Made by a program: the position numbers and the translations under genes
The notes under the pieces: generated by a model
The model's database searches: none
What the model was told of the DNA's origin: nothing
What the model saw: only the letters and a program-made list of their open reading frames with translations
NCBI GenBank assembly: GCA_905178155.1
Contig: CAJINV010000001.1
Coordinates: 8,215,599-8,279,598, forward strand
Length of the DNA: 64,000 nt
Direction: 5' to 3'
From: Amoebophrya sp. A120
Taxonomy: Eukaryota > Protista > Dinoflagellata
Shown: positions 1-64,000 of the stretch, piece after piece
Numbering within the stretch: the stretch's first letter is position 1
Layout: every line of letters starts with the position of its first letter

Positions 1-3000
1 GCCACCTGGGTTCCGCGAATGCGCTCTCTCGGTTCGCTGCGAGTAGTTTCCGTGCCGGCGGAAGCAGGACCCATGTTGTAGTCATTTGCGTTGCCGGGAA
101 CCACACGAGTCTTGGACTTGCGCCCCGTAGGCTTCGTGGCAGCTACGTACTTTATGGACGAGCCAGCGCTCGTGCGAGTGCTGGTGCCTGGAGACGATCG
201 CAGCTCCGAAGAAGTGCTGTGGACGGATCGTGATCCGTCCCCTTTGTTCTCGTTTTTGTTCTCGGCAAACACTCGCAGGAACGCTTGCACATCAGCCTCA
301 TCCAAGTGCATATTTGACCTTGCGCCGTGGCGTTGGAACAGCTTTCGCTTGTGGTTGTGTAACGGCAGTTGATCCGGCTTATTCGGGATCGCTTGCCTCG
401 CCACACCGGCCGCGGATGAGCGACGCACAGGCCCCGGGGTGCCCTGGTTCGACTTGTTCTCGGCGCTTTCTTGTTCCACTTCACTCTCCTCGTTTACTAT
501 TCCCACCTCCTTCGAAGTTTGCTCGAGGTTCGCCTGCGTCGACGATTGCGTGCTCAGCAGGCTGGTCCCCATAGATCTCATCGTCACACCGCGGACGGCT
601 TCCTCTGCGTTGCGCCACACAAAAAACGCCAATATGTCGGAATAGCTGAGGAAAACCTCACAGGCAACAACTTCATGTCTCTCTGCGTTCAGAATCACTG
701 CGGGATCCAGAAAGTCGCGATCTTCTTCATCGTCCTCTCCGTCGGTACTGCTCCCCCTGAAGGACGCAGTTTCCTCGGATATTCTCTCTCTCTTCTGAAG
801 GCTCGTTGTAGTCATGTGCGCCCGATCCTCTTTGTCGCCTTGATGCTGTTCCCGCCCTGCTCGACGGGGGAACAATGTGACGGTGATCCGCACCCAGATT
901 CCGTTGCGGCCCGGCGCGTCGGCTACGGTGACGACGTCCCCTTTTGTCAACAAAAGCCCGTCCTCACTCGCCGTGGTATCCACCACCAAGCGCTGCACGT
1001 TCACCACAAGCTGGTCGCCCACCGACAGGTAGCTGCGGAGGAAGTTTGTGCGCTCCTGCGGGTTCAGCCGGCTGTCCTCGAATTTGCGTGCGTACATCAT
1101 GTTGAAGGGACTGGTGGGGAAAAAGGCGCTGCTGTTGGCCGCGTGCCAGCAGTTCCACAGCGCGTCCTTGTAGTCGGAAAGCTTCCCCGCGATCAGCTCC
1201 CACTTGGAGAAGTGGCTCTTGCGCAAGCACTCCGACATGAAGTTGCGCTCGACAATGATGGACAGCGTCCGGCTGCGGGGGATTCCGTCGAACCCGTTTA
1301 CGAGCGTGATCATGTAATCCAGGCTATCATATGTAAAAACGTACCCACACCAGAGTCAGGATGGGGATTTTTTTTTTTTTGCCCGGCCCCCAATTTCATC
1401 AATTTCAATTTTCAATTTTCAATGATTGTGTGACGGCGGGAACGGCACCCGCCCGCTGTGCTTAATAATGCGCTCCCACGCGCGAACTTCTTTTTGTCTT
1501 TTGCATCACACATGCAGAAACATTTTCAACCCCCTAAACCAACACCTTTTTTCATCTTCTGCCGCCCTCACGCAACAGGACTACTCCTGAAGCGCGGGAA
1601 CAACCCGAAGGTTGTTTTGCATGACAAGTTCTTGCAGCAGGTGCATGCAGCAGTGGGAGATACAAAATTAATTTCAAAACCCTAAACCCGCACAGCGCAC
1701 TGATCCTAGTTAACGTCTAGAGCCGTAAGCCGCGGCAGACGTCCACCAGGGGAGGTAGAGGGAGGCCAGATCACAGTCTCCGTAGGGCGATAAGTGCAGT
1801 AAGCCGCTGCACTGAAAAATAGTAAAGATAGGGCGAGACCACTGTGTATGGAGATAGTTACCCATAGGGGGCGTTAATCAGGTTCGTGTTTGCGTGGTTA
1901 CTAGGCGCCCCCGAAAGGACGCTTTTCCTTCACGTTACTGCCCCCCGAAATATACGGTCGAACTGGATCACAGATACTAGCCGTAGGGCGCGATCGACCC
2001 GAATCGCATTAATAGAGGCTGCGCGACCTGGCGAAGAACATCATATGACCCATGCCGAGGGACTTCAGTGGAAAAATACTCCGGACGCATGTGCAACCTC
2101 GGCCGATGCAAAACGGGCGACCGCTGTAAAATTTGTGCTCTACGATAAAAATAATTTCTAAGTGGTCTCTATGGGATGGGGGCCGTTGAACCCACGATGC
2201 GCGACGACCGGATGGCTGGGCCCACTGCTGGTCTGGTCGTCGAGAGAAGATCCGCAGAGCAGGTTGGGCAGGAACGGCGGCGAGGAGAGGGTCGGAAAAC
2301 AGTGGGCGCGTTTTTGCCGAATCCCGATGTTGTCGTGAACGGCGACCACAGCAGAAATCGTCACCACCGGTGTAACCGCCACCGGAGAGATGTCGACGAG
2401 TACCGCGAGAGCGCCAAAAAGGTCAAGTAGCTGGCTTGGCTTGTTTGACAGCATGAATCCCGCCCGACCGGCTACTGATCGGGGAGTGTGCGCGACAGCC
2501 CGAATCTCGTATTGCGGCGCGAAAACGATCTCCGCCAAGAGGGTGATCGACGACGGAAGCTGGTCGGCAGTTGGGCCCGATGAAGAAAGGTGGTTCATCA
2601 ACAAGAACTGGCTCGTCCAAAAAACGCCGCAGCGTCGCCGGATCGGATGAAACAGCAATCGGGCCCGATGGTGGCAGGGCAGGAAGAAGGCAACCATCGA
2701 CGGGGAACCGCCATCGTGGCGCATTTTCCAGCACCACCGAATCCAACGCGCATGTAAATAAGCCCTGACAAACAGATGAGCACTCAGAAGAAGTGTCCAA
2801 CCGAAAGGCAGCAGCAGAGGAAAAGCGTGGATTCGGGTCGGGGAAAATCTACACGAGATTGGTTGTGCTGCAGAAATGGAAACACGGCCCTAGCCCAATG
2901 ATAACGGCGTAGTCAAATACAGAAAAAGAGAAAGTCCTACTACAGGGCTGACGCGCATGACAAATTCCAACTTCAGTTTAATCCGCTGACGCGCATGACA

Positions 3001-6000
3001 AGTTTCAACCTCAGTTTATTCCGTGTGAGTGCACATAATTGCGGGGTAGTCAGTTTTAGGCGGAGTAGTGCAGCATGGTGGAGGCGCAGCGTCGAGATGT
3101 ACTGCGACAGCCGGGTATCGTGCGCTGCAACTTCAAGGTCGTTCCGCATCTGTCCAGTCGGCCCTTGTGCAGGTGCATGCCAGACGTAGCTCAAAAGATC
3201 TCCGGCGAGTCGCGAACCCGGCATCTCACCCCCATCGGGAGGTGTAGAAGGCCCACACTATCCTGGACCTGACGACCGAGGGGAGCACACCGCTGCGCAA
3301 CTCACCTCTTCGTAGAAAACTGCGGCGCGCCGCTTCGTAACTGCAGATGATGGGCACCACCGATGGCGTTCTGCCCTTAGACGGGTTGCGCGGGGAAGAT
3401 GCCGAAGGGCAAGAAACCGCTCGGGGGCGGTGGTGGTGATTACTTTCCCAGGACGGTAATCTGGAGGAAGGCCGGGAAACCGATAACCCCCGCGATCGTA
3501 GAGTAGCGTCGGGCACAGCGGCAAAACCATCTGATACTGAATCCAGTGAAGAGCAAGCGCGAAGACCATCTTGTAGTGGGGGCTACTCCTTAGTTTTGAG
3601 ATGCAGAAACTCAAAGCACTTATTTTAGAGCGGGACCAGGCGATGCGTACAGAAACAGAAAAATGAGCCGTTTTCGTCGAAATTTCTTGTGATTTCGGGA
3701 TGAAAAAACTAGCGTAGCATGGGGACAAGGCGTGGCGGTTGGAAAAGTAAAGTACCAGAAAAATGGAGTATACCACCCGTACACAATACTCAACACAGAT
3801 AACCCGACATTTCAAACAATACTAATGTAAAACTAAGGAAAGTAGTAGGGTCATAGACTTAGAAATTAGAAACCTAAGCGGGTCCGGTAGGTACTACAAT
3901 CTAACTGCATCCTTCCGCGCGGGTCGATATTTTCCACCGGGGGCGCCAAAGCAGTCGGGCCGCCACATCCCTAACACCGGGTAGCATCGAGTCATCATGG
4001 TCTTGTCGATGGAGCTTGGAAATGTGTCGGTAGCGGAAAACGTAGTAAACGCCCGGGACGGCGAATCCGCGTAATCGCTGCAGGTCCGCGTTAGCGAGCG
4101 ATGTCCGCGTGAAAATAATCTTACGGAAGCAACAACGACAACACACAAACGAATGAAAGCGCCACAGGTCTCTTCGTCCTCCTGTCACAATCACGTCTCT
4201 TTACATGTCTGACAATCAAACTCATACAAGAACTGGCGGCGTTTATTATCTCAATCACCTCAAATTCACCCTAGGCACACATGACAAACTCGTGCTCAAC
4301 CACACCCGCTCTGCATATCCATGTGCATAGAAGACAACATAAAAAAAAACCCATCTACAACGTCCTGGAGAGGAAGTTTGTATAGGTGGGGTGAACATCA
4401 ATAAATGCGAGGGGCATGGCGAGGCGAGAGCTGGTTTTTGAATTGTGCGCAGCCAAACGATAACAGACACAGTAGCTCATTATCAATTTTTGAACAGGAT
4501 ATCTGCTGAGCAATAACAGAAATCTTTTGAAGCACAAACATGAAGATACATAAACTTTAACCAAATAATCCGCAGCCATGTACATCGTGGCGCTGCTTGA
4601 TGACCAAATCAGGGTGCTCCTGTGCGTGCCGTTAGCCCGACGGGTCCTGGGTATTCGGGGGCGGTATCGATTGGGAGTCACTAGCAACAGCTTGGGACAC
4701 TCCGGCACCGGTGCGCTGCCGCTTCGGGGCAGGGTCGGTCTCGCTCTCCTTGTCATTCCCAGGTGTTTGCGAAGCGAGCTTCTCCATCCCCTCGCGCACC
4801 AGTTTCGCCAGACGGTACTTATGGATTTTGTCTTTGATAGATTTGAGGACCAGCGGCATTTTGAAACTGCGTTTGGGCCACTGGACAAACGCATCTCGCC
4901 CCGCAATCTCGGTAACCGCAGCGGGTACCGTGTATCGATTGGAATCGTCGAGATCGGGGTGTTGGTAAATGTTGACTGCTTTTACTTGCTGCTGGTAGAG
5001 CCACAGCCGCCCGGACCAAGCGGAGCAGGATGACCAAAAATTTCGGTATGTTCCGGTGTTTTTGATCCTCGCGTTCACCTGGACGCCTTCGATCACCAAC
5101 GCGGGCCTGCGCTGGATAACGTCCGTAAGGAGCAACAAATGCTCCATCGAGCTGGAAGCACAGGTCAAAAAACGGAGATCAGCGGCAGTGGCGGGGTCGG
5201 GGATGTCGGCAAAGTCGTAACAATTCACTGCCCAAAGAATTTGCCCCTCGCTATTCAGAGCGACAGCGCCGCTAGTCGCCGGGCAGCGGGTGATCACAAC
5301 GGCGCCCTTGAGGTCCTGCGGCGTGACAGCACCGGCACTGACATGTGGCATCGGGAACAGGCGGTGGAGCTGCGACACTACAGTGTCACTTGGTCCCGGT
5401 GGCGTCGTCACAAGCGGCTGCGCCCCGATAGTAGAGGCCGCGATCTTGTCCTCCAGAACACGATCGGCATAGTGAATAGCATTCACTTTCTGGATATCAG
5501 CAGCACTGAAACCTTGGGGGCCGAAAATAGGCACCTTTGTTGTGATCGTGCTCAAAATGTCGTCTTGACCGGTTAAACACGACCACTTTCCGGAGCAACT
5601 CCGCGCCGTCCGCACAGCAGCCACCCAGGGATCATGAGCATCAAGGACTTGGGAACAAAACGCCAACTTGTACAGTTGGTTGTTGTCCAATTTGTTCAGC
5701 TTAATAAGTTCCGCCACGTGTGAGTTGGCGTAACCGCAAAAATTGAGAACGGAGAGCCCGACCTTGTTCAAAAAGCGCAACCAGTCGACATTTTCGTATA
5801 ACCTGACAGCTACCACTGTTAGGTGCGCGACGGAGGACCCGTAAGCCCACATTCCCACCATGCGGATCAACATGCCGTCAAGAAACTTCGCACACTGGAA
5901 AACGTGTTCTGCTTTTGCGCGCGATAGTCCTAACCGGCTGTGAAGTTGTAGGGCCATCGTTTCCGGTGGTAATCGGTCGACGTTAAACGCACACCCCAGC

Positions 6001-9000
6001 AGTAGCGTGCTGGTCTTGATACGGGGGGCCATTTGGAAGGGGTGGAGGTTTTTGACGACAGTTTCGCGCATTTTTTCCACAAGTTCGCCGTAAGTCTTCG
6101 CCCCCACTGCAGAACGGAGTCTCGGACTACCGAACATGATCTCGAATTTGCCCCCGCCCGCTAGAAAAGTCCCCATTTTCCGAAATTCGATTTGTTCGAA
6201 CTTGGTGATGGTGTCGAAGATAATGCCGACGGTACCACTGGAGACGTCCACGGGCTTGTACCGGAACCCGGTCCCCCGATCGTCCACGCACGTCCCGGTG
6301 GTTGCGGGGGGGGCCTTGCCGGTGGGTGGCACGGAATTTGTTGCAAAGTGGCTGGTCATCGTCACCTTAGATTTAGAACACGACAACTGGCCCGCGGGTT
6401 GGTAGAAGTACTGCGGGTCGACGTCTGTGGACCAGGCGTAATTCTTCCAGGAGTGAGGGTCGGAGTCGTCGGCCTTCGCTTCCGCAAGCAGAACAGCGGC
6501 GGCCCTCGTGGTTCTGGTTTTGCAGAGGCCCCCGGTCTCGGGGCAGTAGCAGCTACACAAGAACCGGTGTAACCGCCGAACCGTGGAAATCGAGAGCAAC
6601 GTGCCCGCAACCATGGTCTCGGTCACCCCCTGCAGCGAATCCGAAAACTTGGACACAAGCGCGTACTCGCGGCCATTGCGTATCAACACTTCTTTATCTT
6701 TGTTGCAAGACAAGAAAAAAAGAAGAGTGCAGGGGTGGGCCCCCGTTAGCCGTAACGAATTCGCGAGACTCACCCAGCTCATTGTGTTGAAGAAGTTGCT
6801 GAAGTCCATGCCGATATAGCACCACATTTCTTCGCTAGATGTCGCCAGATAGTTGTCCAACAGTTTCCACGTCAGAACCGCGAGTGACACACCGGGGCGG
6901 CCACCATGCCCATAAATTGACCAGCACGAACGGTGCTCAGCCAGTCGCATCACCTCCCGTCCGAGTACACCACTGATGACTTTTAAGGCGACACAGGTGC
7001 GAATCACGCCACGGATTTTTTTGATGTCCTGCGGAAGTGAAGTCCCCCCTTTGCCTAACAATTCCATCTGGAGGAACCGCATCTGCTCTGGGACGACTTG
7101 CAAAACATGTCGGGATGGGACGGTCTGGAACTTCAGGAGCATCGTGTTGCAGCTCGCAACAAAGTCCTCAAGGGAGGCGGCGTCTAGAGACTTGTACGCG
7201 GAAGCCCTGACACCGGAAATCCCTTGGGCTTGGGAATTGCAGGTAGCAAGAAAGTCCTTGACTTCTGCAACGGAGATCTGCAAGGGCTTCACACGCTTGG
7301 CAGCTGCGCACAGCTGCTCCTTCATGCGGATGAGCGTGTCCAGCGTGGGTTCGACTTCGAGATGGGCGTGGAGCCGAAGGATGGGACACTTCACAATATG
7401 GCTCTTCCCTACTTCGCAGGCAATCAGCTGCGCGCCGATCAGGAGCCGTTTTCCGGACAAGATGCGGGCTATCTCGCCAATCGGCTTCCCCTTCTGAACT
7501 CCGTCGTAGGAACTTTTCACCTTGGCCTGGATGTCGTAAATCGCATCCTCAATGCGGTGCGTATCAGCTTCCGCACCGTCCGGGTCGAAGTCAGCATTTG
7601 GTCTGTACTCTTTTTCGGCCGTCGCCCAGGTAAGGAAGTCCGAAACGTGGGCCTTCACATCTGGTCGCGCGAGATAGTCGGTGGAGGAGAGTACAGCTAG
7701 ACAGTCTGGGGTTGCCGCTTGGGGGGCCACAGTCCCCGCGCCTGCTTCTGTAGTTTGTTTCGGAGATTTTCGGGACCGCTTCAGCTCCGCTTTTTTCACT
7801 AATCCCGCGTCAACCAAACTTTCCGCCCGCCACATCTCGAACTTCCAGGGGCAATCCTTCGGGGGCAGGATTTTCCTTCGGTAATCCTCCCCGGCCTGCT
7901 GTAATTTTTCCCGGGTGTGGGAGCGGTCGCCCCGGCGTGTAATTATGGTGTAGTTGATTGTTCGTGGGAGAGCTTCCTTCAGGCCGCCAACCGGTTTTAT
8001 TTGGCTGCGCCCGAGATCCGCGTGCGCTGGCATCTGGAAATCATCATATTTCCCGAAAACGTTTTCTGCGGTGATGCAACTGTTGAGGAGTTTTGTCTGA
8101 GCATCGGAAATTCCTTGCGGCTGCGAGTCACTGTCACCGGTTTCAGGGCCGAGCTGGGTGCTAGTAGCTCGGTGGAACGTCTTGATGAGAAGTGCGAGAT
8201 GATCGGTGGTTCGCTCGCGGATGTTCAGATTCAGATTCAGATGCGCTCTCCGGTCTATTTCCGCCGGGGGTTACGCCGTGTACAGCAGGTCGACATCATT
8301 CAATTATTCTAGTCGGGGCGGTGGGCGTTTCCAAAAATGTGAAGAACCCCGCCCGCCCACCTTGTTATTCACATATAAGGAATTGCGCAGGTATACGGCA
8401 TTTTTTCCCGATTTCTTACATTCGTCGCCCGGTCTTGCAGGGCTCTCGCCCTGTTGGCACTTGAGCGGCATGCTGCTGGATGGGGATTTTGCAACACAAA
8501 CCTAGGAGTTTTGTGAGTCACGCATGACAAGTTGCGCTCTGCAGTGTAGTGCAGGTTAGCAAGTGCAACCGCGTCAGAGATTCATCTGCTCATCCTGTTC
8601 ACAGCATCACAAATTCCAAAACACGATTGGAAATGGCTCTCATGGGGATGCGCATTACAAGTCTTCCTGTCTTTGCAAATCTGCATTACAACTCTGGTGT
8701 GGGTACGTTTTTACTCAGGATACAGGCTCTCCTCGCGCAGCTTCAACGAACAGGTCAACCCGGGCGGCGCCACCAGGAGGCACCGGAGCCGATTCTCGGC
8801 GCGGAGCTCCGGGTACTTCTTTGCCAGCAGGAACCCGAGGCAGGCGGCGCACCCAGCGCCGAGCGAGTGCCCCGTGCACACCACCGAGTACGAGCTCGGG
8901 AGCGCGCGGAGGAAGCCTCCACGCTCGAGGCACTTCAGCGCGAAGCGGGCGCAGGACAGAAAGCCTGCATGGACGTACTCGTCCGCGGGCGAGTCGGCGA

Positions 9001-12000
9001 ACAGGCGGGCCGGGGCAATGGCCGCGTCCGAGACCATGTCTTTGGCCGACATGGTGCCGCGAAACCCGATCACCAGGGCGTTGGAGAAGTTGTCCTGGGC
9101 GAAGTAAAACACGGCGCGCTCGCCGCCGCGCGTGTGCGGACTGACGTACAGCAGTTCCACGCCCACCTCCTCGACCGCCAGGCCGTATCCTGAGTAAAAA
9201 CGTACCCACACCAGAGTCAGGATGGGGATTTTGCAACACAAACCTAGGAGTTTTGTGAGTCACGCATGACAAGTTGGACTCTGCAGTGTAGTGCAGGTTA
9301 GCAAGTGCAGCCGCGTCACAGATTCATCTGCTCATCCTGTTCACAGCATCACAAATTCCAAAACACGATTGAAAATGGCTCTCATGGGGAGGCGCGTTAC
9401 AAGTCTTCCTGTCTTTGCAAATCTGCATTACAACTCTGGTGTGGGGACGTTTTTACTCAGGATAGGCCGCCGTCGCTGTTCAGCCGGAGCGTCGGGTCGT
9501 CCTCGGCACTGGCCTCGGACTCCTCATCGAGGTCCCGCAACTTCGCCTCGGTGTTCTTCATTTTCTCCTGTCCGAAGCCCATGCGGAGGGCCCGCGTCTC
9601 CTGGAGCGTCTTCAGCTTGGCCTGCCACTTCGTGCGCTTGGCAGCGCGCACCGCCGCACGCTCGCGCTTCTCCGCCAGCAGCTCCGCCTCCCACGCCTCC
9701 TTCAAGGCCTGGAAAGCGGGAATCTGACGCTCCAGGGGCGACAAATACTCCCAGTCTAAACGCTTTATCGTGAAGGCGGCGCGCGCCCGCGCTAACTCAT
9801 TCGACACGGTTTCCTCCAGGCCTTGCAAGTTATCCACCTTCGCCTTCGTTGTAAAGTCTTCCACCATAGAATTTCTCAGCTCGACCGCGGAAGACGGCTC
9901 CAACTGTTGGCTTGCCCGCCGGACCGGCTGCAAGAATTCCAGCGTAAGAATGGTATCCGGAGTAGAATCACTACGCGTCAAGTTGGCTTTCCCCTTCGCC
10001 TGTTTTTCGATGGTATAAATCGATGCATGTTGTATACAACGTTGGTTTCTCGAAAATGACAAAAAAGAAAGCGGTAGCGGTTTAGGGTTTAGGGTAGCAG
10101 ATGTCTTTTTTTTCTTACATACTGGTAGTTCTTTTTCTTACATACTGGTAGTTGCCGTTGCCATTCCATTGTTCTAAAAGATGATGATGAACTGTAAATA
10201 TGATCCGCGTCAGGAAGAACAACAACGAGGAATTCATCAGTTTTTCTACCTTCGGAGCAGCTTGCTTGTTCCCCTGTTGCAACGCCAAGTCGACGATGTT
10301 TGCAAACGGACTTCCTCTCAAGAGCCGGAAGACGCCGGGCCTTCGGTTTTCGTTTCGTTTCTTTCGCGTTTCGCGGATGGTGTGCAGCAAGCCGGCAGCT
10401 GTTGCGACCGCCACCTTGCCGACACCGTCTTTGCATTCCTGTGCGTAGGAGTGGAATACCACTGGTAGCGGCTTGCCGTCGACGAGTTGTAGCGTATCCC
10501 CGACCAAGATCCCGTGCTGGTCGGCCACGCTGTGCGGTACCACGTTCGTCACCTTCTGCGTGTAGGGATCCCACATCGCACCGAAATTGTCCACCTCACC
10601 TGCGTTGTCGCTCAGAGTCACTTTCAGGAGGCCCCGCGACGCTCGCAGGCGCTGTACTTCCAGATCCTGAGAATGCTCCTGTGCGACCGAGAGCCGTTTT
10701 GTATGCCTGCACAGGCGCAAAACGGTGAAGATGGCCGCAACCCAGCGAATTTTTGGCTTTGAGTAGTCCGACCATTTGCCCAGCTGCTCCGTCAAGTGCT
10801 CGTAATGCACAGCCACGTAGCCGAGGGCGAAGCGGCCCGCCATGACGCGCAGTAACGGCGCCACGAGCGACTTGTCGTCATCCTGCTGCTCGAGCCTCTC
10901 GGTCCAGCTGCGCGAACTGTAGAGGTCTTCCGCGGTTAGCGTAACCAGGTCGGCCGAGCCGACCGCGTGATTCCGGATTACCGTGCCGGCGTCAAAGTCC
11001 TCCAGTTGGTCGGCGTACGTCTGCAGCATCTGCCGCTGCCGGTACTGCAGTAGCTGCATGTAGTCCGTCAGGTCGCGTTCCCAACTCTGCTCCTTTTCCG
11101 TCTTCGAGATTATTCTCACCACCCGAAGTGCCTGGCTTCCGAGTGCCCGACCACCGTGGACAGCGCCGTGCAGATGGTCTGCCCCGGGGAGAGCGCTGGC
11201 GAGGTTGTCGACCGATCGACCGAAACTGGATCTACTTTGCTGTTGTTCTACTACGAGCCCTCGGGACGCGCGCTCAAGCTTTTGTAGCTCCGCCTCCTCG
11301 TCTGCATCCGCATCCCCCGTCAAGCCAACCTCTTGCTGCATTTCGGTCAACACTCCGGGGCGCTTCCTGCGTCGGTTGCGGCAGCAACAGAGCAGATCCG
11401 TGAACCGGTCCCACAACGCAACTTTCCGCGGACCCTGGTAGCCGTAGGCGATCCACGCATAGTTGACGAAGGTGAGCAAAAACAGCATCGGGTCCAGGTC
11501 CTCTTTCAAGTTGATCCGCCGTCCCTTTTCCAAGAACGATCCCGGCAGCGCGCCCGAGAACTCCTTGCCGCGGGCCAGCGCGACCCCGCAGCGGAAGTCT
11601 CCAATCGTGAGCTCTTGTACGCCCAGGAAGCCCATCACGGACCGCTCCACGCGGGAAATATTTTTCCCCGCGACGCGATACAACTCCAGTCCCTTGCGCA
11701 GCATTCGGAACCGGGAGGGTAGCAGCGACCGAAACCGCGACCGCTCCTGCGGCGTGCGCTGCTCCACATCCTCGCGCAAAACCCGCTCCTGGAGCACCCT
11801 CCGAAACGCGTACTCCTCCTTTGGCGACTCGGTGGTGCGGTCACTGAAGCTGGCCAGGACGGCAAAAAGGACAAAGATGGCCCGTTCGATGAAGATCAAG
11901 CCGCTGTGCACCATGATCGCAAACCAACTGTTCGCGACCAGACGCACATCCACTTCGGGGTCGTGGATCACCTGCCGGTAGTCCCCGCCAACCGAGTGGT

Positions 12001-12472
12001 CGAGCAGCACGTAGTCGTTCGTGCTCGTGTAGAAAAGGTAGCCGCTATCCTCGTTGTGGTGCACGTAGAGCCAGCTCCACGACTTGGGGTCCGCTTTCGG
12101 GTCACAAAAGGTGAGTATCGGCTCGGGGCTCACTTCCAGGTCGTAGACGAGGAGCGCCATGTGGATCAGGCCGAAGTAGACCCGCAGTTCGACGAGGAAC
12201 GGAAGACGCGCACGCAGCCCCTGTTTGTCGTGCAAGGCTCCCCGCTTGGAAAGCTTGATCAGTACCAAGTCCAGGGCAAGCATAGCAAGCAGCAGCACGA
12301 GCTGCAAGTATCCTGTGCCCCATTTGCCACCACAGCCTATTTGCAGCTGCAGGGTGTACAGATTAAACAAGGCCAAGATCGACAGACCCCAGACCGAATA
12401 CGGAACCACAATCCAGAGCTCATCGAGGCTTATGAGCCCGTAACGTCGACCGAAGACTGTAAACGGCGGCAT
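1..12472 (-). CDS. Diacylglycerol-lipase-like (Lipase_3) membrane protein, spliced. Inferred exons 12472-10250, 9999-9470, 9185-8728, 1324-<1; the 3' end runs off the window.
   Basis: The N-terminus MPPFTVFGRRYGLISLDELW resembles the DAGL start and is followed by hydrophobic helices. There is a PDZ-like segment (VTNVVPHSVADQHGILVGDTLQLVDG, ~10480-10570). Catalytic motifs are FRGTMSAKDMVSD, VHAGF and TGHSLGAG. Removing 9186-9469 gives SDGG|LAVEEV. Removing 1325-8727 gives REESL|DYMITLVNGFDGIPRS, the DAGL D-x-x-PR motif. A GT-AG intron is inferred at 10000-10249. Confidence 0.85.
2947..3022. repeat. 38-bp tandem duplication in the LINE 3' region
   Basis: GCTGACGCGCATGACAAATTCCAACTTCAGTTTAATCC is followed by GCTGACGCGCATGACAAGTTTCAACCTCAGTTTATTCC. 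Confidence 0.85.
4632..8033 (-). CDS. Divergent non-LTR reverse transcriptase with possible C-terminal RNase H-like region (frame open upstream to 8270)
   Basis: RT motifs occur in LINE order: GGRPGVS, IGMDFSNFFNTMSW (cf. DFSKAFD), LQGVTETMVAGTLLS (cf. GVPQGSxLSPLLF), TCVDD at 6279-6290 (cf. YADD), GGKFEIMFG, LLLGCAFN. The segment SGAVALNSEGQILWA...SMEHLLLL...LVIEG loosely resembles RNase H. Confidence 0.8.
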   Translation of the reverse strand: MPAHADLGRSQIKPVGGLKEALPRTINYTIITRRGDRSHTREKLQQAGEDYRRKILPPKDCPWKFEMWRAESLVDAGLVKKAELKRSRKSPKQTTEAGAGTVAPQAATPDCLAVLSSTDYLARPDVKAHVSDFLTWATAEKEYRPNADFDPDGAEADTHRIEDAIYDIQAKVKSSYDGVQKGKPIGEIARILSGKRLLIGAQLIACEVGKSHIVKCPILRLHAHLEVEPTLDTLIRMKEQLCAAAKRVKPLQISVAEVKDFLATCNSQAQGISGVRASAYKSLDAASLEDFVASCNTMLLKFQTVPSRHVLQVVPEQMRFLQMELLGKGGTSLPQDIKKIRGVIRTCVALKVISGVLGREVMRLAEHRSCWSIYGHGGRPGVSLAVLTWKLLDNYLATSSEEMWCYIGMDFSNFFNTMSWVSLANSLRLTGAHPCTLLFFLSCNKDKEVLIRNGREYALVSKFSDSLQGVTETMVAGTLLSISTVRRLHRFLCSCYCPETGGLCKTRTTRAAAVLLAEAKADDSDPHSWKNYAWSTDVDPQYFYQPAGQLSCSKSKVTMTSHFATNSVPPTGKAPPATTGTCVDDRGTGFRYKPVDVSSGTVGIIFDTITKFEQIEFRKMGTFLAGGGKFEIMFGSPRLRSAVGAKTYGELVEKMRETVVKNLHPFQMAPRIKTSTLLLGCAFNVDRLPPETMALQLHSRLGLSRAKAEHVFQCAKFLDGMLIRMVGMWAYGSSVAHLTVVAVRLYENVDWLRFLNKVGLSVLNFCGYANSHVAELIKLNKLDNNQLYKLAFCSQVLDAHDPWVAAVRTARSCSGKWSCLTGQDDILSTITTKVPIFGPQGFSAADIQKVNAIHYADRVLEDKIAASTIGAQPLVTTPPGPSDTVVSQLHRLFPMPHVSAGAVTPQDLKGAVVITRCPATSGAVALNSEGQILWAVNCYDFADIPDPATAADLRFLTCASSSMEHLLLLTDVIQRRPALVIEGVQVNARIKNTGTYRNFWSSCSAWSGRLWLYQQQVKAVNIYQHPDLDDSNRYTVPAAVTEIAGRDAFVQWPKRSFKMPLVLKSIKDKIHKYRLAKLVREGMEKLASQTPGNDKESETDPAPKRQRTGAGVSQAVASDSQSIPPPNTQDPSG
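9186..9464. mobile_element. Introner family A, copy 2 (intact, 279 bp), non-canonical intron
   Basis: 32-bp TIR TATCCTGAGTAAAAACGTACCCACACCAGAGT with one mismatch. Direct repeat GGCCG at 9181-9185 and 9465-9469. Excision restores the lipase frame, and no register across the direct repeat gives GT-AG. Confidence 0.95.
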
Positions 12473-13363
12473 GATTAAGACTATTTTTCTTCCTGTTACT
12501 GTTTCAGTACTTATCCGTCGCTGTTGCCAATAAAACGTTTTTATCAACACCTTGTTGTCAGTCCCTCATGCAGGCTGTCCTCATTTTTGGAACTAGGTGG
12601 GTGTAGTAACGTAAGTACTAAGTAACGTTTCTTGTTTCAGGTGATCGCCTACGCAACCTAAACTCGGCTTTGGAAGTTGCGTAAAGAAGGACCTCAACTG
12701 AGGCCCTCGATGAGAATCGAGGCGGCCATTTGTTTCTTTTTTCGTTTGCTGTTCTCGCCAATAATGATGGGCGAGCTTGTAGTGCGATTTGCATAAAAAC
12801 GACCTCGACAATTGTTTCGATTCCCCGTGGCTCAGAATCTTCGCAACCGCCATCTTCTCACAGCAAGCGATATTTGACGAGCGAGAGCGTAACTTGCACT
12901 TCACGATTGACGATGGCGAAACCCGATTCGATTTGGTTCGCTTCCTGCAAATGCTATCAATGACGATGCCTCTCAATGAATTCCGTACACAACGAAAGCG
13001 ACGGATTCCAAAACATCTTATAGCGGTTTGAAGACGCCAACGTTTGCAACAGGAGAGGAAGGGATGGATCTGCGCCGGCTCTGAAAATCACACTGTTCGA
13101 AACACACGTGGTCTCAAGTAGCAGCAGGCAAAATCACCGTTGTAAACGAAATTCGCATCCTCCTTGTTGAATACCCTCTTCGTGTTCACTTACAAACTTC
13201 TTCTCAGAAACATACACAAAAACTGTAGCAAAAAAATGAAGCTCTGGTGCTTACTCAACGTCAACGCCCAGATCGATGGATCGTTTAAACAAAATCCTAC
13301 TCCTAGAAGAAACCCGTATTGGTACGTATCCGCTGCATTTGCTTGTGCAATAGGTGCCTATCA

Positions 13364-13924
13364 TCAAAGAAAATTCAGGCCGCAAGAACCGTCTGTCTTC
13401 ACTCCTCCGATACATTCTGCCCCCCGCGTATATTTGCTAAAAACTCGCCTTTCCGTCATCCTAACAGAACCTCTGCTGTTCCTTTCTTGTCGCCGGATCG
13501 CTGGTTTTATTCCACAACTGGCACGAAGTCCGACTTTGCGTTCATCGCAAATAAATCGGCTTCCCGTTCCATCAATGACTTTGTTTGCCTCTGTCAACAT
13601 CATCGTCGTTGATCCGTGAACGGCCGCAAAACCCGCCAGCCCGATTTCTCCGATACCACTCACTGCTACCTGGTCGGGAATGATCGCCAGAGGCGCTTGC
13701 CCAATGGGGCTGCGCCGCGTGGCCGCGGGAATGGAGGAGACCGGCGTGCCGTAGATGTAGCTTTCCCAATTAGCCATGGCGTTGTTAAACTGGTCGATTG
13801 CCAGGTCCACGTTCTGAGCGGCGAGGTTCGCGTAGGAGGAAGTTTGATTCGCGGCGGCGGCAGCACTGTTGATCGAAGCCATGGCTTTCACGGCCATGGC
13901 CGCCGGAAGCACGGGAAGCGGCAT
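13364..13924 (-). CDS. Hypothetical Ala-rich protein; the 3' part may be spliced
   Basis: ORF MPLPVLPAAMAVKAMASINS... follows an AT-rich leader and lies on the same strand as its neighbours. No recognisable domain. Confidence 0.45.
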   Translation of the reverse strand: MPLPVLPAAMAVKAMASINSAAAAANQTSSYANLAAQNVDLAIDQFNNAMANWESYIYGTPVSSIPAATRRSPIGQAPLAIIPDQVAVSGIGEIGLAGFAAVHGSTTMMLTEANKVIDGTGSRFICDERKVGLRASCGIKPAIRRQERNSRGSVRMTERRVFSKYTRGAECIGGVKTDGSCGLNFL

Positions 13925-14675
13925 GGTTACCAAAAATTTTCAACAACAAGCACTCGTGTTGAGAAAAAAAAGCAATCTTAAGATCCTTCTCGTGTCTTCG
14001 TACAATTGTCACTCACTTGTCGCCATTTTCCTACCTTCGCCGGTGGAAATAATCGTGTCCGTGTTTACAACAGCACCATGCAAAGTATATCGCCTTCGAG
14101 CACAATCGTAACGAAGACTCGCTCACTTGGTCTCAAATCCCCGCTGAACCACTCGGGCCCCGACACAACGATCCACGACCTCTAGGTATCTCTAGTACTT
14201 TCTTCACGACGAGTTTTTCATTCAATCCGCAAGCACGCAAGCAAAAATCCGCGAGCACGCAACAGCGCACGGACACTGGCAAACAGAATAGGCGTCTTAC
14301 TGCGCTTTGCGACGCTCTTGTACAACAGGGATCGATGTTTGAAAGTGAAACTTAGACGTCTATGATGACAGACATGATTATGTTGTTCGTGGTGTTGAGT
14401 TATCTACTATGAGCTACAGCTGAGACCAGTATTTGTTACGAAGGCGGCTGTGAAAATTGCTCGCGAGTTGTTCATTTCTTTGTCGCCTGGCAGTGCTGTT
14501 CTCAGATTTTTTCGTTTAGCAAAACTTGAAAGAAGATTAGAGCATTATCCGGCCGTACCAGTAAATCACATTTCACTTTGCTACATGAGACAGAAATCAA
14601 CATGTGTCATATTTTCACGAAGTTAAGTACTGTTGCTTCCATTTTGGTCGAATGTCAGCACTCTGCTACGGCAGA

Positions 14676-17351
14676 TCAATCCAGGTGAAGGCCTGTTTCC
14701 GGGCTGTCAAACGATGGAAGAATACTCTGCGCCGCCATCAATCTGCGAAAACCCTTCACGTTGCCGGAGTACAAATTGTAAGACGTTGCTGGACCACCAT
14801 CAACGTCTTTCACTTCTGTGTCCTCCCTTACCTCCCTCATTCCTTCCTGCTGCATGCTTTGTTGCTGAATCGTGACGAGCGTGACCGGTGCGGGAAAGAA
14901 AGATGGTAGCCGATGCATGTTGTCATCTTGAGGTTGGTGATAGTACATCTCCTGTGTGGAGGACGACTTCTCTGACGATGGGGAATTTTTCTGTTCTGCA
15001 TGATCCAGAGCACTACTAGTTCCTTCACCGATTCCAACTCCGATACAAATTTCTGTTAGCTCGTTATCATCGCATTCGTCCGAGGTCGGTGTTTCAAGAC
15101 CGCTAGTACGACCCCCGCATTTGCTCCGCGGCCGGCGGGGCACGTCGTATTTTTTGAGCAAATCGTCCACGACTGTCGACTTCGGCGTTGTCGGTCTGAT
15201 GTGTGCTGAAATTCCATCCTGCCCAGCAGCATCACGACATCCCGCAGGTACAGGAACATCATGAGCACCGGTGCTGCTACAAGAACCATACCGAATATCA
15301 TCTACATACTGGTCCTGCACAACTGGTGTGGCCCCCCCTGACCGACGCTCGCTTCCACCACGATACGCAGCGACGCCGTGCTTTTGATGAAAGCCTCCCG
15401 GAGGGGTGGAAGTGGGAACCACGGGCGAAGACTCCTGCGGGTGGTCCACCGCAAACTGACTGGTCCGGGCCGGTGGACCGGGAGCCGTGTGAGAAGGTGC
15501 CTCGGCGTCACAGAAAAAGTGCAGGGGTGTTGTCGCACAACTGCTGACCGCCGTTGCAGTGGAGGGCGTAGTGGGTGCTGACCACGGTTGCCGTGGAGGA
15601 GCCAAATCGTCGACATACTGTTCGTCCCCCTTGCGTGGTCGGATCTGCACTACTTCACCTGTCGGCGTCCGCGGCGGGTCTAGCGCGGTCGCTATGAGGC
15701 CGAGCCCGAGATCAGTTCTCGCCCGCGCTTTTTGCATTGCCTCTTTCTTGCCCCCGCTGTCAAGCTCCGAAAGCCAGCGCGTGAACTCAAACACTTCGCC
15801 ATCACGGTCTCGTCGCGGGGATGTAGAAGGTGCACTTGTTCTTCTATGCAGTCGCGCGTTGTTACCGGAGGTCCTCTCTGATTTTGTACTGCTATCGTCT
15901 TCTATAACCGAGATCATCCCCGCTAAACCTTGATGCGAGCGCGCGGGGGATAACACAAAACTCGGCTCCGTCTTTGAACGGGTACTTCGTGCGCCGTTCT
16001 TTTTGGCTACAGATTTTGCCTTGATTACCCGCCCGAGTCCTACCTTCGCATCTTCTGTTTCTTGCTCATCATCCGCAAAACAGAGCGTTCCGCAGTTTAT
16101 CGACTGTTGATACCACTTGTCCGCTCTTCGCTCTGCGTCTCGCGAGCGGAACGAGGACATGAGCGCCAACACCGGACGCGGCGGGGGGCCCGGTCCCTTG
16201 ACCCTCTGCTTCGAGTTGGACCGATACAGTGGCACTGCTGCTGACGGCATGACTCTATGATCATCCTCGACTCGGCAGGCACGATCGTAGCAGGTCTTCC
16301 ACAGCGGGAAATGGGTGATGCCGTCGCGCAACTTCAGAAGCGCCGCCTGTTCCGCCTCCCACGCAGACAGCTGCACGGTCTGCAGAAAAAACGCGTAAAA
16401 TTGCAGAAAATCTTGAAACAAAAGCCGATCTTGCACTCGGTTTTGCGCAAACTGTATGGCCTCGCGCTCACTGGAAATCAACAGGTCCCGAGGCTTCGGG
16501 CGCGGCACCTCAAGTTGTACCGTGGCGAGGGAAGATGCCGGCAGATTCAAAGGAAAAGAACTACAATTTGCGGCTGATGCTCCCTCTCGGGCCGCTGCTG
16601 GTACTCTCTGGCGCTCATCGCTGCAATGCTCTTCGTCCGAAAGAATCTTCTTCACAGAGTCCAGCTCGCATTCTTCGCACTCCGTCGTCCATTCTGCTCG
16701 ATAGTTCGAAGAACTCGTCGCACAAGCTGTTTGACACGAAGATGCCACGCCGTCTTCATCCGTCTGCTCATTTGCAACCGCGACATTTCGCCGACAGAAA
16801 GCATCGCGCTTCTTCTCCACGTCGTTTTTGCTCACCTCCTCGTCCAGCGGGGTGATGCGAAGTTGAAAACCAGCTCCCGTGCACGGAAGCACGAAAGAGG
16901 AAGGCAGACACCGGGCGCCGCTCTCGCACAGTGTTGGACTCTTCGGCACAGCTATCGTCGTGCCGCTCTTCGGCGACTTCGTTCGCCAGGAGCGACGTTG
17001 CGGCTCTTCTGCACTGGTCGTGGGACTTTTACTTCGGTGTTTGGGTGTCGAGCCTGGGCTACTGCTGGTGTCTTGCTTTGATGAAAATGACGTCAGGCGC
17101 CTGTCTATCCAGGAACAGGGAGCTATTGTCACACTGTAATACGGCTCAGCGCTTGGTTTCGGCCAATAGAAATCAGTCCAGGCTCGCATTTCTGACTCAG
17201 CCGCGGAGTCGGAACCTGCAGATGTTGACCAAGTGGAGGGCACAGCGGCGGGGTTAGCGGAAAACAGATGACGATGAGGCTGCGCTGCGCCCACAGAAAT
17301 CATTCTGCTAGCAGAGAAAGCAGCGCAGCAAATCAGAGTGAAACGAGTCAT
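14676..17351 (-). CDS. Hypothetical 891-aa Ser/Pro/Thr-rich protein with possible signal peptide
   Basis: Long uninterrupted ORF with a hydrophobic N-terminus (MTRFTLICCAAFSAS) and largely low-complexity sequence. Confidence 0.7.
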   Translation of the reverse strand: MTRFTLICCAAFSASRMISVGAAQPHRHLFSANPAAVPSTWSTSAGSDSAAESEMRAWTDFYWPKPSAEPYYSVTIAPCSWIDRRLTSFSSKQDTSSSPGSTPKHRSKSPTTSAEEPQRRSWRTKSPKSGTTIAVPKSPTLCESGARCLPSSFVLPCTGAGFQLRITPLDEEVSKNDVEKKRDAFCRRNVAVANEQTDEDGVASSCQTACATSSSNYRAEWTTECEECELDSVKKILSDEEHCSDERQRVPAAAREGASAANCSSFPLNLPASSLATVQLEVPRPKPRDLLISSEREAIQFAQNRVQDRLLFQDFLQFYAFFLQTVQLSAWEAEQAALLKLRDGITHFPLWKTCYDRACRVEDDHRVMPSAAVPLYRSNSKQRVKGPGPPPRPVLALMSSFRSRDAERRADKWYQQSINCGTLCFADDEQETEDAKVGLGRVIKAKSVAKKNGARSTRSKTEPSFVLSPARSHQGLAGMISVIEDDSSTKSERTSGNNARLHRRTSAPSTSPRRDRDGEVFEFTRWLSELDSGGKKEAMQKARARTDLGLGLIATALDPPRTPTGEVVQIRPRKGDEQYVDDLAPPRQPWSAPTTPSTATAVSSCATTPLHFFCDAEAPSHTAPGPPARTSQFAVDHPQESSPVVPTSTPPGGFHQKHGVAAYRGGSERRSGGATPVVQDQYVDDIRYGSCSSTGAHDVPVPAGCRDAAGQDGISAHIRPTTPKSTVVDDLLKKYDVPRRPRSKCGGRTSGLETPTSDECDDNELTEICIGVGIGEGTSSALDHAEQKNSPSSEKSSSTQEMYYHQPQDDNMHRLPSFFPAPVTLVTIQQQSMQQEGMREVREDTEVKDVDGGPATSYNLYSGNVKGFRRLMAAQSILPSFDSPETGLHLD

Positions 17352-18511
17352 TTTTGTACAGTTTTGGTACCAGCCATCATTCAGCGAAACTTCTACAAAA
17401 GTCTCGACTCCACATCAACGTTTAACAAAGATCTTGAAAACAAAAATGCGCTACAGCTAGCTATGTCGTCGAAAAGCCACAAGCGCAACGCAGACAAACA
17501 CCAAGGCAATCTTGGCATTTTTCTTCTCTTCTGGTCAACACAAGTAAATCACTGTGGGAACGAGGTTTGGTTCGACTGAGCATTTTGTATCGTCCAAAAC
17601 AAGAGATCAGAAAAGCAAGCGAAACTGATTAAGTGTTGGAACGGAAAACAGAATTCATTCTGTTTTTTACTTTCATAAGGCTACGCGAAACTCGATCCAC
17701 GACTGCGGGAAGCACTATGAACATTTTGGCACAAACAACACTCATGAATCGTGAGAATGTTAGTTTGGTTCTGCGAGGCCGAAGCAGACTGTCACTGCCT
17801 TTTCTTCATTAGGATATTTTCGTGCCAATCTGATGCCATTGCTAGTTTTTTCTGCGTGCTTTGTGGCGGGAAGGCACAATGTGCACCACACAAAAAGCTT
17901 ATACCAAACAAGTACGTCTCGCGCGAATCGGTCTCGCCTTTATATTGAATGAGGGATTGTCGGTCTCCGGAATAATTTTTGATCGAATGAGGTCTGTCCA
18001 GTTCACAAAGCAGCAGCGCAATCTCAGCTAAGTATACCTATGCGCTCCTGTTCAATTCAAAAAAAACGAAACCAACAATGATATAAAAAACGCTCAAAAT
18101 TAGTGATCGCGGACCAGTTTGCAGGCAAGAGAAGAAAAGTTCTGTCGTCTTCCACAGGACTACACTGGTGGATTCGGGATGTTTCTATGGTAATACCTAG
18201 TTCTTTGGCATCCGCGTTCCGCTGGCTTCCGTGTGTTTCGTTTCTCTTCTATCAAATTCAAATCAAAACTGCGCATAAACAGATACAGAAACGATGACAG
18301 CGCATTCATCAACTATACCTAGTGTTGAACTGCACCGCCATGGTGCCCGCAGTTACAAGAACTTACCATGTGTATCCAACACTATCAAATTTTGCTGTGG
18401 ACCTATGGACGATTCTATAACTTAAAGGGGGTCTTACCCTAGTGAAGATTATCAGGCTGTAAGTATGGCTCACGTCTAAGTTGTGGCGTATGTTTTTGGT
18501 TCGCGCGATTG

Positions 18512-21500
18512 TCAATTGCCGAAGTACTCGAAAATTTCATTGACATAGTCGCGCATTCTTGTAGCGTACTCCAGTGTGAGTTTCGCCCGTGCTGCTGGCT
18601 TCTGAGTCTTCATGAAAAGACCTTGGACGTCCTTGATTTTTTTCTCGAGTTCCTCGTCGTGCACCGCGACGTTATCTTGCAACAGCGACTTGTACAGCAG
18701 CGACAATCCTCGGGCGCTAAAATTTGCACTCGAGCCTTTCGCAGGATGCTTTTGATAGCCAGCTTGTCTCGCTTTGCCGAGTAACAACTTGTGAACAGCG
18801 GAAAACGCATAGTAGCAGGCGGAATCAAAGCGATTTCCGGCAAGGTCTGCGTCAATGTACCCTCTAAGTTCAAGTCCGAGGGCCACGTACTCTGCAGCCT
18901 CAGCCTGTGCCGCAGCCGCGCTGTCATCTCCGAGCACAACAGCTTGCTCCTCGTCGCTTGCGTCGTCCTCCACGTCTTGGATGACCCCCGGACTCCCGGC
19001 TTGTCCGTCGCGGGGTGGTCGCAGCGCACTCGAGGCCGCTTGCTGCTCACGTCGATGCTGGCGGGCCGCTCGCCCCCATTCTTGGTACTCTTGAGAAGTT
19101 CCTGCTGTCCCTCCAGTTGCAGCTCGCGGTCGCGGATGAAAAGCATACTGATTGCGTTGCTGGTCCACCTCCGCTTGCAGTTCGTCAGAAGTGTACCGGT
19201 AGCTCTCGTCTTCCGAAAACCTTTCATAGACTTGCGTCAAGAACTTCGTGCCTTCAGTCGCGAGGGGCTCCGGAACAGACAGCTTATCCGGATGCCAATG
19301 CACGATGAGTCGGCGCAGGAGTTTCTTGTAATCAGCCGCAGAGACGATGTGCTCGTGATCCGCCAGCTGCTTCCGGAGGTTCTGCACACTTGGACTCAGG
19401 TTGCCACTTTGCAAGGGCGTCACACCTGCTGCATTCGGAGCGTTCACCAGAGGCAGTGCCAGAACGGTACTGGAAGAAAAAAACTCGTTCACCCGCTGGC
19501 CCCGGGTATTGTCGTAGTACTTGTACAGGTCATGGTGCGACAAAAATTCCTCGCTTCGCTGCTGCGCTCGATTGACGTCCACAAGCACAAGGTATGTGGC
19601 GTTCAGTACTCGCCAGGGATCATCATCTCCGTAATTCGGGTGGGGCTGCGCCGCAACAATCGTTGCGCTGAAGTACTCGTCCCTGTTCGCGTCGTACCTC
19701 ACCACATGTTCTCCTTCTCGGAAAAGCAGCGTTGGGCTGCCTTGCAGCTCCACTAGATGAGGCTGCACCTTTACTCCGACACGCTGCTCCTGTCTCATCA
19801 AGCTCGGTGTTGAGACCAATTCCTGCAAGTCCCGCTTGTAGCCTTCCAAAACTGTCAGTACGAACCAGCGCGCACCCTGGTTTGTCTGAGTGCCGGCAAC
19901 CCTTTCGATTGCGCCCGTTAGATCCCCCGCAATTTGCCAAGTGCACGAGAAAGACGACGCATCCAGCGATTTTTCAAGATAGAGAACGGCCACGGGTTGT
20001 CTTGTATTTCCGTCGATCAAGGACTCTTCGTGAAGATGGAAATACGTCTTCACAGGGTACACGCACACTGGCTCCCCGTCAGGTGCCCTCGCATCCAAGA
20101 GTTTCTTCTGCAGGTTGCCGACTGTTCTCACTTCCAAGTTTTGAAAAAAAGAGCGAACCTTTTTTGCAGTCTCGTCGCGAGCCGCATCATCCATCTGGGG
20201 AAATAGACCAGTTTCGGGGCCGAGAAGTGCATCCACAAACGGAAGTCGGACCTGTCCTGACTCTACGCCGCGACCAGAGACGAAGTCCCGCAACCTCTGC
20301 AAGTCGGGCGCGTCGGCGTCGCAAAAGACAAAGTCCTCGTGCAGTTCCTTCCGGAACCTGACGCTGGGATTGGTGATTCCAAGGAGCTTAGCCCACTGCG
20401 AACGAAATTGTGAACTCATTGCGGTCTCTACCTTAGCATCCAGGACCATAAATCCTCGCTCTGGTTTCTCCAACTCTTCTTTCACGGCTGCGTCCTCATT
20501 CATCACTGCTCGATAAGAGAAGATCTCAAATCCTTCCGCAACGCGAACGAGGACGCAACTAGTAGTGAGGAGCAAAATCTTCCGCTGCACCTCTGCAGGT
20601 ATGTTGTGCACGTCCTTATCGTGTTCGTAACTCGAAACAAAACGCTCCCACAGGAAGAGCCACATTTGCTTCTCGTTTGGATTCAGAGCAACGCCGGGCT
20701 TAAAAATCGATGTCATGAGACGCGGAATGTGGCTGCGGTCTAGGGCTGACACACGAAGGGCACGAAAGACCTGCGGAACTCTCTCCGCAAAATCCTTATC
20801 GAGCGTCGACAGGCGCTTCTTCAGCTCCGCCGGGATCTCTTCTGCATTCCGACCAAGAGCATCACTAAAACCAGTGCAGCAAAATCTGGCATTGCTCAGC
20901 GTGATGCTATCCGGATTGTCCAAATTCTTTGAGGGAATCCAGCTGCGATCTTCCTCTTCCAGGAAACTGAGCCCGAAGTCGCCTATGACCGTTCCAGAGC
21001 TAGCTCCCCGCATTTCTGCTTCAACATACCCGAGGGCATTCAACAGTGCCTTCTTTTTGCGCGTGCACTCGTTTACGCGGCGCGGATTGCGATGTAGATC
21101 AATGTTCCAGCTCTTCGGCGCAAGCAGTGTTTGGATGTGGGCGGCTACGTCCAGCGGTCCGATCTTTACGAAGTCCAACTTGTCGATCGCAGCTCGCAGG
21201 CTGCTCGCTGCATACCTACCTCGGAAACTTTCAACACTGGCAACCGCAAGGGCCGGGTACTTCGTGAAGCAGCAATTCCACTCTTCAGGATCCCAGATAA
21301 GGTCCGGAATCGCAAAAAAGCCGCGACACTCCAAGCCAGTATCGACATCTGGTATTTCAGTGCCTGGAAGAAATTTGATGCCGCGCAACTCGTCCAAGAA
21401 GAGCTCCTCTGCGAAGGGAGAAGTTTCTTGGCCCGGCGGATCCGCAATGACCAGTCGGTCAAGGACGAACGACAAGAGGCGCAGCGAGCGCGCCGGCAGA

Positions 21501-24500
21501 TGCTCTCGCTGCTCGGCTGAGATTTGCGTGCTCCGAGAAGCGTCGGCGATCGTTCTCGCCTCCATTGCGACTTTAGCTGGAGAAAGCTCAGTCTTCAGCT
21601 TCAGTTCGTCACGGAAAAACGCTACCCACGCATCGTCGCGCCACGGATCTGGAAGAAGATCACCGGCATCGAGACAATCTTGCAAGAGCGGATCTGACGG
21701 GTTGTAGAAGTTCTCCACTTTTCGCAGATCGCCTCCTACCGCACTTCTAACAAAAGGGATGGACCCAATATGCTTTAGTAGGTCTACGATATGTTGGCGC
21801 AATGCCGCGCCCCGGGGAGACGACGGCCTGTACTTCTTGTAGTTGTCTCGTATGTACTGCAGCCAGCTTGCAAAATGAGTACGATCTTCCTCGACTTGAC
21901 TCGACCCCAGCCTCTCCAGTGCACCGGTGCTGATCAGTTTCTCCGTCACTTCCGAACAAAGCAACCCGTCGAAGCGCAATCCTAGATCGCTACTGTTCGG
22001 TGTGTGCTTGTAGACCTGGGCTTCGCGCAACTCACTGCCCACAGCTTGGATGAGACGTTCCTCTACAGTGGTCAGGTCCTTCGTCAGGAAAACGCACGGA
22101 TCGGGATCTTGATGCGGAGAAATATCTGTGGACACAAGAGGGGCGGAAGCGCAGACGCCCGTAATTCTCTCAAAAAGCGGAATCTCTCGTAAAGCCGGAA
22201 GCCACGCCTCTTGCGTCGCGTCACCGTGCGGCAGCTGACAAAGGTACTTCAGTAAGGCTTGCCGCTCCGTGCGGCTCACATCAAAGCTTATCAACCGCTC
22301 GCGAGCGCCGGCATCATTAAACAATCTGCACATCCCTTCAAGCGAGCTTGTCTTCTGTCTCCAACTCTCTTCGGGGCGAACTAGGAATCTGGTTCGCTCC
22401 TGGTTTTGTACTGGAGGCTCGAACACCTTGATCAAAATGTCCGCGATTCTTTTTCCGTCTGGAGTATTCTCCGTCAAGCACACGTCGTTACTTCGCTGCC
22501 ATGAAACAAGGAGCCGCGAGTGCTGCTCTGCATCTCCGTCCTGAGCCATGCCAGTTGCCGTGATGAGTGGAAGCGCCAGAACTTCATCGCACGTCAATAT
22601 CCGTGCCACCTCATCGATCAGCTCTTTTCGCACTGCCTTGACCCACTTCGACGTATCTGCCGTCGCACGCACGTAGCCAAAGTTTCGGAAGTGAGCGAGA
22701 TCGTCGTCATCGAAAACCAATTCCAAGCTGATATCCTTCACGTCTACCGGCTGCGTGATCCGTCCAAGTTCCTTGACCATATCAACCCTCCGGTACATCG
22801 CAGAGGCAAATCTTTCGCGCCCACGTGGCATAAAGTGAAGATCCCGGGCTCGAAAAATTCTTTCGTTTGGGTTGTGCAACCGAAGAGCCATGTCTCCGTA
22901 CAGGAGGACCGGAAGATTCCCAAGATCCACCTCGTCGTGCAATCCTGACCCGCTAGCAGGTTTTTCAGGGTTCTTCATAGACGCAAGCAATTCAACAATT
23001 GCGACGCAGTCCTGCGGATTTCGCAGAAGTTCGCAATGGGACATTGTGTCTGCGTCAAGAGCAATTGTGGCTTCACCTGTGGACGCGAGGTGCCTTCTTA
23101 AAGGCTCACAGTACTTCCGAAGCGTGTCCGCAAGAAAGTGAGGGGTCAACGGATTCCCACCGAGACCCTGCAACTGCTTCTGCACGCTTTGCGGAGCCAG
23201 GCAGATCGAAAACGACGGAATTTTTCGCAAAACTCGTCGATACAGCCCGAAATAATGCGTCAGCTGGCTTCTTGTTTCCTCTGCAAACCACGTGACGGCA
23301 TCGCAGTCGTAGACAGAAGTCGTAATCGGCGCCCAGTCAAATGATCCATCCGTGGCTGCGATCTCATTGCTAGCGTTTTCGCATGTCAGCTTCTCGATCT
23401 CTTTCAGAGTACGGGCCGCCGCCCGTTTCGCAAATTCCTTCAGGGTTTTCACGACACTTCTCCAGGTAGAATGATTGCTGTCTGCCTCGCCGATCGATGC
23501 TTCTGCTCTGCAAACTGCATCGCGAAGCTCGAGGAACAGCTTTTCTCGACTGCAAACCGTTTCCTGTAACTCCTCCTCTTCGATCTTTGCACAAATTTTG
23601 CTAACCTCAGTCAGTGCTTGGTGAGACGACAGCTGAGAAACATGAACTGCTGCTCGCGTTAGCGGATGTTGGCCAGAACCACTTTGGAGGTGCTCGGTTA
23701 TGCACTCGCGGTCGAAGACATTGTGGCGCTCTGTTGTGAAGTACACAAGATCCGTCGGAAAATCCATGGAAATGGGGCACGTCACTTCCTTTGCAATAAG
23801 CTTGAGCACCCGGGCCTGGTCGAGGAAAATCCTTGTCTCCTTGAGCTCTGCGTCGCTGGAAACCTTTCTGGACACTGGCACACAAGGAACCTCGTGGTCG
23901 CACAGATACTTGATCGACTCGACAGCCAACTGTTTCCAGAAGGCTCCCGAGGAACTGCCCCTAGGGTAAGACTTCGGAACCAAGTCTCGCAACGCAGAAA
24001 TCACTCTCGCCTGCGGCTGGTGTTCGGTCCGAAACCGTTCCAATTCCATTTCACGAGACTGCGAAGCACCGAGCTCCACCTTTTTCGCCTCTAATGCCCT
24101 AGCGTATGTGGAAAAGTCCTTCATCTGCAGATCTTCGAAGTACGCGAGGGATGCGAGGAATGCGAAGCACCAGCACTGCTGCACCACTGACTTCATCAGC
24201 ATTTTGTTCCACCCAGTCTTTTCATCGATCTGAAATTTCGTGCGACTCGACACCAGGTGCCAGTGTGCGTTGACAAAGCAATCGCTACATTGATCGTCGT
24301 GGCCCTCGATCTGGAGTTCGCGGAAGCAGAAGAATCGATTGCGCCAGTGCGACTTCGAGTATCTCCCGAATTCCGGGTCACCGAGAAAGTACTCGCTTAC
24401 TAGCGTTGTCCTTGAGGCTGCAGTGGACCCGACCGCACGCGGGTTCTGGCTTCGGAAGGCCATTCGAAGTGGAATCATGACGCCCCCGATCGGCAGAACA

Positions 24501-27500
24501 GCGTATTCGGTTTCTTTTTTGTGGTTCAGGGCCTCCCGCAAGCACTCGCCGTTGTAGAAGAGAGCTTGAACGAAATCGAGCTCCGAAGGATGGTGCTCCC
24601 CGTTTCCTGCAACTCCACTGTGTGCTGTAGTCGCCGACAAATTCCGCAACTTCATGGTCGAGAAGACCGCGCACTTTTTTCCGAATTTCTGCAAGAACGC
24701 AGCTTGCGCGGTTTCGGAATCATCACAGTGGCCATGCGGTGTCTGATCGTATAGTTCGGCGGGGCTCCGAAGCACTGTGAGATTCTCGAAAAAATCGGTG
24801 TGCCGCATTTTATCTCGGACCTGAGCCGCGACCCCATCTTGTAGGTCTTCGAAAGTTTTTTTCCAGTCCCAGAGCTTCACCAATTCCCCGGAAGATTTAA
24901 TGTTGTAGATGCGGTAGCGCCGCAAGTACTTGTCGAAGAAAAAGAAGGCCTGGGGATGCTCCCCGATTTTCTGCAGCGCTTCCAATAACTTTGCCGCGTC
25001 AGCGTTTTTCGCTTTCCCGAGCTCGTCGTCCTTTGTCCGCAGGGGCAATCGAAACACCGTTCCCGTCGGCAGATCGTCAATTTTCCCTCGCAATTTCTCG
25101 AGGGGCGCCATGTGACCGGGCCAGAACTGCTGCACTTTCTGTACGGGGTACTTCACTCCCGGCCTCGATGTTTTCAGACGCTCCTTCGCAACTCCAATCC
25201 TGCAAGGGTCCAACGCGCAGAAATGGTCCGCCGACCAAAATTCTAGCTGGGGGCTAAGAATGAAGTTATTGGCCATACCGATTCCAAAGCGTCCGTCCGA
25301 GTCAAACTGCGAGCGCTTCTTGGAGGCACCGAATTTCGTAATGTTCGCGAAGTCGCTGTCCTCGAATACCGAGCTGCCGCAGATAAACACGCTGGCACCG
25401 CTACCCAGCTCGTCGATGCGCCCTTTTGCCTCTGTGCCGCTCAACTTCCGCTCATCAAGCACAATGCAGATTTCGGACGCTTTTTTATCATCGAAATTTT
25501 GCGCATGCTCGCGCACTATCGTCTCCAGGTCAATAGAGCCAGAATAATCCTCAATCGTTCGACGGAGATCGGAGACAAGATCCGCGACTTGTCCGTAATT
25601 TTCGCTTGAAGATGAAGCTGCTTCGAACAAGCCCAGGTCCATAACCTCGTCTAACTTTCGCACGCCGAGAGCAGAGGCGGTCTCGGGACTAACACTTTTG
25701 TGAACCTCGAACACTTCGGTGTCCACAGACGGGCACGCCGCTGCCACTCCTGGAGGCGCGCCCCAAAACGTCTCAGACCCGGGACGAAGCTTGTTGTCCT
25801 GACAAAGCATCGGAATGTCCGGCGCGACAACTTCGCCGTTCTGCTGCACATTTTCCCCGAATTTTGCGTACAAGTGAGCTAGTTCTGTCTGCTCGGCTTT
25901 CGAAAACCCTGCATCCCTGCCTCTTCCACTTGAGTGAATTTGCTCCATATTGACTTGCCGTTGGTACAGAAGTCGCAGAACGCCCTCAAGCTGTTTCGAT
26001 GTGCACTGGTGGGTAACGCCGAAAAGACCGCCCCACACTAATCTGTCACTTTCAGGGACGCCACAGATTGAGTAAAGGTGTGGCCGAAAATTTAGATCAG
26101 AAAGGCTGCAATTTCCTGGGCACGCCAAGGCATTCGTGCCGTCCCGTTCCGTCACTGGAATGAACTCCAACATACTGAATTTGCTGACGCCGCAACTACT
26201 TGCGATTTGACTCATCGGGACGCCGTGGTGCACGGCCCTGGTGATCTGGAACAGTGAACTCATCCGTTCACTGTGATCGAAAAACTCCGTGTACAGGTTG
26301 CTGGATAAAAATGAGTACAGCAGGTCGGCGCGCAGATGAACTTGAAGGCCACTACCTCCCACGACGTGCCGGATTAATGCAGCAGTAGCTTTTAACGTCA
26401 TGTTTTGGACGACGAGATCTGTAGGTGAAGAGATTGAGACCGCCGCCTGATCACACATCCGCTTCAACGCGCAGTCCAACTCATGGTCGTGCAAGAAGTG
26501 TCTAAACGGCTTCTGCCGGTGGACCGCATCAATAACACTGTCATCCGCAGCAGCAAAGCTGCTCTGTGGCAAGAAATTCTCCAAGTCACGATGTTGTGCA
26601 GGCCGCAGTAGCTCTTGTGGTGAAACGAATTTCGACCTGCCATCTTGTCGACGCGTTTCCAAGACAAAATTGCGAGGCAAGACGATGCCACAGCTGTCCA
26701 CGGATTGTAAAATCAAGTGTAGAACCGTTCTTACCGTCGGCAAATAACTGGCATTTCCATTTGCTTGACCGAGTTGACAATGCCTTGTTTTTTTTTGTAG
26801 CAGTTTCGTCTCGTCCTTCAATAGTACGTACGTTTAGCTGTTTCACACGTTGTTCTTTGTTTACTGACACATCAAAACTCACTCCGTGGAAACGGGTCTT
26901 CACGCTTTGTGATTTGCTGGGATCAGGTATTATCAGTAAAAAAAGCTCAGGTACCTGGGAAAAAAAATTTCCTCCGCAAACTTCTTCAGGCTCACTGTGG
27001 CAAGGTCCATCAGATCCAAGAGGTTCTGTCTATGCTCGATCGGTGGCTGAAAGATGGGCTTGTCCTGGCCAAGCAAGACAAAGTCGGAGCGCAGCCCCGA
27101 ATCTTGCGCGACGCCCTTGCTTTTCCCCTTTCCCTTCATTCGAAGGCGAGCTGCCGCAGCGTCTTCCTGGAGTTTAAAATGGAGGAAATGATACTTGGCA
27201 CCCGTGGTCTCTTCGATAATCTTTCCAGAGCTGTCAACATCGGCACTTAACGCAAGACACGCACGCGGCTCAAAAACTCCGATCCTTCCCATCGCACCGA
27301 CAACTGGCAAGACTTGGGTGCACTTGATTTTCTCCTTTAGGGCGTGCAAGAATAGCACCCATTCTTCTTTTTTGATGAGCTGCGCCGGATCCGGAAAGTA
27401 ACTCCAAAACCGGCGCATGTCATTCGTAAGGCCAATTTGTAGCTGCTCCTTAGCCATCGCCGTTTTCTTCAGTCTATTTGCTTCGGTTTTCAGAGCATGA

Positions 27501-29554
27501 GCAACCAGTTCCGGGAGAGCTTCGCCAACCACAATTTGATTCCATCTCGCCCGGGCGTCTTTCCTCTTTAACTTCACGTGCTCCGCGATGTTTTCTGGAA
27601 AGTACAAATTCTGGCGGTTCTCCAAAACCGCAAACGAGGCATTGAGCTGGAAGGGCAGCCCTGTTTTCGCAAGCGGCAAAGGCAAGAAGTTACAGACAGC
27701 CGATTCAAAGGAGTTGTTGTCCAATCTGAACGCGACCCCGACTATTGGCAGCTCTCTTGCTTTGGTAGCGGCTTCCACTCGCTCTTCATCGGTCAAAACT
27801 TCGAAATATACCAGTGCTGAGACACTGTACTTCGTCGCGCCGGTGTAAGATGATACTTCAGGTCCAGCTCCAACCGTATTTGCAGGACCAAGTTCTTTTA
27901 CTTCAGCGGTGTACTTGAAGGACTTCACTCCCGTAAAGTTGTTTTCCGCAGCCCACTCGCTGTCAACCGCCTCATGGAGCTCATCGTAAGTCTCGAAGTT
28001 TTTCAACGCCGCGAAGACATCCGCGTACGTGCAATGCCCCCGGCCTCGGAGGGAGCGACCTCCACTACTCTCTCTGCTTGCGGATGCGCAGCGGCCTGAC
28101 GACGAACCATCCTCCAGTCGTTGGCGTTTCGGAGACGAGGACATCGGGCGAGAAAGACTAGTACCATGAGCAGTAGCTTCAGTTCTTTGCTTTCCCGCTC
28201 CTGTGTCAGCTTCTCGCGGACTCAGATTCTCGACATTTTCATGTGCGTCACCGTGGTCGTCAGGTTCATATCTGAAAGTCGTTTCCAGGTTCCAGCGACC
28301 GGAGCATGCAATCGCCAACCGCTCCAATTTCATCGGCGCATGCAGGAGACGCTCGGCCATCTTCTTCGGCATTTCACGCAGGAATTTCTCTTCCTTGTCC
28401 ACCTGCAGACAGCCGAACTCCGCAAATGCTGACGCATGACTATCCTTGCGAAGCGGTAAAATAAAGCGCGTCCCTCTTCTCGCGGAGGGCAGGAGCAGGA
28501 CTCCTTCCGCGGACAACAGCTCCTCTGCGTCAACCAGCGGGACCCAAATCTTCTCATGGAAATCCTTGCCAAACCTCACTGCCATTTGACTCTTGCCGAG
28601 TTCCCGAAGACGTTGCCGGTCCTTCTCCTTAGTCAAGTCGTGGAGAAAAGCCCTGTCCGCCACAACCAGCTCTAGCGGGTCGGTTACGTACACCATGTGG
28701 CCAAACACCAGGACAATAACGTCACTGAAATGGAAGAAAGACTTCGCCCCACATCCTTTGCTGCCCAAAGTGGTTGGCTTGTCGCTGTTTGTGGAATTGA
28801 TAAGTCACACGAAAGATCCAGGTCTACCTCGATCGCGTTCGGGCGAACCACGCGCAATGAACCAATTGTGATTCCGCTTCCGAACGCGTGAGCGCTCCAA
28901 GTACAGCCTGAACCTGTAGGACAGTAAACAATAATGAGTCAAGCTTCCGAGCACGGAGTGGGAAAAATTTATATATACTTACCCCTTTCCGCTGTCCTTG
29001 ATACGTTCCCAGCTGTCGAGATCCCCCAGAGTGAACTCTCCGTCGTTCCAAACTACGAGGCTCGCGTCGTGCAACTCCATGCTGAATTCGCGAGCACCGG
29101 CATCAACAGGAAAAATCCCCCCTCCCCATATCAAAACGAAACTGCTGATGCTAGATTTGCGTACACAAATCCGATTTGTCTTGCAGTAAGGCAGCGCAGC
29201 CAGATCCTCGGCCTAAGTAGGGGCGTTCGGGTCTAGTTGCTTAGCATTACAAACGGCTGTCCCCTAGGCGCAACAGCATGCCAAATCGGTTCCATAATGG
29301 TATCGAAGCTTCTGCGCTTGTTTTCTTGCAAGACAGACGCGACTTGTGGTCTCAAATCAGCAACACAAATTTTCGGAAACATACTTTTTCGATATGGGGA
29401 GGGGGGATTTTTCCTTACAATAGCCGGCATCCGACGCGTTCTGGAGAAACTCCTGGAGCACATTTTCAACCGTGCCCGGGTAATCCCGAAGAATTCCGGC
29501 TATCTGCTTCCCCAACGAGGGGACCTTCATGCCCTGACCAATATCATACGACAT
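18512..29554 (-). CDS. Sacsin-like protein (two HATPase-like sacsin repeats, U-box, DnaJ, HEPN), spliced
   Basis: Repeat 1 reads ILRDYPG..VLQEFLQNASDAG|AREF..LVVWNDGEFT..GSKGCGAKSFFHFSD after removing 29101-29427 and GT-AG intron 28785-28982. Repeat 2 reads ENYGQ..TIEDYSG..REHAQNFDD..DGRFGIG. U-box: TCPISMDF..FDRECI..HPLTR. J-domain: LIVHWHPDK. HEPN-like C-terminus: FDSACYYAFSAVHKLLLG. The exon structure around 26580-26960 is only partly resolved. Confidence 0.85.
29101..29422. mobile_element. Introner family B (322 bp) in the sacsin-like gene
   Basis: TIR core AGGAAAAATCCCCCCTCCCCATATC at 29108-29132, inverted at 29391-29415. Direct repeat ACCGG/GCCGG. Excision gives QNASDAGAREF in frame. 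Confidence 0.92.
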
Positions 29555-30142
29555 GGTGACGACGCGGGAAAACGAAAACGAAAAGGGGGTCCAAGTGGTA
29601 GAGTCGTAAATGTAAAACGCAAGTTTATGGAATGGGGATATCGTTAAACGGAAGTGTATCTAGTCTTCGAACAACTCGTTATATCAAGTAGGCGAAAATC
29701 GTTATGTTGTTCACTGAGCAAGTGATGGTTGAACAACATGCGTGGAAAACACTCCGAGAAAGGAAGCAGAACCTTATGCGATCCGAGAAACGTAGTGAAG
29801 TCCAACCAAGGAAGGATCATCAATAAAAAAAGAATGGCACCGCTCCTAGAAGACCTTGACCAATTTTTGTACTGTCTTTCTTGAGCACCGCTCGTAAAAG
29901 ACTTTGACCAATGTATGATCATTTCTGTTGGATCCCAAAGAAAAACGCTTCCAGATTTTCAACAGGGTGATTTTTGATCTGTGATCACATCGCCTTAATC
30001 AGATCCAGTTTTACTTTACATCAGTGTGCATCCGAGAACTCCTCCGCGGCCGCCATAGCAGTTTCGTGTCGACAAGTAGCACACCGGTTTGACTCCCATT
30101 CGCGGAGCTGACCCACTCCCAGAGCGAAACTAGCGAACGATT

Positions 30143-31273
30143 TTACAAATTTCGCATCGCGCGTTGAATGGCACTGCCATACGAAAACTGATCTTGTTCA
30201 TTTCTAGCTCCACTTCCCGAAACCTGTTGAATCTTACATTTGATTCGACTGCAGCCGAGCTGAAGGATGTCTTGGTCCAAAACCTCGTGCGCGCCCGACT
30301 CCTCGCGTTCCGCCGAAAGGCGGCAACTGGTGCCGTTGCTGCTCCCGAGGTCCGTCAGTGTCCAGGAGCAGGGCGGCGAGTATTCGATGACCGCATGCTG
30401 GCCGGAAAGCGTCGAGTCCCCGCTCAGCGCGGGCAGGTCGGCAGACAGGTATCAAAAGTAAAAGTGTCCGGGTCTGGAAGATTGCAACTTGTGATGCTAA
30501 CTTTGGACGCTAAAAAAATCTGTATTGCATGACCAGCAAAAGGAGTCCAGTTTGTGCTACGCGGACAAGGGATCTCTCATGCGGAAGGCGCATCAGGAAG
30601 CCCTCTAAAAGTATGTGATGCTAGGTCATGCATTACAGCCATCATGGGTCATGAGAAATATGCATGACAAATCTCGCAATCTTCCCGACCCAGACAACAT
30701 TGTTGCATTTGATAACAGGCGGCCGAGGACAAATCTCCCCGCCCCCGCGGGCACGGCGATTTGCTTCCCGGAGACCGGGCCCTCGTAGAAGAAGAGCTCG
30801 CACTTGTCAGAAGTGAGTTCGCAGACCACGAATTCCGACTCGCTAAGCCGGAGAAAAAGCCCCTTGAAAAGCGCAAACTCGCACTTCGGTTTCAGGAACA
30901 GGAACGTCCCCGTGGTACTGCCGAGGTCTTTCACGAAAAATTTTGTGACGCTGGGTCCCGCCCGTTCTTGCTGAGGTGCTCTGAAGGGATCAGAAGGTGG
31001 TCCCCCTTCCGTCTCGCTGTCAGCATCCGCTCCTTCCGCGGTCGTTTTGCTGAAGAAAACGCAGTGCAATCTGCTTACGCCAGACTCTGGGATTACGAGC
31101 GTGTTTCCGGCGGCGTTTCTCCCAAGCCGACACTCTGCACCATTCGGCTCGACGATGCGCGTGGCGCCTTCCGAACACCCGTCCACCACAGTGAGGGACA
31201 AACAGTACCTGCGCTCAAACTGATCTTCGCTGTTTCTGTCAATGCCGGATGTCGTACCAGAGGACAACATCAT
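30143..31273 (-). CDS. Double FHA-domain protein interrupted by an introner
   Basis: FHA1 reads LGRNAAGN..SGVSRLHC..VKDLGSTTGTF. After removing 30450-30719, FHA2 reads VLGR|LSADLPALSGDSTLSGQHAVIEY..LTDLGSSNGT. TAA lies at 30143-30145; an extra 3' intron is possible. Confidence 0.88.
30450..30714. mobile_element. Introner (265 bp)
   Basis: Imperfect ~45-bp TIR (TATCAAA..GTC(C/T)GGGTC(T/G)GGAAGATTGC). Perfect direct repeat ACAGG at 30445-30449 and 30715-30719. Excision is in frame. Confidence 0.9.
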
Positions 31274-33231
31274 TTATTCGCCGCAACTACTGTCAATTTT
31301 TCCGGCTTATTTCGCTTTCGCAACCGCAAGGGCGAAAGATAAAAAAATTTCAGCAAAAAACAACGTCTGTGTACGAAGTTGTTCCTATTCCTAATACCTA
31401 GCCACGGGATCGATAAGCGCAAAGGCGCCACAACAGAAGAAACAAGGATGGAACGAAACGACTATAAAAAAACTTCACTCTGCAATTTGATGGTCACTGG
31501 AAGGCTTTCGCTGTTGTCACGTCTCCAACTTTACGACGAAATTCTCTCGCGAGTTTTCATCCAACAGGAAAACTCTTCCTTCAGTGCCCAATCTTCTAGC
31601 ACCTCTTCGGCCTGTACTAATTGACAAAGCTTGATAAGTATTGAGCAGCAACTAAACGAACATTATTTTTCCGTCCAAAAAGGCTGCAGCTGTGGACACA
31701 GCTTTTCCTCCTGCGACACAACAAAGTCTGACATTTTACGTGGTTTGGTGGTTAGAGTAGTTGCTGCCATTTTTCCCATGATCTTCTGTTCGCCAAGAAG
31801 TGCGTTGATTTGATGCTCCGCGGTAATATTCTCGTCATACACCTAATCGTGGCGTGCAAAAGGCTATTTTCAGAGTTTCGCTTCCTGCTCGTGGATATTC
31901 GTTTGCAGGCGGTTCTCTTTCCCTTTAAATTTCAGACTCTGATGTTCATTTGCGACCCTCCTTGTGTTGCTAAATCTAGTCTGCTCTTGTGTACTAGAGT
32001 CCCATTGGACCTCTTCCTATCCCAGGTCGCCTCCTCCGATGTACTACATCATGCTAAGTACTATGCTGCCTCGACGTACAACATTCGCAATGTTCTTAGC
32101 TGCAACACACGATAAAATTTACGCCGGCTGCGCTATTGTAGTAATTTACGGGGGCTCTTGTCGTGGTTTTACATCATAGAAGCTGTCATGGTGAGAATAG
32201 CGTAGCTAATCTTTTTTGGTCGTGTTCAAAAATAGTTGGTGATGACCAGAATCACTCCTAAACATCTGGAAGAAATTTTGGTCGTGTTAGAACGACTAGA
32301 CTCTTCTCATTCTCCTTCGTTTTCGACTTCGTCCAAATCCCAATGCCTCTGTTACAATTTTTAATCGTGCAGGGGATCATCAAAATACGCGGTCATGCCC
32401 AAGCATAAGTTGGAAAAATTAAAATTGATGTAGCAAAATAAACCATGTGTTGTTCATCTTATGGATTGCCATCAACATCTCCATCCAACTAGTAGTAGGC
32501 CGTCGGTGAGAAAATCAGAAACTAGCGGTACTATATCTCGTTCTTGTTTTCCTTTTTCGCTTCGGTATAGCATATTTCCTTTCTTCTTTCTCTATGGCTC
32601 GAACCATTTGATGACGCTGATGTGATTGATGTTCTATAGTTCTTGGTCTCAAACAGGCGGCGATGTATAGTCTATCTGCTGGAAAAGAAAATAGTCACAG
32701 TGTTTTTCAAAAAAAAACCTGTTACCTTTTCTTGAACTGTTTTACGGAAAGGATGGACGAAGATTGTAAACCAAACTCTGTCCTCGTCCCCTCGTTTTTC
32801 TACTGGGATAGGTTTGTAGTTGACGCATAATTGTTTATTGTTTCACTCTAGTTCTAGTATACAATGTGAGCTTGTACAACCAAAAGTCTGATTCAATTCA
32901 TCGATTCTGCTCGATTTGATGTGTTGATATAGTCTGAAAGTAAAAACAATGCACACGAATGATCTGCTGATTGACGAGTAAAAAAAATCATCTTGGCAAC
33001 CAATAAGTAAAATCGCTCCACCGCTATAGAAGTTCTTGTATATATGGTTTGATATTCAATAGATCGAGTTTCGACAAGGTTGATAAAGTAAAACTAGGAT
33101 TTTGTTCGATTTTTCCTACTACAAAACGTATACTCTGGTGTTTTCGAAAACCATCAGTTTTCGAAATTCTAATTTCAACGACGGATTTGAAACGAACGTA
33201 ACATTCAAACCGTCTGATGATAGATAATACT

Positions 33232-36200
33232 TTATCCATGCTGCTGGCCGCCGTGCGCCATGACATGCTGCTGATTCGGATCCATGCCCATTTGTTGCTG
33301 CGCATTGGTCTGATTCACCCCCATTTGCTGCTGACCGTCGGCTGCGACTTGCGCGTGCTGTGCGTTCTTCGGGTGCACGGTACAGTAGTTCCCGGGAAAG
33401 TACCCCTTGTTGCCCAGGTTTCCGTGGCTCGCGTCTTCGAGAACGGATCCGATCCACCAGCCGCAATCGTGGCGGTCCTCCACTATAATCGTCTGCTCCG
33501 GTTGGAAACTAATATACGGTCGGGTCGTTTCCGGTTTTGTGTCGAATGGGTATCTGTGGTGTGAAAGAAAATGATTCGCTATCAATCGGGAAAAAAATTG
33601 AAAAATCTTTTTCAAGGATCATGCTATGTCGATAGTTAGATGTATGCCGCTGCCAAACCGCAACAAATCTTTGAGGGACTCATTCAGTCATCCCTGCCGC
33701 CGATGCAAAGCGGCTGTGACAATTTCGGATGTACAAAGCTTCGCTGGCTAGAAATTGAAATACGCAAAAAAGATGTCGACGGAAAACATTAAGGGGTATA
33801 ATAAGTACACTGTGGTGACGAGGTCGAAATGGCAGCAGCTCGTGGGAAACCAGCCCTGCTGCTGAGTGGCAAGATCTTTTCCGAAGCTCCATCCGCTGCC
33901 GTTGCTGTCGTACAGAATCACTTCGATCTGCTGATTGAGGTCTGGCGGGATCGCCAAAAACTGTTGGCCTGCGTTGTATTGCTCTTGCTGCGGGGAGTAC
34001 GGGAGTTGCGGCTTGACCTGTACAGGTTCATATTTCATTCTTCCACGACTGCACGAGATCTATTCATTGCAACTTCTGTTCTTTTTCGGCCCGTTGCTGA
34101 AGGACAAAAACTACCGGTTCTGACTCCTGCAAATATACTTCACAGTTCTCGTGCAGGTGCATGCAAAAAAAAAAAAATGAAAAAAAACATCAAGGTCAAT
34201 GGACGGAAGCTTGTACTGTGATGCGCTGCAGTTGCTCTTGTGCAGGTTGGGGCTGCTCATACTGCTGCTGATTGTAGTGGCCTTGTTGTTCGTGTGCCTG
34301 CGGCTGCGCCTGCTGGTTGTAATACCCAGAGTAGTGCTGTTCGTAACCTGAAATTAGTTGGAAGCAAACAACAATAGAAAAGCAGCAGAGCTTTATTTCG
34401 CAGCGTTCAAACGGATAAATGAGATGAACTTGAACAATTCGTAAGATGCAATAAAAAACTCGACGCCCGGTTCAGCCATCAGCACCAGGATCAACAATCG
34501 ACTGCATCAATTAAAGGAAAACGAACACATGAAGTCTGACCACAAGAAGTCCGATTCTACTTGCTGATGATCGATATAGTACCCTGCTGCTGCAGCTGCT
34601 GCGGTTGTTGGTGCGCCTGTCCTCCCTGCTGCATCTGCTGCTGGCCTTGCATGTGCTGCTGATGCTGCTGCGTTTGGTCGTAGCCTGCATTCGCCTGGTG
34701 TCCATTTGGGTCCATCAAACTGTTCCAGCCCGACATGCGGTCCGGACTGCTGTAACCGTTGTTCATTCGTGCCTGATCGTGCTGCTGGTTGTACTGCTGC
34801 TGAGCGGCGTTGTTCATCTGTGGGTTCACATTTTGCTGTTGGTTCACCGGCTGCATCGCATTCTGTTGCTGCGCAGCGGCCACCTGCTGTTGAGAAACCG
34901 GCTGCTGTTGCTGCTGCTGAGAAACGACCTGTTGTTGCTGCTGCGCTTGCTGCTGCTGGACAGCGGCCTGAGGTTGCTGTTGCGCCTGCTGCTGCATTGC
35001 GTTCGGCTGTTGCTGTTGACCCATGTTAGTGGCAGCACTATTGTTTCCACCTTTATTTGCGTTGGAAACCTGCTGTTGAGAAAGTTGCTGCTCTTGCTGT
35101 TGGGAAGCTTGCTGCGCGTTCGAAGCACGGTCCTTGTGGAAGGGAGAAGTCGATTGCTGAGTATTGTTGTAGGAAGATCCTCCGTTCGCGGAAGCGCCCT
35201 GTTTTGCGCCAGCTTGGTGGTAAGTATTCGCAGAACTGTTGTTGCCGTTGGTGGCTGCAGAACTATTGTTGTTGCCCCACCCGTTGCTGGAGGTGTAATA
35301 GTCTTCTTTAGCGGAGCTGTCAGCCGTCGTCGTGACAGAGCTGCCGGTCGAAAGATCCTTGGTACTCGACGCCTTCGTGGAGTTTTTCCCTGAGTAACCG
35401 TCCGTTTGCGTCGGACTTTTCGCTGCCGATTTCTTGCCACCTGTTGCAGAAGTTTGTTTAGGTGAAGATTTATTTAATGGTATTTTTCTTACCGAGATTC
35501 TTCTACGTTGCCTCTTCATTCTGCTTCTCTCGCATGCATCAGAAACCCTTCATCCATTGAGAATATTTCTCACAAGCAGGAGCTTTACTGTGAAGTTGTG
35601 CAGAAGTAGGAGTAGCTAGCTTTGGAAAACTATATAGTATATACCTTTTCCAGTGGTCGTTGGCTTTGTCGTCTCCGGTGCGGGTTTTTCTGCTCTTTCC
35701 GGAGGTTTATCTGGTTCCTGCGTTTCCTCTGGCTCCTCGACGCTGTCGGATGCGGTCGATAACGTTTCTGCACCTACTTTGCCGCTCCTGAAATTAATCC
35801 ATGGATGCGTTTGATTATATACGTAAATTTCTTTTTGTTTTATTGGCTCCGCTTTCAATTCGTAATTTGTATCTTTTTACCATTTTTTCTGAAATAAATG
35901 ACCGGTCAAAAACTCAATGCGCAGAACCGTCCACGCATTCGTTTGTTGTCGTTCATGAAAAGTTGCAGATCATGTTGAAAAACACCGCAAATAAATGCAT
36001 ACTTGCTAGAGCCCTTGGCATCTTGGTCCGGGTCCGCTTCGACTCCCTCTTCAAGCAACTTATCCAATGCTTTATTGACGTCCCAACCGCAATTGCCACT
36101 GTTTTTTTTTTTGAAAAACATCAGACTCAACATCATTTTTCCGACCTATTTCTGCCGAAATCCAACAGAAAAAGATTAAGATTAAGAAGTTAAAGTTGGC

Positions 36201-37198
36201 AGGCCAGAAATAGTAAAACACAACAGCAAATTTCAGTACAGCACGCGCTTGCACTGCTTCATGCTAAAGCCCATGGCGCAAAGCTCCGTGACTCGTGAAT
36301 CCTCTTGCACACCCCGGGAAGGCTGCTGCGGAGGTGCGGTAACCGTAACCGGCTTTTTTGGGTTTTTGCCACCGGCGCCCCGGGAGGGTGCTTCTGCCTC
36401 TGCTCGACCCGATGGTGCTCCACTTGAAGACTGTTCGCCTCCCTTACCGCCGCCTTTTTCTGTTAAGTATGTCGTCGTGATAAAGGCTTTCTTATTTTCT
36501 AGCGGAAACGCTGGGATTATGGTATGGATTAAACATGGCTTTATCATCAATAAAGAAGTCTGAGCAGACTGGGTTCCATCAAGTCCGTGTAGTATGCCTA
36601 TGCTTTGTAAGACATGATGGCGAAAAATCAATGAAGCCAAGTTATACTTCCGCCAAACTGCGATAAGTCCCGCGGTGGGAACGACCTTTTGACGTCTACC
36701 CATTTTCCGCTGATCTGGTGCCCGTAATCGTTTTTGTTCAAGCAGCGTTCTACCGCCTGCGACTGGTGAAACGTGATGTAGCCGAAACCCCGCGCGATGA
36801 AGAGTTCTTTCCTGTCAACTGTCCCATACTGCTCGAAATACTTCATTATTTGGCTTTCCGTTGTCGTCTGCGCGAGTCCGCCCACGAATATTTTGCACGC
36901 TGGGTCTCCGTCCTGTGAACTTGTTGTGTCGTGTTGCTTTCCTTTGCTGTTGTGGCCGGCAGAATTACTCTGCCCGCCTCGGCTTGAATTATACCTGAAA
37001 ATTGAATAAGTTTGGAAATGAAGACAAACAGAAACCTGCACACGGACAAAGACGAGCGACCTGTTGGTAAAAGGTAGGTAGGTAGATTTACTCAACTACG
37101 AAGTCATGATCATTCCAGTACTGCTTGTGCTTGTGTTTTTGAATTTGGAGTTGAACAAAATACAAAGAACGCAAAAAAAAAAAACAATACTTCGACAT
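33232..37198 (-). CDS. RRM + UBA + Q/N-rich + two SH3 domain protein, multi-exon with GT-AG introns
   Basis: RRM: KIFVGGL..RGFGYITF..VDVKRS (~36680-36900). UBA: LCAMGFSMKQCKRVL|GNCGWDVNKALDKLL. PolyQ tracts at ~34250-35150. SH3: GSGWSFG..QGWFPTSC (~33830-33960) and CGWWIG..KGYFPGNY (~33380-33560). The RRM-UBA joins are in frame; not every downstream junction was verified. Confidence 0.7.
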
Positions 37199-39132
37199 GA
37201 TGTCACGTCGCGATCGAAAAAGAGTCGTCAGATGCTATTCCTTTCGGCTCCCGAATCAAAGCAGCATAGGAAGAAGATGGGGAGTCATGCAATGTTTGCG
37301 GTCCGTTTTTGCAAGAAACACAAAGAGATAAAGAGTTTTATCACTTACACTATACTGAAAATTCTCTTTGGTGCTACAACTATTCGAATTCTCATGGGGA
37401 ATAGGATGAACTTTATTTCTCGTAAGGACCCTCCAACGAAGAAAAAATACTGACACAGAGATACGAGCTCTCGAAAGAACTCGACCCCTGCTATAGATAT
37501 AAAATGTAGCTCTTAAAAACGCCGTAAAGTCGGCACCTGAAGAAGAATTGATGTAATACAAAATGGGCGCTTACATAGAATTGGACGTCGTCGGTACTAC
37601 TTAATATTACGCAATATTTATGTTGCGTTGCGGAGGATTTTTTCATGAACAAGATTGTGATTGAAGATCTGGAACAAGATTTGACTTCATTTGCCGGTAC
37701 CGCCGCATCGGAACGATTTGTATTTCAAACGGATCCTTTTTTTCTCGACAATTATTTTCCATGCTGTCGTGTATCTATGCGTTGTAGTCCTAATTTCGTA
37801 ATCGTATCATGATCTTCAGAATTTGCTTCTTGTCTGTGTCTGTCAGTCCTTGCTCTGCTCTAAGGGAACATCGGCATGCGATATTTCTGTTCTCCTGATG
37901 CATTCATCGCACCGGTCCAAAAGGCGCCAAAAATATTTTTCTGATCTCCATATACATCACGACTCCTGTCGGGCTTGAATCAATCAATAGGTTATTTCTT
38001 GCGATGCGTGCGCGTCGTGTAATATTCTGTGATATCTCGTCTGCTTAGTATCCTTTTCTGGTGACACTGCGGCTACGTATTGTTGTTAGTTTTCTGGCGT
38101 TCTGAGATACTTGACCATAAACTTTTCTCTTGGGCACCACCACGCTGTTGATTCACAGGCAGCCCACGAGGACTGTGGACCATTCACAACAACTTCAAGC
38201 ACATTTATCCCCGTGCGGGATGGGGCTCTGTAGTAGGCACAAGTATTTCGCTTTGCGCTTGCCTCTCCCACTGCGCGCCTAGTCCACCTGTGAGGGAACA
38301 AACAGCAGCGTTCAAGAACGCTGGGGCAAAAAAGTTCGGGGAAAACTGCAACGATCTAGCACTAGCAGTGGCAAAGAACAACCGTGAACATACAACATGA
38401 TATGATAACAGACACTTCGCAAACAAAATGTAAAAAATTCGGCAAAACAACAGGCGATGAATAAAAATTCGGCAAAAATGCAAAAAAATGACGCTTAAAA
38501 TCCGTACCGTTTGACGTTGACAAGCATCCAGGCGAGTCTATCGCTCGTAGTTGCGCGGCACAATCCTGTGTGTGAGTCGAAAACCTTCGACTTCTCGGCT
38601 TTAGCCCCTGTTTTGTGTAGGTATTTCAATGGAGTCTGTATCCACTTTATCCAATTTTCGGCCCCCGGGCTTCGACGAGATATTCATATATACAGTCTGT
38701 CCGATGTGCAGAAGTTGTACTACAGCTGCCACATTTTTGCGCACGTCTGCCAGTGAAGGTCTGCAGCGATTCTTTCACATCCTAGAGACCCGAGGCGAGC
38801 ACAACAGGGCGAATGAAGAGATTTGTCCCTCCTATAATTTTCATACTCAATCGTAAGTCTATGGTGAAAGTCGAGCAGGAAAATGGAATGTGAACTACCT
38901 ACCATGGAAGCGCTCCCAGCCCCCGAGCGCGCTGCTGTATAATTTGCGACGCCAAACGTGCCAAGAATCGGGCTCCGACACCAAGCCGCCCGCCGTGTGC
39001 TTCAAGAACAAAATGAAGGTAGAGCGAAACGAAATCACAATATTAAATGGCCACTCGGGATCGGGAAGATGTAACAATATCATCTTTCCCGCGAACCACG
39101 TCGACACCAAAAGCAGCAGCAGCGACCCTCCG

Positions 39133-42100
39133 CTAACTGTAGCGCGACGTGCCAACAACCGGCTTCCTCGGTGGGGTACGAGACCGAGATCGCGAACGAC
39201 CACGACCTCCAAAATGTCCGCTTCCGTAATAAGGACCTCCTTTTATTCCATAGCTTTTATCGTAAGGGCCGTCATACCCGCCTCTGTGCCCGCCCTTGTA
39301 GCTACTGTCGTGGTCCACCCTATCGCGCTCCCGATTGCGCTCACGGTCACGGTCACGGTCCCGATCCCGGTTGTCATAGGTCGAACTCTCTTTGACAGCT
39401 CGGGGAGAGCGGTCCCGGTCGCGTTCTCGCTCTTCGTAGCGATCGCCCATGTGGCGGTCTCGGTCTTCGTAGCGGTCGCCTTTCAAGCTATGAAATTGCA
39501 AAAGAGGCGGGGGTGGCCCTGGAAACAAGAAAGCGAATGATTCGCTTTCCTCAACTTCACTTTATAAAAACCTTTATCTTCAAATCGACTTTGCGGCTGC
39601 TGTAGATGTAGTCGATGCCAGCTGCTGCACATCTGTGTTCGCAAAAGAACACGCAGCGACAGACAGTCTGATTAACTCAGACAGGTAGCCGGTATGATGT
39701 TGCACTTACTGTTTGATTGATATCATAAACGCAACCGCAAGGTGGATGCAAGAATCTTAAGATTTCTCCATCTTCGTTCTCTTAGGTACTATGCCAGTTC
39801 CAAGATAAATTCTCTTTGGCAGCGGCGCCATTCGCGCTTGCCGATGCACGGCAGGTTAGTCGGTTATGCCGTCGCTCATAGATAGTATTATTGAGGACCA
39901 CGGACTTGCTAAGTATGCTAAAGAGAGGCTAAGCTGTTCAACCAGGACCCTGACCCGAATAGTATTCGGGTTCGTACCCCTTGTAGGCGTAGTCGTAGTA
40001 GCGGTCCTCGCGGTCTCCCTTGTAGCCACTTTTATTCCTATCGCGGTCATCGTAGTAGCCCCCGGGCCTTCCGCCCTTGTAAAAATCGTCATACTTGCCC
40101 TTCCCCTTGTAAAAATCCTCATAGTAGAACCCTTTGCCTTCGTAGCGGTCCCGGCGGGCTCGAGCGCGTTCCCGCTCCTCCCTCGGGTCCAGTCCCTTGC
40201 CCTTGCAATACTGCTCGAAGCACCACTTCCCGAACTCGCGATAAAACTCCGCCCCGGGCTGAAAATCCATGTACTTGTGTCGAGCCTGGTCGCAATAGCC
40301 CCGTTCGTTTTCCCACAGCTCCTCATACTCGCGGGCCATAAACAAACCGCGCAACAACATGCGCTTTCCAGACTTTGGGTCATCCTTACTAATATCGTCG
40401 TTGCGCTGCTCCACAATACTCGAGATGGCCTGCATCTGTAGAAAATGGGAAAAAGACATCATGTCAGTGGAAAGACGAGCGGAGATGAACAGTAGACCAC
40501 GCGACGCTGCGGCTATCCGAACCGAGCATGCCAACAATGAAGCGCCGCGCGCAGCGTTCACATCCGCGGCAGGAGTGCGCATTTACAGGGACAAACGACC
40601 TCCCGAGCTCAAGAACGAATCGAATATGGATTCCAAATTCTACAGCCTACCTGATTCGAAGTCGAACCACGGCGGTGTGGCATTAAAAGTGCGCTAAAAA
40701 GTAAGCGCCTTTTCGGAAGAGGAAGAGCAGCCGGGATGTGGATGAAATCTTAAAATATAAAATCTCAATCGCGGTTTCCCAAACACAATCTTTACCTGCT
40801 GCCAATGCATTTTGGTGGGTCGATACCCCGGGTGGACTTTCAGCCACAACTTGGCGTACTCTCGGAGTTTTTCGTGTCGGGTGGTCGGCCCCGATCCGGC
40901 CTGCTCCTTCCGGTCGGCAGCCTCGTTGCGGTGCTTCTGCCGTTCGGTCCGGTGCACAGTCGCGTTCCGTTTCCCAGACAAGGCTTGCTCAAGCATTTTC
41001 GGGTCCTTTTCCCATTCCCTTTGTTCCTTGATCCACGCTCTTTCCGCTCGCTGGTCCTCGCGAGCGAGACGGCGCTGGCGCTGCTTCTCCTGCACTTCCT
41101 GGATCCTTTTCCGGAGAACTTCTTTCAGCGAATAGCGCCCGACCTTCAACTGCTGTCCGAGACTGTCTGCAAGCAAATTTTGTACATCAGCCCCCACGCC
41201 TGGTAAAATGTCGTGAACGCCGGCTAGTATCTCATTCGAGGACGGCAAGTCCGTGTTGATATTCTCGAAGAACTCCTTCTCTTTTTTCTGATTCTCTTCG
41301 TTCCCGCCCTTCTTCAGCAGCGGCGTGTCTTGCGCGCCGCAGAAGAACCGGCGCTTGACGTCCTCTACCATCCTCACCGACATTCCCGTGTCGAATGTCA
41401 TCAAGGAGATGAGGGCATTGATCAAGTCAAACCCCAGCGAGCACACCGGATCCACATCCTTCGCTGCGGGAAACCAGTGGCCGTCGATCACCCCGCGCGC
41501 TTGCGCGTCGTCAAACTCCGAGGTTGCGAGGTGGCTCAGGACCTCACACACCCCCTCTTCCACCCCCTTCTTGTTCCAGAACGCCTCCGCGCCCCTCTTC
41601 TTGCTCCTGCAATCAAAAAAGGCGCGGACTTTGTTTTTCAAATTTGTCCGATTTTCCTTCTCCATAATCTCTATCAAAGTGAAAAAAGCCCCCACCCCAT
41701 ATCGGAAACGGAAGATGCGCGAATTTGTGATGCTGTATTTGAGGCGTGAGGCGTAACATGATCGCTCTCGGAAGAGGTGGAACAGTCAGCAGCCCGAACT
41801 CATCGGTTTTGCCAGGTCCACAACCCCCTGGGGGTGAAATACGGGGGTGGCTCCGCGTGGCGGCGATCTAGGATCGCTACCTGGAAGAAGGAGTGGGAGC
41901 CTCTTTTCAGATGTACTCCACAAACCTAAGCCAACCACTGCCCCCGCAGTCACAAACTCACACCCGACATCGAGAACCGATGCGAGGGAGACCCCGGCAA
42001 CCCTTCCCTGCGACCGAATACCGAGAGGGATAAGTGGACCCCTCAGTTTAGACGGAAGCAGAGGCATAGTCCCGGAGGGCACAAAGTGTACGAATGCTCC

Positions 42101-43814
42101 CCCTAGTGAAAGCCGGGTCGTTTCAGCACTATGAAACAGTGTGGCAATCAACCAAGGCGCTCGACTGTACTCAGCGGCGAGTACGAAGAGCTAGGGACGT
42201 GAGAGACACCTTCCGCGCGACATCCCGACCAGGTAACCCGTATCCCCCCGCCTCAGGGGACCGGGGACCAAACAGTCGTGGCAGCAAAATGAGCGAACCA
42301 GACAGATGACAAAATGGGCGAACCAGATATGCTGTATTTGAGTACACAAGTCGACTTGTATTGCTAGAAGGCCAAGAGACGAAGCTGCGGCCTAAATTGC
42401 AGGCACTCTGTCATGCTGTTTCCCACTTCCAGTTGCCTCCTGTCATCCTGGAGCTGCAAGGCTTTCCCACGCTAGACAGCACTACAGTCCGCATCTTTTG
42501 CCGTCTAGCATCACAAAGCTGATTTGTGACCCCAAATCTGCATCACAGATTTCCGTTTTGATATGGGGAGGGGGCATTTTTCATTGTAATACTCTCCCGG
42601 TATACTGCGCGGTCCATCCCACCGCGGTGCGCGTCTCTAGCCCGAATTCTCCTCGCCTCGCAGAGTTCCTTGTTCGGCGAATAATCAGACATCTCAGACA
42701 TGTCCGAGAGCGGCTCTGAATCCTCTTTCGCTGCCGCCTTCTCAGCAGGGTGACCCGTTGGTCCTGGGTCACACCCATTCAAAATTGCGCACAGCCGCCG
42801 GCGCACTTCCATCATGGAATCCTGGGCATCCTCGTCGTCGTACGAACCTCTGCGTAAATCCGCAGTGGGGGCACCTTCCGACAGCTGCGAATCCGACACT
42901 TCCTCGGAATCCGATTCTTCGTCCTCGTCTTCATTGCTCTCACCTGCTTTGGCCTCGTCTTTCTTGCGCTCTTTCGAGGCGCGCTTGTTCTTGCCCCCCT
43001 CGGCTTCGGACTCCAGGGTTGCGTCAAAAAGCGTCATCATCCGCTTCACTTTTTCGCGCATATCCGGGTCTTCGTGCGTGCGCATCACCTTCTTTATCTT
43101 TTCGGATTCTGCCACATAGATTATCCTCTCCAGCTCCTCGCGCCACTCCTTTCCCCCCGAACCCTTGCCGGCGCCCGTCTTTCCCTCGCCCTTCCCGCCC
43201 TTCGCGTCGCCATGTTGGTAGTAGTGCTCGGGTCCCCCTCGTCTCCGGGCTGCACTGGAGGATCTTCGTCGACCTCGGCTTCTTCTCGGACCACCCGGGG
43301 AACGGCCGCGGGAACGCGGCCTTGCTTGCCGCCGGCTGTCTCCCGAGCGCGGACGCTCTCTTCTGCGGCCGGGGGAACCACGACGGGGCCCGGAAAGGAG
43401 GGTCCGTGACAAGCTACGCGAAGTGGATCTGGCCCTGCGCGCCGCAGGTGGCGGGCCGCGGGGTGCGGACACTCGGCGCCTGCTTGTCCCACTTCGGGAT
43501 CTACTCCTACCGGGGGACGCGGATCTGTTGTTCCCTGGAGGTGCTCGTGGTGGGGACCGGCGTCGACCGCGGCTTCCGCTGCGGCGCCGCGGAGGACCTA
43601 CTGTGTCAGGGGGAGGTGGTGCGGGGGCGCGTCCCCGCGAGTCCGGCCTTTTCCAGAACTCCTCATACCCGGCCCGCTTGTCGCGCTCCGGCTGCTTGGA
43701 CGGAGACCGCGCGCGCGGGGGCTGGCGCTCCAAATCCAGTTTCGCCCGCTCTTCCACGACGACGTTGTCGTTCTTGTCCACATCCACATCCTCGTTCTCG
43801 CTCAGATCACTCAT
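39133..43814 (-). CDS. RS/RD/RG-rich putative nuclear RNA-processing protein, spliced
   Basis: ORFs 42543-43859, 40694-41695, 39938-40582 and 39133-39528 join in frame through the introner at 41672-42596 and two GT-AG introns (HWQQ|MQAI; GPG|PPPP). Tracts include RSRSRS, RDRDRD and KGKGK. Confidence 0.7.
41672..42591. mobile_element. Family-B-related introner carrying a nested 585-bp insertion
   Basis: TIR TATCAAAGTGAAAAAAGCCCCCACCCCATATC pairs with GATATGGGGAGGGGGCATTTTTCATTGTAATA. Direct repeat ATCTC/CTCTC. Without the insert the element is ~321 bp, like its siblings. Excision gives VYRE|IMEK. Confidence 0.9.
41744..42328. mobile_element. Nested non-coding insertion with 14-bp TSD (SINE-like or truncated retroelement)
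   Basis: ATGCTGTATTTGAG occurs at 41730-41743 and 42329-42342. The right end is a ~25-bp tandem repeat containing CAAAATG(A/G)GCGAACCAGA. No TIRs. Confidence 0.75.
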
Positions 43815-45770
43815 CTGATTTAAGTTGAGGAAATTTTTTTCTTTCAACCCTTCGACCAAAACGAAATCATTTCGGTATAGGTCCTCAAATCAGCGGAATT
43901 AGGCTGCTGCTGATTTGCAAAGGCAAGAATAAACACATCCACGCGTGTAGTCTACGAAGTATTCTGTGCGTGTGCTCTGCACAGTCGTCACATATCTTTT
44001 AGCAAACAAACAACAAAAGCGAAAACCATGATCTATCCACCAACGTATATATCCGTGCTTCTAGTGATAATCAAGGCTCATGAACTCTGTTTGGACTCTG
44101 CAGCTCGTTCACCGCAACACCGATTTCGCTTATCACACAAAAGTAACCACATGACAAAATCCTGCACCTGCTTTAGCTTTACCTGTTCCTAAATAAATGC
44201 TTGTCGAAGATCAACTGCAACTCCCGTCGGATCATACAAAACCACTTCAGCGCCAATGGTTGAGTAGATCAAAAACGAACGACTTGTGTGCAAGTCGCTC
44301 TTGTCGTCATAGCCGAAGCGGTCAAGCGACGTCCAATTACGCAGCTCGCGACCATGCAGCCTCTGCTAGACTGCAAGATGATTTTGACGAGGAAGCCCAG
44401 CTAGAGATCGTCGCCCCGTCCTCCGAGCCTTTACCGCTCTCAAAATGCTCGCGTGGTTAGAGCAGTCGTAGCGGCATACAGAAACTAGAATTTCCACTGC
44501 GTAACCACCAAGACTGGAGGCAATGTCTCCCTTCCTAGTTGCTCGTGGCTAAAACACATCAGATGAAGTGTCAGAGGATACTTATCTGGTCGCAATGCTT
44601 CAAAGAAGTTAGGTTTTTATTCTTCTCAAGTACAACTTCGCTTTCCCGAGCGCATTAAGGAACAAGAACCTTTTCTAAGAGAGTGTCGTTGGTCAGTAAA
44701 AAAACCCCCAGGATTTCTGTCTTCCAACGACTCGCGACAGCAAAATTGCAAACCAATGGTCCTGCGAATTTGTATTTGATGAGGTAGAAGATCAAATGGC
44801 AAGAGGTCGCACATTGAAAGATTCTGCGAGATGCAAGAAAGTTTCTGGCATCTCGCATGCCGGCACTACTGAGAAATTTCTGCTGAAAAGAATCGCTTAT
44901 GACTTTATTCGGTTCACATCGCTACTTACTTACGCATTGTAAGATGCTGGGGGACCCACAGGAACGTCGTAAATGCCATCATTGATCTCTGACGCACACA
45001 CAAAATCAAACTGTCCTAGTCCTTGCCGTTTCTTTAGTACAAGAAGTGCTCCACCATCGTCATCATAACCGGGCGGATGATCGCTTCTTGAATTATTGGT
45101 TAGGCTGTGCGCTGGCTCGCCAAGAAAACCGAAGGAACATCAAACTACTTCTCATAATTCTGTAGAGCTGGAGAAGCGTGGGAAAATGCCTTTTTCGTGT
45201 GCAACGAAGGAGCTCACTTCCTCCTGCCTGGTGCCGCGGCAACGGGAACCAACATAATCGCGACTTTAGTTCGTTGTTACTCACAAGCGCCAAACCAACA
45301 AAATGTGATCCGCAACTGACCCTGACTCTGTACTCTCGAGGTGAATAGAATTCGTACGCTTCAAAAAAATCACCATCAAAAGAACGATGCGCTTGAAAAA
45401 AGTGCGCAGAGCTCACGGTCATGAGTGACCACGCACGAGTAACTTCTAAAAAAACGCTTCGTTTTTTACGTGGAAATGTCTTACTTCAACTACGCTTGCT
45501 ATTTGAATTTGAATTTCCGTTTTGCATTTACGTCCCTCTAGTTCTTCGACCAATAGGTTAACTGACTTTCGCTTTCCTGTCTGTGTGAGCTTTTCGAAAT
45601 AGCGGACGTGGTACTGACAGTAGCTGAGTAGATACATATGAAGGATATTCAGAATCGGATCTTTCCCCGTGAAGAGAATAAACTACTGAGTTCATATTCA
45701 TTGCAGAAAAAACCACGAAAGACCCTATTGAAGGTCATGAACATGATCGCGCGAAGCAGTTGCTCATAAT

Positions 45771-48700
45771 CTAAGAGAGGTAGTGGAAAACGGCCTGACT
45801 TGGGCGCTGCATTGCTGCTGGCACATCCCGATAGCTCGCGCGCTCATAGTCTTTCAGAATATCCTCGTTGCCTTCCCGCATGCGCACGAGCACAGACGGC
45901 GGGCCCTTGGGCACGCTAACGGGCCAATCTTTCTTGAAGCGACACTCGCTTAAATTCAACTCCACGCGACCCTTGTACCTGGCATTTGTGTAAAGTACGT
46001 TTGATGTTTCGCTTCATCCTCTACTGCGATTTTTGATCTCGTAGCAGTGGAAACGCGAGAAGGGGCAAGAAACTAGAACGCACAAAAAAAATGTACTTTT
46101 GCAGACAAGTCTCAGTCTCTACAACAGTAAATACTTACCCCAGCTGCGGCGTCGCTGGCAGTTTGATCAAGAAGTCTGGCTTCAGCTCCAGCGGCGTGTC
46201 ATTCTCTGCTTCCTTCTCGTCCTCGCCATCCTTCGCGCCACTCGCTTTCTTTTTCGGCGACTTCGCGCACCCGCACAAGCCGCCCACATTTTTTGCCAGC
46301 TGCACTGCAGCGTTGTCCATGAACTCAAACGTTTTGTCCGCCTCTACCCGGATGTTCTTGTCGCCGACGCCCCGCAGGGAGACCTTCGTGGGCCCGATCG
46401 GGTAGTCGTTCTTCCACTCCCCGGTTATGGTGGAGCCCCGGAACTGCATGCCCTCGAACTCGTAGTCCTGAATTTGCAGCGAGCCCGGGCCGTGCCGCAT
46501 GCCGTTCTGGAGTCCACCCTTGTACTTCCCGAGTTGCGTGACCAGCGTCCCAGTCTCGCCCTCCCACCTCCCGTCCACGATCGGTCCGTCGTAGGAGTGC
46601 TTGGCGCCCTTGATCGACATGAACTTGCCCTCAGTCATATCGTAAGGAAAAATCCCCCCCCATATTGACGCGATACATTTTGTGTTGCTGATTTGTGACC
46701 ACAAATCGCATCTGTCTTGCAAGAAGGCAACTCCACAGACTCCGCCGTATTATGCAGGCGGTTTGTCATGCCGTTGGGCCTACAGCGCGGACGTTTTTCA
46801 TGCTAAGCGCCTAGGCAAAAACCTCTCTCCTCAGGCTCGATAGGGGCCTGCAGTCCTCTCCAGCAACACAAATCTGATTTGTGTACGCAAGTCCAGCATC
46901 AGAAACTTCGTTTCGATATGGGGAGGGGGGATTTTTCATTTTGATAAATCACGTACACGTCCTCCTCGCAGAGCCGCGACGGCTCTTTCACCCCCGTGGA
47001 AACCTGGTCGCCGTCCAGGTTGAGGGTGATCGTCGTGATCCCGGTTTGCGGGTCTTTCACGATGGAGAAATCCGTCTCGTCCTCGGGTGTATCCACGAAC
47101 ATTTTCAGGATTTCCGCCGGCTCGTCGTCGTCCCAGATAGCCGTGATAACCCGCTCCTCGTCGTGCTCGAGGGTCCCTTCGCCGTGCTTCTTGTTTTGCC
47201 TCCACTCCCCCTCGTAGGAGAGGAAGTTCGCCTTGGCCGTGGGCTTCGCCTTGTACTTGCCAAACCCGTCGCGCGCCCCGTTCTTGAACTGCCCCTCGTA
47301 GCTCCAATTTTCCGCGGTCAGCGCGCCCTTTCCGTGGAAAAAACGGTTTTCCACATCTCCCTCGTACCGCAACTTCACGCGTTCGTGGGTAAAATTCATC
47401 ATCGTCTTCCCGTCGTCCGGCACACCGCCCTCGCAAAACTCCACCTTCGACCCATCCAGAAACTGGATGTAGCCGCGCAAAGAGTCTGCGTTTTGGAAGC
47501 AGGTCAGGCTCCGGTCGTGGTGCCAGGGATCGTCTTCCGGGTGGTAGAGGTGCAGCGTGTCTTCGTCGGCGCGCGTGTCCTGCAGGAGCTGCGGGTCCCC
47601 TTTCGCTTGGCAGTAGATGTTCTTCTCCACTGCGAGGGCGAGCTTCGCCGTTTCCACGTCTCGGTTCATCTGCATCACGCGGCCGTACTGTCCGTAGTGG
47701 AAGGGGATCACCAAGTCCGGAAAGTCCTCCTTGAAGGCTTCTTGGGAGATGGAAACCGCCCGCCGGGCCTCTTCGGACAGCAAGGAGTGCGTGTGCTCGT
47801 ACTGGGCGTTGATGGCCTCGTATTTTTGCTGCAGGCCGATGAAAAAATTCCGGCCCTCCTCCGCGTTCTCGCCGAAAATCTCGCCGTCTATGTCCTCGAA
47901 GTGCGCCATGCGGGCCCCCCGTATTACAATGAAAAACGCCCCCACCCCAAAACTTGGCGCATTTGTATTGCAAACCTTTCCAATGGAAACACTCCCCGTC
48001 TTGCATATATCAGCATCACAAATTTTCCATGCTGAATAGCTCAAATCTGTGTTGCAAAGGAGCCAAACAGCAGCTGGATCTCTTATGCAAAAGATACCTT
48101 GGGCCCCTGGATTCTTCATCAGAAAGGCTCGTAGTCCCTTCATGCAAGACAAAAAGCTTTCATTTGGAAACTTTGCATGAGAAACTTTTGTAAATTCCGG
48201 GGTGGGGGCATTTTTCATTGTAATACCTCGCGGGATGGCTTCCTTGATGTCGGCGACGTTGCACTTCACTTTCTTACAGTCCGCGATCGCCATCTGCAGG
48301 AGCGCCCGGCTGCCGCTCATGGGCAGACTCGCCAGGGCACGCAGGGCGTTCTTCTGCTTCGCTCCTTCGTCCGTACCGCGGTCGACACACCGCGCAGGGG
48401 CATACGCAAGATACTCCGGTCGGTAATCGAACACCGGTGCTTTTCCCACGCCGGTAACCGACCGCCAACCCGTCTTCGGCGGCTGGACGCCGCGCCCCTC
48501 GTCGGCGGTACCGTAGGCGGGCTTTGCGTTCCCGTCCTCGTCCAAATCCGGCAGAACTTCATAGCTCGGCTCTCCGGTAGCCAGGTTCCCGAAAAACCAC
48601 TGCATGCTCCGGTTTTCGTAGCTGTTCATTAGTGTTGAAAAGTTAAAAACATTTTTCGGCCTCCGCACTGCACAAAGGTCGGTGGCTGTGAGTGCATAGT

Positions 48701-51700
48701 AGCCTCGTATCAGGATAGATACACACTTTAAACTCAAAGTAGAAACGAGAGCAGAACATCAAACTGTACAAGATTTTCCTGTTGCTTCCAGTGGAATATT
48801 CGATGTCTGCCACATGGGTGAACTCCGTGTCGGAAGTTCTCCTGTACGTTCCGTTGAGCTCCATCTGCATCGACTGCGTTACCGAGACAATGTTTGGGGC
48901 CAGCTCGCGCATGCAGGGCACTTCCAAATGGTGCCACACGTGCCAACAGAGTCGCGTATGGTGCCGCATCTTGTCCGTGACCGCGGTGAAGTTTTTTTTG
49001 ACGAAGGGCAGCCGTTGGGCCAGCTCAAACGCTGACTCGTCCTTGAACAGCAAGCTGCCGCGCTTGTCGTCCATCGCGCGACAGGCGGCAACGACAGGCA
49101 TTTCAAACAGGTTTTTCGCGAGTCTTTGCAAAACATACAAGTCAAACTCTGTAATATCCTCAACGTCGTACCCACTCGCCCGCGCGTGCTTCAGGGGGCC
49201 TTCGTTCAGGTTCGCCTGCAGCGAGTGCAGCGCCGGGTCGGGCTCCGTTTTCAAAAATTTCTGCACGTAGTGGTGGAAGCAGTGCGTCGGCGTGGGAATG
49301 CCGATGGAGGGTTCCAGGGCGTCGTCATCGACCAAGTTCAGCGCCAGGGCCGCATACAACTCAAAAGCCCCGACGAAGTGGAAATCGTGGAAGTACTTCA
49401 TCATGTCCCCCATCGGCGCGACGGAGCCAAGGTAATAGCGGATTCCGGTCCGGATCGCATTCTCCGCGATGCGCTCGTAGGGCATGACACGCCTCGGCAA
49501 CACGTCCTCAGGTAGGTCGATCTGGTCGATTATGGCGTTCTCAACTGTTACATTCTCAGCTGTCACATGAATTTGTTATGCAAGAATGGCAAAAGTGAAA
49601 GGAGGGAGCTTGCGCGTCTTGCATGACAGATTTGGTACAGATTTAGACGCTGTTTAGCCATTCGAAAACTTGTCATGCGAAGCAGCTTGATCGTCTGGTG
49701 GCTCATGTTGGTCATTTTGCATGACAAATCATGATGTAACAGTTGAGAATGTAACGTTTGAGAACGCCATATCGATCTCCCCGAATATTGGCTCGTTTTC
49801 CAGAAAGATCCCGTAGAACCGGTAGGTGCAATCAAAGCGCTTGAACAGCATGGAACCCTTTCCATGTCTTTTCCCGTTCTTCCACGACCCATCGTAGGCG
49901 AGGACTTGCCGCTTAAACAGAAGACTCCCAACGGTCTCCGCAATCTGACGAAAAGCAAAGGTGATGATGAGGATGGATGAAAGGAAGTGTATACCAGGCC
50001 TCTTTCGTTCCACATCTTTTAGAGTGCATGCAGGCAAACAGTAAATTCGATTTCCAATTCCATCGCGTCGAAAATGAAAAATCATACCTTATTCGGATCC
50101 GGTGACGGCACTAATTTGATGATCTCCCCCAGTGTCTTGAAAGTGTCTAGTTTGATGTCCTTGGAATACTCTGTTCTCAACAACCTTCCCACCCCGTGAT
50201 ACCGGTGCATCGACCAGCCACCCTCGTACACGCCCCGCTCCGCCCGGCCAATTGCGTTTGCATCGAGTTGCTGGAACCACCTCTGGATGCCTCGCATCCC
50301 GTGCCGGAGCCGGACCGCGGGGAGTAAAGGAGATGCGATGGTCGTCCCCTCGTAGCCAAGGATTTCCCTTCTCACATTGTTCATATAATGCGTGTGAATG
50401 ATCTGCTCGTAGTGTGCCGCTTTGTTGCGTGCCATCCCGAAGACCACGGTGGTGCCGTCCTTATGGAAGCGTCAGGTTTGAAATCGTCAAAGTTGAAATA
50501 GTTTGCCATGCATAAAACGGATACCAGTTAGACCTACAGTTTGTAGTCGGCGCATGACAAATTTTCCCGGTCATGGAAGCGAGTCTGTCATGCGGTTTAG
50601 GGCAACAGAGCTGCCTTCTGTCATGCTAGTTAGCAGTCCAACTTTTGACCCTTACCAGGACTATAATCTGCCTCCCGTGGGTCCTCTGCAATAGAGTCGC
50701 TTTTTGTAGTCGCATTTTATGCATTGCAAATTATTTCAACTTTGACGATTTCAAACCTGACACTTCCATAGTCCTTCAGCAGCACGTACAAGCTGCGGCC
50801 GTGGACCCGGTAACCAGAGAGGAAATAACTGTCGACAACCGATTTCATGGAGTGGATTTCGTCGAAGTGCAGAAACATCCTCTGTGCGCGGCACTTACGG
50901 TTGAGCAGCAACCTCTCAAAGGAAATTCGGTCCGGTCGGAGTTGCATCATGCCAAGCACCCCGCTACCCTCCTGATTGCTATCCAATTTGAAAAACTCGG
51001 CCGGGTGCGCCTCGCACATGGGCGGCTGCCAAGGGAGTTCGGGGCGCAAGTCGTCGTCGCGGAGCAACACGTGCAGCAATTTCACGGTGCTGACGTGCTG
51101 TTGCGTCACGCGCACCATCTCCGCCATTTTCGGTTCGTTCGTTTTCCGGATCAGAGTCAAAAATCCCGGCCACACGACGCTGTTCGGTGACTTGTTTGTG
51201 TCGACTAACTCCCGAATGCGCTGCAACGCAGAAGACTGAAACGCCTCTGCGCCCTCCGGGTCTTCCTGGTAATTCAGCCAGAACTCCGGGTGCGATTCCC
51301 GCACTTCCTGCTCTCTTTCCGCAAATTTTGCCTCGATTTCCTCCCGCATCTTCTTCGGCGGGTTGCCGTATTTCTTGATCTCTTCGTGGGCGAGCTCTTC
51401 GTGGAGCAGTGTCGTGGAAAGCTCACGGGTGAGCTTTTTTTTGTAGCGCAACGTCCTCGATTCCTCTTCCATTTTTCCGGTCTCCGCGGAGAAAACGTCG
51501 TCGCCGAAAATCAGCCACAGAAACGCCATGTGCGAACTCCCCAAGGAGGACCCCTGCGTGAGTCTCAAGTACTTGGAGAGCAAACTCACATCTTCGATGT
51601 ACAGATTCCCCGCCCGCGTCTTGTCGATCTCCAAACCCCAAAACAGATCGTTCACGACCGCGTGCAGGGGGCTGAGCGGATGGAAATCCCCCCCGATCTT

Positions 51701-54700
51701 CTGAAAGAAATTCACCGTGTGCAGAAACCAGTGCGCCAGCATTTCGGCGTGGTACTCGTCCCGCTCCATGGCGGAAAAGGATTCCCGGCGACCGAACAGC
51801 ATCGAAGACGGGTCGGAATAGACAGTTTCCTTATACACGGAAAAAGAGCCATCGATTTACCTTTGATTGTCCCCATGATGCGTTTTCCGCATGACAAACA
51901 CAGGAACAAGCTCTGATGCATTTTTTGAGTGACAAATTCTGGAGGGGAAAATCAATGGGTCTTTTTCTGTCGGTACTCCTCGTCGTCCTGGTAGAGGGAA
52001 AGGAACAAATCATCCGAGGAGTCGTTATCCTCCCCAACAATCACCTGGATCGTGCAGCACAACTCCCGTCGGTCGCTCCCTCTGGCGTGCGTCCGTTTCC
52101 GGTACTCCGCTCGCACCTTCTCGTACGCGCGGATTTGCTTCTTGGACATCCGTGCCTTCTTCGTGTCGGTCAACAGCGGCGGCTCCGTGAGCAAATCCTC
52201 GCTCATCTGCCCCAATTTCGCCGGCGCAATCTGCACCGGCATGTCGGTCAAAACGTTTCGCCCGACGCCCAGCGTGTTCCTCGACTGCAGTAACCGCTTC
52301 GTCAACGTTCTCCCGTGCTTCACCGGGTGGCACTTGGCCGGAAAGTGTACGCCCATTTGTGGAATGACCGCAAACACCGTGTCGATGACGGCGTCGTCGT
52401 GTTCTCGGAAGTAGACGTCCCCCGGCTTCAGCGGGCAGAGCGCGGTGTTGTCTCGCACGGTGATTTCCCGGGGGTTTTTAAATCTCTGCTTCTCATCGTA
52501 GCCCGCGCCGTGAGTCTCCCCGCTGAACAACTTGCCGAAGAACCCGACTTTCGGCGGCTCCCGGTCCGGGGCGACCTCGATGTACGCGGGGTTTCCGCGC
52601 GTGTCGAGGGAATTCAACGAGTAGAGCGGGGGCAGTTTGTGAAATTTTATCTTCGCTCCCTTCGCCCAGCCACTGCACAGACCATCCGCCGCAGCGACCT
52701 GGTCGGCGATCTGTTGCCGGGCGTCGAAAAGTTCCTGCTTCCTCGTGTCTGGCTTGCAGCACGCCGTCGTGCGCACGTTCGTCTGCGTCTCCACCCAGGG
52801 GTGGCTTTCTTCCCCCACCTTGCTCAAAATGTGTTTGTGGATATCCCCGGCCCGGTCGACGCGAAGGGATTCCAAAGTCGGCTTCTTTTTCGCGCCGTGC
52901 AGTTCGGCAACGGTCGCTCCGGGGATGAAGTCCGTGCCCAAAACGGCCAAACCTTCCTCCGCGTCGCTGCCCGCATCGGTGTCGGGCACGCTTTCCTTCG
53001 ATCCTTTTTTGTTTTTTCCGCCGCCCGCGTTCAGAACGCGGTCGAGAAAGCCCTGCTTCTCGCTCTGCGCTTCACCCCCATCGACGAAGAAATCGCCTTC
53101 GCGAAGCATGTCGAAGCGCTGTTTCGTGGTGTACAGAAACTCCTTTGCCTGGTAAATCCCCTGCTTCGCGAACGCCACAGAAATGCGCGGCAATGCTTCC
53201 GCGTCGGCGAGTGGCTTTCTGATCAAACGGCGAACCTCCACGTATCTTGTGCGCAAAAACCCCTTCGGATTCGTGCTCAGTTTCTGCTTGAACGTGAAGT
53301 ACCTCTGTTTCAAAACGTCGTAATTCAGCATCAAAATGGCGTAGGTCGAGAAAAAGATCAACAAGTAAGGCGCAACGACGTGGCTGTACGGGACTTGCAG
53401 CGGAGTCCCTGGGTGGGTGAAACATAACACTAGGACGACGGATAACTGCGCGAAGTAACTGCTTGCGTCAGGGCCGGCGGTGAACAGTGCGTCTTTCCAC
53501 CAATAGAAATTCTCCCTCCGCATGTACCACTCCCACTTTTTTGTCACTTTGGTGGCCTTTGCCCTCGTCCGCAGGTTCGCGGACTTGTTACTTCTGTTCG
53601 TATCGGGCGGCGTGTCCGCGTACCGCCCCGGGCCACCTGGTGGCGTCTCCATCATCAGCCTCTCAGGGTCACTGTCGCTGTCGATCAAATCGTCCTCGAA
53701 TTCGCCCTCGTCCTCCTCCTCCGCCATCTCCAACAACCGCTTCGCTTCCATCTCGTGGTACTCAGACCTGAGTCTCCCCGCGACGAGTGTCACCAAAGTG
53801 AGCAGCGCCGCGCCGCCAAGCGCGAGGATCTGCATGAAGCCCGCCCACTGCTTGTGGGCGTCATCCTCGAGTGCGCGGAGTTCGGCGAGTTGGTGTGGCG
53901 GCATCTCTTCGTAGTCTTCTTTCGAGAGGCTGGCGCCCACGTCTTCCTCCACTTGCTGCAGCGTGGCGTGCGCGTTCTTCGTCATAATGTCAACGTACAC
54001 CACCACATAGATGGCCACGAGGATGAGCAGCCGACTGACGATGAAGTTGTAGCGCTGGTATTCAGCCTGATATATCACAAGAAAAAAGTGTTACAGTTAC
54101 ACATTTGTTGGAGTTTTTGCATCACAAATTTTCTCTGTGTGGCAGACAAAACTTGTAATGCAAAGATCATAAAGGAAAATACGTAGGAAACGAGGCTCGC
54201 AAGTATTTCCTGCATGACAAAGGTTGTCTGTTTTGCGGCTCCTGCAACACAATGTGTAACTGTAACACTTTTTGCTTTGCATATGATAAGTTGTGTTTCA
54301 GTAGAAGATCTAGATCTTGACGACTGCTCCATTTATTCGCGAAAGGGTCCCATCCTCGGGCTAGTCGCTCATCTGCGACCATAAAGAAAAACGGATGCTG
54401 GGCAATTCGAAAACATCAAAAAAGAGTTGTTGTAAGTCCAACAAGTACCTGCCCCAAATAATACAGCTCGTCAGCATCATACTGGGGGGCCACAAGGTTT
54501 CGCTTGGGCACGGCAAGCATGGTATTTGGACAATGCCAATGCATCGTATTCAAAAGTCCGAGTGTCAGCGTCGACGGCAGGTAGAAGACGCAGCCGCCGA
54601 CTGTGGTAATCGTCATCAGCGTTTCCCCAACGGCCGCGTCGGCATGCGCTTCGAACACGTCCGAAAGACGGTAGACGTACCTGGTACAATATGATTTATA

Positions 54701-57700
54701 TCCCGAAAATGCTTTTTCTTCGATACAGACAAAAATGCAAGCACCTACTGTTTCCTTAGCGACAGAAGCAGAACCAACTACAAGCACAGCTTAAATGAAA
54801 ACAGCACGACTCCGCACCCATTCGGCGACACTCCTGGCTGAAGCGTGACCCTCTCGTCGATCGCCGATATATTTTGGAGAATATTCGGCACGTGTGGCTT
54901 TTTCTTTTTCGCTCCTCCCCCGCCGCACCAAAAGCCCGTGTCGTCTCGTGCGGACACGATGATCTCTTCCGTCTGATCAAATTGGTCAAAGGTAATCGTC
55001 GGCATGCTGGTGTTGGGACTGCCACCGTCTTCCACAGCGCCCCACCCCTTCATTGGCGGATTTTCCGAGGGTTCGCCGGCGAGTTCGTATTTGTTCACCA
55101 CCTTCCCGTCTGGCTCGATACTAGCGACGAACCACTTCTTGTCGTCAAACGACCTGCCCCCGCCATTGTCGTAGTAAATCTTCGCGTCCCCGCGCAGGTT
55201 CACGAACTCCGGGAAATCGGTCCCGACTTCACGCTCGTACGTACCATTGAACTCGGGGAGATCGGCGTTGTTGAGAAAAACTCCCTGCACAATCAGATCG
55301 CCCGGGGCGGAGTGGTAGCCCTCTCTGTGCTGCTGGTGGAGGTAGCTTGCTGCTGTACAACTACCCCGGCCACTGCTGTTGCCATATTGTGGCACATTTT
55401 GGTAGTTGTAGTCAAAGCGAGTTGGTCTCGAGGTAGAGGAGCAGGCGGGAGACGTTCCAACGAGCGGTTGCGCGTAGGCTCGTTTTCTGTTTCCGAACCC
55501 GAGATACGGTGTCTCCTCCTGCATTTCGATGTCACATCCCATGATCTCTACACCACCCGCAACATTGCTGTAAACAGGTCCACGTCCATGCCGACGCGTC
55601 CGGTTTTTCGAACTAGAACTACTTGCAACAGAGGAAGCACTGGACGTTGTGCTTCTGTTTCCCGGAGATGATGATGATGATGATGATGAAGACGCGAGCA
55701 TATCAGGCAGGGACTCCTGATACTGCTGGTCTTTTCTATCCTGTTTCTCCGGCGAAAGAGGAGAAACAGCAGCTCTCGACAACAGAGAGTCCTCCTCCGC
55801 CATCGGAACAAGCAAATTGTTCCGAAGAACGCGACCAGCTCCGGCACAAGAAGGGACAGCCTGCGCGTGCGCCCCTTCTTTCAGCACGGGCGCTTGCATC
55901 AGATAGTCCCCGCCCCAATCGAACTCTCCGTTTTTCACGCGCCGATGCTTGTCGTTCTTGGCGTCCCACTTGTTCCCGACTAGTGTTGCTGTTCCCAAAA
56001 CGTCTTGCTTCACGCCCGGTAAAAACACCCCCTGCTTGGGGTTCATGATCAGGTCCCTCGGTCCGTCGTCGTTCTCGAAATTCACAATCGCGCCAGACAC
56101 CGTGAACCGGAAGTCCTGCCACTCGGCATTCCGCGACCACCCGGAGGGGATGAGCATCTTGTCCAGTAGCTCCAACCGCTCGATCCGGTCGTCGATTTGC
56201 ACGTCCATCGAGACGGAAATGAAGACCGGGCCGCCCAAATTCTGACTGTCGTCGCGCTTCAACTGGAACCGCAGTAAATCTCGGCTCGTCTGCTCCACCG
56301 GCGGCTCCCCCGGACCGTCCCGGAAGCGGATCAATTCGTCCAGCCGGTCCATCGTGTACGTCGCGTCCCAATTCAGCTTTCCGTGGTGCGAGATGTAGCG
56401 GAACCGCGGATTGGTGATGTCCCACGCGTTCACGATGGGGTTCAGATTCGGCTCGCACGGCTTCATGAACTCCATCGCGTTCTTCCCCATCACCTGGACG
56501 CCGACCTTCGGGTTAAGCACTAACGGGTCGGATTTCCCTCGCTCGACCGTGATGGAGACGGATTTCGGAGTTAAAGAGCACTTGAACGTCCGATCTTTCT
56601 CCGAAAACTGCGTCCCCTGATCCCCGTGCCGGAGCATGAAGAGGCGCCACACCCGTTTGTTGTTTGCATGGATGTCGATGTAGGCGTTGAGGATTTCGTC
56701 CCCCTTCGACCCCCGGCAGGTGAAGCGCAGCACCGGCATGATCGCGACTGGCCGGGCCAAAGGCTGGTTGGTCGCGACGACATTCGTGCCGCCCACACCG
56801 TCGATGAACGGTTTCGCGGCTACTTTTTTCTCCTTCAAAGCCGCCAGGGGCGCGTTTACCGTCATGTACCAGGGGAGCACGATGACCTCGGGGTCTAAAA
56901 CCACGATCTCGTCTTGCATGGGAATGCTCTGTTTCTTCCCGTCTCCGGCGGCCAGATCGTCCTCCTCCCGCGCGAGGAACTCCAGCTTTTTGTTCTTCAA
57001 ACTGGTATCCCGGTAAACGCCCGTCCGGTCCAGCTGCACTTGCAAGCCTTTATCCCCGTAGAAAACTTTGCTGTCCAGCTGCACCTTCACCTCCTCGTGG
57101 GGAATGTACTGCTGGGAATCGCAGACAATGTGGGACTCCTTCAGTTGCAGCCTGGCGACGGTGTTTTTCCCGGCTGCCCAGAACTCGATCGTGTCTCCGG
57201 CGCACGCGCAGCGGAGCAAGTCGGTGGTCGCGTAATCCAGCACAATGTCGACGTGCTTCGGCTTGCTGCCGATTTTCGGGCCCAGGTTCCGCAGAACGAT
57301 TTTCTCATCGGAAATGTACGCGTCCGTCGTGACGCGGATCTGCTTCACGCCCCCCTTCGCCGTTTCCGGATCTTCCCCGCCAGCAGCGGTGTGCGCGCTC
57401 TCGATCGCGGACAAAAAATCTTGCTCGAACTCCCCGTCGTTCAGATACTTCGCGAATAATCTCCGGAACTCCTCGCAGCGCTTGCGGTACCTTCGCAAGA
57501 TCTTCCCCCGTTCATATTTCGCGTTTTTTCCGAGAAACTCGCCCGCCTTGGCGCCGTCGTTGTCCAGCATCGTGTTGCGCAGCTTCCGCAGATCTTCGTC
57601 GTGAAGCGTGATCTCGCCTCCGATGGTGAGAATCGATTGCGTCGCGCTGGTCTCTGGATTGACCACGGTTTTTAGGCTCCATTTCGGGAACTTGATGCTG

Positions 57701-60700
57701 GCCGGATGGCGGATGGTCGGACAACGAACCTCCACGGCCATTTCTCTTCCGTCCGGTAGGAGCGACGCCCGATCCTCCTGGATCTGTTCCTCCGGCCCGC
57801 CGAGGCCGACGCTGACCCGGGTGTAGATCAAGTCTTGGATCCGGTTTTGGTAGTGCGTCGTGTAGGCCATCCACGGCTTGAAGAAGTTTTCCGACGCCCC
57901 AAGGACCTCCACGACAAAGCCGCAGTGCGCCTCGGGACTGCGCAGGCAGAGCGACAGGTTCAAACTGCCCTTGGTGCACTCCGCCATGCAGCGGACCGAG
58001 AGGGAGCGGACGTGGTTGAAGAGCCGGGGACCTTCGGAGGCGTGGAAGACGACTTTCGGCACCTCCAGAATGCACAGCCTGCGTTGGAAGTCCGGCTTTT
58101 TTGCTGGTGGCGTGTTCGCTGGCAACCGGGGTAAAAGCGGCAACTCCAGGTCCTTCAAGTCGTACATGGTGTCCTGAAAAGGTGGGAGAAATTCTTGCAG
58201 CTGCTGCGCACCCCCGTCTGCGGCCACTACTTGTTCCGGGTTTACTGACGGAATCTTGTAGGGCTTTTCCAAGTAGAGTCGGTGCAGCAAGTACTTCTTC
58301 ATGGACCTTGCTGGCGTCTCGGTGACCTCGAATGTGATCGGGTCGATGTCTCGTCTCGCGTCTACCTCTAACGAGCCGTCAAGCCGGATGTCGTACTTCC
58401 CGTCAATCTTCATATCGTCCTCTGAAAGTTGCAGCTCGTACGAGACCGGGTTGGCGTATTGCGGCTGCGGCCCCACTGGATCATCCCTGAAATCCATGTC
58501 CGCACCATCGAGCAGTGGGTCGGCATTATTTCCGCGATTGGATCTCGGCGGGTTCCCACTGCGGTTCGTCAGCATCGCAGCAAACGACCCTTCGTTCGTC
58601 CCACCATAGTAGCCGATTGCCTTCATCTTCTGCGCTGGCTTTTTGCCGTCGAAATTGAGTGCGAGCAGCACTGGATCGATGAACTCCGCGCCGTCCGGTT
58701 CTGCGAGCTTGTCCTGCAGCTCCGTGTTGTCTCGCACGACGGCTTCGTTCACCTTGTCGAATGCGCAAAGCTCGAATTTTTGCACTTGCACAGAGGATTT
58801 CGAGATGTACTTTCGCTTGGTCGATTTCGGCAGTTTTCGGGTTTTCAACAAAAAGCTCTCGTTGTGATCGACGAAAAAGTAAAATTCCGTGCCCGTCGGT
58901 TCGATCAGCGGGTGGTTGGTTTCTTCCCGGTATTTCCCCACAATTTCAAACGCCTCTTTCAGCTCCGAGGACATCAGGTGCTTCAGAAACAACTCCGCAA
59001 CCCGTTCCGTATTCGAAACCAGAAACGGCAGCGCCTCCGTGCTCTGCTCGGACTCGAGCGCCAGCCGTTCGCGTTCGGCGTCCATGCGTTTCCGTTTCGC
59101 CGCGATCGTCGTGGATTTCTGGTCGACGGTGGTGAGGAGCGACTTTAAATCGTGAAAAGACTGCCGGAGGGACAGGCGTAAGAGCTTTATGCCGTGAATG
59201 AGGCTGGAGCTACTGTACCTCACCGGTGGCGTTTGCACTCTGCCGCTCGCGTTCGTCACGACCGAGTCGCAGCCGGCGCACAGCATGTTCGCGATCTCCC
59301 GGAGTTTTAGTTGCACTGCGGGCACTTCGTTGATGGAAATCAACCTCTCCCCCTCCACGAACAGCTTCCTGCTCACATCCAACCCCCCGACGGGCGAAAC
59401 TTCCGCGACCAGAACCTGCAGCCACTTGGTTTGAATCGCATCCGCGGCGCCTTCTGGTTCGACGAGAGGGACATTTTTGAACCCTTCCAAGGTGATTCCC
59501 AGTTCCCGAACCCGGAGCGTCGACACCGCTTTGTTAAACACCAGTTGACCCTGCGCGTTGCGGATTTCCGTGACCGGAGTGACCCCGTCCACGTCTCTGG
59601 ACAAAGAGATGCCGAACATGTTGTGCAGAAAATTGCCCAAAACCGGGACCGGAAAGGGAACGGATTCTCGCGCCCGGATCTCCTGGATCTCCTCTTTGTC
59701 CACAAACTGGCCCAAGGCACGGTTGTAGCCGATGTGGAACCTCCGCCTAGAAATCGTGAACAACGCGTAGAGCAAGAACGCCACCGGATAGCAGATCACC
59801 ACCGAAGCGATGTACGCCTGCACCACGTCGTGAGAGGGTTTGATGTGCAAGTCATCGTACACGCCGGGGATCAAACCCGAGGGGATCCGCAGATTGATCT
59901 TCTTCTTCCCGAAGTAGACGTCGGAGCTGGCGCGGAGAAATCCGATCAACCCAATGTCGAGCAGAAAGACGACAAGAAACTGGCCCTTGGTCTCTCGCAC
60001 CTGCGCCTGGTCGTAGTCCTTTCCCAGCATCCTCGCGGTCCGCCCCCCCTGAAACCGCAGGGCGGCGCGGAGCATAAAGGCGAGTACGGCGAGCAAGAGC
60101 AGCAAGGGAACCACGAGAACTTGCAATAGCAAGTTCCTTTGTGCGGCGAAATCCTTGCGGAATTGGTACATCTCCTCGCGAAACTGGACAAACTGCTCCT
60201 TGTACTCTTTCGCAATCTTGGCCATCTCCTGCATGTTCCCCCCGACGTCCATCCCGAGGTAGTTCACCTTGTGGCCCACCTCTGCCGGCAACCCCGCCTC
60301 CGCAGCAGCGGCATTCCCAAGGTTGTGGTAGTCGAAGGGCATGAACTTGTCCAGTAGCCCGGAAAGAATGTCGTCGAAGGCACTGAGGTCTAAATTGATT
60401 TTCTCAAACCCCTTGCAGAAGTTCTGAAACGCCTCGGGCAAGCCGTGCACTGCGACGAGCAGCCCGAGAAATTGCAGAAACTTCGCGACGCCGAGAAAAT
60501 TGGATCCGGAGATCACCGCCAGGGTGATGCCCATGATGGCCGCTACATTCGCAAACATGGCGGTTCCAAAATCACTCAAGCCCGCCATCGATTGCCGGGT
60601 CAGTGTTATCCAGTAGGCGTTCCCATCTTGCGCGGCAGCGTTGTAACCAGGAATGAGTTTGCCGTCCTCGACCGGCAGAGTCAGCTCTGTGGAGGTTCGT

Positions 60701-63700
60701 ATAATTTGTAGAACTGCAAAAAATGCGTTCTTGGGAAGTTCAGTTTTCATCAAACACTTGCTGGAGTCTAGTTTGCCTACGAGTTCTTCCAAAAGCAAGA
60801 GAGAGCAAGATAGAATACCACCACACAAAAAATGTATATTGAAATTCACCTATCCGTATCCGGGTCGTTTCCCCCCTGGCCAATCTATACGGGTTCGTGG
60901 GCTCGCCGGGGGTCCAGGCCATGCCGTCCACGCGCATCAGAACCGACAGATCGCGCATCCGCGGCCGGACGCTGACCCACTTCGTGGACATGGGGCAGAC
61001 CACGTCGTACTGCCAGTAGATGACGGGATTCCGCGCTACCGTGCAGTCCTTGCCCTGTTCCACCACCACGTTGACCAGTTCCAGCTTCAGATCCGTTCCC
61101 TTCTGGATTGCCACCTGGTATTCCTCGCCCTCGTAGCCGCAAATGGTCGCCACCGACTGAGAAACGATGGTGCCGAAGGGCAGCACCTTTGGCTCGGGCG
61201 GAGCCGGCGCATTATCATACGGCCCTGCTAGCAACTGGCGATGATGTTCTTCTTGATGACCTCCGTGCGGTTTTGGCTTCGGCGGTCCAGGTTTTGCAAA
61301 ATGTTTCGGCTTCGGCTTGGGCTTCGGACTTATCTTTTTCGGGGCGGGCAAAGGCAGTGTTTTATCCGTCACGTTCGTGTCGAACTGGATCCAGGCCGGG
61401 TAGAAAAACGCACCCCCCTTGTACTTACTGTGCGTCCGGTGCAACTCCGTCAACAGCCGGCCGTCGACGCTCACCCGCGCCGCTGGGTCCACGGTCACCG
61501 CCCACCACTTCACCTTCTCCACGTCGTTCTTGCAAATGAACCGGACTCCTCGCATGAAGCCGTGCGGCTTGAAATCCGCCGGGTACTTCTTGCAGCCGTT
61601 TTTGTACTCCTTCCCGTTGGCGTGGTACGCCGTGTGGTGGAAATTCCGAATCAGCGCGTTGTTGCACCTCGCCGCGCCGTGGCCTGACATGAGAAGCGCG
61701 TCGTTGAACTCTTTCTCATTCTTCTGCTGCGTCAAGTTTATCGTAATCGTTTGCTTTCGCCCCTTGCACTTAAAGTGACAGAACTTCCGTTCCTTTGCAA
61801 AAACACGCGGCACGTGCTTGGTCTTGTCATCTTCCGCTTTGTGCGCGAAGGGGTTCGCGAGCAACTTTCGCTCGTGGGGCGCACGGTAGCCGAGATTCTC
61901 CACCGCCCGCCTCGGGACCGTGGTCGAGCGGACCTGCATGAGGTCCACAGCGACTTCCATCGTACGGATCAACGGCGGCCCGGCGCGCATCTTCAGCGGT
62001 GTGGCTTTGATGGGTGGCTCCTCGGTCTCGGGTTCGTATTTGTCGCTGGGCGGCTCCAGCAGCTCGGTGCTGGTCTCATTGTACCCTGCCGGCACCAGTT
62101 TCGAATGCAGCAAGTCCAGTGGCGGCACAAAGTCTTCCAGTTCTTCGCAGAACTCGTCGCACTTGACGTTCTCCGGGCTGACGCCGGGGCCCGTGAGGAA
62201 AAACTGCACGACTCCCGCCGTTGGACCGCACAGCAGGTCGTAGGTGAGCTCTCCCACGTCTCCGGGCTTCATGGTCCCGAGACAGGGTTGCTGCCCCGAA
62301 GTCGAGATGGTCTGCACGACGCCGAGCATGGTTTGCCCAAACTTCGGGTACGCTTGCTGCAATCGCGGACCGTCGCCGAAGGGCGACGGGTGGGAGATGA
62401 TTGTCGATGGGTCGTCTCCGGCCGTGGATTTTGTTCCCAAGGTCAGGTCCCCGGCCGTCGGCAGCTTCAGTCTCTGGCCATTGTCCACCATTTCTGTCAA
62501 CAGGGGGAAGCCGCCGGTCGAAAAAATGCTCCCTCCGCCACCCCGCCCGAGGTACAGGCTGGCGGCCGCTGCCGCCATGTGCGCGGGGCCCTTCAGAGCG
62601 TTGTTTTCGACGTTTTTCTTCAGCACTGGCACACCGCGGTCGTCGAATTCAAAATCTCCATTCAACCAATGGTGCTCCAACTCTGGGGGCAGCGCCCCGT
62701 GCTGGCCATGCTCGTGGCTGGCGTAAAACACCGCCGCTTTGCCCTCCTCGTGACCGTGCTTGGCGAACACCTGCCACTCGTGCCGCGCTTCCACATCCGG
62801 TTCGCACTGCTGAAACATCCAGCAGCCGGAAACGAAGGAAAACGCCATGAAATTCATCGTTCTCAGGGACGAACACAGTTCGATGCAGTCGTTCACGGTG
62901 GACGCTTGTGCGGAGTGGATGGAACGGTCGGTGACTTTGCAAGGCAATGTGTTGTAGGCGAGGGGCACCAAAGCCGGGGAGTTCAGCACCGCGAAGTCCT
63001 TCTTCACGTTCGGCACCGGGTGCCCGGTCAAGGCCACGACCGCACTCGTTCCCGGGACCTGCATCGTGATGCCAACGCCGCCGTTCACAGGCGCGTGGTC
63101 GTCCATTTTTTTGGGAAACAACCCCACACTGTAGCCGACCTCGACTGAGCGACACACCTGCTTGACGCACCGGTTCACCTCGCTCCCGGGTGCGAAACAG
63201 TCTTCCTGTGTGAAGCACTTTTTCTCCTGGATGTCCACCTGTTTCGCCAGAATCTCGATAAGCACCGAGGACGGCACGCCGTAGGACAGTTTTACCGGAA
63301 TCGACGCGACATCCGCGTGCTCCTTCAGAACTAGAGTGTTCAGCAGAATGTCCCGTTTGTGCTCCCCGGCGTGCATAATCACCTCCACGGGCGTGGCCAC
63401 CTGTCCGGAACATTGCCCAACGTAGGACAGGACGGACTTCTGAAAGGAGGGAACCATGGAACACCCCTTGATGGTCAGTCCGCCCAGAGCTGCCTGCTGT
63501 TTCGATACCGCCATCTCAACCTTTTCCTCGACGTGGTAGTGCGTGTGCATACCGTGAAGGTCGAGAACGATCTTTTTCAGAACCTTTTTGCAGTACCCCA
63601 ACTGCTGGACGCACACAATACTTTCCGCGTCCGGCCCGCAGTCTGACTGGTCGCGACAGGCATTTCCTTTGTCATGCGCCAAAGTCTGCAGCTCCATGAA

Positions 63701-63917
63701 AGACGGCGGGCGAGAAAACGCCTCGAAGGGAAGCTCCCAAAACGCACCGTGTGCCACCATGCGCGGGTGCCACAGTTGCGTATTCACCATCACGTCGTGA
63801 CGACTGCTGAAGTAGATCCACGCGGAACCCGGGTTGAAGCACTCCAATTTGTATTTTTCTGTGCCTGGATCGAAGTGCGGCGTCATGATGCACTGCGAAT
63901 CGAACAGCCCCTTGTAC
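45771..63917 (-). CDS. Giant (~5,200 aa, 5' end probably outside the window) multi-pass membrane protein with Cys-rich ectodomain, PDZ-like and PH/GRAM-like segments and C-terminal MORN repeats
   Basis: Ten listed ORFs plus short connecting exons join in frame through GT-AG introns 60687-60849, 54681-54817, 54067-54448, 49945-50087, 48622-48769 and 45979-46138, and five exonic introners. MORN motifs include YEGQFKNGARDGFG and YEGEWRQNKKHGEG. A TM block includes FLQFLGLLVAVHGLPEAFQNF. Two copies of an NGTY..KI(Y/F)Y..W..PPxxGW module are present. Confidence 0.7.
46638..46946. mobile_element. Introner family B (309 bp), inverted relative to the 29101 copy
   Basis: TIR TATCGTAAGGAAAAATCCCCCCCCATAT pairs with ATATGGGGAGGGGGGATTTTTCATTTTGATA. 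Direct repeat AGTCA/AATCA. Excision gives EDVYV|TEGKFM. Confidence 0.9.
47922..48225. mobile_element. Introner (304 bp); with its direct repeat it is 309 nt and stop-free
   Basis: 27-bp TIR TATTACAATGAAAAA(C/T)GCCCCCACCCC. Direct repeat CCCCG/CCTCG. The element is hidden inside ORF 46899-48737. Confidence 0.9.
49531..49771. mobile_element. Introner (241 bp)
   Basis: TIR TATGGCGTTCTCAA..GTTACATTCTCA. Perfect direct repeat TCGAT at 49526-49530 and 49772-49776. Excision gives FGEID|QIDLPED. Confidence 0.93.
50462..50770. mobile_element. Introner (309 bp) with ~56-bp TIR
   Basis: TIR TATGGAAG(C/T)GTCAGGTTTGAAATCGTCAAAGTTGAAATA...ATGCATAAAA. Perfect direct repeat GTCCT. Excision gives VLLKD|GTTVVFG. 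Confidence 0.94.
51832..51975. mobile_element. Short, degenerate introner (144 bp)
   Basis: TATACACGGAAAAAGAGCCATCGATTT pairs imperfectly with AAATCAATGGGTCTTTTTCTGTCGGTA. Direct repeat TTCCT/CTCCT. Excision gives QDDE|ETVYSD. Confidence 0.85.
54073..54283. mobile_element. Introner-type element (211 bp) inserted inside a canonical intron next to its 3' splice site
   Basis: TIR core AAAAAGTGTTACAGTTACACATT with TAT/ATA ends. Perfect direct repeat TGATA at 54068-54072 and 54284-54288. It lies within the inferred GT-AG intron 54067-54448. Confidence 0.88.
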
Positions 63918-64000
63918 CTTTTTATACATAAACATAAGTAGTATGTGCTAAGTATCTCCACCTCCATAATATGGAAAGCAAAGGATGCTGCCAGTTTTAC

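Follow-up and report, generated by a model that had tools for sequence, protein, structure and literature searches.

The lipase gene of Amoebophrya sp. A120 analysed here is interrupted by a composite intervening sequence, in which a LINE retrotransposon lies inside an introner. The nest occupies positions 1320-8727 of the window (the whole 64,000-nucleotide stretch of DNA that was analysed), and its anatomy, which can be read from nested duplications and from an uninterrupted sister copy of the introner in the same gene, is regarded as practically certain. The reading that best accounts for the observations is that a divergent LINE copy devoid of an endonuclease resides in the lipase introner, and that its lineage likely gathers in introners as their paired ends would allow splicing; as a whole this reading is given about an even chance. 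A more far-reaching version is considered rather doubtful: a LINE clade of Amoebophrya-type parasites that is invisible to Pfam, and with it a short passenger element, would have subterminal introner arms as its target, and the entire multi-kilobase nest would be removed from coding genes by hairpin-guided non-canonical splicing. Two further cases are newly found: a relative of the LINE in another assembly (contig L001), preceded there by a broken introner that belongs to the same family, and a 585-nt insert within a second introner of the window.

Anatomy of the nest

The introner family concerned possesses 32-bp terminal inverted repeats with the TAT + 7 nt + A run arrangement described for Amoebophrya (PMC7789003) and 5-bp direct repeats; four copies, two in the window and two in L001, are 83-96% alike. 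In the split copy the left direct repeat (1320-1324), representing the target duplication of the introner, is followed by the first 47 nt of the element (1325-1371), which constitute the 3′ end of the intron in the sense of the gene. The left inverted-repeat arm in this piece carries three substitutions at arm positions 5, 7 and 8. The remaining 232 nt of the introner, with the other arm intact and forming the 5′ end of the intron, are found at 8491-8722, next to the right copy of the direct repeat (8723-8727), an exact match to the left one. Put back together, the two halves make exactly 279 nt and are thus as long as the sister introner at 9186-9464, which has its own 5-bp direct repeat and differs from the rejoined element at 11 positions (268/279 identical, or 96% identity). 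The claims of the original prediction that an introner is split 47 nt from its left end, that both inverted repeats and direct repeats survive, and that the sister represents the pre-insertion state are thus borne out, the sister containing a single copy of the 13-bp sequence that is duplicated around the insert.

The insert itself (1372-8477) measures 7,106 nt, or 7,119 nt counting one duplication, and is flanked by an exact 13-bp target-site duplication (1359-1371 and 8478-8490) that does not extend on either side and occurs three times within the window, the third occurrence being the empty sister. All LINE features read on the reverse strand. A run of 13 T residues at 1368-1380 includes 4 nt of the duplication, leaving a tail proper of 9 nt (1372-1380; 13 nt including the duplication), so the duplication ending in TTTT and the poly(A) tail are as predicted. 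The tail is followed by a non-coding 3′ region of 3.25 kb without coding signal (1381-4631), a stop-free open reading frame (ORF) of 1,212 codons (4632-8270), and a 5′ end of 255 nt (8223-8477) without similarity to the endonuclease of relatives. A search for self-similarity within the insert at E 1e-3 found none and hence no LTRs. The 3.25-kb region is likely a long 3′ UTR, the relative in L001 having a non-coding 3′ stretch of at least 1.7 kb; 3′ transduction is an alternative origin. Neither a hidden gene, a tRNA head, an Rfam family nor a nested introner was found in this region beyond chance, the candidates for nested introners numbering five against 1-7 in shuffled sequences.

In the proposed course of events, a miniature DNA transposon entered a lipase exon and made the 5-bp duplication that is still visible. 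The LINE would then have been copied into this pre-existing introner, within the lipase catalytic domain, through target-primed reverse transcription, with the first nick falling after the run of T, 47 nt into the arm; the hallmarks are observed, and the mechanism follows from established LINE biology. The original prediction had proposed this route, and the evidence supports it. That a repeat-induced misjoin set the LINE between halves of different introner copies is barely credible. Introner copies are abundant and 81-97% alike, but the halves total exactly 279 nt, one 5-bp repeat restores the ancestral protein, and a misjoin would not build a 13-bp duplication together with a tail at the right polarity.

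The host lipase gene

The host gene lies on the reverse strand, with exons 1 and 2 at 12469-10146 and 10048-9465, separated by a 97-nt canonical GT-AG intron. Precise removal of the sister introner joins exon 2 in frame to exon 3 (8723-9185), which carries the GHSLG nucleophile motif and matches positions 1-103 of the 140-position Pfam Lipase_3 profile above the cut-off (E 2e-12). Exon 4 (3-1319) opens with two elements of the class 3 lipase core, its strand and its Asp motif. As predicted, removal of 7,403 nt joins the GHSLG exon to the Asp exon without a stop, and the latter then has an open frame of 439 codons that reaches the edge of the window; the whole model of four exons comprises 1,561 codons and contains no stop. 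Across the precise junction of exons 3 and 4 the protein aligns without gaps to its closest lipase homologues, including the catalytic-Asp motif.

Judged by these motifs, the predicted product is a class 3 lipase (PF01764), a relative of sn-1 diacylglycerol (DAG) lipase with the Ser and Asp of the catalytic triad. A homologue search with the host protein returned 12 matches (proteins of 269-2000 residues), the best of which is 70% identical; the annotated product of the host gene itself is absent among them. Named DAG-lipase relatives are 27-40% identical, and the column of the Asp motif is common to the named DAG lipases. Compared with sn-1 DAG lipase, the host protein shares the GHSLG and Asp motifs, but it is longer and has a PDZ-like match below the cut-off. 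The catalytic His (DH) motif of distant homologues and named DAG lipases has no counterpart in the 260 residues past the junction, nor was it found in the closest homologues of the host protein.

The LINE reading frame and its lineage

The ORF matched no Pfam family at E 1 and none again at E 10, a PDB sequence search was blank, and a word-indexed protein search retrieved none of 7,994 candidates; an exhaustive HMMER search alone found relatives by sequence (18 at E ≤ 0.001), and seven of the eight that were looked up carry an Amoebophrya label. Asp motifs of the ORF near 6806 and 6290 align with the YVDD-type motifs of these relatives. The structure model (pLDDT 69.8, pTM 0.68; a single-sequence fold reached only pLDDT 38.6) has LINE-1 ORF2p as its top Foldseek match (E 3e-11), followed by R2. 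Structure comparison with solved reverse transcriptases gave Z scores of 16-17.5 over about 520-550 residues, with an rmsd of 4.5-5.1 and an identity of 10-12%. On its modelled fold the ORF is a non-LTR reverse transcriptase of the LINE-1/R2-like type; the earlier assignment to a reverse transcriptase holds by fold, although Pfam and PDB sequence searches do not see it.

The idea of a complete LINE was not upheld. The structural alignment starts at L1 residue ~247, directly past the endonuclease domain of L1. Homology to the Amoebophrya relatives begins at 8222, at the last endonuclease motif, and the insert includes the 3.25 kb that lack coding signal. Full-length relatives carry endonuclease motifs, their own Pfam matches being below the cut-off (E 4e-4 and 0.017), and the AP-like endonuclease is missing from the window copy. 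Because the endonuclease carried by the Amoebophrya relatives is missing, the copy is, as far as its sequence tells, defective and non-autonomous; the element would either have lost its endonuclease, a loss that is observed, or have been mobilised without one. Earlier candidates, namely an endonuclease inside the ORF, KADD as the catalytic motif, and an RNase H, proved wrong or unproven once the relatives were aligned. Among clade markers, RNase H and ORF1 appear only as atlas leads, each below 0.9, and no ORF1 candidate was seen in L001. The 64-kb window holds one LINE copy, and neither introner-family nor LINE copies were found in viral or prokaryote contigs. The lineage is very divergent, and its share of Amoebophrya-type genomes is probably undercounted, because Pfam misses it.

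Other introners with insertions

L001 is the only relative with fetched surroundings, and its single locus was found by protein similarity alone. Its LINE is 28% identical to that of the window over the full length. The contig retains 257 of the 279 nt of the same introner family, 216/257 identical to the sister copy in the window and broken 22 nt before the end. After the break come 1.4 kb of non-coding DNA and then a full-length LINE ORF. Upstream, coding signal is present in the host frame, which continues into the introner. Judged by its left junction, the L001 LINE sits within the same introner family; the right junction is beyond the contig, the remaining 8.3 kb of which contain no right introner arm, no target duplication is seen, and between the introner break and the ORF there could be an unrelated element. 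A 5-bp direct repeat is visible at L001 5419-5423. In the proposed course of events, this locus of another assembly would represent a landing of the same lineage within that introner family. The contig carries a further copy of the family 2.5 kb away, and the family may be common there.

The second nest of the window (41672-42591) consists of a 321-nt introner of another family that is split by an insert of 585 nt (41744-42328), with a 14-bp duplication at 41730 and 42329; its precise removal joins two ORFs in frame. This insert lacks an A tail and resembles neither of the LINEs. Inserts bearing 13-14-bp duplications are therefore present in two of the 11 introners of the window.

Introners as landing sites

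The proposal that introners serve as landing sites gains two further cases, in L001 and at 41672-42591, while targeting, like splicing as a safe harbour, is deduced from three cases; introners are likely favoured landing sites, and a real enrichment of LINEs in introners is given slightly better than an even chance. Both LINE copies with known context lie inside a DNA-transposon introner, one of them having been chosen for that trait, so that only the L001 case is free of ascertainment. The split-introner family makes up 1.0% of the host DNA of the window and all 11 introners 5.3%; relative to non-coding DNA, by a crude estimate of 18.3 kb, the shares are ~3% and ~16%. Exact repeats of at least 12 nt number 97 in the window against 31-46 in shuffles, a level of noise at which insertions outside introners are uncountable. 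In all three nests the break lies 22-72 nt from the intron 3′ end. The two LINEs do not share an arm, and their breaks are at different distances from the terminus (34 and 22 nt), which a strict target site would not show; both LINEs are in sense orientation to their host. A preference might come about because the endonuclease selects the subterminal arm, because insertions sparing exons survive, or for both reasons.

The main rival is that the LINE inserted by chance, introners being a large share of non-coding DNA, and that its sense 3′ end or its length blocks the lipase transcript; this is unlikely, although several observations agree with it. Introners constitute 17% of one Amoebophrya assembly that is 40.6% coding (PMC7789003), which by arithmetic is ~29% of its non-coding DNA. 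Against chance, the L001 relative, found without bias, lies in the same introner family and not in any introner, and among the published A120 introner families with lengths of 250-305 nt there are entries whose element-end column reaches 4.4-7.1 kb, a LINE peptide match being present in one of them, as would be expected of long annotated members.

Favoured residence of LINEs in introners would have a parallel in Tx1 of Xenopus, which inserts in the non-autonomous piggyBac element Tx1D, and in the crocodilian Tx1-Mar LINEs and SINEU, which lie in Mariner-N4_AMi (PMC4494074, PMC6719617). There, too, a LINE, and possibly a short passenger, is lodged inside a non-autonomous DNA transposon, a habit read as a way to spare the host, and Tx1-Mar uses two target positions of opposite orientation, just as the window and L001 LINEs are in different arms. 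The target here, in contrast, is an intron within coding sequence, and splicing would be what makes it safe; the reverse transcriptase is invisible to Pfam, and the preference is drawn from two LINE copies instead of a genome-wide count. If the LINE targets introners, Tx1-type hiding in transposons would be extended to hiding in coding genes, and some catalogued 'retrotransposon introners' might be nests.

Multi-kilobase and retroelement-related introners have been reported by Gozashti et al. 2025 (PMC12130899), whose Dataset S2 lists A120 families under the non-LTR class as well as elements that are bounded by TIRs and have retro-like ORFs. In that account the retroelement is taken as intron-forming, whereas the window LINE joined a TIR introner later, as a passenger, as the empty sister proves. 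Some of the A120 rows, combining a short TIR unit, a multi-kilobase span and a LINE or Gypsy peptide match, may be such nests. The introner arm motif was not found in the supplements searched, including Dataset S10, and a literature search based largely on listings and the openings of abstracts, without figures, bioRxiv supplements, file 14 of PMC12130899 and the majority of subscription papers, yielded no description of a LINE lodged within an introner.

Splicing across the nest

Amoebophrya possesses tens of thousands of non-GT-AG introns, and no U1 snRNA has been detected (Farhat et al. 2021, PMC7789003). Non-canonical splicing of short introners with inverted and direct repeats is already described there, and the introners of the window resemble those elements in their inverted repeats, 3-5-nt direct repeats, size (200-320 nt), precise non-GT-AG boundaries and location in a co-oriented gene block. 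That survey covered introns of 40-1000 nt, and the word 'nested' is absent from its text; the 7.4-kb composite with a LINE inside lies beyond the size range examined. With one 279-nt introner lengthened 26-fold and its sister of original length nearby, the gene amounts to a ready-made experiment, in which the junction of exons 3 and 4 would distinguish definition of the intron by paired ends alone from a takeover by a canonical route. Should the hairpin-guided reading be true, the locus would be a natural test that paired ends define introners at any length, with a LINE hidden in the intron of another transposon.

At the precise borders of the split introner, none of six registers gives GT-AG or GC-AG. 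Splicing over 7.4 kb directed by the inverted repeats and independent of GT-AG is predicted but not forced, because an in-frame GT-AG route that adds one codon exists. Under this quite improbable alternative, the nest is removed through a GT and an AG formed by the direct repeats and arms, the three arm substitutions having removed an upstream out-of-frame AG. In its favour are the in-frame pairs 8724/1323 (+3 nt, one codon) and 8715/1323 (+12 nt), a pentamer resembling a branch site, 36 nt away from the acceptor end, with a short pyrimidine run, the canonical intron in the same gene, and the location of three of the 11 mismatches within the 8 terminal nt (post hoc P 0.002 for this segment). 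Such pairs arise easily, however: all seven elements with an open join have an in-frame GT/GC-AG pair within 40 nt, and the repeat geometry alone yields this pair 1 time in 16. The clustered substitutions are possibly a single mutational event or a polishing error, and the sister has GC-AG options only.

Continued splicing of the host gene at useful levels is predicted with somewhat less than even confidence. The rival of a disabled allele draws on the stop-free LINE ORF and the 96% identity to the sister, which indicate a recent event, on the sense orientation of the LINE, and on the several lipase homologues per genome (three AT5-labelled or eukprot gene models), such that loss may be tolerated; preservation of both introner ends and of the 5-bp repeats speaks against it. 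Decay of a dead gene may need more time than has passed since the insertion, for with the LINE ORF still free of stops such a gene would still look intact. Returning to removal guided by the inverted repeats, the 32-bp arms are predicted still to pair and would bring the exons together. The calculated arm duplex is -47.8 kcal/mol for the split introner versus -55.9 kcal/mol for the sister, and the longest perfect competitor to arm pairing within the insert is 8 nt. Given its sense orientation, the LINE could with its 3′ end cut the host transcript short.

A LINE nested inside an introner

One of two introners in the class 3 lipase gene (minus strand) is split into two segments, 1325-1371 and 8491-8722, by a LINE insert at 1372-8477, and on re-inspection of the sequence all coordinates of the original prediction for this nested insertion were borne out. 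The two segments rejoin to 279 nt, exactly the length of the uninterrupted sister introner at 9186-9464 in the same gene, which had been taken as the pre-insertion state; the rejoined element and the sister differ at 11 positions. Three of these differences cluster at 1325-1332, the terminal 8 nt of the arm. The insert, predicted at about 7.1 kb, measures 7,106 nt, and its left end is a 13-nt T run, 4 nt of which belong to the target-site duplication. This duplication, a 13-bp sequence, is present at both 1359 and 8478 and is single in the sister; by chance, a fixed junction would show such an exact 13-mer about once in 10^8. The 5-bp direct repeats at the introner borders are exact copies, and excision of 7,403 nt leaves an open frame across exons 3 and 4. 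None of this is due to chance. The duplication, the tail and a nick after the T run point to target-primed reverse transcription as the route of insertion.

The LINE

No family was found in a Pfam search for the 1,212-codon ORF of the insert; an exhaustive HMMER search with the ORF recovered 18 relatives, and seven of the eight looked up are labelled Amoebophrya. The reverse transcriptase predicted for this ORF is supported by its modelled fold: the structure model, built with 15 sequences (pLDDT 69.8), has LINE-1 ORF2p (E 3e-11) and R2 as its best structural matches, with Z of 16-17.5 over 500-550 residues in a VIA comparison, and the catalytic Asp motifs are present. Full-length relatives possess about 300 additional N-terminal residues that contain endonuclease motifs and match Pfam endonucleases weakly, and the window ORF starts at the last of these motifs. 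The 255 nt at the 5′ end of the LINE (8223-8477) resemble nothing, including the endonuclease of the relatives, and the element would therefore be either a 5′-truncated copy with filler or an internal-deletion derivative. Gene model P0004, which is labelled AT5 and fused to a SNARE exon, shares the residue at which homology begins, a hint that a form lacking the endonuclease may recur. The 3.25 kb downstream of the ORF are non-coding, and a long UTR is favoured because a full-length relative at the contig locus L001, from another assembly, likewise carries non-coding 3′ DNA, at least 1.7 kb long, in which no tail is reached. The insert is thus viewed as defective and as belonging to a LINE lineage that is very divergent.

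The host gene and possible splicing across the nest

The lipase gene model, built from window slices, consists of four exons, one canonical 97-nt intron and two introners, and reads through 1,561 codons with no stop. Exon 3 matches Lipase_3 above the Pfam cut-off (profile positions 1-103 of 140). Twelve homologues were found with this exon read in its correct frame, and 11 were taken into an alignment with the gene model, in which the His of the catalytic triad was not located; the best are labelled eukprot gene models or Amoebophrya A120 (the latter 47% identical). The precise join, from the end of exon 3 at 8723 to the start of exon 4 at 1319, aligns gap-free with the closest homologues through the strand and Asp motif, and precise removal therefore restores the ancestral protein. 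A PDZ-like match (10118-12565, E 0.002, below the cut-off) lies upstream of the lipase core. In the canonical 97-nt intron (10049-10151) the donor is covered by a tandem duplication of 23 nt, and there is a doublet of the telomere-like motif CCCTAAA, which is also encountered at 1532 and 1680 on the other strand of the LINE 3′ region. The long ORFs of window genes are all on one strand, and together with the homologue labels and the introner ends this was taken to mark an Amoebophrya-like organism.

Both arms and the direct repeats are retained at the nest and the flanking exons are undecayed; predicted arm pairing is -47.8 kcal/mol, versus -55.9 in the sister, with no competitors beyond 8 nt within the insert. 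These features argue for splicing across the nest, yet the LINE is sense-oriented and young, and an allele killed by the insertion would therefore look the same. When elements were precisely removed together with one repeat, the join was open in seven of eight tested, and in a ninth. The introner at 54073-54283, whose 5-bp repeat is exact, yielded no open frame on the minus strand when it was removed and flanks of 150 nt were read; it may be part of a UTR or adjoin a short exon.

Precise removal of the nest is non-canonical in all six registers. Of the interpretation first proposed, the nesting of a LINE in an introner stands, but non-GT-AG splicing would not be forced, because GT at 8724 and AG at 1323 form an in-frame pair whose product is one codon longer; three arm substitutions abolish an upstream out-of-frame AG and leave this acceptor in place. 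Canonical options of this kind were found close to all elements whose join is open, so the GT-AG route is a rival to non-canonical removal and not a finding. Window introner ends fit the Amoebophrya terminal motif as given in PMC7789003, which describes IR/DR introners with non-canonical borders in this genus and analyses introns of only 40-1000 nt. Five introners (29101-29422, 41672-42591, 46638-46946, 47922-48225 and 51832-51975) have one mismatch in the 5-bp direct repeat, and one starts with CAT in place of TAT.

Further nests and a possible landing-site preference

Metagenome contigs scanned with a four-sequence LINE alignment yielded 262 pattern matches, of which two were confirmed, and a single locus, L001. 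Its full-length LINE, 28% identical to that of the window, is preceded by 257 of the 279 nt of the window's introner family, broken 22 nt before the end; no right introner arm follows in the 8.3 kb remaining on the contig. The host frame has coding signal and continues into the introner. An intact copy of the family is present 2.5 kb upstream, within a SpoU methylase gene that holds two intact introners (L001 2431-2580 and 2635-2913) 54 nt apart. The family is common to L001 and the window (about 84% identity), although Amoebophrya introner families are described as strain-specific in PMC7789003.

At 41672-42591 (920 nt) a 321-nt introner of another family contains a 585-nt insert with a 14-bp duplication; once rejoined, the introner shows colinearity with a member of its family, and precise removal of the whole joins two ORFs. 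This insert, possibly a SINE-like passenger, is without an A tail and matches neither the window LINE nor the L001 LINE. Both this insert, at its 5′ end, and the L001 insert start with short tandemly duplicated stretches of 17-18 nt (period 25-27). All three breaks are at most 72 nt from the intron 3′ end, and both LINEs are sense to the host gene with the tail towards the near arm.

Eleven introners make up 5.3% of window host DNA and the 279-nt family 1.0%; if non-coding DNA, crudely estimated at 18.3 kb, is taken as the base, the shares are about 16% and 3%. As only L001 was found regardless of context, the chance figure is rough arithmetic on a single trial: a hit on the same family comes to 0.03-0.1, and one on any introner to 0.15-0.3. 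Preference of the LINE for introners is therefore a lead that falls short of proof, and these data do not separate targeting from survival of insertions. That targeting and splicing across the nest both hold is considered rather unlikely.

LINEs preferring non-autonomous DNA transposons are described in PMC6719617 and PMC4494074 (Tx1 in Tx1D; Tx1-Mar and SINEU in Mariner-N4), and nesting in the window would work in the manner of Tx1. Multi-kb and retro-related introners have been catalogued in PMC12130899. There, element-end values of 4.4-7.1 kb are given for A120 families whose units measure 250-305 nt, and one of these families has a LINE peptide match; we read these values as long annotated members, which would favour splicing across the nest. 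No report of a LINE nested inside an introner was found in the literature searched.

A shared 9-mer

The window holds 13 occurrences of the 9-mer GCATGACAA (1619, 2955, 2993, 8522, 9264, 30662, 46763, 49670, 49719, 50552, 51889, 54212 and 63669): nine in introners that belong to unrelated families (51889, inside a 144-nt element, is included), three in the LINE 3′ region and one elsewhere. On L001 it is found at 2504, 2666, 2827, 5502, 5663, 6978, 8318, 13900 and 13907, including both non-coding ends of the LINE. The 9-mer is present in both orientations and is possibly a DNA-binding site.
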